A program made the translations under genes and the position numbers. From Thermoplasmatales archaeon SG8-52-3 (lineage in GTDB: Archaea; Thermoplasmatota; E2; DHVEG-1): a DNA stretch of 64,000 nt. Shown here one piece after another: positions 1 through 64,000 of the stretch; positions within the stretch are counted from its first letter, which is position 1; the number at the start of each line of letters is the position of its first letter. Location: contig LSSG01000019.1 in assembly GCA_001595915.1 (NCBI GenBank), positions 5,408 through 69,407 on the forward strand, given 5' to 3'. The notes under the pieces are model-generated. The model was not told the origin of the DNA. It saw only the letters and a list, made by a program, of their open reading frames with translations, and did not search any database.

Positions 1-130
1 TGAAATTGAAAAAATATTAAAAGAACTTCATTGGGAAATTCCTGAAAAGTCAGTTAATATTAATTATATACCTAATGAAGAGGATTTGAATAATGCTAAA
101 AAAATTGGTAAGAAATTGATTGAAAATTGA
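1..130 (+). CDS. 3' end of an unidentified protein (partial, runs off the window start)
   Basis: Open frame from position 2 to TGA at 128-130 (…EIEKILKELHWEIPEKSVNINYIPNEEDLNNAKKIGKKLIEN*). No motif recognised. Confidence 0.35.
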   Translation, partial: EIEKILKELHWEIPEKSVNINYIPNEEDLNNAKKIGKKLIEN

Positions 131-154
131 AGAATTTAAAAGGAGGTAAATAAA

Positions 155-310
155 ATGTGTAAAAGTTGTGGTTGTAAAGAATCTGGAAAACCTGTAAAAT
201 ATCAATGTCAATGCTCTGAAGATGAGTGCAGCTGTGGTATAATAGAATTTGATGAGGACCCAAAGTCTGTACCATACTGTTGTGGCGAACCTATGAAACG
301 TATAAAATAA
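155..310 (+). CDS. Small Cys-rich metal-binding protein (51 aa) with desulforedoxin-like CCGxPM motif. It is below the ORF-track size cutoff.
   Basis: ATG at 155 sits 8 nt after AGGAGG (141-146). Translation: MCKSCGCKESGKPVKYQCQCSEDECSCGIIEFDEDPKSVPYCCGEPMKRIK, TAA at 308-310. It has 11 Cys. The 'CCGEPMK' motif matches 'CCGESME' in the Dfx N-domain (5289..) and 'CCGKPMK' in 11205..11390. Confidence 0.6.
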   Translation: MCKSCGCKESGKPVKYQCQCSEDECSCGIIEFDEDPKSVPYCCGEPMKRIK

Positions 311-351
311 TTAAAATAATTTAAAAATTACAAAAAGGAGTTAGATAGAAT

Positions 352-888
352 ATGGTTAAGAAGAATGATAAAAGAATAAATATCAAAACAAAAAAAACAA
401 GTGAAAAAACTTCTTCTCCAGCTGTTTGGAATCCATGGGATTTAATGGATAGTATGGATGCATGGTTTTGGGAAGATCCCTGGACTCCTATCTGGCGAAG
501 AAGGTGGAGCGGTCTTTCACCAGCTGAAAGGATGGTTGATAGATGGTTGGATACTGATAGAAAAATTACTGCAATAGACATGATAGATACAGGAAAACAA
601 TACAAGATTACAGCAGAGATGCCTGGAATAAACAAAAAAGATATAGAGGTAAATATCACAACAAACAACATTAGTATTTGTGGAGAGACAAAAATTGAAA
701 CAAAAGATAAAAATAAAGACTGGGTGAGACGTGAGCGTAGCTATTCAACAATATGTAGAACAATGAATTTTCCAGAAGAAGTTAATCCCGATAATGCAGA
801 TGCAACTTTAAAAGATGGAATATTAGAAATATTAGTATCAAAAAAATTACCCACTGGGTTAAAAGGAAGAAACATACCTGTAAAATAG
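352..888 (+). CDS. Hsp20/alpha-crystallin family small heat-shock protein
   Basis: Alpha-crystallin domain: IDMIDTGKQYKITAEMPGINKKDIEVNI…ICGETK…RRERSYSTICRTMNFPEEVNPDNADATLKDGILEILVSKK. GGAG lies upstream. Confidence 0.9.
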   Translation: MVKKNDKRINIKTKKTSEKTSSPAVWNPWDLMDSMDAWFWEDPWTPIWRRRWSGLSPAERMVDRWLDTDRKITAIDMIDTGKQYKITAEMPGINKKDIEVNITTNNISICGETKIETKDKNKDWVRRERSYSTICRTMNFPEEVNPDNADATLKDGILEILVSKKLPTGLKGRNIPVK

Positions 889-896
889 TATAAAAT

Positions 897-1451
897 ATGA
901 TAATGGTTGATAATATGGGAAAAGTAAAAGTTTTTAGATGTAGAATTTGCGGCGATCCTTACATTGGTTCAGAGGCACCAATGCATTGCCCTTTTTGTGG
1001 TGCACCTCAAAGATTCTTTGTGAAAGCTCAAGATTGGAATCCTGATGAATTTAACGTAAAATTAAGTGAAATATCTAAGAAAAATCTTGAAGCTGCACTA
1101 CAGCTGGAATTAGACAATGCATCATTTTATGATTGTGCAAAAAACAAAGCACAGAAAGCAGGTGATAATTACAGTCTAGCAAAATTCAAAGCTCTTATGA
1201 AAGTTGAAAGAGAGCATGCTTCAGCAATCTCAAAATTCTTGAAAATTTCTAGCCCCGAACTTAAAAAACAAGCATGTAATGCTGATTCAAAGGTAAATTC
1301 AAAAGAGGGTTGGGAAAGAGAAGGTCGTGCAATAAAATCCTATTCTAAGTTCAGAGACGAAGCAACTGAGCAAAGACTTAAAGAGTTTTTTGGTGCCCTT
1401 GTAGAGATTGAAACAGATCATTTAGATTTACATTCTGAATATTTCAAGTGA
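897..1451 (+). CDS. Rubrerythrin-family diiron protein with N-terminal rubredoxin-like Cys4 ribbon ('reverse' domain order)
   Basis: N-terminus FRCRICGDPY…MHCPFCGAPQ (CxxC…CxxC), followed by a ferritin-like four-helix region (LELDNASFYDCA…MKVEREHASAI…VEIETDHLDLH). The start could also be ATG 915. Confidence 0.8.
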   Translation: MIMVDNMGKVKVFRCRICGDPYIGSEAPMHCPFCGAPQRFFVKAQDWNPDEFNVKLSEISKKNLEAALQLELDNASFYDCAKNKAQKAGDNYSLAKFKALMKVEREHASAISKFLKISSPELKKQACNADSKVNSKEGWEREGRAIKSYSKFRDEATEQRLKEFFGALVEIETDHLDLHSEYFK

Positions 1452-1460
1452 GGTGAAACA

Positions 1461-1952
1461 ATGGATTTGAATAGTTTTGATTTGGAAGAATTATTTCTAG
1501 CAGCAATTAAAAGTGAAATTGATAGCAATAAACTATACATAAAAATGTCGAAGAAAACAAAAAACGGGTTACTTAAAGATAAACTGAAATTTCTTGCTCT
1601 CGAAGAAGAAAAACATAGAGAATATATTGAAGAAATTTATCTAAATCATTATCCAGAAAATAAAATTATTATTCCAAAGAAATCACCTGTTCCTTTACCT
1701 GAAATAAATATGTCTGAAGACCTACCTTTAAGTAAACTTTTAAAAGAAGCAATGAATGCTGAAAATATTGCAAGTGATTTTTACAAATCCCTTGCAGATC
1801 GTTTCGAAGAAGGAACTAAATTATTCAATACTTTAGTTTATTTTTCAGATATGGAAAAGGGTCATTATAAATTATTAGAAATGGAAAAAGAGAGCATGGA
1901 ACGTTTTGAGGAAGGAGATGTTTACTGGCCTATGGTTCATGCTGGTCCATGA
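1461..1952 (+). CDS. Ferritin-like/rubrerythrin-domain protein (no rubredoxin domain)
   Basis: EIDSNKLY…FLALEEEKHREYIEE…AENIASDFY…SDMEKGHYKLLE. These are paired E…ExxH diiron-type motifs. GAGGTGA lies upstream. Confidence 0.7.
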   Translation: MDLNSFDLEELFLAAIKSEIDSNKLYIKMSKKTKNGLLKDKLKFLALEEEKHREYIEEIYLNHYPENKIIIPKKSPVPLPEINMSEDLPLSKLLKEAMNAENIASDFYKSLADRFEEGTKLFNTLVYFSDMEKGHYKLLEMEKESMERFEEGDVYWPMVHAGP

Positions 1953-1976
1953 ATAAAATTGTAAGGAGGAAAATTT

Positions 1977-2552
1977 ATGAAAACTATGAAAGGAACACAA
2001 ACTGAAAAAAATCTACTTGCAGCATTTGCAGGAGAATCACAAGCTAGGAATAGATATTCATTTTTTGCTTCAACAGCAAAAAAAGAAGGATACGAACAAA
2101 TTGCAGCAATATTCCAAGAGACAGCTGATAACGAAAAAGAACATGCTAAGGTGTTTTTTAAGCATTTACAAGGTGGAGATGTTGAAATCATCGCTGAATA
2201 CCCTGCAGGAAAAATCGGAAGTACAGCAGATAACTTATTAGCAGCAGCTGAAGGTGAAAAAATGGAATGGGGTAAACTTTATCCAGATTTTTCAGAAACA
2301 GCAGAAAAAGAAGGATTCCCAATGGTTGCACATAGTTTTAAAAAGATTGCTGAAGTAGAAGCATATCATGAAAGAAGATATAGAAAATTACTTGAAAATA
2401 TCAAGAAAAAACAAGTATTTAAAAAAGATGATACAAAAAAATGGAAATGTCGTAATTGTGGATATGTTCATGAAGGAAAAGAGGCACCTGATGTATGTCC
2501 AGCATGTCAACATCCACAAAGCTACTATGAGATTTGGACAGAATCTTATTAA
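1977..2552 (+). CDS. rbr: Rubrerythrin (classical: N-terminal diiron domain, C-terminal rubredoxin domain)
   Basis: MKGTQTEKNLLAAFAGESQARNRYSFFASTAKKEGYEQIAAIFQETADNEKEHAK… and C-terminal WKCRNCGYVHEGKEAPDVCPACQHPQSYYE. AGGAGG lies upstream. Confidence 0.95.
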   Translation: MKTMKGTQTEKNLLAAFAGESQARNRYSFFASTAKKEGYEQIAAIFQETADNEKEHAKVFFKHLQGGDVEIIAEYPAGKIGSTADNLLAAAEGEKMEWGKLYPDFSETAEKEGFPMVAHSFKKIAEVEAYHERRYRKLLENIKKKQVFKKDDTKKWKCRNCGYVHEGKEAPDVCPACQHPQSYYEIWTESY

Positions 2553-2572
2553 AATTTAAGGAGGAAAACAAT

Positions 2573-3100
2573 TTGACAAATATTGAAAATGTAAAGGATG
2601 CAATTTTGACTGCTATACAAATGGAAAAAGATGGATACACATTTTATACAAATGCTGCTGCCCAAACCAAGAGTGAGATGGGTAGAACGATATTTGAAAG
2701 TCTAGCAGCAGATGAACAAAAGCATCTTGATGTTTTTCAGAAAATGTTTGAAGAAAGAGTAGGACAATCAGAGTGGAATGATTTAGTAAAATCTAGTAAG
2801 AAATATGCAAATATACCAGTATTTCCAACAGATCTAAAAGATGCTCCTGGAATGGATCCTGACAGTACTGAAATTGATGCTCTAAGAATGGCAATGGATA
2901 GTGAAAAAGAAGCAATTGATTATTATAACTCCATAAAGGAAAACCTCGAAGATGATGAATTGAAAAATGTAATAAGTGAGATAATTGAACAAGAAAAAAA
3001 TCATTATTCTTTGCTTGAAAATGAATTCAATCATATCAATTCAACAGGTTATTGGTTTGAATTTGACTATTTAGGTGGTCATGGGGGGCAATATTTCTGA
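2573..3100 (+). CDS. Ferritin-like/rubrerythrin-domain protein
   Basis: AIQMEKDGYTFYTNAA…LAADEQKHLDVF…AMDSEKEAIDYY…IIEQEKNHYSLLE. The ORF track starts at ATG 2534 inside rbr. The in-frame TTG at 2573, 9 nt after GGAGG (2559-2563), is the more plausible start. Confidence 0.7.
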   Translation: MTNIENVKDAILTAIQMEKDGYTFYTNAAAQTKSEMGRTIFESLAADEQKHLDVFQKMFEERVGQSEWNDLVKSSKKYANIPVFPTDLKDAPGMDPDSTEIDALRMAMDSEKEAIDYYNSIKENLEDDELKNVISEIIEQEKNHYSLLENEFNHINSTGYWFEFDYLGGHGGQYF

Positions 3101-3153
3101 ATAAAATTATAAAACCAGACGCAGAAATTGATTGTGTTGGTTATTTTTGCCCA

Positions 3154-3339
3154 ATGCCTATTGCTATGACAAAGGAAGAAATTGATAAGATAGAAATTGG
3201 ACAGGTGTTAAAAGTTGAAGCAGATGATCCTGCAGCAGAAGAGGACATTAAACGTTGGGCAAAACGCACAGGTCATGAGATATTAAAATTTCAAAAAGAA
3301 GGGACAATTTTAACCTTCTATATTAAAAAAAAGAAATGA
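3154..3339 (+). CDS. TusA/SirA-like sulfur-carrier protein. The true start is probably upstream of the first ATG (see findings).
   Basis: From the ATG: MPIAMTKEEIDKIEIGQVLKVEADDPAAEEDIKRWAKRTGHEILKF. The upstream in-frame codons read …IDCVGYFCP, completing the family's CPxP active-site motif (Cys codon 3148-3150). Confidence 0.75.
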   Translation: MPIAMTKEEIDKIEIGQVLKVEADDPAAEEDIKRWAKRTGHEILKFQKEGTILTFYIKKKK

Positions 3340-3340
3340 A

Positions 3341-3712
3341 GTGAAAAAAATGAAAGATGAAAATTCAATATTATATGTGCTAACAACAGATGCACCTGAA
3401 AAACAATATTCACCATTGGTTTTGGCTCAAACTGCAAAAATGATGGATATTAAACCTATGGTTTATTATCTTGGAACAGGACTCAAGATTTTAAAACCTG
3501 GGGAGGCTGAAAAAATAAAACTAGGTAGTTTTCCAAGTGTTGCAGAGATGATAAAAAAAACTCTTGATATGGGAATAGAAATATATGTGTGTGAAGCGTC
3601 AAAACAAATGCTTGGTTGGGAAAAGGTCGACCTAATTTCTGGAGTTAAAATTGTTGGAGCTGGAACACTAAACGATCTTGCCTTAGATGCAGGAGCAACT
3701 ATGTGGTTTTAG
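3341..3712 (+). CDS. DsrE/DsrF-like sulfur-relay family protein
   Basis: GTG start. ILYVLTTDAPEKQYSPLVLAQTAKMMD…VYYLGTGLKIL…EIYVCEASKQMLG is typical of the DsrE-fold with a conserved Cys. Confidence 0.7.
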   Translation: MKKMKDENSILYVLTTDAPEKQYSPLVLAQTAKMMDIKPMVYYLGTGLKILKPGEAEKIKLGSFPSVAEMIKKTLDMGIEIYVCEASKQMLGWEKVDLISGVKIVGAGTLNDLALDAGATMWF

Positions 3713-3724
3713 TGAGATTATAAA

Positions 3725-4879
3725 ATGGAAAAAATTTATCTAGATCATGCATCTGCAATGCCCATTGATTCTAGGGTTTACAAATTTGCAGAACCATACT
3801 TGCTAAATGTAGGAAATCCCTCATCATTATATGAGTTTGGACAAGAAGCCAAAGATGCAATTGAAAAATCAAGAATTAAGATTGTTGATTTAATAAATGC
3901 AGAAAATGAAAAAACTATAATATTTACAGGTAGTGCAACTGAATCAAATAATATAGCAATAAGAGGAACTGCTTATAGAAATATAAATGAGGGAAAAGAA
4001 GTTCTTTCCAGTGCAATTGAACATATTTCAGTAATTAATCCTATGAAAGATCTTCAAAAAAATGGCTGGACATATAATTCAATTCCTGTGGACAAATATG
4101 GAATTATTGATTTATCTAAACTTAAAAAAATAATAACAAAAAAAACAATTGTGACTTCAATTATGTATGCAAATAATGAGATTGGTACAATTGAACCTAT
4201 AAAAGAAATCTCAAAAATTGTTCATGATGAAGGAAAATATTTACATGTGGATGCAACAGCAGCAGCGGGAAGAATCCCAATCGATGTTCAGAAAGATGGA
4301 ATTGATCTTTTAACTCTATCCTCAAATGATTTGTATGGTCCACGAGGTGCAGGTGTCTTATATATAAAACCTGGTGTGAAAATCCAATCGATAATGCCTG
4401 GAGGAGGACAAGAGAGGGGTCTTAGGTCTGGAACTGAAAATATTTTTGCAATTGCTGGTATGGGTGAAGCAGCAAAAATTGCAAAAAACGAAATGAATGC
4501 TGAAAGTAAACGTTTGATAACGATAAGAGATAAACTTATATCTGAAATTACAAAGATGGATGAAACCTATTTAACAGGTCATCAAAAACAACGTTTACCT
4601 CATCATGCAAGTTTCAGATTTAGCCATATTGAGGGAGAAAGTATTCTGTTAAACATGGACATGTATGGAATTCAAATTGCAACTGGTTCTGCTTGTTCAT
4701 CAAAAACTCTTGAACCATCACATGTTCTTTTAGCAATAGGTCTAAAACATGAGGAAGCACATGGATCTATGGTAATTACTTTAGGTAGGTCTAATAAAAT
4801 AAATCAAGTTCAAAAAATTGTGAAAGCTGTTAATGAAACTGTAATTAGATTAAGAAAGCTTTCACCATTAATTAAATGA
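3725..4879 (+). CDS. iscS: IscS/NifS-like class-V aminotransferase-fold protein lacking the PLP-binding lysine
   Basis: IYLDHASAMP…FTGSATESNN…, active-site loop ATGSACSSKTLEPSHVL. The canonical S-x-H-K-x-x-GP-K/R-G motif instead reads LSSNDLYGPRGAG (Asn-Asp codons 4325-4330). Confidence 0.85.
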   Translation: MEKIYLDHASAMPIDSRVYKFAEPYLLNVGNPSSLYEFGQEAKDAIEKSRIKIVDLINAENEKTIIFTGSATESNNIAIRGTAYRNINEGKEVLSSAIEHISVINPMKDLQKNGWTYNSIPVDKYGIIDLSKLKKIITKKTIVTSIMYANNEIGTIEPIKEISKIVHDEGKYLHVDATAAAGRIPIDVQKDGIDLLTLSSNDLYGPRGAGVLYIKPGVKIQSIMPGGGQERGLRSGTENIFAIAGMGEAAKIAKNEMNAESKRLITIRDKLISEITKMDETYLTGHQKQRLPHHASFRFSHIEGESILLNMDMYGIQIATGSACSSKTLEPSHVLLAIGLKHEEAHGSMVITLGRSNKINQVQKIVKAVNETVIRLRKLSPLIK

Positions 4880-4912
4880 GGTGATAAAATTCCGGCATAT
4901 AGTAAGAAAGTA

Positions 4913-5266
4913 ATGGATCATTTTACAAATCCGAGAAATGTAGGCGTAATTGAAAATCCTGATGGTTATGGAAAGGTTGGAAATCCTGTTTGTGGGGATT
5001 TAATGGAGATGTACATAAAGGTTGAAAATGATGTTATAAAAGATATAAAATTCAAAACATTTGGGTGTGGCTCGGCCATTGCAACTAGTTCCATGGTAAC
5101 AGAAATAGCAATTGGAAAAACAGTTGATGAAGCATTGAAAATTACTAGAAATGACGTAGCAAATGAACTAGATGGTCTGCCACCTCAGAAGATGCATTGC
5201 TCTAATTTAGCTGCCGATGCGTTGCATGCAGCTATTGATGATTATAAGAAGAAAAAAAAGAAATAA
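4913..5266 (+). CDS. iscU: IscU/NifU-N-type Fe-S cluster scaffold
   Basis: NPRNVG…[15 protein letters not shown]…[14 protein letters not shown]…[12 protein letters not shown] carries the three scaffold Cys. The conserved N-terminus (P)AYSKKV lies upstream of the first ATG, so a probable ATT start at 4889 is proposed (see findings). Confidence 0.9.
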
Positions 5267-5288
5267 TAATTTTAGAGGTAGAAATTTT

Positions 5289-5666
5289 ATGACAAAAGTT
5301 AGAGAGATATACAAATGTAATATTTGTGGAAATATTGTAGAAATGGTACATGCTGGTGTTGGTGAGCTTGTTTGTTGTGGAGAATCAATGGAATTATTGA
5401 AGGAAAAAACAGAGGATTCATCTGTTGAAAAACATGTTCCTTTTATTGGAAAAACAGATGATGGTGTTCTTGTAAAAGTGGGTCAAAACCAAGATCACCC
5501 AATGGAAGAGAAACACTTTATCGAATGGATTCAAATAATTGCAGATGGCGAGGTATATAGAAAGTTTTTAAAACCAGGTGATAAACCTCAAGCAAAGTTT
5601 TGTATTAAAGCAAATAAAATTCAAGCCCGTGAATATTGTAATGTTCATGGTTTATGGAGATCATAG
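5289..5666 (+). CDS. dfx: Desulfoferrodoxin (2Fe superoxide reductase)
   Basis: [37 protein letters not shown] is the desulforedoxin-like N-domain. The SOR domain follows: EKHVPFI…[12 protein letters not shown]…CNVHGLW. The track start at 5217 overlaps iscU and adds a basic junk leader. ATG 5289 follows AGAGGT. Confidence 0.9.
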
Positions 5667-5709
5667 TTAGTAAGTATTCATAGAATACAAGATTGGAGGA
5701 AGAATCAAT

Positions 5710-7323
5710 ATGTTTTGTTATCAATGTGAGGAAACAATAAATAATAAGGGTTGTACAACTGCTGGTGCTTGTGGTAAAAAAGGTGATGTAGCAAATTTAC
5801 AAGACCTTTTAATATATTTAATGAAAGGAATATCACTTTGCAATATTGAAGCAAGAAAACAGGGTAAAAACACCGAGGAAGCAGACAAATTCATAATGGA
5901 TAATTTATTTGCTACAATTACAAATGCAAACTTTGATAAAAAATATTTTTTAGATAAAATTCAAGAAGCAATAAAATTAAGAGAAAAAATAAAAGAAACA
6001 GTATCTGTAGACTCAAAACATGATTCAGTTATATGGCAATCTAATAATCAAGATGAGATTTTTGAAAAAGCAGAGAAAATAGGCATCCTTAGTACACAAA
6101 ACGAAGATATAAGATCACTTCGATGGTTACTTACATATGGAATTAAGGGAATGGCTGCTTATTCTCATCATGCATATGTAATTGGTAACAAAGACGAAGA
6201 AATTTTCAAATTTATGCAAGAGGGACTTGCTGCCACTACCAAGGATTTATCAGCAGAAGAATTAACAAATTTAGTAATTAAATGTGGTGAGATGGGTGTC
6301 AAAACTATGGCCTTACTTGATAAAGCAAACACATCAACATATGGTAATCCCGAAATTACAAAGGTAAATATCGGTGTTAGAAACAACCCAGGTATTCTGA
6401 TTAGTGGTCATGATTTGAAGGATTTAGAACAATTACTCAAACAAACAAAAGGAACTGGTGTTGATGTATACACCCATGGTGAGATGCTACCAGCAAATGC
6501 CTATCCGGCTTTTAAGAAATATTCTCATTTAGTTGGCAATTATGGCAGTTCTTGGTGGAAACAAAAGGAAGAGTTTGAAAAATTCAATGGACCTATCCTT
6601 TTAACAACGAATTGTCTTGTTCCTCCAAGAGATTCCTACAAAGATAGAGTATATACAACTGGAATTGTGGGTTTTGAAGGACTAAGGTATATTCCAGATG
6701 GAGATCCTAAGGATTTTTCAGAAATAATTGAACATGCAAAAAGAAGTTCCACACCTGAAAAAATTGATGATGGTGAAATTACAATTGGTTTTGCACATAA
6801 TGCAACACTAAGTGTTGCTGATAAAATAGTTGATGCAGTAAAATCCGGCAAAATCAAGCGATTTATTGTGATGGCCGGTTGTGATGGCAGACGACCAAAT
6901 AGACAATATTATACTGATTTTGCAAAAGCTCTATCAAATGATACAGCAATTCTTACTGCGGGATGCGCAAAATATCGATATAATAAACTTGGACTTGGAG
7001 ATATTGACGGAATCCCAAGAGTTATAGATGCAGGTCAATGTAATGATTCTTATTCACTTGTAGTAATCGCTAAAAAGCTCGCTGAGGTTTTTGGAGTTGA
7101 ATTGAATGAGTTACCAATTTCTTTCAATATTGCATGGTATGAACAAAAAGCTGTTCTTGTTTTACTTTCACTTTTATCACTTGGTGTTAAAAATATAATG
7201 CTAGGGCCAACTCTACCTGCATTTGTATCACCAAATGTGTTAAAAGTTTTGATTGAAAAGTTCAATATACAACCAAATTCAACTGTTGAAAATGATCTTC
7301 CAACATTAAAAATTGTTGCATAG
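5710..7323 (+). CDS. hcp: Hybrid-cluster protein (prismane protein/hydroxylamine reductase)
   Basis: [36 protein letters not shown]… is the N-terminal Cys motif. Length and the remainder are typical of Hcp. GGAGGA lies upstream. Confidence 0.95.
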
Positions 7324-7333
7324 ATTGATAAAA

Positions 7334-8182
7334 ATGTCGAAAAGAAAGATTGTTAAAATTGATGAGGAAAAGTGTACAGGTTGTGGATTATGCATTCCAA
7401 ATTGTCCTGAAGGTGCAATTCAAATAATAGATGGAAAAGCTAGACTTGTTAGTGATATTTTTTGCGACGGTCTTGGTGCTTGTCTTGGACATTGCCCTGA
7501 AGGAGCAATTTCTACTGAAGAACGAGAGGCAGAACCTTATGATGAAAGAAAGACAATGGTAAATATTGTTAAAGCTGGGAAAAACACAATTATTGCTCAT
7601 CTAAATCATTTAAAAGATCATGGTGAAACTGAATATCTCAGGCAAGCACAAGAATATCTAGAAGAACAAGGTATTGAAATTAAATTAAAAGATGAAGAAT
7701 GTGGTTGTACACATGAACCTCATCATGCATGTCCTGGAGCGCAAATGAAGGATTTCTCAAATGAAAAAAAAGATACTGAGGGGGAGACAGAATCTAAAAG
7801 CTCTCAACTTAGACAATGGCCTATTCAACTTCATCTGGTACCACCATTTGCACCATATTTCCAAGGAAAAGATGTGTTGCTAGTTGCTGATTGTGTCGGT
7901 TATTCTATTGGTGATTTTCATAAAGATTATATCAAAGGTAGAAGTATTTCTATTGCTTGTCCAAAATTAGATTCAAATCAAGAAATCTACTTGGATAAAT
8001 TGATTAAATTGATAGATGGAGCAAAAATAAAAACCTTAACGGTTATGACAATGGAGGTACCATGTTGTAGTGGCCTACTTCATCTTGCAAAAAGAGCAGC
8101 TGAAAAAGCCACAAAGAAAATTCCTATAAAATCAATAGTTGTTGGAATTAAAGGGGACATTTTAAAGGAAGAATGGATTTAA
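7334..8182 (+). CDS. 4Fe-4S dicluster-domain protein with Cys-rich C-terminal domain. It is a putative Hcp-associated electron-transfer partner.
   Basis: CTGCGLCIPNCPEGAI…CDGLGACLGHCPEGAI, then a C-terminal VLLVADCVGYS…IACPKLDS…MEVPCCSGLLH. Function is inferred from adjacency to hcp. Confidence 0.65.
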   Translation: MSKRKIVKIDEEKCTGCGLCIPNCPEGAIQIIDGKARLVSDIFCDGLGACLGHCPEGAISTEEREAEPYDERKTMVNIVKAGKNTIIAHLNHLKDHGETEYLRQAQEYLEEQGIEIKLKDEECGCTHEPHHACPGAQMKDFSNEKKDTEGETESKSSQLRQWPIQLHLVPPFAPYFQGKDVLLVADCVGYSIGDFHKDYIKGRSISIACPKLDSNQEIYLDKLIKLIDGAKIKTLTVMTMEVPCCSGLLHLAKRAAEKATKKIPIKSIVVGIKGDILKEEWI

Positions 8183-8195
8183 GAGGTATGTAAAT

Positions 8196-8663
8196 ATGCA
8201 GAAAAAATGTTTTAAGGCAGGAGAAAAAGCACCTGATTTTTCTTTATTTGATCATAATGAAAAAGAGTTTAGATTATCTGATTTCAAAGGTAAAAGAGTG
8301 CTTCTTTCGTTTCATCCACTTGCTTGGACTGGAATTTGTTCAGAACAAATGAAATCTCTTGAGAAAAATTCAAAGGAATTTGAAGAATTAAACACAATTG
8401 CAGTAGGAATAAATGTTGATCCGATTCCGTCAAAAAAGGCATGGGCAGATAGTCTTGGTTTAAAAAATACAAAACTTCTTTCAGACTTCTGGCCACATGG
8501 AAAAGTATCAGATTTATATTTTTTATTTAGAGAAAAGCAGGGTTTTTCCGAGCGAGCAAATATAATTATCAATGAGAATCAAGAAATCGAATTTATTCGT
8601 ATATATGAAATTGGTGAATTACCGGATATTAATGAAATTCTAACATTTCTAAGAGAATTATGA
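8196..8663 (+). CDS. Peroxiredoxin (AhpC/TSA fold, AhpE-like active site)
   Basis: KAPDFSLFDHNEKEFRLSDFKGKRVLLSFHPLAWTGICSEQM, compared with the AhpE-type FPLAFTGIC motif. Confidence 0.8.
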   Translation: MQKKCFKAGEKAPDFSLFDHNEKEFRLSDFKGKRVLLSFHPLAWTGICSEQMKSLEKNSKEFEELNTIAVGINVDPIPSKKAWADSLGLKNTKLLSDFWPHGKVSDLYFLFREKQGFSERANIIINENQEIEFIRIYEIGELPDINEILTFLREL

Positions 8664-9385
8664 ACAATGGAATAGGAGATAGATTTCAAAAGGAAACAAA
8701 ATACTCTCGTTATTCAATGGTTGGAGGTAGTCTTGATTGGAGAAATCAACCAGAACCTTACAAGAGTTATCCAAATAGTAAGAAAATTAAACTTGAACCT
8801 CCAAAAGCTTTATCAAACATATCTCTAGATGAAGTTTTGAAAAAACGAAGAAGTATACGTAATTTTTCTGAAAAACCAATTACAAAAAAACAACTTTCCT
8901 ATTTATTATGGGCTTCAACTGGTATTCAAAGAAAAGAAATTGGATATGAATTTCGAACAGCTCCATCTGCAGGAGCACTATATCCAGTTGAGACATATTT
9001 GATAATTAATAGAGTTGAAAATATATCTAAAGGTGTTTATCATTATTCAGTAAAAGATCATCTTTTAGAGGAATTAAAAACTGGCGATTTTGGTATTAAT
9101 ATTTCAAGGGCTGCTTTAGAACAAGATATGTGTAATTCTTCTGCTTTTGTTGTTATTTGGACTGCTATCTTCAACCGTTCTAAGTGGAAATATGCGGAGC
9201 GTGCCTATAGGTATATATATTTAGATGCAGGTCACATTGCCGAAAATTTTGCCCTTGCATCAACAGGTCTTGGTTTAGGAAGTTGTCAAATTGCTGCATT
9301 ATATGATGATGAAGTAAATGAAATTATTGGCGTTGATGGAATTAATGAAAGTGTAATTTATATGAGTGTTGTTGGAAATTTGTAA
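8660..9385 (+). CDS. SagB-type dehydrogenase/nitroreductase-fold flavoprotein
   Basis: The ATGA start overlaps the peroxiredoxin stop. FQKETKYSR…WRNQPEPYKSYP…RRSIRNFSEKPITKKQLSYLLWASTGI…RTAPSAGALYPVETYL. Confidence 0.8.
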   Translation: MNNGIGDRFQKETKYSRYSMVGGSLDWRNQPEPYKSYPNSKKIKLEPPKALSNISLDEVLKKRRSIRNFSEKPITKKQLSYLLWASTGIQRKEIGYEFRTAPSAGALYPVETYLIINRVENISKGVYHYSVKDHLLEELKTGDFGINISRAALEQDMCNSSAFVVIWTAIFNRSKWKYAERAYRYIYLDAGHIAENFALASTGLGLGSCQIAALYDDEVNEIIGVDGINESVIYMSVVGNL

Positions 9386-9443
9386 TTTATAGTAAATAAT
9401 AAATCTGAAATATTTGTTTATTAACTTTAGATTGGAGGTTCCT

Positions 9444-9836
9444 ATGAGTTCTGATATTATTAAAAAATTAAATGATAAAAGCTGGGAAAAGACTGTAGAA
9501 AGGGGGAAAAAACCAGTAGTTGTAATGTTTTCCAGTCCTACTTGTCCTTATTGTATGCAAATGAGACCATATTTTGAAGAGTATGCAAAAGAATACAAAG
9601 ATAAGATTTTATTTGCAGAGGTTGATATATCAATTAGTCAAACCATTGCATCTAGATATGGTGTGATGGGAACACCTACGTTCAAATTTTTTTGTAAGGG
9701 TAAACCAATAAATGAACTTGTTGGTGCAATCTATCCAGCTATTATAAAAAAAACAATTGAGATTACACTAGAACATGGATCACAATGTGCTGAAAATACA
9801 TCCTGGGTTGATTCAAGTATTTCAGGATATGCATAG
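9444..9836 (+). CDS. Thioredoxin-fold protein (CPYC active site)
   Basis: KKPVVVMFSSPTCPYCMQMRPYFEE…GVMGTPTFKFF. ATG 9444 follows GGAGG (9434-9438). The track's TTG at 9414 is less likely. Confidence 0.85.
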   Translation: MSSDIIKKLNDKSWEKTVERGKKPVVVMFSSPTCPYCMQMRPYFEEYAKEYKDKILFAEVDISISQTIASRYGVMGTPTFKFFCKGKPINELVGAIYPAIIKKTIEITLEHGSQCAENTSWVDSSISGYA

Positions 9837-9850
9837 AGAGGCATATTAAT

Positions 9851-10405
9851 ATGGATGTAAAGGATGCAATTATTAAGAGGAGAGCGTATAGATCTTTGAT
9901 TCCCACTAAAATTACTAAAAAATTAATTACTGATCTTGCAGAATGTGCTCGAATTACTGCTTCATGTTTTAATAATCAACCTTGGAAATATGTTTTTGTT
10001 TTCAAAAAAGAAGTGCTAAATAAAATGCATGAAGCTTTATCATCTGGTAATGAATGGGTAAAAAAAGCATCAATGATTATTGTTGTTCTTGGTAAAAAAG
10101 AAGATGATTGTGTAATAAGAGATAGGATATACTATCGATTCGATATTGGAATGGCTACTGAAGCAATCATTCTTAGAGCAACTGAACTTGGTCTTGTTGC
10201 CCATCCTATTGCAGGATATAGCCCAAGAAAAACCAGAGAAGTTCTTGGAATACCAGAAGATATTGATGTTATTACATTAGTGATTATTGGTAAGCATTCT
10301 GATAAAATCGATCCTGTTTTATCTGAAAAACAAATTGAAGCTGAAAAAAATCGGCCAGAAAGAATCCCAATAGATGATTTTGTATATATAAATAAATATA
10401 TTTGA
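9851..10405 (+). CDS. Nitroreductase-family flavoprotein
   Basis: IIKRRAYRSL…AECARITASCFNNQPWKYVFV…DIGMATEAIILRATELGLVAHPIAG. Confidence 0.8.
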   Translation: MDVKDAIIKRRAYRSLIPTKITKKLITDLAECARITASCFNNQPWKYVFVFKKEVLNKMHEALSSGNEWVKKASMIIVVLGKKEDDCVIRDRIYYRFDIGMATEAIILRATELGLVAHPIAGYSPRKTREVLGIPEDIDVITLVIIGKHSDKIDPVLSEKQIEAEKNRPERIPIDDFVYINKYI

Positions 10406-10420
10406 AAGGAGTGAGAATTT

Positions 10421-10702
10421 ATGAATATTGAACATGTAGATGGAGAGAATAGAGGTAAGATTTTATTATATGCCTTAAGTACTTGTGGCTGGTGTAGAAA
10501 GACTAAAGAATTCTTAAAAAAACTAGGTGTAGAATTTTCATATATATATGTTGATTTAGTTGATGAAATTGAAAAAGATAAAGTAATTCAAGAAGTAAGA
10601 AAATGTAATCCTAGAAACTCCTATCCTACTATTATTATTAACGATAATCAATGTATTGTTGGCTATAAGGAAGATGAAATAAGAGAGGTTCTAAACAAAT
10701 GA
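10421..10702 (+). CDS. Glutaredoxin-like small redox protein (CGWC)
   Basis: [32 protein letters not shown]…[22 protein letters not shown] lies upstream. Confidence 0.75.
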
Positions 10703-11202
10703 ACAATATTAAAAAAGAAGATATTGAAAAAATTTATAAAAAACTTAACAAAGAGGCAGAATTCTCTGGTTATTATCTAAATTCTGATATTGAGTTTACA
10801 AAAGACCTTATTAGAGGTCTATTGATAAATGAAGAAAGGTATGGATATTGGGCTTGTCCATGTAGACTTGCGTCAGGTAATAAAAGTAAGGATTTAGACA
10901 TGATATGTCCATGTGATTATCGAGATGATGATTTATCAGATTATGATTGCTGTTATTGTGCTTTATATGTTTCAAAAGATGTAATAGATGGTAAAAAGAA
11001 AATAAGTCCTATACCAGATCGTAGATTACAGGATGATTATAAAAGGGTAAAGGGAGAAAAACCAATAGAAAATTATAATTTCAAATTATCAAAACCTGTT
11101 TGGAGATGTAAGGTTTGTGGTTATCTATGTGGTAGAGATAATCCTCCTGAGATATGTCCGATATGTAAAGCAAAAAAAGAAAGATTTGAAAAATTTATGT
11201 GA
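10699..11202 (+). CDS. Ferredoxin:thioredoxin-reductase catalytic-subunit-like protein fused to a C-terminal rubredoxin domain (FDR-type)
   Basis: The ATGA start overlaps the preceding stop. [30 protein letters not shown]…CCYCALYVS is FTR-type CPC…CPC…CxC. The C-terminus is [29 protein letters not shown]. Confidence 0.8.
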
Positions 11203-11204
11203 AA

Positions 11205-11390
11205 CTATCCAGCTCTTCCATCATCACATGCATTTTCATCATCCATCGGTCTAGCATGTTCTGCATGGGCGGGTTGAGTACATATATCGAGAGGTACTTT
11301 TTTCATAGGTTTACCACAACAACTAGGGATATTTTCATCAAATACTTCAATCGTTTTTCCACATAACTCACATTTATAGTTAATTTTCAT
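11205..11390 (-). CDS. Desulforedoxin-like small metal-binding protein with conserved-looking acidic/His tail
   Basis: MKINYKCELCGKTIEVFDENIPSCCGKPMKKV matches the desulforedoxin pattern CxxC…CC-G-x-x-M. The tail is PLDICTQPAHAEHARPMDDENACDDGRAG. ATG at 11390 follows AGGTG. The track's earlier start at 11420 would overlap the upstream gene. Confidence 0.6.
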   Translation of the reverse strand: MKINYKCELCGKTIEVFDENIPSCCGKPMKKVPLDICTQPAHAEHARPMDDENACDDGRAG

Positions 11391-11403
11391 GGTTATACAC
11401 CTA

Positions 11404-11847
11404 TTATTGTACAATTTCATTTATTTTTGATTCAATATGTTTTTTCTCATTTTCAGTCAATGATTGATCAAGCATTGTGTAGACCTTTTCTTCCTCATAA
11501 GTTTTATGTCTAATCAGATATATTTTAAAACTGTAGATATCAGATATCATTCTCTTATTTTTAATATCCTTCCTCCAATTGTTCAATTTATTTAATATGA
11601 AATTATGTTGTTTTGTAAGCTCAGGTAACATCTTATAACCCTCAGCTTTGTCTTCAGGATTATATGTGGTAAATATTGCTTTTTCTTCAGTAAAAATATG
11701 TTTTTCAAGTTCCCATTCAAATTTATTAAATGCATTTTGCATTGATTCAAAATCTTTATTATTATTTTCTTCAAGTTTAGTTAATAAATTTTCGATTTTT
11801 CTATGATTTTTTACCATCAATTTAAATATATTTACAGATTTCATCAT
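11404..11847 (-). CDS. Hemerythrin-like (HHE cation-binding) domain protein
   Basis: MVKNHRKIENLL…FEWELEKHIFTEEKAIF…ELTKQHNFILNKL…LIRHKTYEEEKVY. These are repeated H…E/HxxxE helix motifs. Confidence 0.7.
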   Translation of the reverse strand: MMKSVNIFKLMVKNHRKIENLLTKLEENNNKDFESMQNAFNKFEWELEKHIFTEEKAIFTTYNPEDKAEGYKMLPELTKQHNFILNKLNNWRKDIKNKRMISDIYSFKIYLIRHKTYEEEKVYTMLDQSLTENEKKHIESKINEIVQ

Positions 11848-11970
11848 TGTATATTAATACCTCTTCTTTGTAGGAATGATTTAATATAATTTATATATTG
11901 CTAAACAAAAGAAATATTTTCAAAATAGTATTATAGAATCAATCTATTTATATGTGGTAGGAATAAAAGG

Positions 11971-12396
11971 ATGAATAGACAAAAATTTCAAATAAAACTA
12001 GTTAAAGCATGGCCTGAAGATCAAATTGTGAATCTCTATAAAGCTGGAGGTTGGTGGAAGGATTATTATGATTCATCAAAACTAAAATTATTGATTAAGG
12101 GAAGTTACGCTTTTGCAGTAGCTATTGAAAAAGAATCAAATAAAGCAATTGGGATGGGACGTGTTATCTCTGATGGTACATCTGATGCTTATATTCAAGA
12201 TCTTGTAGTTTTACCAGAGTTTCGTGAATCTGGAATAGGTAAAAAACTTGTTAAAAAATTACTTGAATTTTGCCTATCAAAAAATCTAGCTTGGATTGGT
12301 CTTATTGCAGAACCAAATCAGAACGGTTTCTATTCAAATATAGGATTTAAAATATTAAAAAATTATACACCAATGAAATATTACAAAGATGATTAA
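11971..12396 (+). CDS. GNAT-family N-acetyltransferase
   Basis: IGMGRVISDGTSDAYIQDLVVLPEFRESGIGKKLVKKLLEF…GFYSNIGF is the acetyl-CoA-binding Q/RxxGxG/A motif. Confidence 0.8.
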   Translation: MNRQKFQIKLVKAWPEDQIVNLYKAGGWWKDYYDSSKLKLLIKGSYAFAVAIEKESNKAIGMGRVISDGTSDAYIQDLVVLPEFRESGIGKKLVKKLLEFCLSKNLAWIGLIAEPNQNGFYSNIGFKILKNYTPMKYYKDD

Positions 12397-13294
12397 AATG
12401 CTTTCAATTGATGACTTTAAATTAATTTCACTTGATGATAAAGAAATATTTGATAAACATTATAAAAAATATCCACCGGTCCATAGTGATAATAATTTTA
12501 CAACATTGATTAGCTGGGTAGAATACAGTAAATATAAATATGTCTTTATTGAGGATAATATTATAATTATGAGCAATATAAAAAATCAGATTCAGTTCAG
12601 ACCTCCTTGGGGTAATATTAACAAAAATTTGTTTGATCAAGTTTTGATGCTTGCTAAAAAACAAGATTCAGAATATCCCTTCGGTGTTATCGATAATAAA
12701 ACAAAGAACTGGCTTTCAATAAATTATCCAAAATTAGAATTTATTCCAAAAAGAGAATACTTTGATTATGTCTATCTTGCTATGGACCTTGCTGAATTAC
12801 CTGGCTCAGCTTATAGTAAAATTAGAAATCGAGTTAACAAATTCAAAAGAAATTATACATATAATGTTGAAAAAATCACAGAAGAAAATATAAATGAAAT
12901 TCATGAATTTTTAAAGAGATGGTGTCTTTGGAAGGATTGCGAATCTGATCCTTTACTTGAAAATGAGAAAAAAGCAATATTATATTCAATGAATCATTAT
13001 TTTGATCTTGGGTTAGCAGGTATTTTGATTCGCATTGAGGATGCAGTTGAGGCAATTGCAGTTTTTGAAGCTATGAATACTGATACTGCAGTTGTTCATT
13101 ATGAAAAAGGTTCACCTGATTATGATGGGATTTATAAAATAGTAAATCAGGAAACAGCAAAAATACTTCAAAAAGATTTTAAGTTTATAAATAGAGAATC
13201 TGACATGGATTTACCAGGATTAAGAAAAGCAAAAATGTCATATAGACCTCATCATATGATAGAAATATTTAATATTAACAAAAAAAGTATATAA
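12389..13294 (+). CDS. DUF2156-like (lysyl-PG-synthase C-terminal/GNAT-fold) domain protein
   Basis: Overlaps the GNAT stop. It has the size and general pattern of DUF2156 proteins (FTTLISW…, …YDGIYKIVNQE…FINRESDMDLPGLRKAKMSYRP). This is a recollection-level match only. Confidence 0.5.
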   Translation: MIKMLSIDDFKLISLDDKEIFDKHYKKYPPVHSDNNFTTLISWVEYSKYKYVFIEDNIIIMSNIKNQIQFRPPWGNINKNLFDQVLMLAKKQDSEYPFGVIDNKTKNWLSINYPKLEFIPKREYFDYVYLAMDLAELPGSAYSKIRNRVNKFKRNYTYNVEKITEENINEIHEFLKRWCLWKDCESDPLLENEKKAILYSMNHYFDLGLAGILIRIEDAVEAIAVFEAMNTDTAVVHYEKGSPDYDGIYKIVNQETAKILQKDFKFINRESDMDLPGLRKAKMSYRPHHMIEIFNINKKSI

Positions 13295-13315
13295 TTTCAG
13301 ATATTTATTAATTTA

Positions 13316-13654
13316 TTATTCATCACATGCTCTGCAAAATAAAGAAAATTCTGGGCTTTTTCTTAACAATTTACAAATCCTGCAGGTTTCGGGAATTACA
13401 TGTCCATTTCCATTATCGATTATGTTTTGAGCAGATGTTTTAATCTCAGTTAGAATTAAATCATCTACTATATTTATCCTCCCACGCTTTCTTGAAACAT
13501 ATTGACAAACCGCAGCCGGTGTAATGCCTAATTTTTCTGCAGTATCTTTTTGACTTAAACCAAAATCCTTTATCATGCTTTCCGCAATTTCTTTTCTAAT
13601 GACGGGCAAACCATTCCACATCATATATTCGCAGGTAGTTCGTTTCATATACAT
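13316..13654 (-). CDS. HTH transcriptional regulator with C-terminal Cys4 (zinc-ribbon-like) module
   Basis: GLSQKDTAEKLGITPAAVCQYVSRKRG is the helix-turn-helix. The C-terminus is CRICKLL…LFCRACDE. Architecture resembles small archaeal COG2522-type regulators. Confidence 0.7.
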   Translation of the reverse strand: MYMKRTTCEYMMWNGLPVIRKEIAESMIKDFGLSQKDTAEKLGITPAAVCQYVSRKRGRINIVDDLILTEIKTSAQNIIDNGNGHVIPETCRICKLLRKSPEFSLFCRACDE

Positions 13655-13688
13655 GAATATTATTCTGTATACTTATAATTAACGATTG

Positions 13689-13702
13689 TTTATTAATATG
13701 TT
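13689..13702. promoter_or_regulatory. Imperfect palindrome TTAACGATTGTTTA, a candidate operator 35-48 nt upstream of the regulator gene start
   Basis: It matches 12 of 14 positions of the perfect palindrome at 13847-13860. Confidence 0.3.
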
Positions 13703-13821
13703 ACATTTGTTGCAAATTAGAAAAAACTAGGAATTAAATTATTGAAACTATTGTTATAATAATATCTTATTTAGAATTTATTATTATCATAATCTTAAAA
13801 TTATTATGGGCTATAAGCAAC

Positions 13822-13835
13822 GAAACATTTAAATA
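13822..13835 (+). promoter_or_regulatory. Archaeal-type BRE/TATA promoter (GAAAC-A-TTTAAATA)
   Basis: The 12-mer AAACATTTAAAT (13823-13834) recurs at 30447-30458, at a sensible distance upstream of the gene at 30505. It matches the TTTAWATA archaeal TATA consensus preceded by a purine-rich BRE. Confidence 0.45.
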
Positions 13836-13846
13836 CCTGATATATA

Positions 13847-13860
13847 TTAACAATTGTTAA
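13847..13860. promoter_or_regulatory. Perfect 14-bp palindrome TTAACAATTGTTAA, a candidate repressor operator over the predicted transcription start
   Basis: Read directly. It begins 12 nt downstream of the TATA element at 13828-13835. Confidence 0.35.
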
Positions 13861-14040
13861 TTAGAGGCTTAATGGGGAAATATATCTCTTGATTATTAAG
13901 GAAATCAGGATTAAAAAAAATATTATTCAGGCTGATGGAAACTGGGGGTGAAAAAGGCAGGGTGAACCCATCTTTTTATATCCCATCCTTTCCTCCTCTC
14001 CTCAAAACTATATTTTGAACCCTCTCCATCTTTTTTTTTT
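13860..14040 (+). ncRNA. Candidate small non-coding transcript or structured leader (boundaries approximate)
   Basis: It is bounded by the BRE/TATA at 13822-13835 and a T10 run at 14031-14040. It contains the only G+C-rich island in an otherwise A+T-rich spacer (13930-14030). That island has GATGG (13934-13938) complementary to three downstream CCATC+T-run copies. No family was recognised. Confidence 0.25.
14031..14040 (+). terminator. T10 run, a candidate archaeal oligo-T terminator
   Basis: tttttttttt follows the sequence gaaccctctccatc. A separate TATA-like AT box lies about 25 nt before the ogg ATG, suggesting ogg has its own (leaderless-type) promoter. Confidence 0.35.
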
Positions 14041-14077
14041 ATAAAATAATAAACATTACATATTGGATAAATTATAG

Positions 14078-14710
14078 ATGTTGGAAATGAACGAACTTAT
14101 AAATAAAATTGAAAACCTTAAACATAGTGAGATTGCAAATATTATCGATAAAAGAATAGAGGATTTTAAAAAAATTGATAAAAATTCAAATGAGGAGTTA
14201 TTTAAGGAGATATGTTTTTGTTTGTTAACTGCAAATTATAATGCTGAAAAAAGCATTAAAATTCAAAAAGAAATTGGAGATTGTTTTTTGACAGATTCTA
14301 AAGAAGAACTAACAAAAAAACTTAGAAATTATGGTCATAGATTTCCAAATGCTAGAGCAGAATATATCCAAGACTCATTGAATTGTAAAGATAAGTTAAA
14401 AGAAGTTATTCAATTTCCAGATAAAAAAGCATTAAGAGATTGGATTGTAAATAATGTAAAGGGTATTGGATATAAAGAAGCTAGTCATTTTCTAAGAAAT
14501 GTAGGTTTTGATGATTATGCAATAATTGATTTTCATATAATCGATATATTAGTTAATAATAATATAATTAACAGACCAAAAACTCTAACAAAAAAAAGAT
14601 ATTTTGAAATAGAAGATGTATTAAGAAGACTAGCTAAAAAAACTGATCTAACCTTAGCAGAACTTGATTTGTATCTTTGGTACCTTGAAACAGGAAAAAT
14701 ATTGAAGTAA
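14078..14710 (+). CDS. ogg: 8-oxoguanine DNA glycosylase/AP lyase, archaeal Ogg2 type (HhH-GPD)
   Basis: ELFKEICFCLLTANYNAEKSIKIQ…VKGIGYKEASHFLRNVGFDDYAIIDFHIIDIL. Confidence 0.8.
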   Translation: MLEMNELINKIENLKHSEIANIIDKRIEDFKKIDKNSNEELFKEICFCLLTANYNAEKSIKIQKEIGDCFLTDSKEELTKKLRNYGHRFPNARAEYIQDSLNCKDKLKEVIQFPDKKALRDWIVNNVKGIGYKEASHFLRNVGFDDYAIIDFHIIDILVNNNIINRPKTLTKKRYFEIEDVLRRLAKKTDLTLAELDLYLWYLETGKILK

Positions 14711-14771
14711 CTATTGATGTTTAACCTAAAGGTTTTTAGAGGATTAGCATATCACGGATTTGGTGATTTAA

Positions 14772-15911
14772 TTGGATTTCAATCTTACAGAGCAACAAAA
14801 ATTGTTCCAAAAGGTTATTAGAGAATTTTGTGAAAAAGAAATAAAACCAATTGCTTCAAAAATTGATCAAGAGGAATATTTTCCGTTTGAACTTTATAAA
14901 AAAATGGGTAAAATGGGACTTATGGGAATGACTGTTCCTCAAGAATATGGTGGGGCAGGTATTGATAAAGTAAGTTATATGATTGCACTTGAGGAAATAT
15001 CCAGATATTGCGGATCTACCGGACTTACTGTTGAAGCACATAATACTCTAGGTTGTGGTTATATCTATGAGCATGGTTCTGAAGAACAGAGAAAGAAATA
15101 CCTTCCAAATTACACAAATGGTGAGAATTTTGCAGCCCTAGCAATAACTGAACCTAATGCGGGATCAGACGTTGCAGGACTTCAAACAACAGCAGTTCTT
15201 AATAAAGATGAATGGGTGATTAATGGTACAAAACAGTTCATTACTAGTGGTGATATCGCAGGAGTAACTATTGTAATGGCAAAAACTGACAAGGATAAAG
15301 GTGCCAAGGGGATATCAGCAATTCTTGTAGAAAAAGATACAGAAGGTTTTAAAGTGGGCCAATTAGAAGATAAACTTGGTCTTCGGGGCAGTAGAACAGC
15401 TGAGCTTATCTTTGAGGATTGCAGAGTACCTAAAGAAAATCTATTAGGAGAGTTAAATAAGGGATTTTATGGAGTAATGGATACTCTTGATAGAGGTAGA
15501 ACAGCAGTTGGAGCAATGTCAGTAGGTATTGCTCGAGGTGCTCTTGAAGATAGTCTTGAATATGCACAACAAAGACAACAGTTTGGACGACCTATCGGTA
15601 AATTTCAAGCAATTCGTTGGATGATAGCAGACATGGCAACTGATATTGATGCTGCAAGACTACTTGTTTATAGAGCTGCATTTTTAGAAGATAACAAATT
15701 ACCTTATTCAAAGGAAGGTGCTATGGCAAAACTATTTGCTTCAGAAATTGCAATGAGAGCAACAAATAAGGCAATTCAGATTTTTGGAGGTTATGGTTAT
15801 ACACGTGAATATCCTGTTGAAAGGTACTTTAGAGATGTAAAACTTTGTCAGATTGGTGAAGGCACCTCAGAAGTACAACGAATTGTCATATCAAAAAGAT
15901 TAGGGTTATAG
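14772..15911 (+). CDS. Acyl-CoA dehydrogenase (short/medium-chain type)
   Basis: TTG start after GGTGA. MDFNLTEQQKLFQKVIREFCEKEI…ALAITEPNAGSDVAG…QIFGGYGYTREYPVERYFRDVKLCQIGEGTSEVQR. Confidence 0.9.
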   Translation: MDFNLTEQQKLFQKVIREFCEKEIKPIASKIDQEEYFPFELYKKMGKMGLMGMTVPQEYGGAGIDKVSYMIALEEISRYCGSTGLTVEAHNTLGCGYIYEHGSEEQRKKYLPNYTNGENFAALAITEPNAGSDVAGLQTTAVLNKDEWVINGTKQFITSGDIAGVTIVMAKTDKDKGAKGISAILVEKDTEGFKVGQLEDKLGLRGSRTAELIFEDCRVPKENLLGELNKGFYGVMDTLDRGRTAVGAMSVGIARGALEDSLEYAQQRQQFGRPIGKFQAIRWMIADMATDIDAARLLVYRAAFLEDNKLPYSKEGAMAKLFASEIAMRATNKAIQIFGGYGYTREYPVERYFRDVKLCQIGEGTSEVQRIVISKRLGL

Positions 15912-15933
15912 ATTTAAATTTGGGGAGGAATTA

Positions 15934-17559
15934 ATGCAGAAAAATGAGGGATATGATAATTTATACAAGAAGTTTAAATGGAACGTTCCAAAATATTACA
16001 ATTTTGGTTTTGATGTTGTTGATAAATGGGCAGAAGACAGAACAAAACTTGCATTAATATCAATTGATAGAACTGGTAGAAGAGATAGATATCATACTTT
16101 TAGGGATTTATCAGTTGAATCCAATCGTTATGTAAATGCTTTAAAACGAATTGGTATAAAAAAAGGTGATAGAGTACTTGTAATATTACAAAGTATTCCT
16201 GAATGGTATATTGCTTTAATTGGAATGTTTAAACTTGGTGTAATTCCAATGCCTGGTACAGTTCTATTAACTTCAAAAGACATTGAATATAGAGTAAATC
16301 GTGCTGAAGCAAATATGATTTTTACAGATTTAAATCATGCAGACCTTGTTGATGGAATTAAATCAAAATGTCCAACACTCAAATATTTAATGCTTGTGGA
16401 TGGAAAAAGAAAAGGATGGTTAAACTATCTTGAGGAAATGGATAAATCTTCTTATGAATGTATACAAAAAGATTTTGGTAAAACTAAATCAACTGATTCA
16501 ATGCTTATATATTTTACATCAGGAACCACGGGTCCACCTAAAATGGTACTTCATACACATAGCTATCCTCTAGGTCATGAGGTAACTGCTAGATTTGCTC
16601 AATCACTGACAGATAAGGATTTACATTGGACTGTTTCAGAAACTGGATGGGCAAAAGCTGCTTGGGGAAAGCTTTTTGGTCAAATGCTTGTCGGTGCTGC
16701 TGTAATCCAATGGGAAACACCAGGAAGATTTGATGCTGATGGTTTATTGTGGGCATTGGAGAGATATGGAGTAACCTCTTTTTGTGCACCACCAACGGTT
16801 TATCGTTTATTAATTCAAATGGATTTAAAAAAATATAATTTAAAACTACGTCATTCTATGAGTGCAGGTGAACCGTTAAACCCTGAGGTAATTCGTGTTT
16901 GGAAAGATACTTTTGGTTTAGAAATCTATGATTTTTATGGACAAACTGAAACTGTATGCGTTCTGTCAAATTATCCATTTATGCCAATAAAATATGGTTC
17001 AGTTGGCAAGCCAACACCAGGTCATGATGTAAGAATTGTTGATGATAATGGAAATGAATTACCAGCAAATGAAGAAGGAAATATTGCTCTTTATATTGAT
17101 AAGGTCCGTCCACCAGGACTCTTCAAGGAATACTGGAAAGATAAAGAAGCAATGAAAAAATCATTTAGAGGAAACTATTATTTTACAGGTGATAGAGGTT
17201 ATAAAGACGAAGATGGTTATTTCTGGTTTGTAGGAAGAGATGATGATGTAATAAAATCGTCTGGTTATAGAATAGGTCCTTTTGAAGTAGAATCAGCATT
17301 GATGGAGCATGATGCAGTTGCAGAATGTGCTGTTATTGGATCAAATGACCCAAAAAAAGTTAGAGGTATTGTTGTAAAAGCAGTAATAGTTCTCTCAAAA
17401 GGTTATAAACCATCAGAAAGACTTACTAAAGAATTACAAGATCATGTAAAAAAAACAACTGCACCTTACAAGTATCCAAGAATTATTGATTATGTTGATG
17501 AGCTTCCAAAAACAATATCTGGAAAAATTTTAAGAAGAGAGTTAAGAAAAAACAATTAA
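15934..17559 (+). CDS. AMP-forming acyl-CoA synthetase (medium-chain/aromatic-acid-CoA-ligase-like)
   Basis: MLIYFTSGTTGPPKMV is the AMP-binding motif. Also YGQTET, GDRGYKDEDGYFWFVGRDDDVIKSSGYRIGPFEVE, PKTISGKILRREL. Confidence 0.85.
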   Translation: MQKNEGYDNLYKKFKWNVPKYYNFGFDVVDKWAEDRTKLALISIDRTGRRDRYHTFRDLSVESNRYVNALKRIGIKKGDRVLVILQSIPEWYIALIGMFKLGVIPMPGTVLLTSKDIEYRVNRAEANMIFTDLNHADLVDGIKSKCPTLKYLMLVDGKRKGWLNYLEEMDKSSYECIQKDFGKTKSTDSMLIYFTSGTTGPPKMVLHTHSYPLGHEVTARFAQSLTDKDLHWTVSETGWAKAAWGKLFGQMLVGAAVIQWETPGRFDADGLLWALERYGVTSFCAPPTVYRLLIQMDLKKYNLKLRHSMSAGEPLNPEVIRVWKDTFGLEIYDFYGQTETVCVLSNYPFMPIKYGSVGKPTPGHDVRIVDDNGNELPANEEGNIALYIDKVRPPGLFKEYWKDKEAMKKSFRGNYYFTGDRGYKDEDGYFWFVGRDDDVIKSSGYRIGPFEVESALMEHDAVAECAVIGSNDPKKVRGIVVKAVIVLSKGYKPSERLTKELQDHVKKTTAPYKYPRIIDYVDELPKTISGKILRRELRKNN

Positions 17560-17561
17560 TT

Positions 17562-18767
17562 TTATTTATATGGTAAAAATTCTTTTCCCAACAATTCTCG
17601 TCCAATAATTATTCTCATAATATTCATTGTACCTTCTGCACCAATAGAATAAGACCTTACACCTCTTATGCCCATTTCAACAGGAAACTCTTTTGTATAA
17701 CCAAGTGCACCTAACCAATCTGCAACTTCATTCATAACACCAAATGCATAGATTGGAGCTCGAAGTTTTGCAATAGCTGCAGCTAGTGCTACATCATTAT
17801 GATTGGCCTTTTTATCCTTATACATTCTATCCATTACCCAGGCAGCACGATAGACTTGGAGTTTTACTGCATCAATATTACAATGATGTTCTGCTAAAGG
17901 AAACTGAATTCCTTCATAACTTCCAAGAGGTCTACCAAATGCTTTACGATTTTTTATATGTTCAATGCCAAGTTCTAAAGCAGCTTCAGATGCTCCTACA
18001 CAAGTAGCTCCAATTAAAACACGTGCTGCTGAAAAACCCTCCATAGCATAGTAGAAACCTCTGTTTAAATCTCCAATTAGATTATAATCTGGAAGTTCAA
18101 CATTATTCATAGTAAAACCTCCAGTTGAAATCCCCATTCTACCCATATCCTCAAACAAGGTTGTTTCAATTTTTTTCATATCTTTTAAAGGAACAGCAAA
18201 AAATGAAAAACCTTTATGACCTTTAGATGGGTCGGTTCTTGCAAGAGTAAGATGAACACCTCCCCAGTTACTAGACTCTGATATACCACTAATGTATATT
18301 TTCTCACCATTAAGTATCCAATTTTTCCCTTTTTTTTCTGCCTTTGTTTTGGCAGCACCTAAAATATCAGATCCACCCTCAGGTTCTGTTACAGCAATAC
18401 CACAGAAAGCTTCTCCAGAGGTTACTTTATTTAAATATTCCTTTTTAATTTTATCTGTACCGTATCTACTGAAAATAAAACCCCATGCTGCCTCAACAAG
18501 ATAAAGTACAGGTATTGCTAAACTAATATCTGCTCGACCTAGTTCTTCAGCTGCAATACTAGCCATAGTCCAGTCAACACCTGCTCCTCCATAATCTTGT
18601 GAAGCAGTAGGAGCTAGTAAACCAAGTTTTCCCATATCCTTTATTATTTCCACTGGAATTTTTTTATTAGTATCAATTTCTCTAACCCTTGGTTTAATTT
18701 TCTTCTGAGCAAAATCACGAACTGTTCTTCTCCAAATTTCTTGTTCTTCAGTCCAACTAAAATCCAT
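17562..18767 (-). CDS. Acyl-CoA dehydrogenase
   Basis: MDFSWTEEQEIWRRTVRDFAQKKI…GIAVTEPEGGSDILG…GALGYTKEFPVEMGIRGVRSYSIGAEGTMNIMR. GGAGGAGG lies upstream. Confidence 0.85.
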   Translation of the reverse strand: MDFSWTEEQEIWRRTVRDFAQKKIKPRVREIDTNKKIPVEIIKDMGKLGLLAPTASQDYGGAGVDWTMASIAAEELGRADISLAIPVLYLVEAAWGFIFSRYGTDKIKKEYLNKVTSGEAFCGIAVTEPEGGSDILGAAKTKAEKKGKNWILNGEKIYISGISESSNWGGVHLTLARTDPSKGHKGFSFFAVPLKDMKKIETTLFEDMGRMGISTGGFTMNNVELPDYNLIGDLNRGFYYAMEGFSAARVLIGATCVGASEAALELGIEHIKNRKAFGRPLGSYEGIQFPLAEHHCNIDAVKLQVYRAAWVMDRMYKDKKANHNDVALAAAIAKLRAPIYAFGVMNEVADWLGALGYTKEFPVEMGIRGVRSYSIGAEGTMNIMRIIIGRELLGKEFLPYK

Positions 18768-18905
18768 CTTTTTTTTACCTCCTCCAGTACCCTTCGGTTA
18801 GGAGGAGTATCATAAAATCGTTATAATAAGTTTGTTATAATTTTAGCTTTCTATCAGGAGATAGAAATTTATATAATTAATTTAATACGGAGTCGGGGAG
18901 AAAGA

Positions 18906-20114
18906 ATGGCTTTCAAAAATACATTTATACCTTATGGAGGATATTGGAGTACACCATTTTGTGCTTGGCAAAAAAGTTTTCAGAACCTTCATGCAGTTAA
19001 ATTTGCTGCTGAGATAGGTTCAAGATTTCTGAAAGAAAAAAAAATATCACCCAAAGAATTTGATGAATTGATTTTTGGAATTACAATACCTCAAACATCT
19101 ATTTTTTATGGTACGCCTTGGTTAGCAGGAATGCTTGGTGCAGAAAATATAACAGGACCTATGATTGGTCAAGCTTGTGCAACAGGTGCAAGAGGTGTTG
19201 AATTAGCAGCTCTTGCTATAGAATCTGGATTAAGAAAAAATATTTTTGTTGTTTATGCAGATAGATGTTCTAATGGTCCTTTACTAGTTTATCCAAACCC
19301 TGAAGCACCTGGTGCTACTCAAGATAAAGAAAGCTGGGTTTGGGATAACTTTGGAAATGATCCTTTTGCAAAAAATGCAATGGTTGAAACTGCTGAAAAT
19401 GTAGCAAAAGAAATAGGAATTTCAAGAGAAGATCAAGATAAAATTACTCTTCTTCGTTACCAACAATATATTGATTCAACAAAAAACAATAGAGCCTTTC
19501 AAAAAAAGTATATGATATCACCAGTTGAAGTGAAAGATAGAAAAGGAAGAAAAGTTATTTCAACAGTTGATGGTGATGAAGGAATTTTTCCAACTACTAC
19601 AGAAGGTCTTTCAAAACTTAGACCAGTAATACCTAATGGTACTGTTACTTTTGGAACCCAAACTCATCCTGCTGATGGAAATTGTGGAATTATTGTTACA
19701 AATCGCGAGAAAGCAAAAGAATTAAGTAAAAATAAAAAAATAGAAATTCAAGTCTTATCATATGGTGAAGGTAGGGCAAAAAAGGGTTATATGGCAAAGG
19801 CAATTATTCCAGCAGCTAAAATGGCTCTCAAACAAGCAAATTTATCTATTAAAGATATCAGTGCAATAAAAACACATAATCCTTTTGCAGTAAATGATAT
19901 TTACTTTTGCAGAGAAATGGATATTGACTGGAAAGATATGAACAATTATGGTTCTTCACTGATATATGGACATCCACAAGCACCTACTGGTGCAAGACTA
20001 ATAATTGAACTTATTGAGGAATTGGTTGAAAAGGATGGAGGTTTGGGTCTATTTGATGGTTGTGCCGCTGGTGATACAGGTGCTGCTATTGTTATTAAGG
20101 TTAGTATTGAATGA
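18906..20114 (+). CDS. Thiolase-family acyl-CoA acetyltransferase
   Basis: MIGQACATGARGVELAA is the nucleophile Cys region. The C-terminus is NPFAVNDIY…GHPQAPTGARLI…GCAAGDTGAAIVI. Confidence 0.8.
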   Translation: MAFKNTFIPYGGYWSTPFCAWQKSFQNLHAVKFAAEIGSRFLKEKKISPKEFDELIFGITIPQTSIFYGTPWLAGMLGAENITGPMIGQACATGARGVELAALAIESGLRKNIFVVYADRCSNGPLLVYPNPEAPGATQDKESWVWDNFGNDPFAKNAMVETAENVAKEIGISREDQDKITLLRYQQYIDSTKNNRAFQKKYMISPVEVKDRKGRKVISTVDGDEGIFPTTTEGLSKLRPVIPNGTVTFGTQTHPADGNCGIIVTNREKAKELSKNKKIEIQVLSYGEGRAKKGYMAKAIIPAAKMALKQANLSIKDISAIKTHNPFAVNDIYFCREMDIDWKDMNNYGSSLIYGHPQAPTGARLIIELIEELVEKDGGLGLFDGCAAGDTGAAIVIKVSIE

Positions 20115-20140
20115 TACTTTTTAATTTTGGATGAATAGCT

Positions 20141-22180
20141 ATGAATATACAAAAAGTGGGAATTATTGGTGCTGGAAACATGGGTAGTGGAATTGCGCAG
20201 AAGGTTGCTCAAGAAGGTATATCTGTAGTAATGTTAGATGTTGAAGAAAAATTTGTTAAAAATGGTTTAAATAATATTAAAAAAACTCTTTCAGAAGCAG
20301 TTGAAAGAAAGATATTATCCGAGGATCAAACAGATGAAATATTAAATCGCATTTCTGGAACTACAAATAAAGATGAATTAAAAGATGCAGATATTATTAT
20401 TGAAGCAGTATTTGAAGATTTTGAGGTTAAAAAGAATCTTTTTAATAATCTTGATAAAATTTGTAAAGAAAAAACAGTATTTGCTACTAATACCTCTTCT
20501 TTTTCAATATCTGAATTAGGGTCATCAATAAAAAGAAATGATAAGTTCATTGGTCTACATTTTTTCTATCATCCTGCTAAAAACCGTTTACTAGAAATTA
20601 TACCTGGTAAAAATACATCTCAAAATACAATAGATTTAGCTGAGGTCTTTTCAAAGATAATAGGAAAAACTGCGATAAATGTATTAGATTCACCAGGATT
20701 TGCTGTAAATCGTTTTTTTGTACCATGGTTAAATGAATCAACTAGAATACTTGAAGAAAATATTGCAAACATTCCAACAATCGATGATGTGGCAAAAAAG
20801 GTTTTTAAAATACCAATTGGCCCGTTTGAACTGATGAATTTGACAGGTATTCCAATTGCATATCACTCGACTGTAAGTCTGGGAGAAAAATTAGGTGATT
20901 TCTATAATCCTAGTAATTTACTAAAAAATCAATTTGAAAAAAAAGAGGAATGGAATCTTAATGGACAAATTGATTTATCAAAAGTAAAGATAATAGAAGA
21001 GCGTTTACTTGGTACGGTTTTTATTGTAGCATGCTACCTTGTAGAAGAAGGTGTATCAAGTATTGAGGATATTGATAGAGGAGCAAAAATTGGTCTTAGA
21101 TGGAGAAGAGGTCCATTTGAAATAATGAATAAATATGGAATAGAACGCTCTTATGAAATCGTTAAAAAATATGTTGAAAAATATCATATGCTTGGGATAC
21201 CTTCAATTCTTGAGAAACAAAATAAATCTAAAAAAATTTGGAAATTTAATTTTGTTGATTTGAAAATCAAAGATAACATTGCTAAAATTATAATAAACAG
21301 GCCAGAAGCAATGAACTCGATTAATGAGGAAGTAATAAATCAACTTGATAAAAAATTCATTGAAGCAAACAACAATTCAAAAGTAAAAGGAATCGTACTT
21401 GAGGGTGCGGGAAAAGCTTTTATTGCTGGTGCAGACATTCAATACTTTATTAATAAAATCGAACAAAACAAAATAGATGACATATACAATTTTACAAAAT
21501 ATGGGCATTCTGTAATAAATAAGATTGATGAATCTAACAAACCAGTTATTGTAAAACTTGATGGAATTGCCTTGGGCGGTGGAGCTGAAATTGCACTTGC
21601 TGCAGATACTATTGTTGCAACAGAAAAGGGTTGTATTGGTTTTCCAGAAACCGGTATCGGAATTTATCCAGGTTTAGGAGGAACTCAGAGAACTACAAAA
21701 TATATTGGAAAAGAACTAGCAAAATACCTTATATTTACTGGTAAAATCCTTGATGCGAAATCTGCTCACTCAATTGGTTTAATTGAATATGTTTTTAATC
21801 AAGATGAAATAGACAATAAGATATTTGAACTTGTTTTAGGCGGTAATGTAATAAAAAAATCAAATAAAAGACCATTAAAACTACCTGAAAATTTTCAAAA
21901 AATAAAGAATTTTTTCATAGATGAAAATATCGATTCTATATTATCTGGAAGTAAAGACTTAGATGAATTAGGACAAAAACTAGCAAAAATTATATCTTAT
22001 AAGGCGCCAATAGCAATCAAACTTGCAAATAAAATCATTGATGAAGGAAATCTTCTAGATCTAAAAGAAGGATTAAAACTAGAACTTGACAGCCTATCAA
22101 AGATTTTTTCAACCGATGATGCTTTAGAAGGGCTTCGATCAATAATAAAAAGACAAAGACCAAACTTTAAAGGAAATTAG
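20141..22180 (+). CDS. Bifunctional 3-hydroxyacyl-CoA dehydrogenase (N-terminal) / enoyl-CoA hydratase (C-terminal)
   Basis: N-terminus: VGIIGAGNMGSGIAQ…FATNTSS…GLHFFYHPAKNRLLEIIPG…SPGFAVNR. C-terminus: IIINRPEAMNSIN…VLEGAGKAFIAGADI…DGIALGGGAEIALAAD. Confidence 0.9.
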   Translation: MNIQKVGIIGAGNMGSGIAQKVAQEGISVVMLDVEEKFVKNGLNNIKKTLSEAVERKILSEDQTDEILNRISGTTNKDELKDADIIIEAVFEDFEVKKNLFNNLDKICKEKTVFATNTSSFSISELGSSIKRNDKFIGLHFFYHPAKNRLLEIIPGKNTSQNTIDLAEVFSKIIGKTAINVLDSPGFAVNRFFVPWLNESTRILEENIANIPTIDDVAKKVFKIPIGPFELMNLTGIPIAYHSTVSLGEKLGDFYNPSNLLKNQFEKKEEWNLNGQIDLSKVKIIEERLLGTVFIVACYLVEEGVSSIEDIDRGAKIGLRWRRGPFEIMNKYGIERSYEIVKKYVEKYHMLGIPSILEKQNKSKKIWKFNFVDLKIKDNIAKIIINRPEAMNSINEEVINQLDKKFIEANNNSKVKGIVLEGAGKAFIAGADIQYFINKIEQNKIDDIYNFTKYGHSVINKIDESNKPVIVKLDGIALGGGAEIALAADTIVATEKGCIGFPETGIGIYPGLGGTQRTTKYIGKELAKYLIFTGKILDAKSAHSIGLIEYVFNQDEIDNKIFELVLGGNVIKKSNKRPLKLPENFQKIKNFFIDENIDSILSGSKDLDELGQKLAKIISYKAPIAIKLANKIIDEGNLLDLKEGLKLELDSLSKIFSTDDALEGLRSIIKRQRPNFKGN

Positions 22181-22227
22181 CGGATTAATAAATTACTAAC
22201 AAATTATCTAAGAAAAATATATTTTAT

Positions 22228-23181
22228 TCATTTAATATGACCTTCTTGTTCAAGCCATTCTTTAACTTTTTTCATGCCTTGGTTATAATCAATTTTTGGT
22301 TTATATTTAAGAATTTTTTCCGCCTTTTTAATATCAATGATTTTATCATTTGAAAAAATACTGACAGCTAACGGAGTTACCCATGGCTTAAAATTTGTTA
22401 TCTTGTTTAAAAATATCATAAATTTTGCAATTATTAATCCTTGTCTTCTTGAAAAATTTCTCTCAATTGGTCTTTTTCCAATTATTTTTGCTAAATCATT
22501 AAGATATTTGCCCCAAGTTATTGAATAATCCCCGTCATTTATATCAATAATTTGTCCTATTGCCTTTGGTTCAGTAATTGCCTTAATCATAGGATCAAGA
22601 AGATTTTCTATATATGTATGTAAAAAAATCCCATTTCCTTTATTAATTAATGCAACTCTATTTTTTTTGATTGATTCTATTGGTCTTAATACCCAAGTTG
22701 TAGCTCCAGGTCCATAAACATTTCCAGGTATAATTATCACGACTGGGAACTTTTCTTTTTTGAATTTTTCTAATAAATATTTTTCTGCTAATTTTTTTGT
22801 TATATTATAATATCCAAATCTTTTTTCTTGTTCGTAACCCATATGGCTAATAAAAATAAATCTCTTAAGATTATATTTTTCACATGCATTTACTAAATTT
22901 TTTGTTCCCTCAACATTTATTTTATAAAAAAGATCTCTTGAACCATAATCTTTTACTAATGCAGCACAATGAATAACTACATCAATATTTCCAGGTATTT
23001 TTTTTAAGTCTGAAGGTTTAGTCAAGTCACATTGTATATATTCAATTTTTTTCTCAAAAAATTCTGGTTTTTTATTGTGATATATTGCTTTTACTTTATA
23101 ACCTTCTTTTACTAATCTTTTTATTATGGCACTTCCAATAAAGCCTGTAGAACCTGTTACTAGACAATTCATGTATACCAC
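22228..23181 (-). CDS. NAD-dependent epimerase/dehydratase-family (extended SDR) protein
   Basis: CLVTGSTGFIGSAIIKRLVKEGYKV…YNITKKLAEK (YxxxK). Confidence 0.8.
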   Translation of the reverse strand: MVYMNCLVTGSTGFIGSAIIKRLVKEGYKVKAIYHNKKPEFFEKKIEYIQCDLTKPSDLKKIPGNIDVVIHCAALVKDYGSRDLFYKINVEGTKNLVNACEKYNLKRFIFISHMGYEQEKRFGYYNITKKLAEKYLLEKFKKEKFPVVIIIPGNVYGPGATTWVLRPIESIKKNRVALINKGNGIFLHTYIENLLDPMIKAITEPKAIGQIIDINDGDYSITWGKYLNDLAKIIGKRPIERNFSRRQGLIIAKFMIFLNKITNFKPWVTPLAVSIFSNDKIIDIKKAEKILKYKPKIDYNQGMKKVKEWLEQEGHIK

Positions 23182-23247
23182 ATAAATTAATTTTTTCTTT
23201 TTATAATCATCGAGATATTGACAATAAATTTTTTTACTTCTAAAAAA

Positions 23248-24567
23248 TTATCCTATAAAACAAAAATTAAGGATTTTGATTTCAATACTACCTAATCTAC
23301 TAAAAGAATCCTCAGCAGTAATCAAAATAGTATATATTCCAAATGCTCTTCCAGTCCAATACCATTCATATAATTTCCATTCACTACAGTAACTTATATT
23401 AACTTGTTCTTTTCCATTAAGATAAACCTTAACAATTAAATCTTCACTTTTATCAATGTCATCAACAGCACTAAATATTATTGGTCTTAATCTGAATCCT
23501 CCCAAGGATATTGAATCAGCAATCAAATTAAAAGGTAATAATATTAATGGAATGCCAGAATAATGTAAATAACCTATCTTTGGATTTGTTATGTCAATAA
23601 TTGGTGGTTTATTTTCACCATATGGTTTCATTAATGGATATTTATCAATGTTATCTCCACCAGGTATTAAATATGGTATGTCTCCAATTCCATCTGAATC
23701 TTCATCAGTTCCATTGTAGTCACTCCAATAATTTCCACCTGAAGGATAACCATTGTGCCATTTATTACTAAACTGATCTTCAGCATTCTTAGTATTGTTT
23801 ATAAAATTGTTATGATATATGATATTGTTATAACAATAACAACAAATTTTAATTCCAAAGTTCTGATTATAAGCAAAAGTATTTCCAGTTATGTTGTTAT
23901 ATTCATGATAAAGACTCATATGTAAGCCTCTTTGAGTATTATTCAAGATTATATTATTGATAATCTTGTTATATTTACAAGGTCCTGGTCCTGATAAAGT
24001 CCAATGAAGCCCAATTCCATAAATATTATTCTGAACAATATTACTTGAAATTACATTGTAGGAAGAATTTGCTAAATATATTCCCTCAAGGGAATTATCT
24101 GTTATAATATTATTAAATATTGTAGTATCATTGGATGATATTAATCTGATAGCATATCTGCCATTTTTAACTGTGAATCCAGATAATCTAACATTACTAG
24201 CATAAATTTCAATAATATCCTCATTTTCTTTTTTTATAACAGTAGAATTCTTGTCTTCTCCCTTTAAATCTATGGATTTATTAACTATTATGTTTTCAAT
24301 ATAGGGTGAAGAATCATCATAAACAAATATTATATCTCCATCAGATGCATCATTTATCGCGCTTTGAATAGTTGTATAGTTGTTTACTCCAGTTCCTCCA
24401 ACATATAAGGTATTTCCTGAAGTTATTTTTGCATCAATTATAATAAGTTGTGTCTGTTTATGATTCAAAACTAAGGAGTTATCTGTAGATGAAACAATAT
24501 CTATACAAACAATTAAAATTAATATTGATAATGTAATTACTTTTGTAAGAATTGTTTTTGGTTTCAA
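23248..24567 (-). CDS. Exported right-handed parallel beta-helix repeat protein (NosD/PbH1-like)
   Basis: It has an N-terminal hydrophobic signal/anchor. Repeated N-I-I-x-x-N/G-I-x-L units occur (NIITDNSLEGIYLANSSYNVISSNIVQNNIYGIGLHW…). It also carries DEDSDGIGDIPY. Confidence 0.75.
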   Translation of the reverse strand: MKPKTILTKVITLSILILIVCIDIVSSTDNSLVLNHKQTQLIIIDAKITSGNTLYVGGTGVNNYTTIQSAINDASDGDIIFVYDDSSPYIENIIVNKSIDLKGEDKNSTVIKKENEDIIEIYASNVRLSGFTVKNGRYAIRLISSNDTTIFNNIITDNSLEGIYLANSSYNVISSNIVQNNIYGIGLHWTLSGPGPCKYNKIINNIILNNTQRGLHMSLYHEYNNITGNTFAYNQNFGIKICCYCYNNIIYHNNFINNTKNAEDQFSNKWHNGYPSGGNYWSDYNGTDEDSDGIGDIPYLIPGGDNIDKYPLMKPYGENKPPIIDITNPKIGYLHYSGIPLILLPFNLIADSISLGGFRLRPIIFSAVDDIDKSEDLIVKVYLNGKEQVNISYCSEWKLYEWYWTGRAFGIYTILITAEDSFSRLGSIEIKILNFCFIG

Positions 24568-24672
24568 TATATAAGTCCCCTAAATGATTATTATTACTAT
24601 GGGACAAACAATATATAAATACTATGCTAAAAAATAAATAAAAATTACAAAAAAGAAATTTATATGAATTTT

Positions 24673-25440
24673 TTATTTATTTTTCCAAACCGGTTGTCTT
24701 TTTTCAAGAAATGCAGAAAGTCCCTCATTTGCATCGATTGTTTTCATAAGCTCATTTAAGTAAATATCTTCAATTTTCTTAATAGAATCAGAATAATTTT
24801 TAGTGGCTCCCTCTATAATTGCTCGCTTTGTAAGCTTTAGAACAATTGCACTATTACTAGCAATTTTTTCATTTATAAGTTTTTCAGCTTCTTCATCAAA
24901 ATTATCAACAGGTAGTACATGGTTAACAAGACCTATTTCTTTTGCTTCATTTGCACTAATCACTTCACCCGTGATAATAAGCTCTAATGCTTTTTTATTA
25001 TACATTAATTTAGGAAAAATTGCAGCAGCTATTGGAGGAAATACTCCAACTTTTATCTCAGGTTGCCCAAATTTTGATTTTTCAGAAGCAATTACTATAT
25101 CACAAAATGTTGCAACTTCACAACCACCTCCAAGGGCAGCACCATTTACAAGTGCAACTGTGGGAGCATTTATATTATGAAGATTAGTAAAAATTTCATG
25201 AAACACTTGAATCATTTCTTTAACTTTTTCTTTTGTATGATCGGATATATCAACTCCAGCTGAAAATGCTTTTCCATTTGCATTGAATATAAGAACTTTT
25301 AAATTTTTATCTTTAAATACTTTCAATGCTTGATTAATTTCTTTCATCATCTCTATGTTAAGAATATTGAGAGGTAAATTATTGAAAGTAATTTTTCCAA
25401 TCATGTTTTTCTCTTCAATTTGAATTAATTTAAAATCCAT
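24673..25440 (-). CDS. dch: Enoyl-CoA hydratase (crotonase). Candidate cyclohexa-1,5-dienecarbonyl-CoA hydratase (Dch/BzdW-like).
   Basis: LIFNANGKAFSAGVDI…VNGAALGGGCEVATFCDIVIAS…FGQPEIKVGVFP. It is 255 aa. The specific role is inferred from the adjacent had/oah-like genes. Confidence 0.6.
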   Translation of the reverse strand: MDFKLIQIEEKNMIGKITFNNLPLNILNIEMMKEINQALKVFKDKNLKVLIFNANGKAFSAGVDISDHTKEKVKEMIQVFHEIFTNLHNINAPTVALVNGAALGGGCEVATFCDIVIASEKSKFGQPEIKVGVFPPIAAAIFPKLMYNKKALELIITGEVISANEAKEIGLVNHVLPVDNFDEEAEKLINEKIASNSAIVLKLTKRAIIEGATKNYSDSIKKIEDIYLNELMKTIDANEGLSAFLEKRQPVWKNK

Positions 25441-25454
25441 TTTGTCACCCCAAT

Positions 25455-26627
25455 TTAGATAATATTGATTGTTGCTCTACCAAGAATCTTACCTCCTTCA
25501 AGATCATGAATTGCATTTTCCAACTTGTCTAATGTATAATCTTTGTTAGTTACTAGTAAGTTTAAATCAACAATTCCATCTTCTACAGCTTTTACATTTT
25601 CTTCCAACTCATTCATCGGACAAGCCCAAGTTCCATTAATTGTTAAATATTTGTCCATAATTTTTTGATTAAGAAAGTCTTGAACAGGTCTTGGAGGCCA
25701 ACCAACTTGAATAACAGTTCGGTTTTTACTAACTGTTTCAACTGCTACTGGAAAGGTATCAGCAACCCCAGAACAATCAAGCACACAGTCAACCTGGAAT
25801 TTATCTTCTGCAAAATGAGAACTAATATGTCTTGCTAGTCCAGAAATTGCTTTTGCTTTTTCTCTGCCCGAAAGGTCATTGATATTAATTTTATTTTCTT
25901 CGAAAAAGGATTTCATATTAACTGTATGAGTAGCACCTAGTTTTTTTGCAAAATCAAGCTTTTTATCAAAAATGTCGACTGCAAGGATGTTTTTTGCTTG
26001 AAAATATCTTGAAGAAAGGTTTACGGTAGGTCCACCTACACCACCAACTCCAAAAACAACTACATTTTTTCCTCTTAACCAATGAGTTTTTTGTTGAAAC
26101 AAATTTTTATAGTTTGATGAATTTTGAACTATATGCGGAGGAACAGATCTACTTTTTAAGGCATGAAATGGAGTAGATACCGCATCTGGAATTATACAGG
26201 CTTCATCAAGAGGAACGCTATCCTTTATTCTAAATGCATATTTTGAAGGAACAGCAATATATTCTGCATCCCCACCATGAACTCCATGACCAATAAATAT
26301 TGAATTTTTACATCTATTTGTCAATCCTTCTCTGCATGCAGGACAATTTTCATCTTCACAACCAGGATAAACTGGTGGAATGATTACATGGTCACCTTCT
26401 TGTAAATTTTTTGAAGATTTACCAATTTCTTCAACGATACCTGCAATTTCATGGCCTATGATTAGTGGGGGTTTGAATGGAACAAAACCGCGATATAAAG
26501 TTCTATCTGTACTACATAATCCAGTGTATTTTGACCTAATTAGAACTTCTGATTCTTTAATGACTGGATCTTTAAAATCAGTTACAATATTTAGCTCTTC
26601 TTTTCCATATAAAACCGCAGCTTTCAT
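25455..26627 (-). CDS. had: Zn-dependent MDR alcohol-dehydrogenase-family enzyme. Candidate 6-hydroxycyclohex-1-ene-1-carbonyl-CoA dehydrogenase (Had/BzdX-like).
   Basis: GLCSTDRTLYRG…PLIIGHEIAGIVEEIG…GCEDENCPACREGLTNRC is the structural-Zn Cys motif. VVVFGVGGVGG is the Rossmann motif. The specific role is inferred from context. Confidence 0.6.
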   Translation of the reverse strand: MKAAVLYGKEELNIVTDFKDPVIKESEVLIRSKYTGLCSTDRTLYRGFVPFKPPLIIGHEIAGIVEEIGKSSKNLQEGDHVIIPPVYPGCEDENCPACREGLTNRCKNSIFIGHGVHGGDAEYIAVPSKYAFRIKDSVPLDEACIIPDAVSTPFHALKSRSVPPHIVQNSSNYKNLFQQKTHWLRGKNVVVFGVGGVGGPTVNLSSRYFQAKNILAVDIFDKKLDFAKKLGATHTVNMKSFFEENKININDLSGREKAKAISGLARHISSHFAEDKFQVDCVLDCSGVADTFPVAVETVSKNRTVIQVGWPPRPVQDFLNQKIMDKYLTINGTWACPMNELEENVKAVEDGIVDLNLLVTNKDYTLDKLENAIHDLEGGKILGRATINII

Positions 26628-26761
26628 ATCTTTCCCCCGGCTTCTGTGATAAGATGAAGAGTATATAATATTATTTGTTTAAGGGAGTATTTTATTAAAA
26701 AAATTATAAATAACATTTACATTATTCAGCATAAATACTTTGAACAAGAGGGAGGTTAAAT

Positions 26762-27898
26762 ATGTCTTTAGATTGGTTGCCAAAAGATGATAAAATAAAG
26801 AACCATGATTTATGGAGTGATGAATATTTTAGTCAAGAACCACCAAGCATTATTTATAAATTAAAACCTGTTGTCGACAATGAGGGAAACAAAGTAAAGG
26901 GTTTGAATTCCGCTTGGATTATACTTAATAATCCTGATCAATACAATTCATATACAACAGATATGGTAAAGGGAGTTATTGCAGGATTTCATAAAGCATC
27001 TATGGATAGAAGTGTAGTTGCAGCAATATTTACTGCAGTTGGAGATAAGGCTTTTTGTACTGGTGGAAACACAAAAGAGTATGCTGAATATTATAGTGGT
27101 AGACCTAATGAATATGGATTATACATGGATCTTTTCAATGCTATGGTTGATTCAATTTTAAATTGTAAAAAACCAACTATATGTCGTGTAAATGGTATGC
27201 GAGTTGCTGGTGGTCAAGAAATAGGTATGGCCTGTGATATTGCAGTATCATCAGACTTAGCAATATATGGTCAAGCTGGACCACGTCATGGCTCTGCACC
27301 TGATGGTGGATCCACTGATTTTCTCCCTTGGATGCTATGTATTGAGGATGCTATGTGGAATTGTATTTCTTGTGAATTATGGTCTGCTTATAAAGCAAAA
27401 AGATTAAGTCTCATTAGCAAAGTTGTTCCTATTTTAAAACAAGATAACAAATTCATAAGAAATCCAACAGTGATAATAGATAAATACATTCAAGACGGAG
27501 AAATTGTTTATGGAGAATTTTTAAAGGGTGAAAAATTTAAAAAAGCCCGTGAAATCATAAAATCAACTCCGACTGATTTTAAACTATTAGACAAAGCTGT
27601 TGACGACATTGTATGGACTTATACAAATCTCATGCCTGGATGTCTTATGAAATCTATAGATGGAATTAGAATGAAAAAGAAGTTTTTCTGGGATCAAACA
27701 AAACTAGCAAATAGACATTGGCTTGCAGCAAATATGGCAACTGAGGCGTTTCTTGGATTCAATGCATTCAATAATAGAAAAACAACTGGAAAAGATGTAA
27801 TTGATTTTGTTAAATACAGACAACTTTTAGCAGAAGGTCATCCATTTGATGATAAACTAAAAGAAGCAGTATTACCAAAACCATTGAAAAAATCCTAA
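26762..27898 (+). CDS. oah: 6-oxocyclohex-1-ene-1-carbonyl-CoA hydrolase (Oah/BamA/BzdY-like ring-cleaving crotonase)
   Basis: This is a 378-aa enlarged crotonase. YNSYTTDMVKGVIAGFHKAS…GDKAFCTGGNTKEYAEYYSGRPNEY…ICRVNGMRVAGGQEIGMACDIAVSSDLAIYGQAGPRHGSAPDGGSTDFLP closely matches my recollection of BamA/Oah sequences. Confidence 0.8.
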   Translation: MSLDWLPKDDKIKNHDLWSDEYFSQEPPSIIYKLKPVVDNEGNKVKGLNSAWIILNNPDQYNSYTTDMVKGVIAGFHKASMDRSVVAAIFTAVGDKAFCTGGNTKEYAEYYSGRPNEYGLYMDLFNAMVDSILNCKKPTICRVNGMRVAGGQEIGMACDIAVSSDLAIYGQAGPRHGSAPDGGSTDFLPWMLCIEDAMWNCISCELWSAYKAKRLSLISKVVPILKQDNKFIRNPTVIIDKYIQDGEIVYGEFLKGEKFKKAREIIKSTPTDFKLLDKAVDDIVWTYTNLMPGCLMKSIDGIRMKKKFFWDQTKLANRHWLAANMATEAFLGFNAFNNRKTTGKDVIDFVKYRQLLAEGHPFDDKLKEAVLPKPLKKS

Positions 27899-27901
27899 AT
27901 A

Positions 27902-28321
27902 TTATTGTTTTTCTATTGTATAATAGAGTTTAATTTCAGGTATTTCTTCAAACATCCGAGGTACAACTTTTACCTTCATATTAATCTTGAGATCATTTTC
28001 TGGAATATCTCCAATCCAAGATATCAAGCGCCCACCTTCTTCAAGGTCAACAACTCCCAAAGTATAGGGTGCAATATCTTCAAAACCTTTTGGTGCTGCA
28101 TAAATTTTTGTAAAACTATGAAGTTTACCCCTACCTGAAAATTCAATCCATTGAAAAGTATCACTCATACATTTTAGACAATCTGCACGGGGTGGAAAAT
28201 ACAATTCACCACATATCTTACATTTTGTTCCCATTAGTTTTCCCTTTTGAAGATAATCTGAAAATTTATCCACCTTAGTATACGGTGTAAAATTTATTTT
28301 TCCAAAGTATTTGAAGGGCAT
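27902..28321 (-). CDS. DUF35 Zn-ribbon/OB-fold acyl-CoA-associated protein
   Basis: LMGTKCKICGELYFPPRADCLKCMS (CxxC…CxxC), then an OB-fold region. It lies immediately downstream of an SCP-x-type thiolase. Confidence 0.8.
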   Translation of the reverse strand: MPFKYFGKINFTPYTKVDKFSDYLQKGKLMGTKCKICGELYFPPRADCLKCMSDTFQWIEFSGRGKLHSFTKIYAAPKGFEDIAPYTLGVVDLEEGGRLISWIGDIPENDLKINMKVKVVPRMFEEIPEIKLYYTIEKQ

Positions 28322-28325
28322 AATT

Positions 28326-29477
28326 TCACCTTTTTAGAATATTTACAAAGGTATATTGTCCAATTCCACCAACATTATGTGTAAGACCAATTTCTGCACC
28401 AGAAACTTGTCTTTTTCCTGCCTCCCCTCTTAATTGTTTTACGATTTCAGTAGTCATTGAAACACCTGTTGCACCAACAGGGTGACCCTTAGCTTTCAAA
28501 CCTCCATCTACATTTACTGGGGTTTGACCACCAATGTATGATTGTTTTTCTTCAATGAACTTTCCACCTTTACCTTTATCACAGAAACCAAGATTTTCAT
28601 ATGCCATGATTTCTGCTATTGTAAAACAATCATGAACATCTGCTACAGATATATCAGATGGTTTTACTTTAGCTTGTGAATATGCTTGTTTTGCTGCTTC
28701 TATTGCACTTGGAATTTCAACAAGATTAGGTCTTCTAAGTAGAGACATTTGTGCAGAAGCAGAACCTAATCCCTCAAACCAAATCGGTGTGTCATTGAAT
28801 TTCTTTGCTAGTTTTTCATTTGTTAAAATAACACAAGCCGCACCATCGGCATTAGCACAACAATCAAAGACATTAACAGGAGATGCAACATCATCTGAAC
28901 CAAGTACTCTTTCCTTTGTAACTTCCTTTTGAAAAAATGCATATGGGTTCATTGCACCATAAAAGTGGTTTTTCACAGCAACAAGAGCCATTTGTTCCTT
29001 TGTTGTGCCAAACTCATACATGTGCCTTTTTGCATATAATGCATAATAACCAGGAAATGTAGTTCCAAAAATTGATTCCCATTGAACGTCTCCCACTCTA
29101 CCCATTAAAGCTAAAATTTCCTCTGTAGATAATTCCCTCATTTTTTGCACTCCGATTACTGCAACGATATCATGCATTCCTGATTTAATTGACATATAGG
29201 CTGTTCTAATAGCAGCACTTCCAGATGCACAGGCTGCTTCAGTAAGCCAAGTTGATTTTGGATTCATTCCAACATATTCTGCTACCACTCCAGGTAACGA
29301 ACGCTGCATATGATATTCAGGAACTGATCCAACGATTAATGCATCGATATCTTCTCTTCTAAGATTATTTGCATTTTCTATTGCTTCTTTAAAGGGTTCA
29401 AAAGCTAATTCCTGAACAGTTGCATCACTACGATTTCCAAATTTTCCATGACCTATACCAATAATTCCTACTTTCAA
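28326..29477 (-). CDS. SCP-x/archaeal-type thiolase (DUF35 partner)
   Basis: LTEAACASGSAAIRTAYMSIKSG…DVHDCFTIAEIMAYENLGF…VNVDGGLKAKGHPVGATG. Confidence 0.85.
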   Translation of the reverse strand: MKVGIIGIGHGKFGNRSDATVQELAFEPFKEAIENANNLRREDIDALIVGSVPEYHMQRSLPGVVAEYVGMNPKSTWLTEAACASGSAAIRTAYMSIKSGMHDIVAVIGVQKMRELSTEEILALMGRVGDVQWESIFGTTFPGYYALYAKRHMYEFGTTKEQMALVAVKNHFYGAMNPYAFFQKEVTKERVLGSDDVASPVNVFDCCANADGAACVILTNEKLAKKFNDTPIWFEGLGSASAQMSLLRRPNLVEIPSAIEAAKQAYSQAKVKPSDISVADVHDCFTIAEIMAYENLGFCDKGKGGKFIEEKQSYIGGQTPVNVDGGLKAKGHPVGATGVSMTTEIVKQLRGEAGKRQVSGAEIGLTHNVGGIGQYTFVNILKR

Positions 29478-29492
29478 TATTTCACCAACTAT

Positions 29493-30236
29493 CTAAATGT
29501 ATTGACCACCATCAACCTTAATTACCTCACCTGTTATGTGTCTTGATTTTTCACCACATAAAAAAAGAACTACATTTGCAACGTCTTCTGTAGATGCAAT
29601 CCGGCCCAAAACAGTTTCATCTACTGCCTTTTGAAGAAATTCAGTAGGAATATTTTTTGCCATTTCAGTCATAACCATTCCTGGTGCAACTGCATTTACA
29701 TTAACATTGAATTTACCAAGCTCTTTGGCAAGAGCTTTAGTAAGTGATATTATACCGCCTTTTGAAGCTGAGTAATTGCACTGTCCAAATTTTCCTCTTA
29801 GACCATTGATTGATGTGATATTTACAATTTTTCCAGATCTTTTGTCCTTGAAATATGAAGCTGCTAATTTATTATAAATAAAATAACCCTTAAGATTAAC
29901 GTTAATAACATTATCCCAATCATTTTCACTCATTTTCCAAATTACTCGGTCAATATTTATTCCAGCATTGCAGACAAGGATATCGAGTCCTCCAAACTCC
30001 TCAATTACTTTTTTAAACATTCCTTCTGCATGACTATAATTAGTCACATCTGCCTTAATAATAAGACAAGTCTTCCCAAACTTTTCAATTTTTTTAGCAA
30101 CTTCTTTTGCCTCAGTATCATGTTTACGATAATTAATCGCTACATTAGCACCTTGCCGAGCTAGTTCAACTGCGATGGTTGCACCAATTCCAATGCTTCC
30201 ACCAGTAATAATTGCAGATTTTCCTTCAAACTCCAT
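29493..30236 (-). CDS. Short-chain dehydrogenase/reductase (FabG-like 3-oxo/3-hydroxyacyl reductase)
   Basis: AIITGGSIGIGATIA…NAGI…YSASKGGIISLTKALAKE. ATG at 30236 follows GGAGGAG. The track's 30290 start adds 18 aa with no RBS. Confidence 0.85.
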   Translation of the reverse strand: MEFEGKSAIITGGSIGIGATIAVELARQGANVAINYRKHDTEAKEVAKKIEKFGKTCLIIKADVTNYSHAEGMFKKVIEEFGGLDILVCNAGINIDRVIWKMSENDWDNVINVNLKGYFIYNKLAASYFKDKRSGKIVNITSINGLRGKFGQCNYSASKGGIISLTKALAKELGKFNVNVNAVAPGMVMTEMAKNIPTEFLQKAVDETVLGRIASTEDVANVVLFLCGEKSRHITGEVIKVDGGQYI

Positions 30237-30445
30237 TTTTGCTCCTCCATTGTAAGAATATATAACAAATGAATTTTGATAGTATGCCAAACTATTATTT
30301 TATTTTTTGGTGAAATAAGTTTTTTATATATTCTTATTAAATAATTATAAATTAATTTATTTGACTATTAAATAAAATTATTTTAGAATTTTTGAAGTAT
30401 AAAAAAAGTTATTTATTGGATTTTAACCTCAATTATATTTTTAAC

Positions 30446-30459
30446 CAAACATTTAAATT
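30446..30459 (+). promoter_or_regulatory. Archaeal-type BRE/TATA promoter (CAAAC-A-TTTAAATT) for the gene at 30505
   Basis: The TATA lies about 50 nt upstream of the ATG. GGGAGG SD is at 30498-30503. It shares the AAACATTTAAAT 12-mer with 13823-13834. Confidence 0.5.
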
Positions 30460-30504
30460 AAAAATACCAATTAGGGCTTTACTATACCTGTGTTTTAGGG
30501 AGGC

Positions 30505-31785
30505 ATGAAAAAAACGAAGAAAATATTTATCCATACACATTCATGTAAGTTAAGATATCTTGATGCAACTAGAATATCAAAATATTTTTCTCGAAATAAT
30601 TATAAAATTGTTAATAAACCAAAAGACGCAGATATAATTTTTTTCTTAACTTGTGGGGCATTTGACCATCTTGCAGATGAATCATTACGTATGGTTAAGG
30701 AGTTTCAAAAATATGATGCAGAACTAATTGTTGGTGGTTGCCTACCAGAAATTGAGAAAGAAAAGCTAGGTTCTATTTTTAATGGTAGAATAATTAATAC
30801 AAAAGACTTAGATAAAAACCCTGATAAGATGGATGAACTTTTCCCAGATAATATTGTAAAATTTAGAAATATTGATGATGCAAATGTTTCTTATGCTAAC
30901 TTAAATGAAGGAAATTTTATAGGGGCTTTAAAGCATTTTATTGGAAAAATTGGTTGGTTGGAAAAATTCTTTATTACTATTCAAACCCAAATTTTTAAAT
31001 GTGTTTATGGTAAACATTCTTTTTTCTATAATATTTTGTTAGATGAACCGATGTTTAGAATGAGAATTTCTTGGGGATGTAATAGTAATTGTTCTTATTG
31101 TGGAATAAAAATGGCAATTGGGCCTCATAAAAGCAAACCTATTGAAAAAGTTTTACAGGAATTTAATTCAGGTCTTAAAGAAGGTCAAAAGCATTTTATG
31201 ATGAATGCAGATGATATCGGTGCATATGGGACTGATATTGGCTCTAGTTTTGCAGAATTGTTAGATAAAATGACAAAAATCCCTGGTGATTATTTCATTT
31301 CAATAGCAAATCTAAGTCCACGATGGGTCATTAAATACATTGATTATCTTGAAGAGATAATGAAACGAGAAAAGATTATAAGAATAGGAGTTCCAGTACA
31401 ATCTGGTAGTAATCGGATTTTAAAACTTATGAATCGTTTCAATGATAAAGATAAGATAAAGGATTCTTTATTAAGATTGAAAAAGGTTTTTCCAAAGCTT
31501 TCCATTCATACTCATATTATAGTAGGATTTCCAACTGAAACTGAAGATGAATTTAAACAAACCTTAGCGTTTATTAAGGATTGTAAATTTAGTGCTGGTC
31601 AATTAATGCCTTTTTCATCCAAATCTGGTTCTGATGCTGCAAGTTTAGAACCAAAAATTCCTATGGATGAAATTAACAAAAGGCTGTTATATGCTAGAGA
31701 TTTCTTTAGAAAAGAAGGATACAGTGTAAATTATAAATCAAGAGGTAGAACCTTTTTATTTGATAAACTTGATTACCAATTATAA
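30505..31785 (+). CDS. MiaB/RimO-like radical SAM methylthiotransferase-family protein
   Basis: The UPF0004-type N-domain has three Cys (HTHSCKLRY…FLTCGAF…GGCLPE). The radical SAM motif is WGCNSNCSYCGI. Confidence 0.75.
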   Translation: MKKTKKIFIHTHSCKLRYLDATRISKYFSRNNYKIVNKPKDADIIFFLTCGAFDHLADESLRMVKEFQKYDAELIVGGCLPEIEKEKLGSIFNGRIINTKDLDKNPDKMDELFPDNIVKFRNIDDANVSYANLNEGNFIGALKHFIGKIGWLEKFFITIQTQIFKCVYGKHSFFYNILLDEPMFRMRISWGCNSNCSYCGIKMAIGPHKSKPIEKVLQEFNSGLKEGQKHFMMNADDIGAYGTDIGSSFAELLDKMTKIPGDYFISIANLSPRWVIKYIDYLEEIMKREKIIRIGVPVQSGSNRILKLMNRFNDKDKIKDSLLRLKKVFPKLSIHTHIIVGFPTETEDEFKQTLAFIKDCKFSAGQLMPFSSKSGSDAASLEPKIPMDEINKRLLYARDFFRKEGYSVNYKSRGRTFLFDKLDYQL

Positions 31786-31836
31786 TTAAATTTTTATTCT
31801 ATTATCTATTAAAAGAGAATAAACAAAAATATTTAT

Positions 31837-31869
31837 ATATAGCTTTAATATAGCTATAATATAGCTATG
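31837..31869 (+). repeat. Three tandem 11-nt units (ATATAGCTTTA / ATATAGCTATA / ATATAGCTATG), a candidate operator/promoter array
   Basis: Read directly. The core ATATAGCT recurs with exact 11-bp phasing at 31837, 31848 and 31859. The array ends 8 nt before the ATG at 31878. Confidence 0.6.
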
Positions 31870-31877
31870 GGGTTTTT

Positions 31878-32015
31878 ATGGTAAGTCCATCAAAATTTGA
31901 GGTATATGGTCAAGAAATGCTTGAAAAAATTGTAAAAAAATGCGGTAATAGCGGTCGAATTTATCTTCCACCAGATTGGGTCGATAAAAAAGTCAAGATT
32001 ATCAGGATTGATTGA
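31878..32015 (+). CDS. Tiny AbrB/SpoVT-like (DUF2080-like) DNA-binding protein, 45 aa. It is below the ORF-track cutoff.
   Basis: MVSPSKFEVYGQEMLEKIVKKCGNSGRIYLPPDWVDKKVKIIRID. The GNSxxxYLPxxWxxKKVKI pattern is typical of swapped-hairpin AbrB-type domains. The stop at 32013-32015 abuts or overlaps the possible GNAT starts. Confidence 0.55.
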   Translation: MVSPSKFEVYGQEMLEKIVKKCGNSGRIYLPPDWVDKKVKIIRID

Positions 32016-32026
32016 GGATGATAAAA

Positions 32027-32476
32027 ATGACAGAAATTACTGTAAGACCAATGAATGTAAAAGATATTACTCAGGCAGTAAATATTCATAAGAGAGTTAT
32101 AAGGGAAGGACTTAGTCAAGATTTAGATTATGAAATTACTGAACTTTTTGTTTCTTTTATCAAAAAAACACCTAAAACTTGCTTGGTTGCGGAAATCAAT
32201 AACAATGTAGCAGGTTTTATTATTGGTGTTATAAAAGAGTGGGGATTTGGTGTAGAACGCTCTGGATGGATTGAGATGATAGAAGTTGATCCTAAGATTA
32301 TGGGTAAAGGTGTAGGAAAATCACTAGGTGAAGCTTTGATAAAATATTTTACAGACGAGGGGATTAAAGAAGTTTATACTTCAGTAAAATGGGATAGTGG
32401 AGATTTAATAGCTTTTTTTAAATCTATAGGATTTGATAAGAGCAATTTTATCAATTTAGAATATAAATCAGATTAA
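32027..32476 (+). CDS. GNAT-family acetyltransferase
   Basis: IEMIEVDPKIMGKGVGKSLGEALIKYF…FFKSIGF. Alternative starts are TTG 32012 and ATG 32018. ATG 32027 is best spaced from GAGG (32014-32017). Confidence 0.8.
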   Translation: MTEITVRPMNVKDITQAVNIHKRVIREGLSQDLDYEITELFVSFIKKTPKTCLVAEINNNVAGFIIGVIKEWGFGVERSGWIEMIEVDPKIMGKGVGKSLGEALIKYFTDEGIKEVYTSVKWDSGDLIAFFKSIGFDKSNFINLEYKSD

Positions 32477-32504
32477 ATTTAAAATTAAAAAGGGAGTGAT
32501 ATAA

Positions 32505-33629
32505 TTGATTGAACAATTCAAGCAAATTGAAAAAAATCGACATGATTATGCTAAAGATTGGAAAAAAAAGAAAGATGGAAAGGTATTAGGTTACTTTTGT
32601 ACCTATGTACCTGAAGAGATTTTATATGCTGCTGGAGTGCTACCTGTACGTATTTTAGGTAGTCACGAACCTCAAGATGTAACTGAACCCCACATTTTTG
32701 GTATGTTCTGTCCTTTTTGTAGAGATTGTCTTGCTCAAGGGCTAAAAAACAGATATAAATATCTTGATGGTTTAATGATAGCTCAATCTTGTCTCCATAT
32801 TAGACAGGCTTATACAAGTTGGATTAAGCATAGACCTGTAGATTTTAGTAAATTTCTTTGTATGCCTCATAAGGTACAGAGCCCACATGCATATGAATTC
32901 TTGACTGAAGAATATAAAGTTTTTAAAAAGGAATTGGAGAATTGGACAGGCAATAAAATTACAGACAACGATTTAGACAAAGCTATTGAAGTTTATAATG
33001 AAAATCGCCGTCTTATGAGGAAATTATATGATCTAAGGAAGCGTGATAAACCACCTTTAACAGGTGAACAAGTTATGGAAGTTGTTATGGCAATGCAGAT
33101 GACTGATAAAGCTGAGCATAATAAGATGTTGAAGGAACTTTTAAAAAAAATAGAGAATTATATCCCAGATAGAGAAACAGGTAGTCGATTGATGATACTT
33201 GGTTCTGAGGATGATGACACTGTTTTTATGAATATGGTAGAAGAATCTGGTGCTACCTTTGTGATAGATGATCATTGTACGGGATCAAGATATTTTTGGA
33301 ATGAGGTAGAAGATGGTAAAGATCCATTATCATCAATAGCAGCAAGATATGTAAATAGGATTCCCTGTCCTTCTAAGGATTGGGAAGAACGAAAAAGAAT
33401 TCCTCATATTTTGAACCTTTGTAAAGATTGGAAAGTTGATGGAGTTATAATAATGCAGCAGAAGTTCTGTGATCCGCATGAACTTGATTTTGTAGCAATA
33501 AAGAAAGCATTAGAGGATGCTGGTATACCAACATTATTCTTAGAGTTTGATGTAACTGTGCCAATTGGACAGTTTAAGATTCGTGTTGAAGCATTTCTTG
33601 AAATGATTGGTGAGGAGGATTTATTCTAG
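32505..33629 (+). CDS. bzdN: Benzoyl-CoA reductase class I, gamma-type subunit (BzdN/BcrC-like; HgdB-type fold)
   Basis: [28 protein letters not shown]…[11 protein letters not shown]…[17 protein letters not shown]. It is the first of four tightly linked genes. Confidence 0.7.
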
Positions 33630-33640
33630 GAGGAAAAAAT

Positions 33641-34981
33641 ATGGAACAAGAAGCAATATATCCAACTGAGAAATTGAAATGCTGGAAGAAGGTAAAAGAT
33701 ATTCGAATGAAGTTTTATCAGGATTATGCAGAAGCACATGATAAGGGTGGTCTTCGTTGGGCTGGTGGAGCTTGGACTTTTGATGCGATTCCAGCGGGTT
33801 TAGGAGAAGATGTTTATCCAATAACTAGTGAACCATATAGTGCAACAATTGCTTTTGATAAGGAGCTCTCACTAGAATGTATGGAGGCAACAGAAGTAAA
33901 AGGTTATCCTCGAGATTTATGTTCTTATATGAGAAATTACTGGGGTTCAATTATAACCGATAAATTTGCATTTGGATACAAAGATGGGGAGTTTGTCCCT
34001 AGATTCCAAGGTGCAAAACCTATAGGATTTCCAAAACCAGATTTCATCTGGCAGGATCATATTTGTTGTTCACATGCCAAATGGTATCAGGTCGTATCAG
34101 ATCTTGAAGGTGGAATTCCTATGTTTACGGTTGATAATGCTGTTGGACCTTCTAATGAACTTACAGATAGTAAAATAAAATATGTTGTAGAACAATTGAA
34201 AGATGGAATAAAGTTTTTGGAAAAAACAACTGGTAGGGATTATGATGATGAACTGATGTTCAAGGCAATTAAGAATCATTTTGTTTCAACTTCTAAATGG
34301 GCAGAGTCGTGTGCATTAAATAAAGCCATACCTGCTCCACTAGATGAAAAAACTATTTATTCACTTTATGTTCTTGGAACTCTTCAAAAAGCTGGTAAGC
34401 AGGTTGCAGATTTTTATGAAAAAGACCTTCTTCCAGAAGTAAAAGATCGGGTCAAAAGAGGAATTGCTGCGGTTCCTAATGAACGTGTACGTGTGATGTC
34501 TGATACTCAACCTCCATGGAGTTTTTTAAGTATATTTAGATATTTAGAAAAATTTGGATGTGTCAGTGTTGGTTCATTATACACTTTTGGTTTGATTGGC
34601 CAATGGGAGGTAAAAAAAGATGGAACCTGGGGTGCCAAAAAAATTCCAGATGTTGAATTTACAAGCAGAGATCAGGCACTCTATGAATATGTTAAATATG
34701 AATTACATAAACCTGAATGGCAGCATTTCTATTCATGTCATCTGAAGAGTGATATGATGATTCGAATAGCAAAAGAATGGAAACTTAATGGAGTAATGCT
34801 TCATTACAACAGAGGTTGTGAGGGACTTACTGTTGGAATTGCTGAAAATAGACTAGCTTTACTTGATGCTGGATTTCCAGTAATGGCATTTGAAGGAAAT
34901 AATGCAGATGAAAGAGAGTTTGATGAGGCTAGAACTAAGGCAAAAATTAATGCATTTATGGAGACGCTTGGAGTAAAATGA
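33641..34981 (+). CDS. bzdO: Benzoyl-CoA reductase class I, beta-type subunit (BzdO/BcrB-like; HgdA-type fold)
   Basis: It is 446 aa. [38 protein letters not shown]…[12 protein letters not shown]…[22 protein letters not shown] lies upstream. Confidence 0.7.
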
Positions 34982-34994
34982 GGAGGCATTTAAT

Positions 34995-35774
34995 ATGATA
35001 ACCATGGGTATTGATTTAGGTGCAAAAAATATTAAGGTAGTGATTTTGAAAGATAATAAGATAATTGGAAAATCAAATGTTCTCGCAGGATTTGATGTAG
35101 AAAAAAGCGCCCAGCAAGCAATTGATAAAGCTCTCAAAGAAGCAGGTATCACGAAGGATAAAATAGAAAAGACAATATCTACAGGAGCTGGAGATAAACT
35201 TGCTCCATTTTATGATGAGATCAAGTCGATTGTTGGATGTGATTCATTAGGAGCTGTATTTCTTCACCCTGCTGCAAGAAGTGTTATTGATGTAGGTGCT
35301 GAAGAAGGAAGAGGTATGAGATGTGATGAGACCGGAAAAATTATAGATTTTGAGGTAAATGAAAAATGTGCTGCAGGAGCAGGAGCCTTTACTGAGGCTA
35401 TGTCTCGCGCACTTGAGGTAAAACTTGAAGAAATTGGCCCTCTTTCTTTGAAAGCTACAGAAGATATTCCAATGAATGCACAGTGTACAGTGTTTGCAGA
35501 ATCAGAGGTTGTAACAATGGTACATAACAAAGTTTCAAAGGCAAATATGGCTAAAGCAGTTCATGATGCAATGGCAAGCAGGATTACATCAATGGTTAGA
35601 AAGATAGGCTTTAACAAAGATGTAGTTCTTGTTGGAGGAGTAGCAAATAACATTGGTTTTGTTGATTCTCTTAATAAAGATCTTGACCTTAAAGTTGTGA
35701 TACCAAAAGATCCAGAGTTTGTTGGAGCTTTAGGTGCTGCACTTGCTGCAGCTGGTTGGAAGGGAGGTAAATAA
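34995..35774 (+). CDS. bzdP: Benzoyl-CoA reductase ATPase subunit, delta-type (BzdP/BcrD-like; BcrAD_BadFG family)
   Basis: MGIDLGAKNIKVVIL…IDVGAEEGRGMRCDETGKIIDFEVNEKCAAGAGAF…AQCTVFAESEV…LVGGVANN. Confidence 0.75.
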   Translation: MITMGIDLGAKNIKVVILKDNKIIGKSNVLAGFDVEKSAQQAIDKALKEAGITKDKIEKTISTGAGDKLAPFYDEIKSIVGCDSLGAVFLHPAARSVIDVGAEEGRGMRCDETGKIIDFEVNEKCAAGAGAFTEAMSRALEVKLEEIGPLSLKATEDIPMNAQCTVFAESEVVTMVHNKVSKANMAKAVHDAMASRITSMVRKIGFNKDVVLVGGVANNIGFVDSLNKDLDLKVVIPKDPEFVGALGAALAAAGWKGGK

Positions 35775-35775
35775 T

Positions 35776-36648
35776 ATGGAAGAAAAAGCTGAACTTTGGA
35801 GATGGACAGAATCTCGTTGGACGAATACTGACCTAAATTGGAAAGGAAAATTGATTACTTCTGGAGTTGATGTAGGTTCAGTTAGTTCACAGGCTGTAAT
35901 ACTTGCTGATGGAGAGCTCTATGCTTATTCTAATATGAGAACTGGTTCTGATAGTCCTGATTCTGCTATGAAGGCAATAAACTGGGCTATGGAAGATACA
36001 GGTCTTAAATTGGATGATTTAACCTATACTGTTGGTACTGGATATGGTCGAGTTAATGTTCCATTTAGTCAACGAGCCATTACAGAAATTGCTTGTCATG
36101 CTCGTGGTGGTAACTTCATGTATGGGCCTTCAGTTAGAACAATTTTGGATATGGGTGGTCAGGATTGTAAAGCTATTCATTGTGATGAAAGAGGAAAGGT
36201 TACAAATTTTCTAATGAACGATAAATGTGCGGCGGGAACAGGACGAGGAATGGAAGTATTTGCCGATCTTTTGGGTGTATCTATTAATGACGTTGGAGAT
36301 CTTTCTCTTGATGTTGATGAGGAACCACAGCCAGTAAGTAGTACTTGCGTAGTATATGCAAAAACCGAGGCTACAGGTTTACTTAGAGAAGGTTGGCCAA
36401 AGAATAAAGTTTTAGCAGCATATTGTTCAGCAATGGCTCATAGGATAATGACACTACTAGAAAGAATTGGTGTTGAGGAAGATTTTGCAATAACAGGTGG
36501 AATAGCAAAGAATAAAGGGGTAGTTACAAGACTTGAGAAAGAGGTTGGAATAAAAATCATGAAGACCACAGATTATGATACACAAATTGCAGGAGCCCTT
36601 GGTGCAGCACTTTTTGCTAAAGCTTTAGTTGAGAAAGGGAAAAAATAA
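35776..36648 (+). CDS. bzdQ: Benzoyl-CoA reductase ATPase subunit, alpha-type (BzdQ/BcrA-like; BcrAD_BadFG family)
   Basis: ATG 35776 follows GGGAGGT and lies 1 nt after the preceding stop. SGVDVGSVSSQAVIL…LDMGGQDCKAIHCDERGKVTNFLMNDKCAAGTGRG…SSTCVVYAKTE…ITGGIAKN. Confidence 0.75.
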   Translation: MEEKAELWRWTESRWTNTDLNWKGKLITSGVDVGSVSSQAVILADGELYAYSNMRTGSDSPDSAMKAINWAMEDTGLKLDDLTYTVGTGYGRVNVPFSQRAITEIACHARGGNFMYGPSVRTILDMGGQDCKAIHCDERGKVTNFLMNDKCAAGTGRGMEVFADLLGVSINDVGDLSLDVDEEPQPVSSTCVVYAKTEATGLLREGWPKNKVLAAYCSAMAHRIMTLLERIGVEEDFAITGGIAKNKGVVTRLEKEVGIKIMKTTDYDTQIAGALGAALFAKALVEKGKK

Positions 36649-36663
36649 ATTTGAGGAATTTTC

Positions 36664-36951
36664 ATGATAGCAAATTATGGATATAAGGATGGTTCTGGGG
36701 ACTATTTCATTGCAATTGATACTGACAAATGTAATGGATGTAAGGATTGTATTGATGCTTGTCCATATGGAGTATTGGATGTTGGTCCTGATGAAAACGA
36801 TCCTCTATCTGATGAAGAGGTAGCATTTGTAACAGAAGCCGAAAGAAAAAAGATAAAATACACCTGTGCTCCTTGTAAACCAATGAACAATAGACCACCT
36901 TTACCATGTATGGCTGTATGTAAAAAAGAAGCAATTTCACATTCCTGGTGA
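36664..36951 (+). CDS. Ferredoxin (2x[4Fe-4S]-type with insertion), the putative electron donor to the reductase (BzdM/Fdx-like)
   Basis: CNGCKDCIDACPYG … CAPCKP…C…VCKKEAI. Its position directly after the reductase genes is the main argument. Confidence 0.65.
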   Translation: MIANYGYKDGSGDYFIAIDTDKCNGCKDCIDACPYGVLDVGPDENDPLSDEEVAFVTEAERKKIKYTCAPCKPMNNRPPLPCMAVCKKEAISHSW

Positions 36952-37001
36952 GATTATTTGGAAATAATTCCTCCAATCTTATTCGAAAATCGAGGTTTAT
37001 T

Positions 37002-39515
37002 ATGAGTGTAACTATAAATATCAATGGCAACAAGATTAAAGCCGAAGATGGGATGTCGATCTTAGAAGCTGCTCAAATTAATGAGATATATATCCCAAGG
37101 CTTTGTTATCATCCTAGTTTAGGTAGTTCACATGGTTTGAAACCTATAGATACAATTTACAGAGAGGATGGTAAATATCAGAATGATGATACAGGGCCAA
37201 AAGAAGGATTTAAGGGATGTCAACTCTGTCTTGTTGAGATAAATGGCCATGAAGGTCTATTTACCTCATGTGATACTATTGTTGAAGATGGGATGATTGT
37301 AAATTCTGAAACTGATGTGGTTAAGGAAGCACGTAGAAATAATCTTGCAGAGATATTAAAAGATCACCCTCATGCATGTCTTCAATGTGCTCAACAGGAT
37401 GGCTGTTCAAGAACAGATTGTTCAACAAATGTTCCTGAAAGTGAAAGATGCTGTCCATTATTAGGACATTGTGAGCTTCAAAAGATTGCACAATATATAG
37501 GTATCAGACAGGATCTATCGAAATATGTATTTAAAGGCCTTCCTAAGCATAAAAATGAACCCCTCTTTGAGAGTGATTATAATTTATGTGTTTCTTGTTT
37601 AAGATGTGTACGAGCTTGTCGTGAATTAAGAGGTGTTGAGGCTATAGGATTCGTATTTAACAAAGAAAAGACCATTGTTGGACCATCAAAAAATTCAAAT
37701 TTTAAAGAGTCAGACTGCAGGTTCTGTGGTGCTTGTGTCGAAGTTTGTCCTACAGGAGCAATGAGTGATAAAAATCTACCGAAAGGAGAAAAGGAAGAAG
37801 TCTTAGTTCCCTGCATTTCTAATTGCCCCGTTTGTTTGGATATTCCTAGATATATCAATCTTATTAATGAAGGAAATTATAATGATGCTGTTGCTGTAAT
37901 AAGAGAAAGAATTCCATTTCCTAAAATATTAGGACAAGTATGTTTCCATCCTTGTGAGGATAAATGTCGTAGAGGTGAATTAGATCAACCAATGGCAATA
38001 TGTGCTTTAAAAAGGTTCGCAGCTGAAAATGAGGATGATTCCTTCAAAATTAAAGGAAGAGAACCTACTGGAAAAAAGGTTGCTATTGTTGGGAGTGGCC
38101 CATCAGGGCTTACAGCAGCATATTATCTTGCATTATCTGGACATAGTGTTACTATTTTTGAAGCAGAGGAAAAGATTGGTGGTTTGTTAAGATATGCTAT
38201 CCCTAATTACCGTTTGAATCCTGATTTATTAGATGCGGAAATGGAAATTTTTAATGAGTTGAATGTTGAATTTAGAATTAATACACAAATCGGGAATAAA
38301 ATAACCTTATCTGATCTTTGTAAAGATTTTCAAGCTGTCTTTATAGGTACTGGTGCTTGGCTAAGTAAAAAAATTTCTGTTGAAGGTTCAAATCTTCAAG
38401 GGGTGGAATGGGGTTTAGATTTTTTAATGAATGTTAAAAAGAATAATGTGAAATCATTAAATGGTCAAGTATTTGTTATTGGTGGTGGAAATGTTGCAAT
38501 GGATGTTGCAAGAACCGCAATTCGACTAGGTGCAAGCATTGTTCAACTTGCTTGTTTAGAATGTAGGGAAGAAATGCCAGCACATGATTGGGAAATAAAA
38601 GATGCTATGGATGAAGGAGTTAAAATGCATTCATCCTGGGGCCCTAAGAAAATTCTTGAAAAAAATGGAAAAATATCAGGAATTGAACTAATCAAATGTA
38701 ATTCTGTATTTGATAAAAGAGGCAATTTTGATCCAAAATTTGATTCTTGCGAAACTAAAAATATTGATACTGATAAAATTATTTTAGCAATTGGACAAGT
38801 ACCAAATCTCTCTTGGATGAAGGGAATTGATACAAAAAACGGGATGATAAAAATTAACAAAGATATGCAAACGAATATATCAAATGTTTTTGCAGGAGGG
38901 GAGGTTACAAGAGGTCCTGCATCTGTTGTAGAGGCTATAGCTGATGGAGCAACAGCTGCTTCATCAATTGATAGACTTCTTGGCGGTGACGGAAACATTT
39001 ATAAGAAGATTATGTCGCCATATGAATTTAATCCATGTATTGGTAAAATTGATGGTTTTGCAGATATGGTTAGAATGATTGTTAAAAAAGTAAGTCCTAT
39101 TGATAGAATAGATAATTTTAATATGGTTGAGACTTGCTATAATGAAAAACAAGCAAAACAAGAATCGATACGCTGTCTAAGATGTGATTTACGCTTAAAA
39201 ATACTTCCAATTACATTTCCCCCAGATAGATGGCTCGAATTAAACAATAATAATATTGCAGAAGTTCCAGCTGTGGAAGGAGTGTACCAGCTTAGGGATG
39301 AAAATAAAGTTATAATAGTAATAAAAGGCACTCAAAATATTAAAGCAGACCTACAGCAAAAGCTTAAATCTGATACCAAAGCAAGATATTTCTGGTTTGA
39401 GCCTGATCCTATGTATACAAAACGGGAAAGTGAATTGATACAACAGTTCCTACAACAATTTGGGAAGATGCCAGAAGGTGATGGGGAGGGTGATGATATT
39501 GATGACCTCTTCTAA
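37002..39515 (+). CDS. Multidomain Fe-S flavoprotein, a putative NAD(P)H:ferredoxin oxidoreductase (BzdV-like role). Domains are a 2Fe-2S (NuoG-like) N-terminus, 4Fe-4S domains, a GltD-like FAD/NAD(P) oxidoreductase and an about 110-aa uncharacterised acidic tail.
   Basis: VTININGNKIKAEDGMSILEAA…GCQLCLVEI…DHPHACLQCAQQDGC…CVSCLRCVRAC…CRFCGACVEVCPTGA…VAIVGSGPSGLTAAYYL…GGLLRYAIPNYRL…VIGGGNVAMDVART. ATG 37002 follows GAGGT. Confidence 0.75.
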   Translation: MSVTININGNKIKAEDGMSILEAAQINEIYIPRLCYHPSLGSSHGLKPIDTIYREDGKYQNDDTGPKEGFKGCQLCLVEINGHEGLFTSCDTIVEDGMIVNSETDVVKEARRNNLAEILKDHPHACLQCAQQDGCSRTDCSTNVPESERCCPLLGHCELQKIAQYIGIRQDLSKYVFKGLPKHKNEPLFESDYNLCVSCLRCVRACRELRGVEAIGFVFNKEKTIVGPSKNSNFKESDCRFCGACVEVCPTGAMSDKNLPKGEKEEVLVPCISNCPVCLDIPRYINLINEGNYNDAVAVIRERIPFPKILGQVCFHPCEDKCRRGELDQPMAICALKRFAAENEDDSFKIKGREPTGKKVAIVGSGPSGLTAAYYLALSGHSVTIFEAEEKIGGLLRYAIPNYRLNPDLLDAEMEIFNELNVEFRINTQIGNKITLSDLCKDFQAVFIGTGAWLSKKISVEGSNLQGVEWGLDFLMNVKKNNVKSLNGQVFVIGGGNVAMDVARTAIRLGASIVQLACLECREEMPAHDWEIKDAMDEGVKMHSSWGPKKILEKNGKISGIELIKCNSVFDKRGNFDPKFDSCETKNIDTDKIILAIGQVPNLSWMKGIDTKNGMIKINKDMQTNISNVFAGGEVTRGPASVVEAIADGATAASSIDRLLGGDGNIYKKIMSPYEFNPCIGKIDGFADMVRMIVKKVSPIDRIDNFNMVETCYNEKQAKQESIRCLRCDLRLKILPITFPPDRWLELNNNNIAEVPAVEGVYQLRDENKVIIVIKGTQNIKADLQQKLKSDTKARYFWFEPDPMYTKRESELIQQFLQQFGKMPEGDGEGDDIDDLF

Positions 39516-40140
39516 ACTAAAAGTTGAAATATTGGTAGTTGGACCATTATTTTCAAATTGTTATATTGTGTGGGATGAAAAAACAAAAGAAGGAGCAGTA
39601 ATTGATCCTGGCGATGATTCAATTTCTATCTTAAAAACTGTTGAAAAACTTGATATTAATATTAAATATATCTTAGCTACACATGGTCATTTTGATCATG
39701 TTGGTGCTGTTGCACCGTTAAGAAGAGAACTAAAAGCTGAATTTCTTGCTCATAAAGGTGATTTCTTTTTTATTGAAGATGGAGAAAATGCAGCTAGACG
39801 CTGGGGAATTAATATTGAACAGCCTCCAAGTCCTGATAGATTTATAGAAAACGGCGATAAGATAGAAATTGGAAATTTTCATTTAGAGGTAATCCATACT
39901 CCAGGTCATTCACCTGGCGGTATAAGTTTTTTATATGATAAAATGTTATTCGGAGGAGATACTCTTTTTCAAGGAAGTATAGGTAGAACAGATTTTCGAA
40001 AGGGCTCATTTGAGGAAATATCTGAATCTATTAAAACACGTCTTTACACATTACCTGATGATACTATTGTTTATACAGGCCATGGACCAATAACTACAAT
40101 TGGTGATGAAAAAAAATATAATGCATTTGTTAGAGCATGA
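39502..40140 (+). CDS. MBL-fold metallo-hydrolase (glyoxalase II-like)
   Basis: ILATHGHFDHVGA (HxHxDH) …HTPGHSPGG…GDTLF. ATG 39502 is best spaced from GGAGGGTGA, and the gene overlaps the end of the preceding gene. Confidence 0.85.
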   Translation: MTSSKLKVEILVVGPLFSNCYIVWDEKTKEGAVIDPGDDSISILKTVEKLDINIKYILATHGHFDHVGAVAPLRRELKAEFLAHKGDFFFIEDGENAARRWGINIEQPPSPDRFIENGDKIEIGNFHLEVIHTPGHSPGGISFLYDKMLFGGDTLFQGSIGRTDFRKGSFEEISESIKTRLYTLPDDTIVYTGHGPITTIGDEKKYNAFVRA

Positions 40141-40143
40141 TTT

Positions 40144-40875
40144 ATGGATAAGTTAATTTCTAAACTTAAGAAATTTGTTTCAGTATCTGATCAAATTGTA
40201 GCATTTACAGGTGCTGGTTTTTCAGCTGAAAGCGGGATTTCCACATTTAGAGGAGCAGGTGGTCTTTGGTCTAAATATGACCCATCAATCTATGCAGATA
40301 TTAATTATTTTAATCAGGATCCTACTTATTATTGGAACTTTTTTAAGGATGAGCGATATCCAGTAATTAAAAAAGCTAAACCAAATGATGGGCACTATGC
40401 TTTAGTAAAGCTTGAAAAACGAGGAAAGATTTTTCGAATAATAACACAAAATATTGATGGTCTGCATCAATTAGCAGGGTCTTCAAATGTAATTGAACTT
40501 CATGGTAATACTCGAAATATATTTTGTAGAAAATGTAATAAAAAATATTCCTTGGATGAAGTTTATACTATTTTAAAAAAAGAGTTACCACCTAGGTGTT
40601 CATGCGGTGGACTTTTAAAACCAAGTACAGTTCTTTTTGGTGAACCTTTACCCCAAGTCGCTCTTGATATGGCAAATATATCAGCTCGAAATTGTGATTT
40701 GTTTTTAGTTCTTGGTAGTTCCTTGGTTGTTTATCCTGCTGCATCTTTTCCAGAAATTGCTAAAAATAATGGTGCAAAATTAGTAATAGTTAATATTGAT
40801 CCTACTCCTTTAGATGATATTGCTGATATAGTTATAAACGAGAGCACATCAAAGGTTCTTTCTGAATTAATTTAA
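40144..40875 (+). CDS. Sir2-family NAD-dependent protein deacylase
   Basis: FTGAGFSAESGISTFRG…ITQNIDGLHQLAGS…ELHGN…CRKC…CSCGGLLKPSTVLFGE. Confidence 0.9.
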   Translation: MDKLISKLKKFVSVSDQIVAFTGAGFSAESGISTFRGAGGLWSKYDPSIYADINYFNQDPTYYWNFFKDERYPVIKKAKPNDGHYALVKLEKRGKIFRIITQNIDGLHQLAGSSNVIELHGNTRNIFCRKCNKKYSLDEVYTILKKELPPRCSCGGLLKPSTVLFGEPLPQVALDMANISARNCDLFLVLGSSLVVYPAASFPEIAKNNGAKLVIVNIDPTPLDDIADIVINESTSKVLSELI

Positions 40876-40955
40876 ATTTATAAGCGATAGTTTTATAGAA
40901 AAATTTTTATTAAATCAGATTACTATATATTACTAATAATGGGAGAGTAATTATT

Positions 40956-41879
40956 ATGAAAAAAGCAATTGTCGGTATAATAATTTTTATGCTAATGATA
41001 GTATGTTCAATTTTTAGCAGTGCTGATATTTTAGGAAATGTTAAAACAACAAAAAATAATCTTATAGTTTTGGAAAAAGATTCTGTACTGCAATTAGATA
41101 AATTTTCTAATTATCAGACTGATCTTGATTGGGATTATACTAGTAATCCACCACATATGTATACAATTCCGTTAGGAAAAGTTGGAATTGGTACAACAAA
41201 TCCATCAGCAAAGCTTGATGTTGAGGTAAATAATGGTGGTGCAGCAACGATAGGCTCTAGTTATAATATTGCAATTGGAGACTATGCTGTAGCATTAGGT
41301 TATGCTGCAAAAGCAATAGGAAATTATTCTATTGCAATGGGTAGATATACAAATGCAAGTGGGCTTACTGCAACTGCATTAGGATGGGGAACATCTGCAA
41401 AGGGCAGTTGCTCAACTGCAATGGGCGAAGGTACTACTGCAAGTGGAAGCTTTTCAACTGCAATGGGGCGAAGTATAAAAGTAAATGGAGATTATTCATT
41501 TGGAATTGGTTTAAGTTCAAAATCATATTCTATAGATTCTGATAATGTGCTTTCAATTATGGGTGGAAAAGTTGGTATTGGTACAGCTGATCCTTCTTAC
41601 TTATTGGATGTTTTTAGTGACAATGATATAGTAGCTCAGTTTTCTGGTAGGGTAAAGGGAGTTGATGCAATATATGATGATGAATTTGTAACCAAAGGAC
41701 AAGTCAAAACCAGTCTTCCATCATATTTTACACCATATGGTACAAGTGATCCTACTGGAATTGAGGGGGATATATCTTGGGATAGCAACTATTTCTATCT
41801 TAAAACAAGTGAAGGTTGGAAAAGGGCAAAATTGGAAACTTGGGGCTCAACATCTGTTGTTTTAGAAAATAACCCTTAA
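40956..41879 (+). CDS. Exported adhesin/tail-fibre-like repeat protein (YadA-head/Hep_Hag-like repeats)
   Basis: It has a signal/anchor at the N-terminus. GKVGIGTTNPSAKLDV and GKVGIGTADPSYLLDV flank SIAMGRYTNASGLTATALGWGTSAKGSCSTAMGEGTTASGSFSTAMGRS. Confidence 0.6.
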   Translation: MKKAIVGIIIFMLMIVCSIFSSADILGNVKTTKNNLIVLEKDSVLQLDKFSNYQTDLDWDYTSNPPHMYTIPLGKVGIGTTNPSAKLDVEVNNGGAATIGSSYNIAIGDYAVALGYAAKAIGNYSIAMGRYTNASGLTATALGWGTSAKGSCSTAMGEGTTASGSFSTAMGRSIKVNGDYSFGIGLSSKSYSIDSDNVLSIMGGKVGIGTADPSYLLDVFSDNDIVAQFSGRVKGVDAIYDDEFVTKGQVKTSLPSYFTPYGTSDPTGIEGDISWDSNYFYLKTSEGWKRAKLETWGSTSVVLENNP

Positions 41880-42009
41880 TTTACACTTTTTTTCCTATTT
41901 TAATATTAAAATTTAATTAATTTACGCTCAGTTATTAAAAATGTTTATATATTATTAAATGCATTGATAATATTGCCTATCAAGAGCAAAAAGGCGCGGG
42001 AGGTATAGT

Positions 42010-42729
42010 TTGCATAAGAGGAAGAAAAAAATAATAGTTCCAATTCTGATTGTTATACTATTTTTAGGGTTGGCATTAACACCTGGTATTAGTGCAACTG
42101 CAGAAAAAGTAAAAGAGCATCAATTGACTATTAAGTTACAAGATCCTTATGGTACTGGAGGAGGTTACGAATTTAGAAAACTTGTAACACAATCTCAATT
42201 AGAAGAAATCAACAATTCTGTTTGTGAATTTATAATGTTAGCAAAGGATTCGATGGATGAAAATAGTGCTGATGGTTCAAATATTACAGATTCTGAATGG
42301 GGTAACCTAATAAATAAGATAGACTCTGCCGTTGACATATTAGGAACAATTATAGGTAAAGAGTTTCCTGTTGAGGACACAAAATATTATATTTCCCAGG
42401 TAAGTAGCACTCTACTAAAATTTGGGTACACTCTTAGACAACCTTTAATAAGTATAGGTTTAGGAATTACTTGGATACCTTTCTATGATTATGAATCAAT
42501 GATTGGAAGGTTAATCAAACCCGTATTTATACATCATGTGCTTGGATTTTCAGCGACATTTAAATTAAATCCATTTAAACTTGGTTTTCCAAGCTTATCA
42601 TATGGTCTTCATAGAGTAAGAACATTTTTCTTTCAAGGATTGCTTATTGATTTTTCAGATCTTGGCTATGATAGAATAATCGGACCACAGATACTTATTG
42701 GATATGGCTTATTTACAGGATTTGCATAA
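42010..42729 (+). CDS. Hypothetical exported/membrane protein
   Basis: TTG start after GGGAGG. It has an N-terminal KKKIIVPILIVILFLGLALTPGISA signal. No motif was recognised. Confidence 0.5.
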   Translation: MHKRKKKIIVPILIVILFLGLALTPGISATAEKVKEHQLTIKLQDPYGTGGGYEFRKLVTQSQLEEINNSVCEFIMLAKDSMDENSADGSNITDSEWGNLINKIDSAVDILGTIIGKEFPVEDTKYYISQVSSTLLKFGYTLRQPLISIGLGITWIPFYDYESMIGRLIKPVFIHHVLGFSATFKLNPFKLGFPSLSYGLHRVRTFFFQGLLIDFSDLGYDRIIGPQILIGYGLFTGFA

Positions 42730-42864
42730 TTAAAAAATTATTCCTAATATTTCAAAAAAAATAGTATAATAAATTAGTGCAAATACTGTAAGCCATTTTT
42801 TTACATTTTTAACAATATTTATTTATATTTATTATAAAATTTTTAAACCTATTTTTTAAATATA

Positions 42865-44187
42865 TTATATTCCAATAGGTATTACAAACATTGGATCGAA
42901 TTTCTCTTTGTCTAATTTAAGTATTGAACATATAGCCTCTTTATTTTTTATTGAAACGATGTTACCTGAAAGTCCCCTAGAAGTTGCTTGTAAAAGTACA
43001 TTATGGGCTGAAGCACCAGCCTCATAATACCAAATCCAACGAACACTTTCATCAGATAAATCATCCCAATCTATTGTTTTTTCTATTTCTAGAACAGGGA
43101 TTATAAATAAAGGAGCATTTGAAACAAATGAATCCGTAGCATCTGCAATCTCTGATCGTTTATCACCATTGGCAATTCTTAGTAAAAATGATACAATAGG
43201 TAGTCCAATGAAATCAATTTTAAATAAACCATAAATGTATCTAGAAATGCCAGATTTTGTTACTGAATATATTCGAAAAGGATAATAACCATGTGCACTT
43301 GGTAATGTGTGATGTCTTTTTACAACATTTGAATTGCTTTTATCGATATAAAATGAATATCCATATGATGCCCAAACCAAGTGACTGAGGTCCTTTCTTG
43401 AAATGCTATCACTGTTCCATGATGTTACCTCCTTTCTTTCTTCAAGAGCTGTTGTAAGGGCCATATCTGAAAATTTTATTCGAGGTAGAAGTGATATAAA
43501 AAGAGGTCTATTAACAAAATTATAGTCAATCACAGGATGACCAATAGGCATAACACCCATACCCTTCTCATTTACAGGTAATCCAACCGGTTCAATAGCA
43601 GGCTCCAATTGTGCAGTAATAACTGTACCTAAACCAATAGAATTAGCAGCAAAATATATATTCTGACCAACTGCTCCACATTCAGCACTCCCAAAATTGA
43701 TATCTGCTATATCACTATTCCAGCATAGACCTAATTGAACCGGAGCATGATATTGCCATCCTACAATATCTCTATAATCGCCTTCTTTATAAAATACTAA
43801 TGAATGGTTCTCTGGATTGTATTTGTATACATCTTCTAAAAGAACATAAATTAATACTGAATGACTACCATTTATCTTCGCGACAGTATAATTGCCATCT
43901 TCCCTTAAACCATAAGCTGCCCAAAGAACTGTTGATAATTCTTCATCAGTCACTGGTTCATCTGTGAAATTTCTCATTGACATTCTACGCATAATTGTTT
44001 CTTCTAAAACCATATCAATATGTTTTGGTTCTGGAAGTAAAAATTCCTGATTATTTGTTACATAATCATTTTTATTTGTATACTCTAAGAAATTATCTAT
44101 TCCTAATGTTGAGGAAATTGTATTGCCAAAAAAAATGGCAACAAAAATTATAATTATTGCATGTTTTACAAAATATTTTCTTTTCAT
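42865..44187 (-). CDS. Signal-anchored protein with two tandem SagB/nitroreductase-like domains
   Basis: ATG 44187 follows GGGGGA. It has an N-terminal hydrophobic segment. The two domains show RRMSMRNFTDEPVTDEELSTVLWAAYGL… and …DLSHLVWASYGYSFY…. Confidence 0.65.
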   Translation of the reverse strand: MKRKYFVKHAIIIIFVAIFFGNTISSTLGIDNFLEYTNKNDYVTNNQEFLLPEPKHIDMVLEETIMRRMSMRNFTDEPVTDEELSTVLWAAYGLREDGNYTVAKINGSHSVLIYVLLEDVYKYNPENHSLVFYKEGDYRDIVGWQYHAPVQLGLCWNSDIADINFGSAECGAVGQNIYFAANSIGLGTVITAQLEPAIEPVGLPVNEKGMGVMPIGHPVIDYNFVNRPLFISLLPRIKFSDMALTTALEERKEVTSWNSDSISRKDLSHLVWASYGYSFYIDKSNSNVVKRHHTLPSAHGYYPFRIYSVTKSGISRYIYGLFKIDFIGLPIVSFLLRIANGDKRSEIADATDSFVSNAPLFIIPVLEIEKTIDWDDLSDESVRWIWYYEAGASAHNVLLQATSRGLSGNIVSIKNKEAICSILKLDKEKFDPMFVIPIGI

Positions 44188-44286
44188 ATTTCTTCCCCCA
44201 ATAAACATTAATTATATGTAATAATATAAATTTTACTGTTACAAAATTAAAAAAATTGAGATAATATTATCGATATGATTATCTTT

Positions 44287-46125
44287 TTAAGTTTTTATAA
44301 TTGATATTAGCTCTTTAAAATGATTATAAAATCGTTCTAATAAATTAACAATTAAAAAATTATTTACTCTATATCTGGGAATTTTAACCTGAATTGTTAC
44401 CCAACTACTCTCTTCTTGGTATGGATCCCTTACTTTGACGCTAACTGAATAGGTTCCTTCTTCTTCCCAAGAATGATTTAAGATAAATTCCACTCCAGAT
44501 GAATATGGACCAATCCATTCTTCACAATTATCATCTCCCCATTTTATGTAAAATTCAAGATTATCATTATCTGGATCTGTTGCAGAAAATATATATTCAT
44601 AATTTATTCCAGGTACACCTTTTGTCGGACCATCAATAGATGGTTTATCTGGAGCTTCATTATATCTATCAAGAGAAATTTCTAAAATTTCTGAACTTGT
44701 CTCACTCACAGTTACTTGCTTAATTTGACTGTGGTAATTATCTAATGAAAATTCGATATCATAGGTACCAGGTGGTAAAAATAAATGATATCTACCGTAT
44801 CTAGGTTCACTGAAAAATTCTTCATCATTTGGAAATGTTATTCCTTGAAGATTAATTTTTGCAACAAGAGGTTCACCTGTAATAGAATCTATAACATGTC
44901 CGCTAACAGATATAGGTCTTTCAAGCATCCATATTGTACCTGGCCAAAGCTGTTCTGCCTCAGCAACTGCACTATTATATTCAGGTTGAAAAGTTATATG
45001 AGTCTCTATTAAATTTGCATAGGACCCATTTGAAGCTATCTGCCACTCATAGTTTTCACCTTCTGCACTTGGTACTCTTATGTATCCACCATAACCAACG
45101 ATATTTGACAAATCTGTTGCTTCAGATTGTATAAAACTTGAAAAAGGATGAGAGTGACAGCAATAACCATACAAAACTTCCTGTCCATGGGAATGATAGT
45201 CTAATACTTTAGTAAAATGTCGGTCATTAGAAAATTCAATCATGGTTTGAGTCTCAACTTCAGATGCAGAACTAGGGCCCTTGTACGTTTCAGATGTTGG
45301 GTCTGTACTTCCTGAACATTCTGAATCCCATCCAAAAGGATAGTTACGATTCAAATCAACACCTATACCGGGTGAATAGGGTTGTCTGTTTTTACGCCAC
45401 ATATTATCAAAGTAATATACATAATCATAACCATCAGGATTCCATACTGGTGAAATCCAAATCTCATATTCATCTACTAGAGCAGTTATATCTGGATCAC
45501 TACCATAATTTGCAGTAAATTGATCAATTGAATATAAGGCAATTACTGGAGTTACTATCTCACGAGCATGATGACAGCTAACCATTAAAAAATTAGGTTC
45601 ATCTTCATCTTCTTCAACATTATCCGAAATTTTTATTGCATAGATATGATTATCATCATAAGTAGCAGATAAACCATAGGTATCAGTCAGGTCATAAACT
45701 TTACAGATTGATGGAAAAAGACTCTCATACCCATACATTTCTTCAATAATCTGTGTATGATCAAGATAGCCTGGAGGAACCTCACCAATTATGTATTGGT
45801 TACGCTCAGATTGAATTTCAATAAAAGGTCTTCCATATGAAATTATTGTAAAATTATAACCTTTTGATTTTAATATATCTAATTCATCTGGTGTAACTAT
45901 TAACTCAAATGAATTCTCAGTTATTGTATTATAAAAAACATCAAAACCTTCAGAAATTAAATATTTAGCAACCTTAGGTGCATTATCTACCTTAATAATA
46001 ACTTGACTAGATGTTTGAATTTCTAAATAATTGTTAATTTGATTTAGCTTACCTAATGATAAAACTGAAAAACTTGTTAAAATAAAAATTAAAGTAATTG
46101 TTAAACTAAACCATTTTTTACTCAT
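44287..46125 (-). CDS. Exported M14 zinc carboxypeptidase with C-terminal carboxypeptidase-regulatory-like and PKD-like domains
   Basis: It has a signal peptide. SCHHAREIVTP (HxxE), VDLNRNYPFGW, LDYHSHGQ. Then SGHVIDSITGEPLVAKINLQG and YIFSATDPDNDNLEFYIKWGDD. Confidence 0.8.
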   Translation of the reverse strand: MSKKWFSLTITLIFILTSFSVLSLGKLNQINNYLEIQTSSQVIIKVDNAPKVAKYLISEGFDVFYNTITENSFELIVTPDELDILKSKGYNFTIISYGRPFIEIQSERNQYIIGEVPPGYLDHTQIIEEMYGYESLFPSICKVYDLTDTYGLSATYDDNHIYAIKISDNVEEDEDEPNFLMVSCHHAREIVTPVIALYSIDQFTANYGSDPDITALVDEYEIWISPVWNPDGYDYVYYFDNMWRKNRQPYSPGIGVDLNRNYPFGWDSECSGSTDPTSETYKGPSSASEVETQTMIEFSNDRHFTKVLDYHSHGQEVLYGYCCHSHPFSSFIQSEATDLSNIVGYGGYIRVPSAEGENYEWQIASNGSYANLIETHITFQPEYNSAVAEAEQLWPGTIWMLERPISVSGHVIDSITGEPLVAKINLQGITFPNDEEFFSEPRYGRYHLFLPPGTYDIEFSLDNYHSQIKQVTVSETSSEILEISLDRYNEAPDKPSIDGPTKGVPGINYEYIFSATDPDNDNLEFYIKWGDDNCEEWIGPYSSGVEFILNHSWEEEGTYSVSVKVRDPYQEESSWVTIQVKIPRYRVNNFLIVNLLERFYNHFKELISIIKT

Positions 46126-46259
46126 AATTTACCCCTGTATTAAGATTATATACAGTTATACCTATTTAAAATTAACACGCCTTAATTTTTTTTAAAATTA
46201 AATTAGTATAAACTACAAATACCAGAACTATATTCTGAATCTATAATCCTGGGGATTTA

Positions 46260-48089
46260 ATGTTAAAAGGAAAACTTGGTATCATTGATTTATCAAAGAA
46301 TAAAATTACTATAAAACAAACTTCAGAGTCTTTAAAAAAGATACTTTATGGAGGAAGAGGTCTTAACAGCTATTATCTTTATAAAATGATAAAACCTAGT
46401 ATTGATCCATTTTCACCAGAAAACGTTTTAATTTTTGGTACAGGTTTTCTTACAGGGACTCTTGTCCCAAATTCTAGTCGTTTTAATGTCTCAGCAAAAT
46501 CACCAGAAACTGGTATTTTAGGAGACTCTAACTGTGGAGGTTACTTTGCAGCAGAAATGAAATATGCAGGTTTTGATAGATTTATTATTATTGGAAAATC
46601 TAAGAAACCATGCTATCTTTATATAACAGATAATAAAATAGAAATAAAGGATGCAAGAGATTATTGGGGGATGGATACAACAGATGTTCAACAGACTCTT
46701 AGAAGAGATTTAGGACATGTTGAAGTAGCATGTTGTGGTGTTGCTGGTGAAAATCTTGTAAGATTTGCATGTGTGAGAACAGGTGTAAAAAATGCAGCTG
46801 GTAGATGTGGCCTTGGTGCAGTTATGGGTTCAAAACAATTGAAGGCTATTGCAGTAAAAGGAACTCAGGGTATACAAATAGAACATCCTGAAGAAATGCT
46901 TGAAACTGTCGAACAACTAAAAGAATATATTATGAATTCAAAAATAACATCAATTCTTGGTACTGTCGGAACACCCCTACTTTATGAGGTATCTAATACA
47001 CTTGGCGCCATTCGTACAAAAAATAGTCAGTTAAACGCTTGGTCAGAATCATTAAATGCAGAGGAAATAGAGAAACATGTTGAAAAAATGATTAGTTGTT
47101 CCTCATGTATTGTACATTGTCGTCATAGAAACAAGCTAGGTGGTGAAGGACCAGAATATACTGCAGTTGGTTTACTTGGCGCAAACATTGGTATTGATGA
47201 TCCCTGTAAAGTAATAGAATTAAATAATATATGTAATGAATTAGGTTTAGATATTTCATCAAGTGGAACTATTCTTGCCTGGGCATTAGAACTTTATGAA
47301 CGAGGCATCATTGATAAGAAAATAACAGAGGAAGAATTATGTTTTGGGAATTTTGAACTTGCTAAAAAATTATTATATAAAATTTCCCGGCGCAAAGGAT
47401 TTGGTAATATTCTAGCTGAAAGTACAAAAAATATTGCAAGATTTGGTGAAGAATCTAAAGACTATCTTATTGCTATTAAGAATTTACCTCAAAGCGATCC
47501 TCATGATTGTAGATATATCAAGGCATTTGCTCTTGGTATTGCCACTTCTTCCAGAGGAGCAGATCATCTTAGAAGTAGACCAACTTTGGAAATATTTTTA
47601 AAACTACCTCAGGAAGTTAAAGAAAAAATATATGGTAAAGGAATTCCAAATGATCCAACATCGTATATTGCTAAAGAAAAAACAATATATTTTTCAGATA
47701 ATATTTTTGCTATGATTGATTGTCTTGGAATATGTAAATTTATATGTCATGGTTTCAATAGTCCCCATTTCGTTGATTATACATGGATGAAGAAACTCAT
47801 TCACAGTGCGTCTGGTTGGACAGTTAATGAAAATGATTTAGAAATGGTTGGAAAAAGGGTAATAGATATTGAAAGGATGTTTAATAATCGTGAAGGTATA
47901 TCAAAAAAAGACGATACCTTACCTAAAAGATATTTTGATGATCCAATGCCTTTAAATTTATCAAAAGGTCATCACATTGATAGAAAGGAGTTTGATAAAC
48001 TCCTTACAAATTATTATAAAATTAGAGGATGGACTAACGATGGTAAAGTAAAAAAAGAACGTATAAATGAATTGGAGGCTTTAGCTTGA
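46260..48089 (+). CDS. aor: Tungsten-type aldehyde:ferredoxin oxidoreductase (AOR family)
   Basis: GGRGLNSYYLY…FGTGFLTGT…SRFNVSAKSPETG…DSNCGGYFA…CSSCIVHCRH…GICKF. Confidence 0.9.
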   Translation: MLKGKLGIIDLSKNKITIKQTSESLKKILYGGRGLNSYYLYKMIKPSIDPFSPENVLIFGTGFLTGTLVPNSSRFNVSAKSPETGILGDSNCGGYFAAEMKYAGFDRFIIIGKSKKPCYLYITDNKIEIKDARDYWGMDTTDVQQTLRRDLGHVEVACCGVAGENLVRFACVRTGVKNAAGRCGLGAVMGSKQLKAIAVKGTQGIQIEHPEEMLETVEQLKEYIMNSKITSILGTVGTPLLYEVSNTLGAIRTKNSQLNAWSESLNAEEIEKHVEKMISCSSCIVHCRHRNKLGGEGPEYTAVGLLGANIGIDDPCKVIELNNICNELGLDISSSGTILAWALELYERGIIDKKITEEELCFGNFELAKKLLYKISRRKGFGNILAESTKNIARFGEESKDYLIAIKNLPQSDPHDCRYIKAFALGIATSSRGADHLRSRPTLEIFLKLPQEVKEKIYGKGIPNDPTSYIAKEKTIYFSDNIFAMIDCLGICKFICHGFNSPHFVDYTWMKKLIHSASGWTVNENDLEMVGKRVIDIERMFNNREGISKKDDTLPKRYFDDPMPLNLSKGHHIDRKEFDKLLTNYYKIRGWTNDGKVKKERINELEALA

Positions 48090-48544
48090 AATATCTTTAT
48101 GTATATCCTGAGAAATGCACTGGGTGTAGAGAATGCTCTATTGCATGTTCACTTAGCAAATTTGGAGAATGTAACCCTAAGAAAGCAGCTATTACTATTG
48201 TAAGAGATGAATTCAATAGATATGAGTTTCCAATAATTTGCTTTCAATGCGAAGATCCAGTATGCTTAAAGTTCTGCCATCAGAATGCATATCAAATAAA
48301 AAATGGAATAGTTATTAGAGATAAAGATAAGTGTATCGGATGCAGACTTTGTGCAACATTATGTCCTTATAATTCTATTACTTCTATTGATGATGAGATT
48401 ATAAAATGTGATCTATGTGAGGGAGACCCTAAATGTGTAAAATATTGTTCTACAGGTGCAATTCAATACCTTGATGAAACAGAAGAGCTTGAAAAAAGAC
48501 GTAAAAAAATGACAGAGAAATTTTTAGAGATTAATAAAAAATAG
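48086..48544 (+). CDS. 4Fe-4S polyferredoxin-type electron-transfer subunit (AOR-associated)
   Basis: There is a 4-nt overlap with aor. CTGCRECSIAC…CFQCEDPVCLKFC…CIGCRLCATLCPY…CDLCEGDPKCVKYC. Confidence 0.85.
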   Translation: MKYLYVYPEKCTGCRECSIACSLSKFGECNPKKAAITIVRDEFNRYEFPIICFQCEDPVCLKFCHQNAYQIKNGIVIRDKDKCIGCRLCATLCPYNSITSIDDEIIKCDLCEGDPKCVKYCSTGAIQYLDETEELEKRRKKMTEKFLEINKK

Positions 48545-48654
48545 ATAAGAACTTTTTTTATTTTCAATTTTTTAAAATTGGAGTATGTTTGTACTATAAA
48601 GTTTATATACTAAATTTTTAGAAGATTATATATAGAATATAAAAAAAGATTAAA

Positions 48655-49032
48655 ATGAAAAAAAAATTGATATCATCGGGAATTGTTTTATTATTCATAA
48701 TTACAATATTTACTAGTACAATTAGTGCTGGTTTTATTAAAAATGAAAATCTATTGTCATCTCTTTCAAATCCTAAAATTAGTGGAATAGTACTTAGATC
48801 ATATGTTATTGGAAATGCTACAAATGGTAAACAAATAGGTCGAATTGCATTAATAGAATTTTCAAAGGTTGAATTTAAAACTATTCGCCTTTTACCTCCT
48901 GGATTTGGATATGTAAGTTATGAAAATGTAACTGTATTAATTTTTGGATTAAAATCTCAGATTTCACAAGGTCCATTTGATTTAGATACAAAAGCTGAAA
49001 ATAATAAAGTGTCATCTATTATTTTTAATTAA
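48655..49032 (+). CDS. Hypothetical small exported protein
   Basis: It has an N-terminal signal-like segment (KKKLISSGIVLLFIITIFTSTISA). No motif was recognised. Confidence 0.45.
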   Translation: MKKKLISSGIVLLFIITIFTSTISAGFIKNENLLSSLSNPKISGIVLRSYVIGNATNGKQIGRIALIEFSKVEFKTIRLLPPGFGYVSYENVTVLIFGLKSQISQGPFDLDTKAENNKVSSIIFN

Positions 49033-49056
49033 ATAATTATTTTTTGGTCAATAATT

Positions 49057-50298
49057 TTAAATATTCATTTTGGAAGAAATTACCTCTGGATTAATAAAAA
49101 AATTATCATCTAATAATCTATTAAGAATGTTACTTACATCACTTCCTTTTTTCATTAAACTGTAAAAAGTTCCAGTATTTCTGATGGTGCCAATAAACTG
49201 AAGACCAACGATTTTATTGTTTTTTAATAAAATCTTTTTAGAGGTTTGTGGGGTAAATCTAGAAATGGTTTTACATTTTCCAATTTCTTTTGACGTTTGA
49301 CCCATTGCAACAATTGGTGTGTTGAAAACATCTAAAACATTTACTACCTCTGCACCAGTATATTCAATATTTTCTCCAGTAATATTTAAACCTGCAATTC
49401 TTCCTTGCTCAATAGCATTTGGCCATATAGCAAATGATCCTTTTCTTCCTTCAATTTGTTCCCAGACCTCAGTTATGTCTCCAGCAGCAAAAATATCTTT
49501 TTTATTTGTTTTCATTTTTGAATTTACTATAATTCCTTTATTTACCTTAATTTCAGAGTCTTTTACTATATCAGTATTTGGAGAAACACCTATTGCAAGT
49601 ACCACCATATCACATGATATTTTCTTATTATCAATTGAAACACTTTCAACAATTTTTTTTCCATTTACACTTTTTACTGTATTGTTTAAAATTAGTTTTA
49701 TTCCATTATTTTTTAGAATATCACTAACTTTTTTTGAAATATCTGAGTCGATCATTCTTGATAATATATACGGAAGCATTTCTACAATTGTTACTTTTAT
49801 TCCTCTTAATTTCAGCATCGTAGCGGTTTCTATACCCATGAAACCTCCACCAATCACTACAGCATGTTTTACACCTTTTTTTATATGATTAATTATTCCT
49901 ATTGCTGAATCAAGTGTACCCATAATATGCACACCCTCAAGGTTTATTCCTTTCATTTCTTTTAGAGTAATAGGTTTGGCACCTGCTGCAATTAACAACT
50001 TGTCAAAATTTATGCTATTTCCTTTTGAATCTATAATTTTTTTATTATCTGGAAGAATCTGAATTATTTCAGTATTTTTTACAAATTTTACATTATAACT
50101 TTTATAAAAATTTTTGTCAAATCGAAGAATTGTTGATTTATCAATTTCTCCTCCAATTAAGTTTGGTAAAGAACATGGAGAATAAGCAGGATATTTCTCT
50201 TTTGATATGATTGTTATATCTGATTTTTTATCAATTGAGCGAATGGCTTGAATGGCACTGATTCCAGCCCCACCATTTCCAATTATTACAAAGTGCAA
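49057..50298 (-). CDS. FAD-dependent pyridine-nucleotide-disulfide-family oxidoreductase
   Basis: FVIIGNGGAGISA…YSPCSLP…VVIGGGFMGIETA…FAAGD. Confidence 0.8.
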   Translation of the reverse strand: MHFVIIGNGGAGISAIQAIRSIDKKSDITIISKEKYPAYSPCSLPNLIGGEIDKSTILRFDKNFYKSYNVKFVKNTEIIQILPDNKKIIDSKGNSINFDKLLIAAGAKPITLKEMKGINLEGVHIMGTLDSAIGIINHIKKGVKHAVVIGGGFMGIETATMLKLRGIKVTIVEMLPYILSRMIDSDISKKVSDILKNNGIKLILNNTVKSVNGKKIVESVSIDNKKISCDMVVLAIGVSPNTDIVKDSEIKVNKGIIVNSKMKTNKKDIFAAGDITEVWEQIEGRKGSFAIWPNAIEQGRIAGLNITGENIEYTGAEVVNVLDVFNTPIVAMGQTSKEIGKCKTISRFTPQTSKKILLKNNKIVGLQFIGTIRNTGTFYSLMKKGSDVSNILNRLLDDNFFINPEVISSKMNI

Positions 50299-50319
50299 TA
50301 GAATCCCTTCTAAAAATCC

Positions 50320-51267
50320 TTAGGCACCTATATACTCTGGAAGTTCGGATCCTCTAATTAGAGCAACTATAGTTGAATTAATTGGTGTAGGAATGCCCTT
50401 TTTCTTCCCATAATTTACTATCTTACCATTAATAAAACCTATCTCTGTTGGATTCTTCTTTTCGATATCTACATGCATTGAGGTTCTATGATGACCTGCT
50501 TTATCAAGATAATTCATACAAAATTCTAAAAAATTATCATTAAAATGGTAACCATTTGCAGCAGCAACTTCTATTGCCTCACGTAATATTGCTTCAGATA
50601 GATTCCTAGTTTCTTTATAGTTCATCATCTGTTTCATGGTTCTTCTTGTTAATGCACAAACAGGACTTAGAGCTGCATTTAGTATAATTTTTTCCCATTC
50701 ATATTTTTTAATTTCTTTTGTAAAATCAGTTTCCAAATCTGATTTAGTAATTATAACTGCGAGTTCCTTTGCTTTCTTTTCAGCTGAAGAATCTATCATT
50801 CCGATATAATTTGGGGCATTAAAAAATGACATTCTGATTTTTCCATTATCTATAAGATTTCCAGCATAATTTACTACAATTCTAAGGGTATTTTCTTTTC
50901 CAAATTCATCAGCAATCAAATCTTCATTATCAAGTCCATTCTGTAAACTAATATAAGTTATTCCAGATTTTGTTACCTGTTTTAATAAAGAAAGGATTTG
51001 AGGAAGTACCGATGCTTTTACTGATATAAATAAAAAATTTATATCTTTATCAACCAACTCATCAATACCATAACAAATATTTTCTTCAGGAAATTTAACG
51101 TTTATATCTTTAAAACCTGTTATTGAAAGTCCATTTTTCTTAATTTCGTCCATATGTGCTTTTAGAATATCTATAAGTGTAACATCATGCCCAGCCTTTG
51201 CAAGGTGGGCAGCCATTATTGCACCAACAGGACCTGTACCTAAAATTCCAAATCTATATTTATCCAT
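50320..51267 (-). CDS. Ketopantoate-reductase (PanE/ApbA) family 2-oxo/hydroxy-acid reductase
   Basis: FGILGTGPVGAIMAAHLAKAGHDVTLI…SLQNGL…TSMHVDIEKKNPTEI. Confidence 0.75.
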   Translation of the reverse strand: MDKYRFGILGTGPVGAIMAAHLAKAGHDVTLIDILKAHMDEIKKNGLSITGFKDINVKFPEENICYGIDELVDKDINFLFISVKASVLPQILSLLKQVTKSGITYISLQNGLDNEDLIADEFGKENTLRIVVNYAGNLIDNGKIRMSFFNAPNYIGMIDSSAEKKAKELAVIITKSDLETDFTKEIKKYEWEKIILNAALSPVCALTRRTMKQMMNYKETRNLSEAILREAIEVAAANGYHFNDNFLEFCMNYLDKAGHHRTSMHVDIEKKNPTEIGFINGKIVNYGKKKGIPTPINSTIVALIRGSELPEYIGA

Positions 51268-52825
51268 CTTTTCTTCCCCCTGAATTATATCTTTCCCTTA
51301 AAATGCGATGTAAAATCTTTCCAGTGGGTGTTCGTGGCATCTCACTATCTTTTATGAAAATTACTTTTTTTGGTCTTTTATATCCACTTATTTTATTACG
51401 ACAAAAATCCAATATTTTTTCTTCAGAAATCTTGGTATTTTCTTTAGGTACAATTACTGCAGTAACTTGTTCACCCCACTTATCATGAGGTAGACCAATA
51501 ACAGCAACATCAAATACGTCTGGATGTGTGACTATAATCTCTTGAACTTCAGTTGGATATACATGTTCACCACCAGTGATTATCATGTTATCTTTTCTAT
51601 CAACTATGTAATAGAATCCATCATTATCACGCATTGCCATATCACCAGCAGAAAACCATTCACCTAAAAAGGAGCTTTTTGTTTTCTCGGGCATTTTATA
51701 GTATTCATCAAACATCATAGGGCCACGTGAATATAATTCCCCTATCTCATTAACACCAACTTCATTTCCATTTTCATCAAGTAATTTAACACAATCTGTT
51801 CCAACTGCTTCGTATCCAATGGAGCCAAGCTTTCTCATCTGGTCTTCAGGTTTAAGAAGAGTTACTAAACCTGCTTCAGTGGAACCATAAGCTTCATATA
51901 ACTCGACGCCAGGAAAAAATTTCATAATTTCTTTTTTCATAGATTTTGTTACAGGGGCTGATGAACAGAGCAATTTTCTAATTGAGGCTACATTACGTTT
52001 TTTTGCATTTTCTGGTGCATTTAATATTAAATTATAATGCGTTGGAATTAAAGATATATACGTAATTTTTTCCTTTTCAATGATTTCTAATATTTCTTCT
52101 GGTCTAAAATGTCGTGCAGGATGAATATATGCAGTTCCACCAATATATAAAAATAAAAATGTATAGAAAGTTGAATTTACATGATAAAGAGGCATAACAT
52201 TGAGACAGACGTCATGCTCATTAAATCCAAAATCAACTGAATTGATTAAAAAGAAGGCAATATATGATTCATGAGACCGGACAACACCTTTTGGTATGCC
52301 CGTTGTGCCAGATGTATACAGTATTATCCAAGTATCCTTACAATTAATATCTGCTTCAGGTTCTTCGTCTATAGAATCTTTTATAAAATCTTCATATTCC
52401 AAGTATCCTTTTATCTTATTTCCGACAACTATATATCTATCAGATCTTACATTTATCAAATCATCTTTTATTGAATTGACTAAAGAAACGAACTCTTCAT
52501 GAACAATAAATGCTTTAGCATCAGAGTTCTCCATTAAATTTACTATTTCTCTACCTACAAAACGAAAATGAACAGGTACAATTATTAGACCAGTTTTTGC
52601 TGCTGCAAGATATGCCTCAACAATCTCTATACTATTTTCTAAAAGGACTGCAAATTTATCGCCTTTCTTGAGTCCTAGAGAAAGAAGGCTATGAGATAGT
52701 TTATTTACTCTCTTATTTAACTCAGTATAAGTAAGACTTCTATCTTTTTCTTTCAAAGCAATTGTTTTTGGGAATTTCTTTGAATTCATCTTTATCATTT
52801 GACCAAGATTTAACCAGCAGGTCAT
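51260..52825 (-). CDS. AMP-forming acyl-CoA synthetase
   Basis: [16 protein letters not shown]…YGSTE…[35 protein letters not shown]…[11 protein letters not shown]. GGAGG lies upstream. The 3' end overlaps the next gene by 8 nt. Confidence 0.85.
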   Translation of the reverse strand: [521 protein letters not shown]

Positions 52826-52854
52826 AGTAGCTTTCCTCCATTCTATTTTAATGA

Positions 52855-54054
52855 TTATGATTTATTGCTTTCGAGTTGTTCTATGAAAGCTTCAATATTT
52901 GTCTTGAATTGTTCGTCAGATAGACATCTTAGATCATTAAAATCTCCATCTACAACTAAGCTTGGAATACCTGTTTCTTTTTCCAACCTTTGTGGCATAC
53001 CATAACGACAATTCGAATTATTTGAACATGATTTTGAATCATGATATATAATACCATCAATTTTAAAGAAATCAATCATTTTTTTCAGATATTTCTCTTT
53101 TGCTTCGTCTGCTCGAACAATAAATAATTCAGTATATGCCTTTGCCATGCTTCTAAAGGGATCATTTGCATCAAAATCTGTAAATATCCAACTATTACAA
53201 TATGTTGATGCAACAACACATGTTCTTTGAATAGCAAATAATTCAGAATGTGCTCTTAACCTTCCCCATATAGGCATACCATCCCAATACAATCTATATT
53301 TTTCATCTTCTACTGCTCCATCACAATTTTTTATCCTATCCTCAAGTTCTGAAATTAATAATTTATAATAATCAATAGCTTGTTTTGTCCCTCTTAAAAC
53401 TACTGCAGGTCCCATCTGGATACTTCCATCAAAAAACGTTAATGGTGAAGGTACATTAGAGGCTGTATCTAACACTTTTTTCCAAAGATCAGAACATTGA
53501 CGTGAAAGAGACAGTACCTTTTTTAATTCCATTTTATCAAAGTTATTACCTGATATTTTTTCAAAAGGACTAATTAAATTTTCCATTTGTTGAGCTATTG
53601 CTTTGATATGGTCATTTGTGATATCATTGATATTTCTAAATGTATGAATACCAAGCATTGGAACATTGAACTCTTTAGAATAAAATCTAAACCAATCCTG
53701 AACATCTCTACATTGATTAGTATTAAATACTAAAACATCAGGTTTGGGTATACTTTTTATACTTTCATAAGCTTTTGAAAGGGGTGTATATTTCTTTATG
53801 TATGCCCCAATATCCGAAGTAAGATATGAACAAACCTCAGGGGAATAACCAATTGCATTTGCATAAGGTATCATATCTGTTGCTACTCTACTTGCTCCAA
53901 GCATTGCACTATGATTTTCAGGAAAATAGACATGGAAACCAAAACTTCTTAATATTTCTGCAGGACCAACACTTGAGCACCAGGCAACCTTTTCCTTATC
54001 TGTTTTTGTAGCAGAATCAAGATCATTATAATAATTGGCCATTATCTTTTTCAT
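52855..54054 (-). CDS. Orphan HgdA-like subunit of the 2-hydroxyacyl-CoA dehydratase / benzoyl-CoA reductase / double-cubane-cluster protein family
   Basis: EKVAWCSSVGPAEILRSFGFHVYFPENHSAMLGA parallels the HgdA N-terminal region …EKVGWSSSKFPCELAESFGLHVGYPENQAA (as recalled). Conserved Cys occur (VCSYLTS, QCRD, YHDSKSCSNNSNC). No HgdB-type partner is adjacent. Confidence 0.7.
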   Translation of the reverse strand: MKKIMANYYNDLDSATKTDKEKVAWCSSVGPAEILRSFGFHVYFPENHSAMLGASRVATDMIPYANAIGYSPEVCSYLTSDIGAYIKKYTPLSKAYESIKSIPKPDVLVFNTNQCRDVQDWFRFYSKEFNVPMLGIHTFRNINDITNDHIKAIAQQMENLISPFEKISGNNFDKMELKKVLSLSRQCSDLWKKVLDTASNVPSPLTFFDGSIQMGPAVVLRGTKQAIDYYKLLISELEDRIKNCDGAVEDEKYRLYWDGMPIWGRLRAHSELFAIQRTCVVASTYCNSWIFTDFDANDPFRSMAKAYTELFIVRADEAKEKYLKKMIDFFKIDGIIYHDSKSCSNNSNCRYGMPQRLEKETGIPSLVVDGDFNDLRCLSDEQFKTNIEAFIEQLESNKS

Positions 54055-54197
54055 CTCTCTTGTTGCTTCGAATCTTTTACGAGATGACTTTTCATCAGCG
54101 ATATTATCTCCCCCGATCTGATAATGGCTTTAACAGATAGTAAACCCAAATAAAGATTGAACTTATTATTTTTTTGTGTTTTTTCAGTTTTGAGCAT

Positions 54198-55640
54198 TCA
54201 ACTAATATTCTTACTTCTTATAATTTCTTTTCCAGCTTCTTTTGCTTCATTAAATGATAAAATATATTTTAAACCATTTCTTAGTAAGTTAAATTCTTTC
54301 CGCAAGAGAATCTTAAAGATTTGTTCAAACATATAATAAGGTCTAAAATAAAAAGATGTAAATGCTTTTGTGGTATAATGGATTAATTCATCCTCTGTAA
54401 AATTACTGAGATTGTGACTTTTGTCTGCAAGCACCTCATACTGATTTGGTTTTATCTTTTTATTTTTCACAGCTTCTACCCATAGAGCAGATCCCATCCT
54501 ATAAATCAAAGGAACAAAATTGACCCTGTCAAGTGGAAGAGAACGGGCAAGTTTTATTGTATTTTCAATATGTTTATCAGTCTCCATAGGAGCACCAATA
54601 ATAAATGACGCCCCAATAAAAAATTTCATTTCTCTTGCTAATTTTACAGTCTTTCTAATTTGTTGAAGAGTTATATTCTTGTTATAAAAATCAAGAACAT
54701 CTTGATTTCCAGATTCAAGTCCATAAAAAATATATTTAACACCTGCCTTTTTCATTTTTAAGTAGAGGTCCTTCTCAGCTGTATCAACCCTAGCTCCTTG
54801 AATAAGTAAATCAACATTTATATCTGATTCTAGAAGCATATCAAATATTTTATGAGCTCTTTTTTTATCTGCTAGAAAGTTGTCGTCAACTATTACAATC
54901 GATTTATATATGTCACTTATTTCTTGAATCTCTTTTATTACATTTTCTGCCGACCTCATCCGAAAACTCCAGTTCTTGATAATATTACCATATCTACTAC
55001 AAAAACGACAATGATATGGACAACCTTTACTTGAGATAAAATTTGTAACTTTCTTTTTAAATAAATATCCAAAAGAAATTGTACTATAATCATATTTATC
55101 AACTAGATGTCTTGCTGGGAATGGTATCTCATCTAAATTTTCAATTACTTCTAACTGCTTTCCTGAACGAATCAAATTTTTTTCTTTATAAAAAATACCA
55201 TTAATATTTGCTAGCTGTTTTTTTCCCTCTAAATATTTTGATATGTCAAGAATAACATTTTCCCCCTCACCTGCTACACTGATATCTGCATGAGGAATAT
55301 CATTTAATGATCGTTTTTGAAGAAAAGTACAATGTGGTCCACCAATAATCAATGTTATATCTGAATCGATTTCCTTTATCAATTTTGAGATATCTGCTGC
55401 AGGTACGCAATCATCTGTATAAACAGACATTCCCACAGCATCACATGAATTCAATGATTTTTTTAATCTATCTTTTGTTATTTTTTCTGCAAAATAATCA
55501 AGAATTTCCACCTTATGGCCTTCTTTTTCAAGAGATGCTCCAATATAAAGTAATCCCAAAGGTGGGAGATTGAGAGATTGTTTATTCAGAGACTGATTAT
55601 TTTCTTCTCGGAATGCTGGTCTCAGAAGAAGAAATTTCAT
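54198..55640 (-). CDS. B12-binding-domain radical SAM enzyme, paralog A
   Basis: N-terminal B12-type Rossmann region: LLLRP…PPLGLLYIGASLEKEGHKVEILD…IIGGPHCT. Radical SAM motif: SSKGCPYHCRFCSRY. Confidence 0.85.
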   Translation of the reverse strand: MKFLLLRPAFREENNQSLNKQSLNLPPLGLLYIGASLEKEGHKVEILDYFAEKITKDRLKKSLNSCDAVGMSVYTDDCVPAADISKLIKEIDSDITLIIGGPHCTFLQKRSLNDIPHADISVAGEGENVILDISKYLEGKKQLANINGIFYKEKNLIRSGKQLEVIENLDEIPFPARHLVDKYDYSTISFGYLFKKKVTNFISSKGCPYHCRFCSRYGNIIKNWSFRMRSAENVIKEIQEISDIYKSIVIVDDNFLADKKRAHKIFDMLLESDINVDLLIQGARVDTAEKDLYLKMKKAGVKYIFYGLESGNQDVLDFYNKNITLQQIRKTVKLAREMKFFIGASFIIGAPMETDKHIENTIKLARSLPLDRVNFVPLIYRMGSALWVEAVKNKKIKPNQYEVLADKSHNLSNFTEDELIHYTTKAFTSFYFRPYYMFEQIFKILLRKEFNLLRNGLKYILSFNEAKEAGKEIIRSKNIS

Positions 55641-55715
55641 ATAATCTACTCCCCGAATTAAATATTATCATGAAAATCTAAGATATATAACTTTTTATTA
55701 AAAAAAATATAAAAA

Positions 55716-57164
55716 TTATTGTTTTGCCTGAGGATTTATTTTTTTGAAGGTTCCCATTTCCCGTTTCATTGAAAAAAGAAGTTTAAGTCCAGAATAAAGC
55801 AAGGTATAGTCTTTTCTAATTAAATTTCTAAATATTTGACTTATCATATATGTTGGTCTGTAATAAAAACGTTGAAATGCATCAAGGGTAAAGTCCATTA
55901 GTTCTTTTTTTGTGAAATTTCCAAGACCATGCTCAGAATCAGCAAAAAAGAATATTTCATCAGTATCTTTTTGTATTCTGTTATCTTCTACAGCCTCATT
56001 CCATAATTGAGAACCTTTAATATATCTCAATGGCCCAAAACCTGCAAAATCTAGAGGAAGTGAACAGGCAAATTTTATTGTGTTTTCAATATGCTCTTTT
56101 GTTTCCATTGGAGCACCTAAAATGAAACTACCCATTGTAATAAAATTCATTTTTCTACTCAATTTTACTGCATTTCTTATTTGAGGGAGAGTAGTTCTTT
56201 TGTTATAAAAATCAAGAACATCCTGATTTCCAGATTCAATTCCAAAAAATATAATTTTTACTCCTGCTTTTTTCATTTTTTTATAGAGTTCTTTACTTGC
56301 GGCATCAACTCTAGTACCATAAATCCATAGGTCAATATCCTTTCTCATCTCTATAAGTCCATCAAATATTATATGCGCCCTTCTGTTATCTGCAAGAAAA
56401 CTGTCATCAACAATGTTTATTGTTTTATATTTTTCATTAAGCTCTTCAAATTCCTTTAAAATGTTCTCAGCTGACCTTTGTCTAAATGTCCATTCATCAA
56501 AAAAATTGTTATATCTCGCACAAAATCTACATTTAAATGGGCATCCTCTACTGGTTATTGTTGAAGTTACAGTTTTTCTTAGTTTAAAACCAAATGGAAA
56601 ATCACCATAATCATATTTATCAACTAGATGTCTTGCTGGAAAGGGTAAATCATCTAAATTTTCAATAATTTGTAGGGGTTTTCCTAGTTTTATATTTCCA
56701 TTGTTTCTATAATAGATGCCATTAATATCTTCTAATTTCTTTTTTCCTTGAAAATATTTCACTAAATCAAGAATGACATGCTCTCCTTCACCTACTACAC
56801 TAATGTCTGCCAATGGTATATCCTGTAATGATTGTTTTTGTACAAATGTACAATGAGGTCCACCAATTATTTGTGGAATATCTGAATCAATTTCTTTAAT
56901 TGTTTTTGAGATATTATTGTATGGAATAAAATCAATATCACTACATACAGTCATTCCAACAGCATCAGTTTTTAATAGTGTGTTTTTTAGTTTTTCTTTT
57001 GAAATATTTTCCATACAAAAATCAAGAATCTCAACAGTATGTCCTTCATTTTCGAGTATTGCCCCAATATAAAGCAATCCAAGCGGGGGAAGAGTAGAAG
57101 GATCTAGTAACAAATTTTTTGTAATATTTTCGTAAATTCCAGGTTTAAGAAGAAGAATTTTCAT
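55716..57164 (-). CDS. B12-binding-domain radical SAM enzyme, paralog B
   Basis: PPLGLLYIGAILENEGHTVEILD…IIGGPHCT…TSRGCPFKCRFCARY. It is colinear with paralogs A and C over the full length. Confidence 0.85.
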   Translation of the reverse strand: MKILLLKPGIYENITKNLLLDPSTLPPLGLLYIGAILENEGHTVEILDFCMENISKEKLKNTLLKTDAVGMTVCSDIDFIPYNNISKTIKEIDSDIPQIIGGPHCTFVQKQSLQDIPLADISVVGEGEHVILDLVKYFQGKKKLEDINGIYYRNNGNIKLGKPLQIIENLDDLPFPARHLVDKYDYGDFPFGFKLRKTVTSTITSRGCPFKCRFCARYNNFFDEWTFRQRSAENILKEFEELNEKYKTINIVDDSFLADNRRAHIIFDGLIEMRKDIDLWIYGTRVDAASKELYKKMKKAGVKIIFFGIESGNQDVLDFYNKRTTLPQIRNAVKLSRKMNFITMGSFILGAPMETKEHIENTIKFACSLPLDFAGFGPLRYIKGSQLWNEAVEDNRIQKDTDEIFFFADSEHGLGNFTKKELMDFTLDAFQRFYYRPTYMISQIFRNLIRKDYTLLYSGLKLLFSMKREMGTFKKINPQAKQ

Positions 57165-57230
57165 TTGAACCAGTTACTCTCTTGAAAATAGGATAAATAT
57201 TAGTTATTTAAATGTTATATATTATCTATT

Positions 57231-58661
57231 TTATCCATCTGGATTACTTTTTTTAATAGGTGTTTTTCCCCATTTATTTATTATTGTCAAATATTTTAAA
57301 CCGTTTAATAGTAGTCGAATATCATTTCTTAATAATGACCTATAAATCTGTTTAAAGATATAAATTGGTCTAAAATAAAAAGCTTTATAAGCATCTATTG
57401 TAAAATCTATTAATTCCTTTTTTGTAAATTTTCCGAGAGTATTATCTTTTTCAGCAATAACTGCATATTCATTTGGTGAAATTTTTTTATTTTTTACAGC
57501 TTCCATCCATAATGAAGATCCAGTTAAGTATGTTAAAACTCCAAAATTCGCAAGATCTATTGGTAAAGAACAAGCAAATTTAATGGTGTTTTCAATTTGC
57601 TTTTTTGTTTCGATAGGTGCTCCAAGTATAAAAGAAGTATAAACAAAAAAATTCATTTTTCTAGCAAGTTTTATTGCTTTTTTTATTTGATTTAAATTGA
57701 TATTCTTGTTATAAAAATTAAGAATATTCTGATTTCCAGATTCAAGGCCATATAGAATGGTTTTTACTCCTGCTTTTTTCATTTTTTTATATAAATTTTT
57801 ATCTGCTGTATCAACCCTTGCTCCTTCAATAAAAAATTCCATATCGATATTAGAATCTAGTATCATGTCAAATATTTTATTTGCTCGTTTCTTATCAGCT
57901 AAAAAATTATCATCTACAATCACAACAGAATCATATTTTTTATTTATTTCCCTTAATTCATTTATTACATTCTCTGCAGATCTAACTCTAAATCTCCAAT
58001 CCTCAATAACGTTACTATATTTAGAGCAAAAACTGCATGAAAAAGGGCAACCTCTACTAGAAATTAGAGCTGTAACATTATTCATTATCTTATAATACCA
58101 GGGTGAGATACCATATTCATATTTTTCAACAAGATGTCTTGCGGGAAATGGTAAAGAATTTAAATCTTTGATTATCTTTGGAGGTTTTCCTTGTTTTATT
58201 AAGCTTTTTTTTCTATAATAAATGCCATTTATATCTGATAACTTTTTTTCACCATTCAAATAATTGGCGATATCTAAGATTACTTGTTCACCTTCTCCTA
58301 TTACACTGATATCAGCATTTGGTATGTTTATTAAAGACTGTTTTGGAAGAAAAGAACAATATGAACCACCAATAATTATTGGAATTTCGGGAGTTATTTT
58401 TCTAATTTTTTTTGAGATATCATTTACTAATTGAAAATTATCGATAAATGTTATTCCAACTGCATCAGATGAGTTTAATGAGTTTTTTAATTTATCAAAT
58501 GAAATGTCTTTAACTAAATAATCAAGAATTTCAACCTTATAACCCTCTTTTTCTAAAACAGCTCCCAGATATAATAGACTTAATGGAGGATGTGTCATCG
58601 GAAAAGAGATGATAGGTTTATCTTTAAGTCTAGCTGCTGGTCTTATTAGAAGAAATTTCAT
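57231..58661 (-). CDS. B12-binding-domain radical SAM enzyme, paralog C
   Basis: PPLSLLYLGAVLEKEGYKVEILD…IIGGSYCS…SSRGCPFSCSFCSKY. Confidence 0.85.
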   Translation of the reverse strand: MKFLLIRPAARLKDKPIISFPMTHPPLSLLYLGAVLEKEGYKVEILDYLVKDISFDKLKNSLNSSDAVGITFIDNFQLVNDISKKIRKITPEIPIIIGGSYCSFLPKQSLINIPNADISVIGEGEQVILDIANYLNGEKKLSDINGIYYRKKSLIKQGKPPKIIKDLNSLPFPARHLVEKYEYGISPWYYKIMNNVTALISSRGCPFSCSFCSKYSNVIEDWRFRVRSAENVINELREINKKYDSVVIVDDNFLADKKRANKIFDMILDSNIDMEFFIEGARVDTADKNLYKKMKKAGVKTILYGLESGNQNILNFYNKNINLNQIKKAIKLARKMNFFVYTSFILGAPIETKKQIENTIKFACSLPIDLANFGVLTYLTGSSLWMEAVKNKKISPNEYAVIAEKDNTLGKFTKKELIDFTIDAYKAFYFRPIYIFKQIYRSLLRNDIRLLLNGLKYLTIINKWGKTPIKKSNPDG

Positions 58662-58812
58662 TGTCTACCTTACCTCCCATTTTCAAATCTGATTTAAGAT
58701 TTAAATAATTACCTAAAGAGAAAAATACCAAATAAAATCATAAAATGCCAAAAATGATATACAGCTAATTATATCCATTTTTTAAAATTACATTATCATA
58801 TTTAGTGAAAAT

Positions 58813-59595
58813 ATGCTAGATAATGAATATTATGCAGGTATTGACGTTGGTACATCTTATATAAAAGTTGTAATAATTGATAACAAAAACAAGATACTAG
58901 GATCGTTTGTTGATAGAACAGGATCCGATCTTAAAAAATCAATAAAAGTAGTTTATGAAAATGCTTTGAGCTCTGCAAAAATTTCTGAAAAAAATTTTAA
59001 ATCTATTGTTGCTACAGGTTTTGGTAGAGAAAATGTCTCTTTTGCAGATGGTATAATAACCGAAATTAGCTCTCATGCAAAAGGTGCTTATCATTATTTT
59101 CCAAGAAAGATAATCGTTATTGATATTGGGGGACAAGATACAAAAATTATAAAAATTGATGATAAGGGTAAGATTCAAGGCTTTAAAATGAATAGAAAAT
59201 GTGCAGCAGGTACCGGTTCTTTTCTAGAGGAAATTGCATATAAACTCAATATTCCAATAAATGAAATGAATACTTTAGCTGCAAAATCTGATAAAGAGAC
59301 AGCATTAAGTAGCTTTTGTACAGTTTTTGCATCAACTGAGATTATTACGAGAATAAAGGAAGGAGAAAGAATTGAGGATATGGTTAAAAGTGCTTTTGAA
59401 TCAATTATTAGAAGAGTCATCGAAATGGACACATTAAAAGGTGAAGTTATGGTCTCTGGAGGTGTGGTTGCATATAATGATATCATTTTAAAAATTCTAG
59501 CAAAGCAAGTTGGAAAAGATATCTTAAAACCTCCAAAACCCCAGTTATGTGGAGCTATTGGTGCAGCTTTATTTGCAAAGGATTTAAAATCCTAA
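58813..59595 (+). CDS. BcrAD/BadFG/HgdC-family ATPase (archerase-type activator)
   Basis: YAGIDVGTSYIKVVII…IDIGGQDTKIIKIDDKGKIQGFKMNRKCAAGTGSFLEE…FCTVFASTEI…VSGGVVAYN. Confidence 0.85.
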   Translation: MLDNEYYAGIDVGTSYIKVVIIDNKNKILGSFVDRTGSDLKKSIKVVYENALSSAKISEKNFKSIVATGFGRENVSFADGIITEISSHAKGAYHYFPRKIIVIDIGGQDTKIIKIDDKGKIQGFKMNRKCAAGTGSFLEEIAYKLNIPINEMNTLAAKSDKETALSSFCTVFASTEIITRIKEGERIEDMVKSAFESIIRRVIEMDTLKGEVMVSGGVVAYNDIILKILAKQVGKDILKPPKPQLCGAIGAALFAKDLKS

Positions 59596-59665
59596 TAGCT
59601 TAACATTTTATCATTTTGATATTTTGCCAGGTTAGTTTTAAGTATCATTAAATTTAAAGGATATA

Positions 59666-59914
59666 ATGGGTGATTGGAAGGTGAAAATAAAACTATTTAT
59701 ACCTATAGTTTTAGTAACTATAATATTTGCTTCCACACTAGCGATAGCAGCAAAACCATCTGATCTACCAGATCAAGCATATAATAATGGACCAAGTTTA
59801 GATAAACAAATGGCCCGTTATTTCCGTCTCGATGAAATAGCTTATCGGCTTTGGTTGGAAAAAGGTTGGGTACCAGAAGGATTACTAATGGCTATGGGTA
59901 GCTCAGGTCGTTAA
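59666..59914 (+). CDS. Hypothetical small signal-peptide/membrane-anchored protein
   Basis: KIKLFIPIVLVTIIFASTLAIAAKPSD is followed by a 55-aa soluble tail. No motif was recognised. Confidence 0.45.
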   Translation: MGDWKVKIKLFIPIVLVTIIFASTLAIAAKPSDLPDQAYNNGPSLDKQMARYFRLDEIAYRLWLEKGWVPEGLLMAMGSSGR

Positions 59915-60047
59915 TTTATATATAAATTTCGATGAGAAAAAATTAGTTTAATCTAAATCTTTAAATTCATTCTTTTTTTCTTTTTTTTATTTTATTTAAA
60001 AATTTAGGGAAAAATTAAAATCATATTTCTTACTCTAGATATATAAA

Positions 60048-60989
60048 ATGTGGAATTATCATTCATTAGACTATGATTATCCGCCCTATCGACCACCTAA
60101 TGAGGCAGGGTCTGCTCTAATTAGGGCATCTAGAGGTTGTCCATGGAATAGATGTCTTTTTTGTACAATGTATAAAACACTAAAATTCCAACCAAAATCA
60201 AGTGAAGAAGTATTAAAAGATATTGATAAGGCAGCAAAAATATATGCTAGAGCTAAAACCATATTTATTGCAGACTCAGATAGCCTTGTTATGAAGGATA
60301 TTGACGATATAATAAAACACATAAAACTTCGTTTTCCTTATGCAGAACGAATTACATCTTATGCGAGAGCTAAAACCTTAATGAAGTTAGGTATTGATAA
60401 ATTAAATAAAATTAAAAAGGCAGGTCTCACGAGGGTTCATGTGGGTCTTGAATCAGGTGATAAAAAAACATTAGAATTTTTAAAAAAAGGTTCAACACCT
60501 AAAGAAATGATTGAAGGTGGAAAAGTAGCAAAAGAGGCAGGACTTGATCTTTCATTTTATATTCTTATAGGTGCTGGTGGAAAAAAAAGATTAAAAGAAC
60601 ATGCAATAGAGTCAGCAAGAGTTTGTAATATAGTAAAACCGGATTTCATTCGTTTAAGGACTCTTGTTGTTCAGCGTGGTTCACTTCTAGAAGAAAAAAT
60701 GAAAGAAGGTAAATACAATCCAACTTCGCCCGTTGAAAAATTAAAGGAAGTAAAGATATTTTTAGAAAATCTTGATGTTAAAAAATGTGAGCTTGCATCT
60801 GATCATTTCACTAATTACATCTGGGTAGGAAGTAATATTGTTTATAGGGGAATTTATGGAGTTTTACCCAAAGATAAAAAAGATATGTTAGGTATTTTAA
60901 ATCAAACTCTTAAGTTCTTAGAAATAACTGATGGTGAGATTCTTGATGCTACAATTTTATATGAAAGAGGAATGATTAATTCTCTTTAA
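60048..60989 (+). CDS. Radical SAM protein with atypical CX4CX2C cluster motif
   Basis: PPNEAGSALIRASRGCPWNRCLFCTMYK is read from GGT TGT CCA TGG AAT AGA TGT CTT TTT TGT. Downstream are GLTRVHVGLESGD and a TIM-barrel-like remainder. Confidence 0.75.
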   Translation: MWNYHSLDYDYPPYRPPNEAGSALIRASRGCPWNRCLFCTMYKTLKFQPKSSEEVLKDIDKAAKIYARAKTIFIADSDSLVMKDIDDIIKHIKLRFPYAERITSYARAKTLMKLGIDKLNKIKKAGLTRVHVGLESGDKKTLEFLKKGSTPKEMIEGGKVAKEAGLDLSFYILIGAGGKKRLKEHAIESARVCNIVKPDFIRLRTLVVQRGSLLEEKMKEGKYNPTSPVEKLKEVKIFLENLDVKKCELASDHFTNYIWVGSNIVYRGIYGVLPKDKKDMLGILNQTLKFLEITDGEILDATILYERGMINSL

Positions 60990-60993
60990 TTTT

Positions 60994-61272
60994 TTATCCA
61001 CCACTAACAGGTATAAAAAATAATAGATTATCATCTTCCTTAAGTTTTGTATCTAACATGTTTATTGCTGATATAGGTTTATCATTTACAAAAATGCAAA
61101 TGTAATCAGTTAATTCTTGATTTTTTTTAAAAATTTCTTTTTCTAGTTTTGGATACTTCTTAACTAGAATTTTTAGTAAATCTAAAATGGTTATAACTTC
61201 TATATTTAGCTCTAACTCAGACTTTCCAATTATATCTTTAAATGGTCTTAGAAATTTTAATTTAAGTTTCAT
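60994..61272 (-). CDS. MoaD/ThiS/SAMP-type ubiquitin-like small protein ending in Gly-Gly
   Basis: It is 92 aa. The C-terminus …DDNLLFFIPVSGG* has the beta-grasp-type pattern. Confidence 0.7.
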   Translation of the reverse strand: MKLKLKFLRPFKDIIGKSELELNIEVITILDLLKILVKKYPKLEKEIFKKNQELTDYICIFVNDKPISAINMLDTKLKEDDNLLFFIPVSGG

Positions 61273-61307
61273 TTGATATTCACCGATATTTCATAAATGA
61301 CTTTTAT

Positions 61308-61598
61308 TTATTCCTCAAGTATATCTTCTTCATTTGAAATATTTATCTTTGTGGTTTTTACAAACTTGTCTTTTATTTCTTTTAGTTTAAGATACAGATA
61401 ATAATCACTTGAGATAATAAATGGATGTTTTAGGTTACCTTTTTCAAATTCTTCTTTTAAACCATCTTTAATTTCTTCAAAAAGAAAATCAGTTGTTTTG
61501 CTTATCACTATATCTACAAAATCCTCAATAAAAATTTCGTCTTTTACTTTTTGTTGATTGTACCATTCAACTACTTCTTTTAGGATTTTGTCTTTCAT
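61308..61598 (-). CDS. Hypothetical small acidic protein
   Basis: It is an intact 96-codon ORF, co-directional with and 35 nt upstream of the GG protein. No motif was recognised. Confidence 0.4.
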   Translation of the reverse strand: MKDKILKEVVEWYNQQKVKDEIFIEDFVDIVISKTTDFLFEEIKDGLKEEFEKGNLKHPFIISSDYYLYLKLKEIKDKFVKTTKINISNEEDILEE

Positions 61599-61935
61599 TT
61601 ATCTCTCCAATCCCACCAGAACCCATATAAACTTTATGTTTATAAAACTATTATATTTTATTTGAATATTTTCAATATCTCTATAAATTTTCTTTAAAAA
61701 TTATATTCTCCAATAATATTAACTTATTACATATTATATTAGAATTTGTTATGAAAACATATAAAATTAACAAAAATCTTGATATAATTTATCATGGTTA
61801 CAATTATAACGGTAATATATTGTTTTCGGCATTATAGTAACAAAATGTTATGAATTATAACAATTTTAATTTAATTTGGTTATTTTTTGAATAATAAGAT
61901 TTATATAATATTCAAATTATATTAAATTGATTTGC

Positions 61936-62595
61936 ATGGTAACTATATCACATATCGTCACGAAATTGATAAACGACAATATTTATTTGCAAGAAGCAAT
62001 TGGAAAAGGGATAGCATCTTATGGATCAGTTGCAAAAAAATTAAAACCTGATATTGAAGGGGAATTAAACAAAGAAGTCGCCCATTATGCAATAGTTGCT
62101 GCAATTCGGAGGTATTCTGAAAAGATGAACTATCGATTTCACGACATTAAATTTGATGCAAATACTTCTGAAGTGAATTTAAAGACAAATGTTATGGATA
62201 TAAATATACTTAGAAGTAATACTCTTTTTGACAAATTAAAAAGGATATATGATATAATACAATTTGAAAAGGGTGATATATTACATATCATCTATGGTAA
62301 GAATTCCTTAAGTATTGTTACAAATGAACGATACAAGGAAAATATTTGTCAATTTTTGAGGGATGAAAATATTACTAATATTGAAGAAAATCTTGTTTCA
62401 CTATCTTTTACAATTGATAAGGGTTTAGTTGATAGAGCAGGAGTATTGTTTCAAATAGTAAGAAATTTTGCTTGGGAAAATATAAACATAATAGAAGTTA
62501 TTTCAATTGATTTAGAAATAACATTTATTGTTGATGTAAAAGATGCAGTTAGAGGATATAAAGCACTTCAGCGACTAATTATAAAACCAACTTAA
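61936..62595 (+). CDS. ACT-domain-containing protein of unknown function
   Basis: The C-terminus VSLSFTIDKGLVDRAGVLFQIVRNFAWENINIIEVIS is ACT-like. The start is ambiguous (TTG 61927 or ATG 61936). Confidence 0.5.
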   Translation: MVTISHIVTKLINDNIYLQEAIGKGIASYGSVAKKLKPDIEGELNKEVAHYAIVAAIRRYSEKMNYRFHDIKFDANTSEVNLKTNVMDINILRSNTLFDKLKRIYDIIQFEKGDILHIIYGKNSLSIVTNERYKENICQFLRDENITNIEENLVSLSFTIDKGLVDRAGVLFQIVRNFAWENINIIEVISIDLEITFIVDVKDAVRGYKALQRLIIKPT

Positions 62596-63806
62596 TTTTT
62601 GCTTTTTAAAAATTTGTCTCTAATTTTTAAATATAACAATCGTCTAATCATCTTCTTTCTGCAGGTCCGCGCATTTAATCTACCTATTATTGCATCTACA
62701 GAATATTCGCTTAGTTTGTCATCTTTACAAATAATATCAATAAATTTTTCATTTTCTTTTCCCCAAAGATCAGAAATTTTGTAAAGTAATTTTAAGTCTT
62801 TTCCAAAATCTTTATACCAATTTTTTTGATATTTTGATAAAAACTTTTCACTTGTGTTATTTTTTTCTAAAGCTCTTGTGATAACTTCTGCAGCAATTTC
62901 ACCAGATGCCATTGCATGAAAAATACCCTCACCAGTGACAGGATTTGCAAAACCAGCAGCATCACCACAAATAATTACTCTATCTGAATATGTTTTTTCA
63001 AGAGGACGGGTTGGCAATGCTGCTCCTCTGATTCTCCCAATCTCAAAATCTTCAGGTAATACCTTATCTTTTTTGAGAATTTTTAAATATTCAATATATT
63101 TTTCCTTGATGGTTTTTTTATTTTTTTGGTTGTGAATTGCCTGCCTAAACTCTGTAACACCAATATTAATATGTTCCTTTTTTGGAAATACCCACCCATA
63201 ACCTGCAGATTTATTTACCTTGAAATGTATATGACACCTTCTTGTTTCTCCTAAATATCTGTCAAGTGTTTTTTGATTCACATTATATTCTTCAAAAACA
63301 CACATACAAATATTTTTATAGTTTTTACATAGTCCAATTTTTTTGGCAATTGTACTCCATATTCCATCTGCACCAATAACAATATCTGATTCAAAAGTAG
63401 TTTTGTCATCAAGTAGGATTTTTGCTGAGTTATTTGAAATTTTTATATCAATAACAGTTTTTTTATCGATGAATTTAGTTCCAGAATTAATTGCTAATTT
63501 TACTAATTGGTTATCAAATTTTTTCCTTAATATCATAGCAATAAGGGGTTCATCTCTTTGAAATTCCAATTTATATTTTAGAGTTGGTGAATATGCAGAT
63601 GCTGAATATGAATAAGATTCAATAAAATCATCATTAATATAGGGAAATCTATTAAATACCCTTACAGGAAGTCCACCACCACAGGGTTTATCTCTTGGAA
63701 ATTTATCTTTATCTAAAAGAAGTACTTTAATTCCCTTTTCTGATAGAAATTTAGCAGCAGTTGAACCAGCAGGTCCTGCACCTACAACTACAACATCATA
63801 TTTCAT
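62592..63806 (-). CDS. Geranylgeranyl-reductase-family FAD-dependent oxidoreductase
   Basis: MKYDVVVVGAGPAGSTAAKFLSEKGIKVLLLDKDKFPRDKPCGGGL…IGADG…VIICGDAAGFANPVTGEGI. Confidence 0.85.
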   Translation of the reverse strand: MKYDVVVVGAGPAGSTAAKFLSEKGIKVLLLDKDKFPRDKPCGGGLPVRVFNRFPYINDDFIESYSYSASAYSPTLKYKLEFQRDEPLIAMILRKKFDNQLVKLAINSGTKFIDKKTVIDIKISNNSAKILLDDKTTFESDIVIGADGIWSTIAKKIGLCKNYKNICMCVFEEYNVNQKTLDRYLGETRRCHIHFKVNKSAGYGWVFPKKEHINIGVTEFRQAIHNQKNKKTIKEKYIEYLKILKKDKVLPEDFEIGRIRGAALPTRPLEKTYSDRVIICGDAAGFANPVTGEGIFHAMASGEIAAEVITRALEKNNTSEKFLSKYQKNWYKDFGKDLKLLYKISDLWGKENEKFIDIICKDDKLSEYSVDAIIGRLNARTCRKKMIRRLLYLKIRDKFLKSKN

Positions 63807-63834
63807 ATTGCATTTTTTTTAATTTTTTTTTTTT

Positions 63835-64000
63835 TTACATTCTAAACACGCCAGGTTTCCAGTCTGGAATTGGAGCATTTAATGATGCAGAAATCCCAAG
63901 TCCTAAAACTAGTCTTGTATCAATAGGATCAATTATCCCATCATCCCATATCCTTGCAGTACTATAATATGGATTTCCCTCTTTTTCATATTTCTTAAGA
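63835..64000 (-). CDS. 3' end of an acyl-CoA carboxyltransferase beta-type subunit (methylcrotonyl-/propionyl-CoA carboxylase or glutaconyl-CoA decarboxylase family), partial
   Basis: The reverse translation …[54 protein letters not shown] is a characteristic carboxyltransferase C-terminus. The gene runs off the window end. Confidence 0.75.

Follow-up and report, generated by a model that had tools for sequence, protein, structure and literature searches.

The four genes at positions 3097-5266 of the window, a 64,000-nucleotide stretch of DNA from Thermoplasmatales archaeon SG8-52-3, are best explained as an operon, tusA - dsrE3-like - iscS(Asn-Asp) - iscU, whose IscS homologue has lost its Schiff-base lysine. 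The replacement is a trait of a whole clade and is neither a lesion nor chance nor sequencing noise. The cassette is an add-on, not a replacement for cysteine desulfuration. From the genes and residues that travel together, we lean towards reading it as an auxiliary Fe-S module in which a PLP-free IscS-IscU scaffold would be fed by a TusA/DsrE persulfide relay.

The IscS/NifS homologue is a protein of 384 residues that reads LTLSSNDLYGPRGAG. Within its motif region, ...GIDLLTLSSNDLYGPRGAG..., a MAFFT alignment places Asn201 (aat, 4325-4327) on His205 and Asp202 (gat, 4328-4330) on Lys206 of E. coli IscS, and a HMMER alignment with Archaeoglobus fulgidus IscS2 (4EB5/4HVK; E 1e-124) sets SSND opposite SSND. 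At the same site the engineered D199K variant 4R5F reads SSNK. The reading frame and these alignments confirm what the initial annotation had proposed, that Asn-Asp stands in place of His-Lys, and the S-x-H-K lysine of group I cysteine desulfurases is therefore missing from the window IscS. An alternative lysine was sought within LTLSSNDLYGPRG and none is present; no gap interrupts the alignment with 4EB5/4R5F or with E. coli IscS at this point, which rules out a nearby lysine at the Schiff-base position. Pfam Aminotran_5 matches the protein with 242.8 bits (gathering score 21.5) over profile positions 1-370 of 371, and its scores lie below the NCBIfam equivalog cut-offs for NifS (TIGR03402, 424 vs 530.75) and IscS (TIGR02006, 373.5 vs 643.2).

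Further active-site residues have gone together with the lysine. The column of E. coli Gln183, which we take to be the ligand of PLP O3', holds Ala in 31 of 32 sequences of the SSND clade and Gln in 68 of 71 Lys-bearing sequences. At the column of Arg354, presumably the binder of the substrate carboxylate, Arg occurs in 0/32 SSND-clade sequences vs 70/71 Lys-bearing ones. The 32-sequence clade thus shows a joint loss: Gln183 has become Ala, His205 Asn and Lys206 Asp, and Arg354 is gone. His104 and Asp180 (E. coli numbering) are invariant in this clade, and the window IscS keeps both in its PLP pocket along with Thr76 and Ser203; we assume that Gln183, Arg354, His104, Asp180, Thr76 and Ser203 all serve E. 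coli IscS as PLP or substrate ligands. Given the loss of four cofactor or substrate residues, the Schiff-base lysine among them, and by analogy with the published A. fulgidus enzyme, the window IscS most likely binds no PLP and takes no sulfur from cysteine. The catalytic-loop cysteine and its flanking motifs are intact, as annotated: the loop of the window protein reads GSACSS, the pattern SGSAC(T/S)S is present, and Cys324 (E. coli Cys328) is invariant in all 116 aligned sequences. According to the summary in PMC7585200, the equivalent cysteine of A. fulgidus IscS ligates the [2Fe-2S] cluster on IscU. Two arginines of the window IscS, Arg85 and Arg298, are specific to the clade.

The motif is widely shared. 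Among the matches listed (at least 78% identity), 113 of the 120 closest database homologues carry SSND, SSNA or SAND. In a first genome scan every locus with at least 52% identity is Lys-less, with SSND throughout except for SSNN in one (L016), and every locus below 50% identity has xHK or xSK. A quick IQ-TREE search groups the window IscS and six Archaeoglobaceae-type rows among the 31 rows of a Lys-less clade (SH-aLRT 96), and on a 114-row tree loss of the lysine takes 5 changes, compared with about 35 when the labels are shuffled. This shared clade, together with the identical SSND, upholds the proposal that the locus shows the same trait as A. fulgidus IscS. The dN/dS of the window IscS against its relatives is 0.06-0.14, indicating purifying selection; with the conservation across the clade, this rules out a pseudogene, as had been claimed from the sequence.

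Table 1. Features of the cassette and its flanks, in window coordinates.
Feature	Position	Strand	Basis or remark
Four rubrerythrin/ferritin-like genes	897..3100	+	directly 5' of the cassette, same strand
TusA-like sulfur carrier, two Cys (D-C-V-G-Y-F-C-P-M-P)	3097..3339	+	Pfam TusA; CPxP Cys codon 3148-3150
DsrE-family sulfur carrier, DsrE3-like	3341..3712	+	Pfam DsrE 50.9 bits; active-site Cys84 in IYVCEAS
IscS/NifS homologue without PLP lysine, A. fulgidus IscS2 type	3725..4879	+	ORF, Pfam, alignments, tree
Ala179	4259..4261	+	column of E. coli Gln183 (alignment)
Asn201-Asp202 codons	4325..4330	+	column of E. coli IscS His205-Lys206; Schiff-base lysine replaced
Cys324, mobile loop GSACSS	4694..4696 (tgt)	+	equivalent of E. 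coli Cys328, persulfide carrier
Val350	4772..4774	+	column of E. coli Arg354 (alignment)
IscU scaffold	4889..5266	+	Pfam NifU_N 167.2 bits; first ATG 4913
Desulfoferrodoxin (5289-5666), hybrid-cluster protein (5710-7323), Fer4 protein (7313-8182)	5289..8182	+	directly 3' of the cassette

The partner genes encode two sulfur carriers and a scaffold. The first matches Pfam TusA (68.2 vs 28.6 bits) but scores only 57.7 where the NCBIfam TusA equivalog cut-off is 78, which marks it as a member of the TusA family other than an orthologue of the E. coli protein. Its start is uncertain: no ATG, GTG or TTG lies between the stop at 3064-3066 and the ATG at 3154, which is itself past the CPxP cysteine, and CTG 3097 aligns with the ATG of a relative (L017). 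The CPMP motif is included provided that translation begins 5' of ATG 3154; counted on the 79 residues translated from 3100-3336, its cysteine is Cys17 and the one before it Cys12. Across cassette loci the CPxP cysteine is kept in 33/33 and the cysteine upstream of it in 28/33. The DsrE-family protein has as its best solved relative 3MC3 (E 8e-12), which is S. solfataricus DsrE3A (PMC4175335). Its active-site cysteine is conserved in all 33 cassette loci; of the C-x7-C pair that defines DsrE3A (PMC4175335), the window protein has the first cysteine (VCEAS) and lacks the second, reading CEASKQMLG vs CVQSLKDMC in 3MC3. The iscU gene probably starts at ATT 4889, where, in a comparison of start codons with relatives, the conserved N-terminus (P)AYSKKV begins, 4 nt past GGTGAT. 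Its Cys/Asp/Cys/His-Cys ligands are intact in the window, as in 30 of 30 sequences compared, and with 214.9 bits it lies above the NCBIfam NifU_clost equivalog cut-off of 187.9, so the pairing with an intact IscU holds. An iscU gene lies immediately 3' of Lys-less iscS in 22 of 34 loci, and some Lys-less loci of Eisenbacteria have none adjacent.

Gene linkage separates the two types of IscS. In a set of loci that were retrieved with two related queries, whose neighbours were found by tblastn with the window proteins and which are neither a random nor an exhaustive sample, tusA lies upstream in 25 of 28 Lys-less loci and a DsrE3-like gene in 23 of 28, each vs 0 of 119 Lys-bearing loci. The Lys-less loci span Thermoplasmatota, Bathyarchaeia, Methanocellales, Archaeoglobaceae, WOR-3, Eisenbacteria, Thermoleophilia and a deltaproteobacterial MAG. 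The initial annotation had offered sulfide- or relay-dependent Fe-S assembly, and of these two routes it is the relay that gains strong genomic support from this linkage.

Genes for rubrerythrin, desulfoferrodoxin, Hcp and peroxiredoxin make up the O2/NO-stress island around the cassette. The last rubrerythrin/ferritin-like gene has a homologue beside the cassette in two further loci (L009 and L013) and in most family relatives, and desulfoferrodoxin neighbours the cassette in 10 of the 11 family relatives L171-L181 as well as in loci of other phyla. This link to stress genes is seen mainly in the window's own subclade. A scan for sigma-70 promoters and terminators returned counts equal to chance and, the host being an archaeon, is uninformative.

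A canonical pair is present in the same genome, in the order nadA-iscS(SSHK)-iscU on another contig (C26), and this Lys-bearing paralogue passes the TIGR03402 NifS cut-off (533.6 vs 530.75). A Lys-bearing copy likewise occurs alongside the cassette in 13 of 13 family genomes that carry it. The organism has thus kept cysteine desulfuration and has the cassette as an additional system, so the earlier statement that the locus implies sulfide- or relay-dependent Fe-S assembly 'rather than cysteine desulfuration' needs correction on this point. One congener (G001) appeared to be without a canonical IscS, since some 8 kb separate the parts of its Lys-bearing iscS; a run of N sits at the break and the intervening DNA holds ordinary housekeeping genes, so we attribute the split to an assembly gap. 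SUFBD_core (SUF/SMS) is absent from 22 of 25 family genomes and from the window's genome, which, at only 79% completeness, could still encode it.

These data suggest a mechanism. The Lys-less IscS keeps its fold, Cys324 and its IscU partner and most likely still forms an (IscS-IscU)2 scaffold, in which, by homology to 4EB5/4EB7, Cys324 would reach the IscU assembly site. The sulfur would be sulfane sulfur bound to protein: polysulfide, thiosulfate or another persulfide would load the DsrE3-like carrier and TusA with its two cysteines. By trans-persulfidation TusA may then load Cys324, a transfer opposite in direction to that from IscS to TusA in E. coli and proposed from gene linkage only, and Cys324 would hand the sulfur on to IscU. 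The chemistry has precedents: IscS Cys328 lies about 4 Å from TusA Cys19 in the E. coli IscS-TusA complex (PMC2854127), and Metallosphaera DsrE3A and TusA carry and exchange protein-bound sulfur (PMC4175335). Because a canonical iscS-iscU is present and the surroundings encode rubrerythrin, desulfoferrodoxin, Hcp and peroxiredoxin, we read the cassette as a putative auxiliary, cysteine-independent module for Fe-S assembly or repair that may serve under oxidative or nitrosative stress and would not be the sole route. The direction of sulfur flow among TusA, DsrE and the Lys-less IscS is a guess. Since Trp45, Glu49 and Asp52, through which E. coli IscS contacts TusA, are not specifically conserved in the Lys-less clade, the E. 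coli docking mode cannot be transferred. These interface residues were also uninformative as a test of docking, with Arg55 invariant and Trp45, Glu49 and Asp52 variable in both Lys types. Also counting against this reading are the missing second DsrE3A cysteine of the window DsrE, the Lys-less loci that have no adjacent iscU, and a link to stress genes that holds mainly in the window's own subclade.

The published A. fulgidus model provides an alternative that we consider unlikely. Here the Lys-less IscS would be a scaffold partner only, stabilising IscU and contributing Cys324 as the fourth [2Fe-2S] ligand; sulfur would come as free environmental sulfide, and TusA and DsrE would merely be co-expressed, for example for buffering or detoxification of sulfane sulfur. 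The A. fulgidus structure and assays, as given in the summary in PMC7585200, favour it, SMS systems show that Fe-S assembly can be fed by sulfide (PMC12192291), and sulfide is plausibly at hand in an anaerobe with O2-detoxification genes. That this model needs no carrier, with free sulfide and a Cys ligand sufficing, counts against the relay. However, it offers no reason for the presence of tusA and dsrE beside the Lys-less IscS in about 85% of the sampled loci, across many phyla, and never beside a Lys-bearing one, or for the invariance of both carrier cysteines.

A sulfur hub that does not serve Fe-S clusters is a distinctly less probable reading. As an adaptor, the Lys-less IscS would accept persulfide from carriers or the canonical IscS and send it via TusA and DsrE to thiolation targets (tRNA, molybdopterin), much like E. 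coli IscS-TusA-TusBCD. In the E. coli relay IscS is indeed followed by TusA and the DsrE-family TusD (PMC2854127), and a canonical IscS exists in every cassette-bearing family genome; but the intact iscU directly downstream in most of the loci, the presence of IscU as partner in the solved A. fulgidus structure, and a cassette in which no MnmA, TusE or MoaD-type thiolation enzyme was seen all speak against this role. It is very improbable that the protein is still a cysteine desulfurase acting through non-covalent PLP or another Schiff-base lysine: the retained PLP-pocket residues would allow for it, but the combined loss of Lys206, His205, Gln183 and the substrate-binding Arg354, the lysine-free stretch described above and an A. 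fulgidus orthologue reported as having no desulfurase activity in the summary in PMC7585200 argue strongly otherwise. The idea of a decaying, functionless duplicate, for which the canonical paralogue in the same genome could speak, is effectively refuted by the conservation data, that is, the low dN/dS, the invariant Cys324, a deep clade with a fixed motif in many phyla and the conserved four-gene synteny.

None of the proteins of the locus is of a new kind. For more than 10 years the Lys-less IscS of A. fulgidus has stood as a structural curiosity without an accepted sulfur source, and in the published papers searched the neighbours of Lys-less IscS are of 'unknown function' or go unmentioned; no published link of tusA-dsrE to Lys-less IscS was found in the open-access literature. 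The tie of the Lys-less, and not the Lys-bearing, IscS to TusA and DsrE across many phyla turns this into a concrete and testable sulfur route. In the window's lineage, coexistence with a normal IscS-IscU and the location in an oxidative-stress island point to a specialised or back-up role and away from wholesale replacement of cysteine desulfuration. If real, the relay would join cysteine desulfurases and free sulfide as a further supply of sulfur for Fe-S clusters. More tentatively, and as a possibility we would not yet call probable, two-cysteine TusA, the DsrE3-like protein, Lys-less IscS and IscU may constitute a distinct and widespread Fe-S machine of anaerobes, in which sulfane sulfur replaces cysteine and PLP and the 'dead' desulfurase shuttles persulfide onto IscU. 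In the Thermoplasmata lineage it would be deployed with O2/NO-detoxification genes, rebuilding clusters after oxidation has turned free sulfide into polysulfide or thiosulfate.

The best solved relative of the window IscS is A. fulgidus IscS2-IscU (PDB 4EB5, 4EB7, 4HVK; variant 4R5F), which aligns over its full length with 50% identity. Both have SSND with Asp at the lysine position, a GSACSSK loop and iscU directly 3'; the non-lysine residue in SSND, the tree placement and the adjacent intact IscU make the window protein one of the A. fulgidus IscS2 type. The nearest available relative of AfIscS2 (L089, 89% identical) also has tusA and dsrE upstream, as in the window. Pagnier et al. reportedly found the lysine missing from both A. 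fulgidus IscS copies. In contrast, the window's genome keeps a Lys-bearing iscS-iscU besides the Lys-less copy, and the O2/NO-stress island around the window cassette is not seen in Archaeoglobaceae loci. Methanosarcina acetivorans presents a similar coexistence: its IscS1-IscU1 (MA0808/MA0807), with an IscS1 that lacks the PLP-binding residues, stands beside an active IscS2-IscU2 clustered with NAD-biosynthesis genes, and four genes neighbouring IscS1-IscU1 are termed 'of unknown function' (PMC7585200). In the window's genome, likewise, the canonical pair follows nadA and a Lys-less copy coexists; M. acetivorans IscU1 is larger (24 kDa) than the IscU of the window (117-125 aa).

The carriers and the two-gene core each have counterparts elsewhere. 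In Metallosphaera and Sulfolobus, as in the window, DsrE is encoded beside TusA and the active-site cysteine is conserved, but the DsrE3A-TusA pair there belongs to dissimilatory sulfur oxidation (sHdr context), whereas the window context is Fe-S assembly and the second cysteine of C-x7-C is missing. The MIS system of anaerobes (MisS-MisU) resembles the window in having a core of two genes, IscS-like and IscU-like, and no HscAB, IscA or ferredoxin; it is defined with an active cysteine desulfurase (PMC12192291). The window has the IscS-IscU pair and no hscAB, iscA or fdx nearby, yet unlike MIS it has lost the desulfurase residues and gained two sulfur carriers. E. coli IscS-TusA-TusBCD (PDB 3LVJ) draws on the same three families (IscS, TusA and DsrE-fold proteins), and its structure shows transfer from the loop Cys to the CPxP Cys. 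E. coli IscS is a PLP-active source of sulfur that flows from IscS to TusA for tRNA thiolation, through interface residues that are not conserved in the window clade. By comparison, the window IscS is predicted to be unable to make persulfide, and sulfur would run the opposite way, in the service of IscU.

Within GIDLLTLSSNDLYGPRGAG, the IscS of the cassette carries Asn201 (aat, 4325–4327) and Asp202 (gat, 4328–4330), which align with His205 and Lys206 of E. coli IscS (reference sequence from NC_000913). The motif contains no alternative lysine, and Cys324 (tgt, 4694–4696) is present within the loop GSACSS. The best solved relative (E 1e-124) is Archaeoglobus fulgidus IscS2 (AfIscS2; 4EB5/4EB7/4HVK), which is 50% identical over 379 residues in a pairwise comparison and has LTISSNDIYGPKG at the same columns, where its engineered D199K variant (4R5F) reads SSNK. 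The open reading frame, the codons and both alignments bear out the initial annotation in its coordinates and in its description of an IscS without the PLP lysine. With the NCBIfam NifS model TIGR03402, the protein reaches 424 bits, under the cut-off of 530.75, vs 533.6 bits for the Lys-bearing paralogue of the same genome.

Genes of the cassette in the window and of the canonical pair on contig C26 of the same genome (G000)
Feature	Position	Strand	Description
dsrE-family gene	3341–3712	+	best solved relative 3MC3
iscS (Lys-less)	3725–4879	+	384 residues; Pfam Aminotran_5 full-length match, 242.8 bits
iscU	ATT 4889 / first ATG 4913	+	next gene after iscS; Pfam NifU_N 167.2 bits
canonical iscS	1492–2658 of locus L001 (C26:3855–7952)		directly after nadA; SSHK
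canonical iscU	from 2673 of locus L001		

Relatives were surveyed for the substitution, as the initial annotation had proposed, and the Lys-less state proved common to a clade. Among the 120 listed closest database homologues (78–100% identical), a regular expression counted 107 SSND, five SSNA and one SAND, the remaining few falling outside its pattern. In a first scan, which took a single genome from each species, all loci with at least 52% identity to the window's IscS lack the lysine; they read SSND, apart from L016 with SSNN. Loci below 50% in the same scan all carry xHK or, among DPANN-type archaea, xSK. A second scan with AfIscS2 as its seed brought in SSND loci from Archaeoglobaceae, Eisenbacteria and Thermoleophilia, some only 44–50% identical to the window's IscS, and a few further Lys-less variants (SGSQ, AGAT and AAQG). 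Lysine is absent in 18 of the best 150 representatives of 50%-identity clusters from a database of 1.84 billion proteins. On a 114-row maximum-likelihood tree, built by a quick search on an alignment that keeps the three trait columns (3 of 383), the window's IscS falls in an entirely Lys-less clade of 31 rows that includes those of Archaeoglobaceae (SH-aLRT 96), and lysine loss requires 5 changes vs ~35 with shuffled labels. dN/dS is 0.06–0.14 for the window's iscS against eight relatives. The substitution is a trait of a clade and not a lesion, and the gene, which is conserved and under selection, belongs to the Lys-less IscS clade of A. fulgidus type.

Another 11 Lys-less rows form a looser group in a different part of the tree. 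Lys-less homologues of this looser kind include loci L105 (with tusA downstream), L107, L133 and L167 and cluster representatives P0132, P0147, P0150, P0167, P0185, P0231, P0240 and P0262; their replacements are SQ, AT, QG, NQ, QQ, RS and others, their hosts Syntrophaceae, WOR-3 and other lineages, and Gln183 is also absent. Separately, many Woesearchaeota, Nanoarchaeota and Peregrinibacteria homologues have lost His205 and kept the lysine, reading S-K for H-K (loci L027, L029, L047, L066 and L087, and 19/150 cluster representatives).

We compared active-site columns, numbered on E. coli IscS, between the SSND clade (n=32) and Lys-bearing sequences (n=71). Gln183 is replaced by Ala in 31/32 (Gln in 68/71 Lys-bearing sequences), His205 by Asn in 29/32 (His in 61/71) and Lys206 by Asp in 28/32 (Lys in 71/71), while the Arg354 column holds Val, Gln, Leu or Glu and Arg in 0/32 (Arg in 70/71). 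All 32 retain His104, Asp180, Thr76, Ser203 and Cys328. In the E. coli IscS structure, the roles of these residues are to form the Schiff base and to bind the phosphate, O3′ and the substrate carboxylate; judged by these columns, the catalytic site of the SSND clade is gone except for the cysteine. Arg85 (3977–3979; E. coli Phe89) and Arg298 (4616–4618; E. coli Ser304) are gains specific to the clade, perhaps altering the shape of the former PLP pocket or binding an anion. They are conserved in 28/32 and 31/32, respectively, and Lys-bearing IscS have mostly Ala/Met and Ser/Cys at these columns.

The IscU partner noted in the initial annotation is indeed intact: besides its NifU_N match, the protein read from ATT 4889 scores 214.9 bits with NCBIfam NifU_clost, over the equivalog cut-off of 187.9, and its cluster ligands Cys, Asp, Cys and His-Cys are complete in PVCGD, FGCGS and MHCSN, as they also are in 30/30 of the IscU genes that accompany a Lys-less IscS. 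The conserved N-terminus, (P)..., begins at that ATT, 4 nt past GGTGAT and 8 codons ahead of the first ATG (window 4877–4915); the IscU of locus L013 likewise has no canonical start ahead of GYSKKV (ATC candidate).

Genes of the tusA and dsrE families immediately precede iscS on its strand, separated by gaps of 1–12 nt. The conserved TusA N-terminus (DCVGYFCPMP; Pfam TusA, 68.2 bits), including the CPxP Cys, is encoded upstream of the first ATG (3154), and the frame read over window 3064–3156 holds no in-frame ATG, GTG or TTG between the stop at 3064–3066 and this N-terminus. In relatives the ATG start matches the position of CTG 3097 or falls a few codons further on; translation here may begin at a non-canonical codon (CTG, ATT or ATA), or the G-run at 3084–3089 may contain a sequencing error. 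The DsrE relative 3MC3 was named S. solfataricus DsrE3A by Liu et al. (PMC4175335). In comparison with it, the window's DsrE has the active-site Cys (VCEAS) and lacks the second Cys of the C-x7-C motif. Conservation is 33/33 loci for the TusA CPxP Cys and likewise for the DsrE Cys, and 28/33 have a second TusA Cys five residues ahead of the CPxP Cys (C-x4-C; D-C-[VI]-G-x-x-C-P), seen at window 3130–3153 and in cassette loci L009–L017, L089–L091 and L099–L100. The cassette joins a dismantled PLP/substrate site with its loop cysteine intact to an intact IscU and two tightly linked, Cys-bearing sulfur carriers.

A tblastn of the window's proteins over all fetched loci with enough flank places tusA within 1.5 kb upstream in 25/28 Lys-less vs 0/119 Lys-bearing loci, and dsrE in 23/28 vs 0/119. 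Within this locus sample only Lys-less IscS shows the linkage; the sample is biased because two related queries retrieved the loci and neighbours were sought by similarity to the window's proteins, so that divergent carriers beside Lys-bearing IscS could escape. The Lys-less loci span Thermoplasmatota, Bathyarchaeia, Methanocellales, Archaeoglobaceae, WOR-3, Eisenbacteria, Thermoleophilia and one deltaproteobacterial MAG. We found no open-access paper naming this linkage. These counts favour the sulfur relay proposed in the initial annotation, and the SSND clade its likeness to A. fulgidus IscS.

Its further claim, that Fe-S assembly proceeds by sulfide or relay rather than by cysteine desulfuration, does not hold for the organism as a whole. 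When its entire assembly (84 contigs, 79% complete) was searched with Pfam, a second IscS appeared on contig C26, in the order nadA, iscS (SISSHKIYGPKG, GSACSS), iscU. The Lys-less type (62–100% identical) occurs in 13/25 genomes of the family, and 13/13 of these also have a Lys-bearing type, 43–49% identical to the query. The SufB/SufD core domain (PF01458), detected in 14/14 control genomes, was not found in this genome (79% complete) or in 22/25 family genomes; this lineage appears to depend mainly, perhaps solely, on IscS–IscU pairs as Fe-S scaffolds. The C26 IscU is split by a large intein-like insert at the second cluster-ligand cysteine (FKTFGC / LPHNEE...GFTVHN / CTAAIATSS). An apparently disrupted canonical iscS in the congener G001 (L202, G001:C1:1318500–1330500), in two pieces ~8 kb apart, is an assembly artefact, since a run of N marks the break and housekeeping genes lie between the pieces.

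Beyond the carriers, four rubrerythrin/ferritin-like genes lie upstream, and desulfoferrodoxin, hybrid-cluster protein, Fer4 protein, peroxiredoxin, nitroreductase-like and thioredoxin/glutaredoxin-like genes downstream. Desulfoferrodoxin adjoins the cassette in 10/11 family relatives (L171–L181), and desulfoferrodoxin, hybrid-cluster protein or rubrerythrin-like genes do so in several loci of other phyla; the Archaeoglobaceae loci did not show this context. The recurrent position in O2/NO-stress islands suggests, as a hypothesis, that the cassette is used during or after oxidative stress.

We infer a route in which TusA and DsrE would bring sulfane sulfur to Cys324, which would hand it on to IscU. 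In the E. coli IscS–TusA structure the two cysteines lie ~4 Å apart (PMC2854127), so Cys-to-Cys transfer is geometrically precedented. Transfer in the cassette would run in the opposite direction, and its IscS does not conserve the E. coli contact residues for TusA. The upstream second Cys of the cassette TusA proteins is absent from E. coli TusA. In PMC7585200, which summarises Marinoni 2012, Yamanaka 2013 and Pagnier 2015, A. fulgidus IscS is described as having no desulfurase activity and its cysteine as a ligand of the [2Fe-2S] cluster on IscU. The nearest available AfIscS2 relative (L089, 89% identical to AfIscS2) has the same tusA-dsrE-iscS-iscU order as the window. The Lys-to-Asp form of IscS had already been described in A. 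fulgidus and mentioned for M. acetivorans, and the window's gene is a further, ordinary member of this family; the locus adds a canonical pair alongside the Lys-less cassette and a stress-island setting, and bears on the sulfur source of Lys-less IscS, now directly testable.

Follow-up and report, generated by a model that had tools for sequence, protein, structure and literature searches.

Ring-processing genes of a probable bzd-type benzoyl-CoA pathway in a Marine Benthic Group D archaeon, with a possibly non-orthologous dehydrogenase at the Had step

The window analyzed here is a 64,000-nucleotide stretch of a JGI sediment-metagenome contig belonging to the same population as Thermoplasmatales archaeon SG8-52-3 (Marine Benthic Group D, Thermoprofundales), a MAG that encodes proteins 100% identical to the window's alcohol dehydrogenase (ADH) and crotonase. 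Both an ORF listing and the independent JGI gene calling on the source contig give the same trio of genes, with the sizes, strands, 14-nt gap (25441-25454, from the ADH stop to the crotonase start) and divergence that a sequence-only reading had claimed for them; the peptide it had quoted is present in the 378-aa ORF, whose start lies 134 nt from that of the divergently transcribed ADH. Two antisense ORFs inside the crotonase and ADH genes (24803-25180 and 26380-26649) look like by-products of the ORF listing. The identities of the trio and of its neighbors are established at the family level (Table 1), the Pfam matches of the trio being much stronger than chance would give. An SDR-thiolase-DUF35 operon adjoins Oah in convergent orientation, and Bzd-type benzoyl-CoA reductase (BCR) genes are located 4.6 kb from the trio. 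For the SDR (29493-30290), the JGI call is a 247-aa version, and the BzdQ start is 35734 in the ORF listing versus 35776 in the JGI call.

Table 1. Positions of the trio and surrounding genes within the 64-kb window
Feature	Position	Strand	Evidence and assignment
Lower-pathway beta-oxidation gene block	14772..22180	.	Pfam + NCBIfam
Acyl-CoA dehydrogenase	14772-15911	+	Pfam + NCBIfam
AMP-forming CoA ligase	15934-17559	+	Pfam + NCBIfam
Acyl-CoA dehydrogenase	17562-18767	-	Pfam + NCBIfam
Thiolase, upstream block	18906-20114	+	Pfam + NCBIfam
679-aa 3HCDH-crotonase fusion	20141-22180	+	Pfam + NCBIfam
255-aa crotonase	24673..25440	-	ECH_1 at 3e-54 (Pfam); probable cyclohexa-1,5-diene-1-carbonyl-CoA hydratase, Dch/BzdW type
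390-aa Zn-dependent MDR alcohol dehydrogenase	25455..26627	-	ADH_N + ADH_zinc_N (Pfam); candidate Had/BzdX functional replacement
Divergent intergenic region ADH/Oah	26628..26761	.	Alignment of 7 orthologous spacers
378-aa predicted 6-oxocyclohex-1-ene-1-carbonyl-CoA hydrolase (Oah/BamA/BzdY)	26762..27898	+	TIGR03200, 571.2 bits
DUF35/ChsH2-type zinc-ribbon + OB-fold protein, thiolase partner	27902..28321	-	PF12172 + PF01796
383-aa thiolase, archaeal/SCP-x type; probable 3-oxopimelyl-CoA thiolase	28326..29477	-	NF004720, 500 bits vs cutoff 420
FabG-like SDR; probable 3-hydroxypimelyl-CoA dehydrogenase	29493..30290	-	adh_short_C2 at 3e-62
BzdN, class I benzoyl-CoA reductase subunit	32505..33629	+	TIGR03190, 469.5 bits vs 453.8
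BzdO, class I benzoyl-CoA reductase subunit	33641..34981	+	TIGR03191, 614.7 bits vs 448.6
BzdP-like ATPase subunit	34995..35774	+	BcrAD_BadFG 2e-50; CoA_E_activ domain 212 bits
BzdQ ATPase subunit	35776..36648 (JGI start)	+	TIGR03192, 436 bits vs 380.2
95-aa 2x[4Fe-4S] ferredoxin	36664..36951	+	JGI gene call, Fer4 families (L001 19903-20190)
~840-aa Fe-S / GltD-like NAD(P)H oxidoreductase, BzdV-like	37002..39515	+	Pfam + NCBIfam

The 378-aa protein clearly exceeds the TIGR03200 cutoff (571.2 versus 464.45 bits) and covers model positions 1-360 of 360, which establishes its membership in the Oah equivalog. Its ECH_1 match (Pfam, 8e-32) is confined to residues 52-224 of 378, marking it as an enlarged crotonase. 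On the BadI model it reaches 107 bits against a cutoff of 467.6, and on MenB models only 83-91 bits, with a MenB as its top PDB match (84 bits); these scores rule out an ordinary hydratase or an enzyme of the DpgC, BadI or MenB type. In addition, the protein is 74-94% identical to hundreds of Oah-named proteins and 74-77% identical to Oah from classical anaerobic degraders. As proposed from the sequence, it is a bona fide Oah/BamA by equivalog membership, with its catalysis predicted. Conservation of the regions targeted by the bamA primers SP9 and ASP1 (PMC3579730) holds for the peptides, since the motifs QYNSYTT and GQEIGM are both present and the target sites lie ~290 bp apart, the expected spacing, but the DNA differs from the primer sequences at 4 and 3 positions.

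The 255-aa crotonase is probably a cyclohexa-1,5-diene-1-carbonyl-CoA hydratase of the Dch/BzdW type, judging by its relationships. It matches Oah-linked enoyl-CoA hydratases (ECHs) of many phyla at 243-296 bits and any PDB crotonase at no more than 148 bits. A split with 100% bootstrap support parts the Oah-linked ECHs from paralogues and places the window crotonase on the Oah-linked side, in a subgroup (71% support) that includes the genes at the bzdW position in Rhodocyclaceae, which agrees with its earlier designation as the Dch/BzdW counterpart. Both catalytic Glu residues (E107 and E127) are invariant in an alignment of 41 Oah-linked homologues, and JGI labels homologues of the crotonase as dienoyl-CoA hydratase. 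Its best NCBIfam match is a generic one (short-chain enoyl-CoA hydratase, 181 bits), and its score on the equivalog TIGR03189 is 157.3 bits against a cutoff of 292.5. This cutoff does not discriminate here, since it is passed by none of the 41 Oah-linked crotonases (best ~245 bits), including those located beside a true Had.

For the 390-aa ADH, the proposed Had assignment is valid at the level of enzyme class (Zn-ADH) only; the protein lies outside the Had family. It scores 107 bits on the Had equivalog TIGR03201 against a cutoff of 338.65, whereas true Had genes neighboring Oah reach 454-597 bits; its best NCBIfam matches are generic IolM/AdhP-like models, and the Had model comes 7th or 8th. 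It is ~26% identical to true Had and ~35-40 aa longer. Searches directed at specific affinity gave a concordant picture: phmmer matches it to the solved Thauera Had (7qul) at 71 bits (rank ~28), below a generic ADH at 102 bits; the Had and Had-like HMMs built here rank generic MDRs above it; its grouping with Had in an NJ tree has only 14% bootstrap support; and Foldseek does not single out Had, which appears at rank 16 (TM 0.78) within the generic band. The clade to which this ADH belongs stands isolated from all else in a set of 1.84 billion representative proteins, has been seen in Thermoplasmatota only, and is annotated by standard pipelines as 'hypothetical' or 'arabinose dehydrogenase-like'. 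Its nearest outsiders, P0364 and P0366, are paired with unrelated generic crotonases, indicating that ADH-crotonase pairs also occur outside benzoyl-CoA contexts.

At the residue level, C37, T39, H58, E59 and D147 match the catalytic C42, T44, H65, E66 and D156 of the Thauera enzyme (ThaADH), the structural zinc cysteines (C89, C94, C97 and C105) are kept, and NAD-binding features are present as G192xGGxG197 and the NAD-type Asp D217, all of these features being common to many MDRs and not Had-specific. Among the ThaADH substrate-pocket residues compared (Y48, M113, W302 and G303), Y48 and M113 correspond to L43 and F110 and G303 to Ala, and the pocket W-x-C motif is found in all 6 members of the window clade, 14-15 of 16 true Had and 3 of 65 generic MDRs. 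Three clade-specific insertions are located in the zinc lobe (3 aa), before Rossmann beta1 (~17 aa) and in the cofactor domain (~25 aa). The 390-aa ADH is the only MDR ORF in the 64-kb window. Its Had role is one that we infer from operon logic and intact catalytic residues, not from orthology.

Conserved synteny is established for the trio. In every Thermoplasmatota locus examined, the ADH gene lies 14 nt upstream of the crotonase gene and 111-245 nt from the divergent Oah gene, an arrangement that persists out to the edge of the clade, where identity is 70-73%, and the three genes diverge in step (73/69/70% identity). The trio, the BCR genes (BzdNOPQ) and the SDR-thiolase-DUF35 genes are co-located in the Thermoplasmatota loci L003-L006, so that the ring-processing genes are indeed conserved together with the reductase in relatives; the beta-oxidation block is likewise co-located there. 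No genome with regular occurrence of the 390-aa ADH clade apart from Oah or BCR turned up among the loci examined here. Of 80 loci, 16-18 carry DUF35 and thiolase genes no more than 3 kb from Oah, and 34 carry an SDR at that distance, some of the latter together with a true Had; the thiolase accompanies Oah in Thermoplasmatota loci and in those of many Deltaproteobacteria. The aligned spacers contain two conserved AT-rich TATA-like blocks, GTATATAAT..TTATTTG and TTAAAAAAGATATAAATAAT, which may function as promoters, and a G-rich ribosome-binding site lies on either side (GGGAGG before the Oah ATG and GGGGGA before the ADH ATG).

The reductase is of class I, with subunits N, O and Q established as members of their equivalogs; the fourth subunit matches only a generic activase ATPase domain, no BzdP-specific model having matched it. 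A second HGD-D/activase set is present elsewhere in the window. From its position, the 95-aa ferredoxin is probably the BzdM-like electron donor to BCR, and the ~840-aa oxidoreductase, which matches a gene beside BzdOPQ in the Rhodocyclaceae loci L066/L073 at 637-649 bits, is probably a BzdV-like ferredoxin-regenerating enzyme. The acyl-CoA dehydrogenases of the cluster show sub-cutoff matches to cyclohexanecarboxyl-CoA dehydrogenase models.

Taken as a whole, the trio is best read, with a probability of roughly 0.7, as the genes that process the ring in an ATP-dependent benzoyl-CoA pathway of the bzd type, carried by an archaeon of Marine Benthic Group D (Thermoprofundales), with the 390-aa Zn-ADH, presumably co-transcribed with the crotonase, acting at the Had step. 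In this pathway, BzdNOPQ and the ferredoxin would convert benzoyl-CoA to cyclohexa-1,5-diene-1-carbonyl-CoA, the Dch-type crotonase would hydrate this product to the alcohol substrate of Had, and the 390-aa ADH would carry out the NAD+-dependent oxidation of this alcohol to the 6-oxo compound. Oah/BamA, encoded divergently, would then add water and cleave the ring hydrolytically to 3-hydroxypimelyl-CoA, from which the SDR-thiolase-DUF35 operon would form 3-oxopimelyl-CoA and split it to glutaryl-CoA and acetyl-CoA, with the upstream beta-oxidation genes finishing the glutaryl-CoA/acetyl-CoA stage. We infer all substrates in this scheme, including those of the SDR and thiolase. The odds appear about even that Thermoprofundales/MBG-D have replaced the canonical Had (BzdX/BamQ) by this lineage-restricted MDR dehydrogenase.

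An unlikely alternative would keep the pathway as proposed and assign the Had step to the FabG-like SDR or to the 3HCDH domain of the 679-aa fusion, leaving the 390-aa ADH to act on some other product of its partner crotonase, a hydroxyacyl-CoA or an alicyclic alcohol. The missing sequence, profile and structural affinity of the ADH to Had is compatible with such a division of labor, as are the pairing of P0364 and P0366 with generic crotonases and ten loci, each 15 kb or longer, that carry Oah and the crotonase with no MDR-ADH within 10 kb, six of them with an SDR. However, the SDR co-occurs with a true Had in many loci (e.g., L038, L049, L054 and L076), and being operonic with the thiolase, it better fits the 3-hydroxypimelyl-CoA step; moreover, the ADH is partnered with a crotonase of the Oah-linked (Dch) type, the type that yields the substrate of Had, and the trio is inherited as a unit.

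It is considerably less probable that the genes process a different ring-CoA ester, through a Rhodopseudomonas-type BadK/BadH/BadI route via cyclohex-1-ene-1-carboxyl-CoA, from cyclohexanecarboxylate, or with a substituted benzoyl-CoA analogue. The divergent dehydrogenase with its changed pocket residues L43 and F110 could reflect a modified substrate, the sub-cutoff matches of the acyl-CoA dehydrogenases point in the same direction, and the second HGD-D/activase set hints at further reductase chemistry. Against this, BadH is an SDR, not an MDR, and the hydrolase passes the Oah equivalog, falls far below the BadI cutoff and closely resembles Oah of classical anaerobic degraders. Even more remote is a chance adjacency, in which the crotonase and ADH next to Oah would serve ordinary fatty-acid or alcohol metabolism. 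The generic best NCBIfam matches of both (enoyl-CoA hydratase at 181 bits; IolM/AdhP-like) would suit it, but the arrangement is kept in all Thermoplasmatota loci examined, including the divergent edge of the ADH family, and the crotonase falls among Oah-linked crotonases from many phyla, away from paralogues.

Among known systems, the Azoarcus/Aromatoleum bzd cluster (BzdNOPQ-M-V-W-X-Y; represented here by Rhodocyclaceae L066/L073) shares with the window a bzd-type BCR, a ferredoxin and a BzdV-like oxidoreductase, as well as a bzdW-position gene in the clade of the window crotonase (46% identity) and an Oah that is ~70% identical. The comparison with Azoarcus BzdW/X/Y drawn in the sequence-only reading is apt as regards BzdW and BzdY, and bzd-type describes the cluster as a whole; for X the comparison goes no further than the enzyme class: Had of L066 scores 597 bits on TIGR03201, whereas the BzdX/Had position in the window is occupied by the unrelated-looking 390-aa MDR clade. 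Gene order also differs, the window having ADH-ECH divergent from Oah instead of a co-directional W-X-Y, an SDR-thiolase-DUF35 operon adjoining Oah, and an AT-rich archaeal host. Enzyme classes and reaction order agree with Dch, Had (ThaADH, PDB 7QUY) and Oah of Thauera aromatica, and the window ADH has in common with ThaADH the C/H/E/D ligands of the catalytic zinc, the Thr that relays protons, the four-Cys structural zinc site, the NAD-type Asp and the W-x-C pocket motif; it differs in being only 22% identical to 7QUY (Foldseek; 71 bits by phmmer), in the three insertions and in the Y48/M113 to L/F changes, and the crotonase differs in its 157 bits on the Thauera-centered TIGR03189. Obligate anaerobes of the Geobacter/Syntrophus type typically possess a class II BCR, in contrast to the class I enzyme of the window. 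Compared with their BamR/BamQ/BamA systems (here Syntrophaceae L037/L047), the window has an Oah/BamA of ~71% identity, a crotonase directly beside Oah and a nearby 679-aa 3HCDH-crotonase fusion in common, but the Syntrophaceae loci encode a true Had (454-475 bits on TIGR03201) and crotonases of another subgroup (38-43% identity).

The benzoyl-CoA pathway is textbook knowledge, and metagenomic work has already reported it for sediment archaea of the Thermoplasmata/MBG-D. Dong et al. 2019 (PMC6472368) inferred Bcr-Dch-Had-Oah in Thermoplasmata MAGs, and Liu et al. 2020 (Environ Microbiol 22:329) are cited in PMC10581246 for BCR-based aromatic degradation in Thermoprofundales; the lineage and the inferred route are shared with the window. 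As far as its text was accessible, Dong et al. contains no report of an Oah-adjacent dehydrogenase outside the Had family. The locus is therefore an ordinary, well-supported case of a known pathway, and its conceptual addition is small. Its value is that of a well-resolved archaeal locus, in which the genes for a bzd-type BCR, its electron donors, ring opening by the trio and the two beta-oxidation steps that follow all lie within ~25 kb, and its only unusual part is the possibly non-orthologous Had. Since the dehydrogenase at the Had position belongs to a separate MDR clade that is labeled otherwise, automated pathway calls will look incomplete in this abundant benthic lineage, and the curated Dch model and classical bamA primers appear too narrow for these sequences. 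If Had has indeed been replaced, HMM- and KO-based surveys would consistently record 'had' as missing from the benzoyl-CoA pathway of archaea, and, together with the bamA primer mismatches, the archaeal share of anaerobic aromatic degradation in sediments would be under-counted.

The three genes of the trio are real and lie where the sequence-only reading had placed them, as supported by the ORF listing, Pfam matches and JGI gene calls on the source contig (Ga0209536_100000462), which match all three ORFs. The crotonase and the zinc-dependent alcohol dehydrogenase (ADH) are separated by 14 nt on the same strand, and 134 nt lie between the start of the ADH gene and the start of the oppositely oriented Oah gene. 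This spacer contains two conserved TATA-like blocks and, on each side, a putative G-rich ribosome-binding site. The G+C content of the window is approximately 30%, with no anomaly at the trio, and tRNA and Rfam scans of the whole window returned no match. The ADH and the crotonase are 100% identical to AYK22_00810 and AYK22_00805, respectively, both annotated as "hypothetical protein" in Thermoplasmatales archaeon SG8-52-3; the SG8-52 metagenome-assembled genomes (MAGs) belong to Marine Benthic Group D (Thermoprofundales).

Coordinates of the trio, neighbouring genes and compared features (window positions unless a locus, L0xx, is named)
Feature	Location	Strand	Remarks
255-aa crotonase	24673-25440	-	ORF listing; Pfam ECH_1, 3e-54
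390-aa ADH	25455-26627	-	ORF listing; Pfam ADH_N and ADH_zinc_N
378-aa Oah	26762-27898	+	ORF listing; Pfam ECH_1 over residues 52-224 only
SP9 primer site	26940-26961		4 mismatches
ASP1 primer site	27213-27230		3 mismatches
SDR-thiolase-DUF35 operon	27902-30290		convergent on Oah
Archaeal-type MiaB-like methylthiotransferase and GNAT acetyltransferase	30505-32476		between SDR-thiolase operon and BzdN
Benzoyl-CoA reductase genes	32505-36648
Stress-related block	352-10405		left end of window, co-directional
NosD-like and epimerase-like genes	22228-24567		between 3HCDH-crotonase fusion and trio
Aldehyde:ferredoxin oxidoreductase and poly-ferredoxin	46260-48544
CoA ligase/HGD-D/activase/radical SAM cluster	51260-59595
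ADH P0364 with following crotonase	L082:300-2253		ADH 40% identical
ADH P0366 with following crotonase	L083:958-2879		ADH 37% identical
Second-class Zn-ADHs	L010:16106-17131, L011:6476-7519, L016:18807-19832, L017:1034-2059, L035:14812-15837, L065:13316-14335, L078:5013-6083
Oah and crotonase, no MDR-type ADH within 10 kb	L007, L014, L015, L032, L039, L050, L058, L061, L072, L081

The proposal that the 378-aa protein is Oah/BamA was borne out: it spans the whole TIGR03200 model with 571.2 bits (cutoff 464.45), as against 107 bits for the BadI model and 83-91 bits for MenB, and on the Oah and BadI scores a BadK/BadH/BadI-type route was rejected. Hundreds of homologs at 74-94% identity, including bacterial ones at 77%, bear the Oah name from NCBI or JGI; no Oah structure was found in the PDB. 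SP9 and ASP1, the classical bamA marker primers (PMC3579730), mismatch the window gene, with one SP9 mismatch at the penultimate 3' base, while their peptide targets, QYNSYTT and GQEIGM, are intact. PCR surveys may under-detect AT-rich archaeal bamA. Across comparison loci L007-L081, Oah of this archaeon is 68-77% identical to that of bacteria from more than 10 phyla and of Asgard Hodarchaeota, far above the values for its neighbors (crotonase 38-56%, ADH about 26-35%). Such conservation across domains points to strong constraint, transfer between domains, or both.

The 255-aa crotonase fails the curated Dch model TIGR03189 (157 bits, cutoff 292.5). So do all of the 41 Oah-linked crotonases aligned from L007-L081, including the Rhodocyclaceae and Syntrophaceae ones that neighbor an authentic Had, so the cutoff is uninformative here and the model was dropped as non-discriminating. 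The model seems too narrow for most of this family. By phmmer, the crotonase scores 243-296 bits against Oah-linked crotonases of approximately 20 loci and at most 148 bits against any solved crotonase. In a bootstrapped neighbor-joining (NJ) tree, a 100% split sets all Oah-linked crotonases apart from paralogs and fusion-domain crotonases, and the clade of the window protein belongs to a subgroup of 30 members (71%) that also holds Hodarchaeota (69%) and Rhodocyclaceae genes in the bzdW position. Both catalytic Glu residues are invariant in the alignment, and the JGI name for the family is dienoyl-CoA hydratase. The protein is accepted as a Dch/BzdW-type hydratase, with its function predicted.

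Three of the benzoyl-CoA reductase (BCR) genes exceed their model cutoffs, namely BzdN (469.5 bits versus 453.8), BzdO (614.7 versus 448.6) and BzdQ (436 versus 380.2), and the fourth encodes a BzdP-like ATPase. Next to them come a small ferredoxin and then an Fe-S/GltD-like oxidoreductase of approximately 840 aa, which scores 637-649 bits against the gene adjoining BzdOPQ in two Rhodocyclaceae loci. Scanning species-representative genomes with an Oah alignment yielded 80 loci. Bzd genes share the locus with the trio in L003-L006 of Thermoplasmatota, so the expected co-conservation of the trio with BCR genes in relatives holds.

The 390-aa ADH occupies the position of Had, the canonical dehydrogenase of the benzoyl-CoA pathway, and the claim that it belongs to that family did not hold. 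TIGR03201 (cutoff 338.65) gives it 107 bits, behind the IolM, AdhP and Tdh models, and it matches the solved Thauera Had (7QUL) with 71 bits versus 102 bits for a Bacillus ADH. In Rhodocyclaceae, Syntrophaceae and Deltaproteobacteria, the ADH adjacent to Oah is true Had (454-597 bits on TIGR03201). Among the Oah-bearing loci compared, the 390-aa type (>700 bits) is confined to Thermoplasmatota. When 1.84 billion representatives were searched exhaustively, this type came down to a single 50% cluster and some fragments. Identity drops to 40% at the next full-length relative, and just 24 representatives fall at E <=1e-30, the outsiders among them being a mixture of Had-like and Tdh/IolM-like members of the MDR superfamily. 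In an NJ tree of 96 MDRs, the 390-aa clade is monophyletic at 100% and groups with Had at only 14%; with deep nodes unsupported at this level, the tree was rejected as a means of placement. Generic MDRs outscore the ADH on purpose-built HMMs for Had and for a second class of Oah-near Zn-ADHs. A chain linking Had through this second class to the window ADH was dropped because generic MDRs have a median of 254 bits on the second-class HMM, whereas the ADH reaches 216, like true Had. An AlphaFold model from a shallow alignment (pLDDT 55) was set aside; for a second model (pLDDT 96), Foldseek placed Thauera Had at rank 16 (TM 0.78), level with many other MDRs, and predicted structural affinity was discarded as a test that does not separate Had from them. 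Neither profile, tree, HMM nor Foldseek thus placed the ADH within the Had family.

From gene context and retained catalytic residues, we nevertheless infer that the 390-aa ADH probably acts as Had. No other MDR is encoded in the window, and the ADH gene lies 14 nt upstream of that of the Dch-type crotonase, whose reaction product would be the Had substrate. Every Thermoplasmatota locus examined has the ADH-crotonase pair transcribed divergently from Oah. The arrangement persists at 70-73% identity, where the three trio genes match their window counterparts at 73%, 69% and 70%; this conservation rules out fortuitous adjacency. The protein keeps the catalytic zinc ligands, proton-relay Thr, structural zinc Cys residues and NAD-type Asp of the Thauera enzyme ThaADH. 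Its substrate pocket gives a mixed picture: the W-x-C motif is shared with 14-15 of 16 true Had and, among 65 generic MDRs, occurs in 3, of which two are the nearest outsiders of the 390-aa clade, while Y48 and M113 of the ThaADH pocket are replaced. The clade carries insertions of 3 aa in the zinc lobe, approximately 17 aa before Rossmann beta1 and approximately 25 aa in the cofactor domain. Each of the two closest outside ADHs, P0364 and P0366, is followed by a crotonase gene; these crotonases are generic (23-26% identical to that of the window), so the pairing is a weak hint of a CoA-ester substrate. This MDR branch may generally act on acyl-CoA substrates.

The main rival explanation is that the Had step is performed by the SDR or the 3HCDH domain and that the 390-aa MDR acts on something else. 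This gains weight from 10 loci of at least 15 kb that combine Oah with a Dch-type crotonase and have no MDR within 10 kb, six of which carry a FabG-like SDR. Operon logic counts against it, and so do the loci in which the SDR accompanies true Had. Of the 80 loci, 34 have an SDR no farther than 3 kb from Oah, and 16-18 have the thiolase and DUF35 within that distance, often with true Had; the SDR and the thiolase would fit a 3-hydroxypimelyl-CoA dehydrogenase and a 3-oxopimelyl-CoA thiolase. The second class consists of Zn-ADHs of 340-357 aa that lie at a distance of 2-8 kb from Oah and come from Hodarchaeota, Chitinophagales, Bacteroidetes, Gemmatimonadota and Fischerbacteria. They have Had as their top NCBIfam model at a sub-cutoff 222-264 bits, and may represent another unrecognized Had variant.

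Genes upstream encode two acyl-CoA dehydrogenases, a CoA ligase, a thiolase and a 3HCDH-crotonase fusion. Both the MiaB-like gene and the thiolase of the SDR-thiolase-DUF35 operon are archaeal in type. Between the fusion and the trio lie the gene of a NosD-like beta-helix protein, which has a hydrophobic segment at its N terminus, and an NAD-dependent epimerase-like gene, a pair present only in the window and L003. The pair looks like an insertion, because the fusion directly follows the crotonase in L005 and L006. The left-end block (Hsp20, two rubrerythrins, class-V aminotransferase, hybrid-cluster protein (prismane), ferredoxin-domain protein, nitroreductases and a ferredoxin:thioredoxin-reductase-like protein) fits the oxidative and nitrosative stress genes that strict anaerobes typically carry. 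A tungsten-type aldehyde:ferredoxin oxidoreductase (609 aa), with a 152-aa poly-ferredoxin after it, would be consistent with the phenylacetaldehyde/phenylacetate route that has been reported for the lineage. Farther right, an AMP-forming CoA ligase, a lone HGD-D family subunit (399 aa), a BcrAD/BadFG-type activase ATPase and three paralogous B12-binding radical SAM proteins (476-482 aa each) may constitute another ATP-driven reductase or dehydratase system.

Bcr-Dch-Had-Oah has previously been inferred in Thermoplasmata MAGs (PMC6472368), and BCR-dependent aromatic degradation in Thermoprofundales is attributed to Liu et al. 2020 by PMC10581246 and PMC8329499. The pathway is thus known, and the locus is an uncharacterized addition to it; the rest being known in kind, some novelty lies in the non-canonical dehydrogenase only.

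Follow-up and report, generated by a model that had tools for sequence, protein, structure and literature searches.

Which enzyme do six close-packed genes of an uncultured sediment archaeon encode, and where would its electrons come from? [quoted passage not shown] The same annotation had read positions 32505-39515 as six tightly linked plus-strand genes with gaps of 1-50 nt, and the open reading frames bear this out (374, 446, 259, 290, 95 and 837 aa, with gaps of 11, 13, 1, 15 and 50 nt, in order). Public gene calls, made independently on a pair of identical contigs, arrive at these six lengths too.

32505-33629, plus strand: bzdN (gamma subunit), 374 aa, TTG start
33641-34981, plus strand: bzdO (beta subunit), 446 aa
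34995-35774, plus strand: bzdP-type (delta) ATPase, 259 aa
35776-36648, plus strand: bzdQ (alpha) ATPase, 290 aa from ATG (longest possible frame 304 aa, from GTG 35734)
36664-36951, plus strand: operon ferredoxin in the BzdM position, 95 aa, 2x[4Fe-4S]
37002-39515, plus strand: Fe-S flavoprotein in the BzdV position, 837 aa from ATG (longest possible frame 855 aa, from GTG 36948)

These genes, which would be co-transcribed, very probably form a complete operon for a Bzd-type class I benzoyl-CoA reductase (BCR), the ATP-driven enzyme that dearomatises benzoyl-CoA. The order is N-O-P-Q, and the operon supplies a ferredoxin of its own together with a GltD/NfnB-like Fe-S flavoprotein. The identity first proposed is upheld by curated models, solved structures, conserved residues and synteny. 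Both large subunits carry the Pfam HGD-D domain (E 1.6e-93 and 4e-39), and BzdN, BzdO and BzdQ pass the equivalog cut-offs, that is, the thresholds of the NCBI curated HMMs. BzdN reaches 469.5 bits with TIGR03190 (cut-off 453.8) and shares 53% identity with the BzdN of Aromatoleum sp. CIB that has been crystallised, and BzdO reaches 614.7 bits with TIGR03191 (cut-off 448.6) and is 61% identical to its crystallised counterpart. Among solved structures, BzdN scores 450 bits with BzdN of PDB 8S02_B as against 179 with HadC, 140 with MbdN and 107 with DCCP, and BzdO scores 586 bits with BzdO of 8S02_A as against 106 with HadB and 43 with MbdO.

The residues that define the reference subunits (PMC11971306) are also present. 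BzdN matches them at Cys32/69/72/96/258/288/322, Arg49/262/285, His325, Ser234 and Gln319, and is thus predicted to be the electron-storage subunit, carrier of an [8Fe-9S] double cubane. BzdO keeps Cys94/142/393, Glu64, His145, Trp45, Tyr96, Gln290, Tyr314, Leu318 and Leu396, among them the equivalents of Aromatoleum Glu65/His131, of the thioester-binding Tyr97/Tyr298/Gln274 and of the ring-lining Trp46/Leu302/Leu383; these conserved residues point to a catalytic subunit with an aqua-[4Fe-4S] cluster and a benzoyl-CoA site.

Two different BcrAD/BadFG ATPases, as had been claimed, are found next to them (BzdP, E 2.3e-50; BzdQ, E 7e-55), so that HMM searches recover this family twice, as they do HGD-D. 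They share no more than 33% identity, and both cluster-cysteine motifs, NEKCAAGAG (Cys125) with a second Cys164 in BzdP and NDKCAAGTG (Cys151) with a second Cys191 in BzdQ, are invariant in 71 related loci. BzdQ passes TIGR03192 (436 bits, cut-off 380.2), has a canonical DMGGQD motif and finds its top solved-structure matches in MbdQ (204 bits) and HadI (192 bits). BzdP passed none of the equivalog models run and scores 212 bits with TIGR00241; its phosphate-1 and phosphate-2 ATP motifs differ from those of all solved relatives, the latter reading DVGAEEG in place of DIGGQD. Its slot between bzdO and bzdQ is kept in all loci, at 48-95% identity.

A 2-hydroxyacyl-CoA dehydratase of the Hgd/Had/Fld/Lcd type with its activator, serving amino-acid fermentation, would draw on the same superfamily (Pfam HGD-D and BcrAD_BadFG) and would suit MBG-D archaea, which are protein and amino-acid fermenters (PMC6461988); moreover, the HadI activator is the top solved-structure match of BzdP. 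This reading is, however, effectively refuted and its probability close to nil. The HadB and HadC equivalog models give 139/750 and 211/700 bits, and the structure scores above place BzdO and BzdN apart from the dehydratases. BzdN retains every cysteine of the double cubane together with its Arg/His shell, features that were lost in dehydratases (PMC11971306), and two distinct ATPase genes stand where dehydratases have one homodimeric activator. In general, Had, BcrABCD and double-cubane models stay far under their cut-offs for the operon proteins, the Had and Thauera/MBR types scoring far lower than Bzd.

A second question is whether this Bzd-type enzyme reduces benzoyl-CoA itself. Among the residues checked, BzdO differs from Aromatoleum BzdO only by S44G and T125D, both common to 80 of 80 related loci, and Ser44 of the structurally characterised enzyme is 3.6-4.0 A away from ring carbon C3, so that the S44G change adjoins C3. 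In addition, BzdO of the MBG-D clade has a clade-specific insertion at residues ~113-128, an extra loop of 15-17 aa. These two substitutions, shared by a whole clade of anaerobes and set against the only structurally characterised enzyme, together with the loop, could reflect a Bzd-like aryl- or alicyclic-CoA reductase with another physiological substrate. This might be a benzoyl-CoA that bears substituents, or else a bicyclic CoA ester already reduced in part, like the substrate of the THNCoA reductases in the naphthalene degraders N47 and NaphS2. In N47, NaphS2 and TRIP_1, tetrahydronaphthoyl-CoA is reduced by the products of clusters annotated 'bzd-type', next to which a 'BzdV protein' is encoded (PMC6849830). 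Such a substrate seems unlikely here. The remaining residues that surround the benzoyl ring and thioester are the same as in Aromatoleum BzdO, the 61% identity and the BzdO equivalog score argue for the same function, and Oah, which is specific for monocyclic 6-oxocyclohexenoyl-CoA, is linked to the operon and co-conserved with it. Benzoyl-CoA thus remains the favoured substrate.

Oah belongs to a group of genes upstream of the operon:

24673..25440, minus strand: candidate Dch, crotonase-family hydratase (ECH_1, E 3e-54)
25455..26627, minus strand: candidate Had, Zn-dependent alcohol dehydrogenase (ADH_N and ADH_zinc_N)
26762..27898, plus strand: Oah (TIGR03200, 571 bits, cut-off 464)
27902..30236, minus strand: DUF35 OB-fold protein, thiolase and FabG-like SDR (public gene calls)

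Of the dch/had/oah trio described before, which is located at 24673-27898, Oah, 4.6 kb upstream of the operon and near it in 10 Thermoplasmatota loci, stands on its own score, whereas the other two fall below their cut-offs (Dch equivalog 157 bits against 292.5; Had equivalog 107 against 339) and are assigned by context. The candidate Dch is 54-56% identical to the hydratase adjoining bzdN in Asgard operons, and the candidate Had is so named because its adjacency to the crotonase and Oah genes is conserved. The DUF35, thiolase and SDR genes are candidates for the oxidation and thiolysis of 3-hydroxypimelyl-CoA, and accompany the bzd genes in Thermoplasmatota loci as well as in a number of those from Aminicenantes and Acidobacteriota. 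The window holds no clear benzoate-CoA ligase, its 541-aa ligase scoring 305 bits as against 375 for the benzoate-CoA ligase family. In its first 12 kb, rubrerythrins, a hybrid-cluster protein and a hemerythrin make up a set of oxidative-stress genes typical of strict anaerobes.

By homology with crystallised BzdNO and with HAD activators, catalysis would start with the transfer of low-potential electrons from the 95-aa ferredoxin to a [4Fe-4S] cluster bridging the BzdP-BzdQ heterodimer. ATP binding and hydrolysis by BzdPQ would lower the potential of this cluster, from which the electrons would pass to the double cubane of BzdN and then to the aqua-[4Fe-4S] cluster of BzdO, held by Cys94/142/393. 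A hydrogen atom from the cluster-bound water would be transferred to C4 of benzoyl-CoA, followed by a second electron, and the ring would be protonated by Glu64, with the assistance of His145, producing cyclohexa-1,5-diene-1-carbonyl-CoA. Hydration by the candidate Dch, oxidation by the candidate Had and ring opening by Oah would then give 3-hydroxypimelyl-CoA, to be processed through the neighbouring SDR/thiolase/DUF35 and beta-oxidation genes. A Bzd-type holoenzyme has never yet been isolated (PMC11971306), so that both the ATP dependence and the stoichiometry have to be extrapolated from enzymes of the Thauera type. For a fermenter short of energy, a BCR that consumes ATP has been considered energetically awkward (PMC6472368).

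As for the electron supply, domain searches confirm the two proteins predicted at the end of the operon. The ferredoxin matches Fer4 families, keeps Cys 23, 26, 29, 33, 68, 71, 82 and 86 in 67 loci and is invariably encoded 3' of bzdQ; no close relative was found among solved structures. The 837-aa protein, 100% identical to KYK34020.1 (Thermoplasmatales archaeon SG8-52-3), combines Fer2_4, Nqo3-type Fer4, Fer4_20 and Pyr_redox_2 domains with a C-terminal DUF7508 (Pfam, NCBIfam). An N-terminal [2Fe-2S] and NuoG/HydA-type [4Fe-4S] module precedes a GltD/NfnB-like FAD/NAD(P)H module with conserved Rossmann motifs for FAD and NAD(P)H, and 28 cysteines are fully kept in 55 loci. In Azoarcus/Aromatoleum the equivalent position has been read as a putative NADPH:ferredoxin oxidoreductase (PMC5658619). 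Position and domain content make the label 'BzdV-type' plausible, and the most likely role of the flavoprotein is to link NAD(P)H to ferredoxin, possibly with electrons running from FAD through two [4Fe-4S] clusters and the NuoG-type cluster chain to the [2Fe-2S] cluster and the ferredoxin.

On the other hand, reducing ferredoxin with NAD(P)H is an endergonic step, for which reason the donor may be a different protein. Instead of feeding BCR as a simple NAD(P)H:ferredoxin reductase, the flavoprotein might work towards NAD(P)+ to balance redox pools, or join a further partner in a bifurcating or confurcating module of the NfnB kind, ferredoxin being reduced by 2-oxoacid:ferredoxin oxidoreductases or an aldehyde:ferredoxin oxidoreductase (AOR). 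Among solved structures, the GltD-like part of the flavoprotein scores highest with 9BOV_A (412 bits), StnC 8OH5_C (377) and NfnB 4YLF_B (232), and its nearest counterparts are the bifurcating NADPH-FAD modules of StnC and NfnB. In addition, an AOR is encoded 7 kb downstream along with Fe-S and FAD partners of its own, and MBG-D archaea that ferment peptides are said to possess many ferredoxin-reducing oxidoreductases (PMC6461988). This possibility is appreciable but the less probable one: a second flavin or NAD domain is not detectable in the flavoprotein, and its gene, found 3' of the ferredoxin gene in most loci, is strictly co-conserved directly behind it in about 55 loci of several phyla, which argues for a dedicated partnership with ferredoxin and BCR.

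The operon is flanked by further elements:

31831..31867, plus strand: candidate archaeal promoter/operator, TATA-like TTTATATA followed by three ATATAGCT direct repeats
31878..32015, plus strand: 45-aa ORF, which opens the conserved cassette, called as a gene in locus L081
32018..32476, plus strand: GNAT-family acetyltransferase, 152 aa (Acetyltransf_1, E 2.5e-13)
39493..40140, plus strand: metallo-beta-lactamase-fold hydrolase, 215 aa (Lactamase_B, E 5e-32)
40144..40875, plus strand: Sir2-family deacylase (SIR2, E 2.4e-49), the last co-directional gene

The ATATAGCT repeats (31837, 31848 and 31859; 11-bp period; palindromic core ATAGCTAT) are the sole tandem site in the window, with a chance expectation of 0.32, and related repeats, (A/T)ATRTAG(C/T)T two to three times, occupy the same position 5' of the operon in loci L001-L015, L053 and L073, making the array a candidate promoter/operator. 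The 45-aa ORF, possibly a small DNA-binding protein, shows a weak DUF2080 or MazE-AbrB-like match (Pfam DUF2080, 19.9 bits, under the cut-off of 21.5) and lies directly 5' of GNAT-bzdN in 16 Thermoplasmatota/euryarchaeal loci (77-91% identity) and 6 Asgard loci (53-57%). The GNAT gene, 28 nt 5' of bzdN, keeps this place in Thermoplasmatota, Heimdall/Hod/Hermod, Aminicenantes and Eubacteriales loci. Downstream, the hydrolase gene overlaps the end of the flavoprotein gene in the same direction and recurs in most Thermoplasmatota loci, and the Sir2-family gene in L001, L002, L004, L013 and L014.

The cassette as a whole is conserved over 80 loci in several phyla. Its order from GNAT through bzdNOPQ to ferredoxin and flavoprotein is kept in 15 Thermoplasmatota loci, so that synteny holds in related genomes, and it recurs at 65-70% identity in Asgard archaea, Planctomycetota, Acidobacteriota/Aminicenantes and Firmicutes. 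The locus had been put forward as a rare archaeal case, which holds for biochemistry: to our knowledge, that of archaeal BCR is essentially limited to Ferroglobus. The genes themselves, however, already bear the benzoyl-CoA reductase name in public databases, and earlier studies describe class I BCR genes from Thermoplasmata (PMC6472368), from Thermoprofundales (Liu et al. 2020, cited in PMC10581246), from Yaplasmales (PMC9239135) and from Loki- and Hermodarchaeota (PMC8163825). The claim of novelty was overstated, since class I BCR with dch/had/oah was published for all these lineages in 2019-2022, and MAG and transcript reports have described the pathway in Thermoplasmata and Thermoprofundales. 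The operon is a sound but ordinary finding, the same operon being known in the MBG-D lineage and in many other archaea.

The operon consists of six genes on the forward strand, laid out as follows:

32505-33629, forward strand: bzdN, 374 aa, Pfam domain HGD-D
33641-34981, forward strand: bzdO, 446 aa, HGD-D
34995-35774, forward strand: bzdP, 259 aa, BcrAD_BadFG
35776-36648, forward strand: bzdQ, 290 aa from an ATG (304 aa as a mechanical ORF from the GTG at 35734), BcrAD_BadFG
36664-36951, forward strand: ferredoxin, 95 aa, 4Fe-4S dicluster domains
37002-39515, forward strand: flavoprotein, 837 aa from an ATG (855 aa as a mechanical ORF from the GTG at 36948), with 2Fe-2S, NuoG-type 4Fe-4S, GltD/DPD-type 4Fe-4S and pyridine-nucleotide oxidoreductase domains

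The gaps between these genes are 11, 13, 1, 15 and 50 nt, and the same six gene lengths appear in independent gene calls on two public contigs encoding an identical BzdO. The first-pass annotation had described six forward-strand ORFs, which are found where it placed them, as well as the motifs NEKCAAGAG and NDKCAAGTG with a second cysteine in each of the two ATPases, which are present as quoted. HMM searches matched HGD-D in the first two proteins and BcrAD_BadFG in the next two, and the E-values of the domain matches (1e-39 to 1e-185) exclude chance. The operon itself is therefore confirmed, and its interpretation as a Bzd-type class I benzoyl-CoA reductase (BCR) is supported by equivalog cut-offs passed in BzdN, BzdO and BzdQ and by the conservation of catalytic and cluster residues.

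The family assignment was obtained with NCBIfam equivalog models, which carry curated cut-offs, and by comparison against all solved structures. BzdO scores 614.7 bits with TIGR03191 (cut-off 448.6) and BzdQ 436 bits with TIGR03192 (cut-off 380.2), while the narrow margin of BzdN with TIGR03190 (469.5 bits versus 453.8) is backed by 450 bits to the BzdN chain of the Aromatoleum sp. CIB structure (PDB 8S02_B). In the case of the protein at the BzdP position, a generic activase domain model alone gave a match, with none to a BzdP-specific model, so that synteny is the ground for calling it an orthologue of Aromatoleum BzdP; its position between bzdO and bzdQ is kept in all loci. Competing models score 211.3 (HadC, cut-off 700), 158.6 (BcrC, 421) and 222 bits (double-cubane reductase, 350) on BzdN, 138.7 bits (HadB, 750) on BzdO, and 151.6 bits (BcrA, 578) on BzdQ; the BcrD model gives 149.2 bits (313). 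Among solved structures, BzdO reaches 586 bits with its counterpart from Aromatoleum sp. CIB (8S02_A), 106 with HadB and 43 with MbdO, and BzdN scores 179 with HadC, 140 with MbdN and 107 with a double-cubane protein. Identities to the crystallised Aromatoleum proteins are 61% for BzdO and 53% for BzdN.

Two other assignments within the superfamily were considered and rejected. A 2-hydroxyacyl-CoA dehydratase (Hgd, Had, Fld or Lcd) is contradicted by the low HadB and HadC scores, the two distinct ATPases and the double-cubane ligands retained in BzdN. The dehydratase HadBC and its activator HadI (PDB 3O3M, 4EHT) do share the BCR/HAD radical superfamily, a catalytic aqua-[4Fe-4S] cluster and an ASKHA ATPase with a bridging cluster, but they lack the double cubane, use a single homodimeric activator and consume ATP catalytically, not stoichiometrically. 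The first-pass annotation had named a placement of the catalytic subunits inside the dehydratases as the outcome that would count against it; with Bzd scores well above the Had ones, the subunits fall instead with BzdN and BzdO. The second rejected assignment is a Thauera-type (BcrABCD/BadDEFG) or MBR-type enzyme, since the BcrA, BcrC and BcrD models stay far below their cut-offs and the BcrB model gave no match to BzdO. Thauera BcrABCD and MbdONQP (PDB 9G87, 9GAI) share with the window proteins the reaction class and the combination of a catalytic dimer with an ATPase heterodimer, whereas model and structure scores make them only distant kin. Their heterotetramers are permanent; for the Bzd type, a transient complex is predicted (PMC11971306).

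The functional residues of BzdNO have been defined from crystal structures (PDB 8S02, 8S1T and 8S2R; Fuchs et al. 2025, PMC11971306), and were mapped onto the window proteins and 80 related loci. The three cluster cysteines of BzdO (reference Cys95, Cys128 and Cys380) correspond to Cys94, Cys142 and Cys393 of the window protein, which leaves one Fe for water, and Glu65 and His131 (reference numbering), which are proposed to donate protons, are kept in the window protein and in all 80 loci. The same holds for the thioester-binding Tyr97, Tyr298 and Gln274 and the ring-lining Trp46, Leu302 and Leu383, likewise retained in 80/80. The sole active-site changes with respect to the reference, Ser44 to Gly and Thr125 to Asp, are common to all 80 loci, and mark a strict-anaerobe branch of the family and not the SG8-52-3 genome alone. 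BzdN keeps seven conserved cysteines, including six ligand candidates of the [8Fe-9S] double cubane, together with the four residues of the positive shell (Arg53, Arg267, Arg290 and His330, reference numbering). As the dehydratases have lost the double-cubane cluster (PMC11971306), its retention in BzdN is a positive BCR character. [quoted passage not shown]

The two ATPases, BzdP and BzdQ, are only 33% identical and are encoded by distinct genes, and the cysteines of their bridging cluster (Cys125/164 and Cys151/191, respectively) are invariant. The nucleotide site of BzdP departs from all its solved relatives: the phosphate-1 motif (residues 5-14) reads GIDLGAKNIK, with GAK instead of the GST of G-x-D-x-G-S-T, and the phosphate-2 region (residues 97-107) contains IDVGAEEGR (DVGAEEG) where relatives show a DIGGQD-type motif. 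HadI, HgdC, MbdQ, MbdP and BzdQ instead carry DxGGQ(D/T) and GST. GAEEG is invariant in 71 bzd loci and, among 150 representatives at 50% clustering, the nearest relatives of BzdP are nearly all of the GAE type and the remoter activases show GGQD; the motif marks the BzdP subfamily and not this genome alone. Fusions of BzdP with BzdQ, of 571-604 aa, also exist.

Downstream of the ATPases, the ferredoxin shows eight invariant cysteines (CxxCxxCxxxC and CxxCx10CxxxC), and it is followed by a composite flavoprotein. The nearest counterparts of its GltD-like half (residues ~270-730) are the NADPH/FAD modules in 9BOV_A, StnC (8OH5_C) and NfnB (4YLF_B, 5JCA_L). Its N-terminal part is similar to the 2Fe-2S/4Fe-4S module found in NuoG, HydA and formate dehydrogenases, and its C-terminus is a DUF7508 domain. 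Both kinds of module, known from NfnB and StnC (PDB 4YLF, 5JCA, 8OH5) and from NuoG and HydA, are thus joined in a single chain of 837 aa, which, unlike those systems, has neither an NfnA-like second flavoprotein nor a catalytic hydrogenase or formate dehydrogenase domain, and adds a four-cysteine group and the DUF7508 domain. In 55 loci, 28 of its cysteines are fully conserved: the four of the [2Fe-2S] site, HxxxCxxCx5C, Cys140/150/151/157, two CxxCxxCxxxC, the GltD-type set and a C-terminal CxxC. Two of its features lie beyond the domain models, namely the group Cys140/150/151/157 (within residues 135-157), which follows the NuoG N5-like HxxxCxxCx5C, and an insertion of ~37 residues inside the 2Fe-2S motif (Cys35...Cys73).

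The position of this protein after the ferredoxin gene, its FAD and NAD(P)H motifs and its Fe-S modules would fit a putative BzdV-type protein. Azoarcus BzdV has been proposed to act as an NADPH:ferredoxin oxidoreductase (PMC5658619), and apparent orthologues of the window protein were named 'BzdV protein' in Hermodarchaeota (PMC8163825) and TRIP_1 (PMC6849830); its public names are generic ('FAD-dependent oxidoreductase' or 'hypothetical'). The simplest reading of the sequence would be an NAD(P)H:ferredoxin oxidoreductase that specifically serves the ferredoxin of the operon. On the other hand, electrons would have to flow uphill from NAD(P)H to ferredoxin, and the flavoprotein module is NfnB-like, which makes a role in balancing redox pools or in bifurcation a serious alternative, even if we regard it as the less probable one.

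Around the operon, the window contains several other sets of genes and a candidate regulatory region:

352-11847: stress-defence block with Hsp20, two rubrerythrins, a hybrid-cluster (prismane) protein and its Fe-S partner, nitroreductases, a ferredoxin:thioredoxin reductase-rubredoxin fusion and hemerythrin
14772-22180: beta-oxidation genes (two acyl-CoA dehydrogenases, a thiolase and a fused hydroxyacyl-CoA dehydrogenase/hydratase)
24673-25440, reverse strand: crotonase, candidate Dch
25455-26627, reverse strand: Zn-dehydrogenase, candidate Had
26762-27898, forward strand: Oah
27902-30236, reverse strand: SDR, thiolase and DUF35 protein
31831-31867: candidate operator, a TATA-like box and then three direct ATATAGCT repeats with an 11-bp period, upstream of the 45-aa ORF
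31878-32015: 45-aa ORF, first gene of the cassette, with a weak DUF2080/MazE-AbrB-like match
32018-32476, forward strand: GNAT
40144-40875, forward strand: Sir2 deacylase
46260-50298: aldehyde:ferredoxin oxidoreductase (609 aa), then a poly-4Fe-4S protein (152 aa), with an FAD/NAD(P) oxidoreductase (413 aa) on the opposite strand
52855-60989: second BCR/HAD-family set, with a single HGD-D subunit, three B12-binding radical SAM paralogues, a third BcrAD_BadFG ATPase and a further radical SAM protein

The dch/had/oah trio of the first-pass annotation stands in part. Oah is securely identified (TIGR03200, 571.2 bits versus 464.45), but the crotonase and the Zn-dehydrogenase score below the cut-offs for Dch (TIGR03189, 157.3 versus 292.5) and Had (TIGR03201, 107 versus 338.65). 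Both candidates are transcribed divergently to Oah and are co-conserved with it and with the bzd genes in the MBG-D clade, and the crotonase is 54-56% identical to the hydratase adjoining bzdN in Asgard operons. The SDR, thiolase and DUF35 protein travel with the bzd operon, and fit the oxidation and thiolysis of 3-hydroxypimelyl-CoA. The two AMP-forming ligases of the window both stay below the cut-off for benzoate-CoA ligase, which leaves the entry step of the pathway outside the view. The stress-defence block in the first 12 kb fits a strict anaerobe with oxidative and nitrosative defence.

The 45-aa ORF is conserved at the start of the cassette in Thermoplasmatota and six Asgard loci, and repeats related to those of the candidate operator occur at the same place in related Thermoplasmatota loci. 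The single motif ATRTAGCTA is not significant alone in the window (2 found versus 1.4 expected), so that the candidate operator draws its weight only from this conservation across loci and from the tandem arrangement, which is unique within the window. The 45-aa protein and the repeats may be a regulator with its operator. A scan of 31700-41000 for promoters and terminators of the bacterial type gave nothing above chance, and models of this kind are not applicable to an archaeal host. The GNAT gene opens the co-directional run and the Sir2 deacylase gene closes it, and both are kept in several relatives. Acetylation and deacetylation control the aryl-CoA ligases of Rhodopseudomonas palustris, a system that the pair around the bzd operon presumably recalls.

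The oxidoreductase set at 46260-50298 resembles AorABC, an aldehyde oxidoreductase of three subunits from bacteria that degrade aromatics, and could be a source of reduced ferredoxin. In the second BCR/HAD-family set, the HGD-D subunit (399 aa) scores 253 bits with the HadB model (cut-off 750) and 167 with the BcrB model (487), the radical SAM paralogues measure 476-482 aa, and the ATPase (260 aa, on the divergent strand) contains a canonical activase domain (221 bits); no recognisable dehydratase or BCR was found in this set.

Regarding the host, the first-pass annotation had guessed a probably archaeal, AT-rich genome, in agreement with protein matches to Thermoplasmatota and a GC content of ~0.31. 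As tRNA and Rfam scans of the whole window found nothing, the taxonomy was taken from protein matches: the flavoprotein matches KYK34020.1 at 100% identity, a protein of Thermoplasmatales archaeon SG8-52-3, which is a MAG of MBG-D/Thermoprofundales from the White Oak River estuary (PMC6461988), and the nearest relatives in a collection of species-representative genomes are all Thermoplasmatota MAGs with 82-96% identical BzdO. In a synteny analysis across 80 loci, the order GNAT-bzdN-O-P-Q-ferredoxin-flavoprotein is kept in 15 Thermoplasmatota loci. The same cassette, with 65-70% identical BzdO, occurs in Loki-, Hermod-, Hod-, Heimdall- and Odinarchaeota, Planctomycetota, Acidobacteriota/Aminicenantes, Gemmatimonadota and Firmicutes. 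A BzdO tree, built by neighbour joining with no bootstraps and with Aromatoleum as the outgroup, shows MBG-D as monophyletic on a long stem, while three loci of other Thermoplasmatota (L030, L053 and L073) fall elsewhere, a topology compatible with repeated horizontal transfer. A tblastn search of a plasmid collection with BzdO, seeking an annotated proteobacterial bzd cluster that includes BzdP, BzdM and BzdV, gave no match.

Compared with BzdNOPQ-BzdM-BzdV of Aromatoleum (Azoarcus) sp. CIB, the window operon shows the same N-O-P-Q-ferredoxin order, matching subunit sizes, and the same cluster ligands, Glu/His catalytic residues and substrate contacts, S44G and T125D excepted; the equivalog models passed by BzdN, BzdO and BzdQ derive from this type. 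It differs in its host, a strictly anaerobic archaeon versus a denitrifying betaproteobacterium, in the flavoprotein gene directly after the ferredoxin, in the GNAT and 45-aa ORF upstream and in the MBG-D insertion of BzdO. The BCR of Ferroglobus placidus is presumably of the Azoarcus type. It is also an archaeal class I BCR of a strict anaerobe (PMC6472368), but its host is a hyperthermophilic iron reducer; the first-pass annotation was right that the biochemistry of archaeal class I BCRs is essentially limited to this species. The operons of Asgard archaea (Hermod-, Loki-, Hod-, Heimdall- and Odin-) and of other Thermoplasmatota (PMC8163825, PMC9239135, PMC6472368) likewise combine bzdNOPQ with a ferredoxin and a flavoprotein of 825-850 aa (BzdO 65-70% and flavoprotein ~50% identical), and some share the 45-aa ORF and GNAT. 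Most Asgard loci, in contrast, carry a hydratase, a dehydrogenase and a hydrolase of other subtypes directly upstream of bzdN, the latter two each ~30% identical to the candidate Had and Oah of the window, and their BzdO lacks the insertion.

The predicted activity is the ATP-dependent two-electron reduction of benzoyl-CoA to cyclohexa-1,5-diene-1-carbonyl-CoA. The reduced ferredoxin of the operon would pass electrons to the bridging cluster of BzdPQ, where an ATP-driven drop in potential would send them to the double cubane of BzdN and, from there, to the aqua-[4Fe-4S] cluster of BzdO. Benzoyl-CoA would then receive a hydrogen atom at C4 and, after it, a second electron, with Glu64 as the proton donor, and the resulting dienoyl-CoA would be processed by Dch, Had and Oah. 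We infer these steps by homology; what is directly observed is which genes are present, the families they belong to, their conserved residues and their synteny. The Bzd-type holoenzyme has never been isolated nor assayed in any organism (PMC11971306).

A more speculative proposal, which we consider improbable, is that the Bzd-type BCR of strict anaerobes, including that of the window, is cheaper in energy than the textbook class I enzyme. With the altered nucleotide site of BzdP, invariant in this clade, BzdPQ could hydrolyse less than 2 ATP per two electrons, and the NfnB-like module of the flavoprotein could supply ferredoxin electrons by flavin-based bifurcation. If true, the cheaper ATPase and the bifurcation would together explain an 'ATP-dependent' BCR in energy-limited fermenters. 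On a smaller scale, the 45-aa protein with its 11-bp-periodic ATATAGCT operator may regulate aromatic catabolism in a way so far undescribed in archaea.

For this lineage, annotations and publications of the operon already exist, and the finding is ordinary in that sense. Database names include 'benzoyl-CoA reductase subunit B' (JGI) and 'benzoyl-CoA reductase, bzd-type, subunit O [Thermoplasmata archaeon]' (NCBI). A class I BCR together with the genes oah, dch and had was described in Thermoplasmata MAGs in 2019, when the energetic puzzle was raised (PMC6472368), followed by Hermodarchaeota, with ferredoxin and BzdV neighbours, in 2021 (PMC8163825) and Yaplasmales in 2022 (PMC9239135); for Thermoprofundales, genomic and transcript evidence is attributed to Liu et al. 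2020 in a later paper (PMC10581246). What the window adds is residue-level confirmation against the 2025 BzdNO crystal structure, not discovery, together with the minor new observations of the 45-aa ORF, the candidate operator, the BzdO insertion and the ATP motifs of BzdP. Its practical value is that it offers a candidate from a mesophilic archaeon for reconstituting a complete Bzd-type enzyme, so far achieved for no organism. Class I BCR genes in strictly anaerobic, energy-limited sediment archaea bear on the turnover of buried aromatic carbon (residues of lignin and protein, petroleum) and on how such cells afford an ATP-consuming dearomatisation, a significance already recognised from MAGs in 2019-2022.
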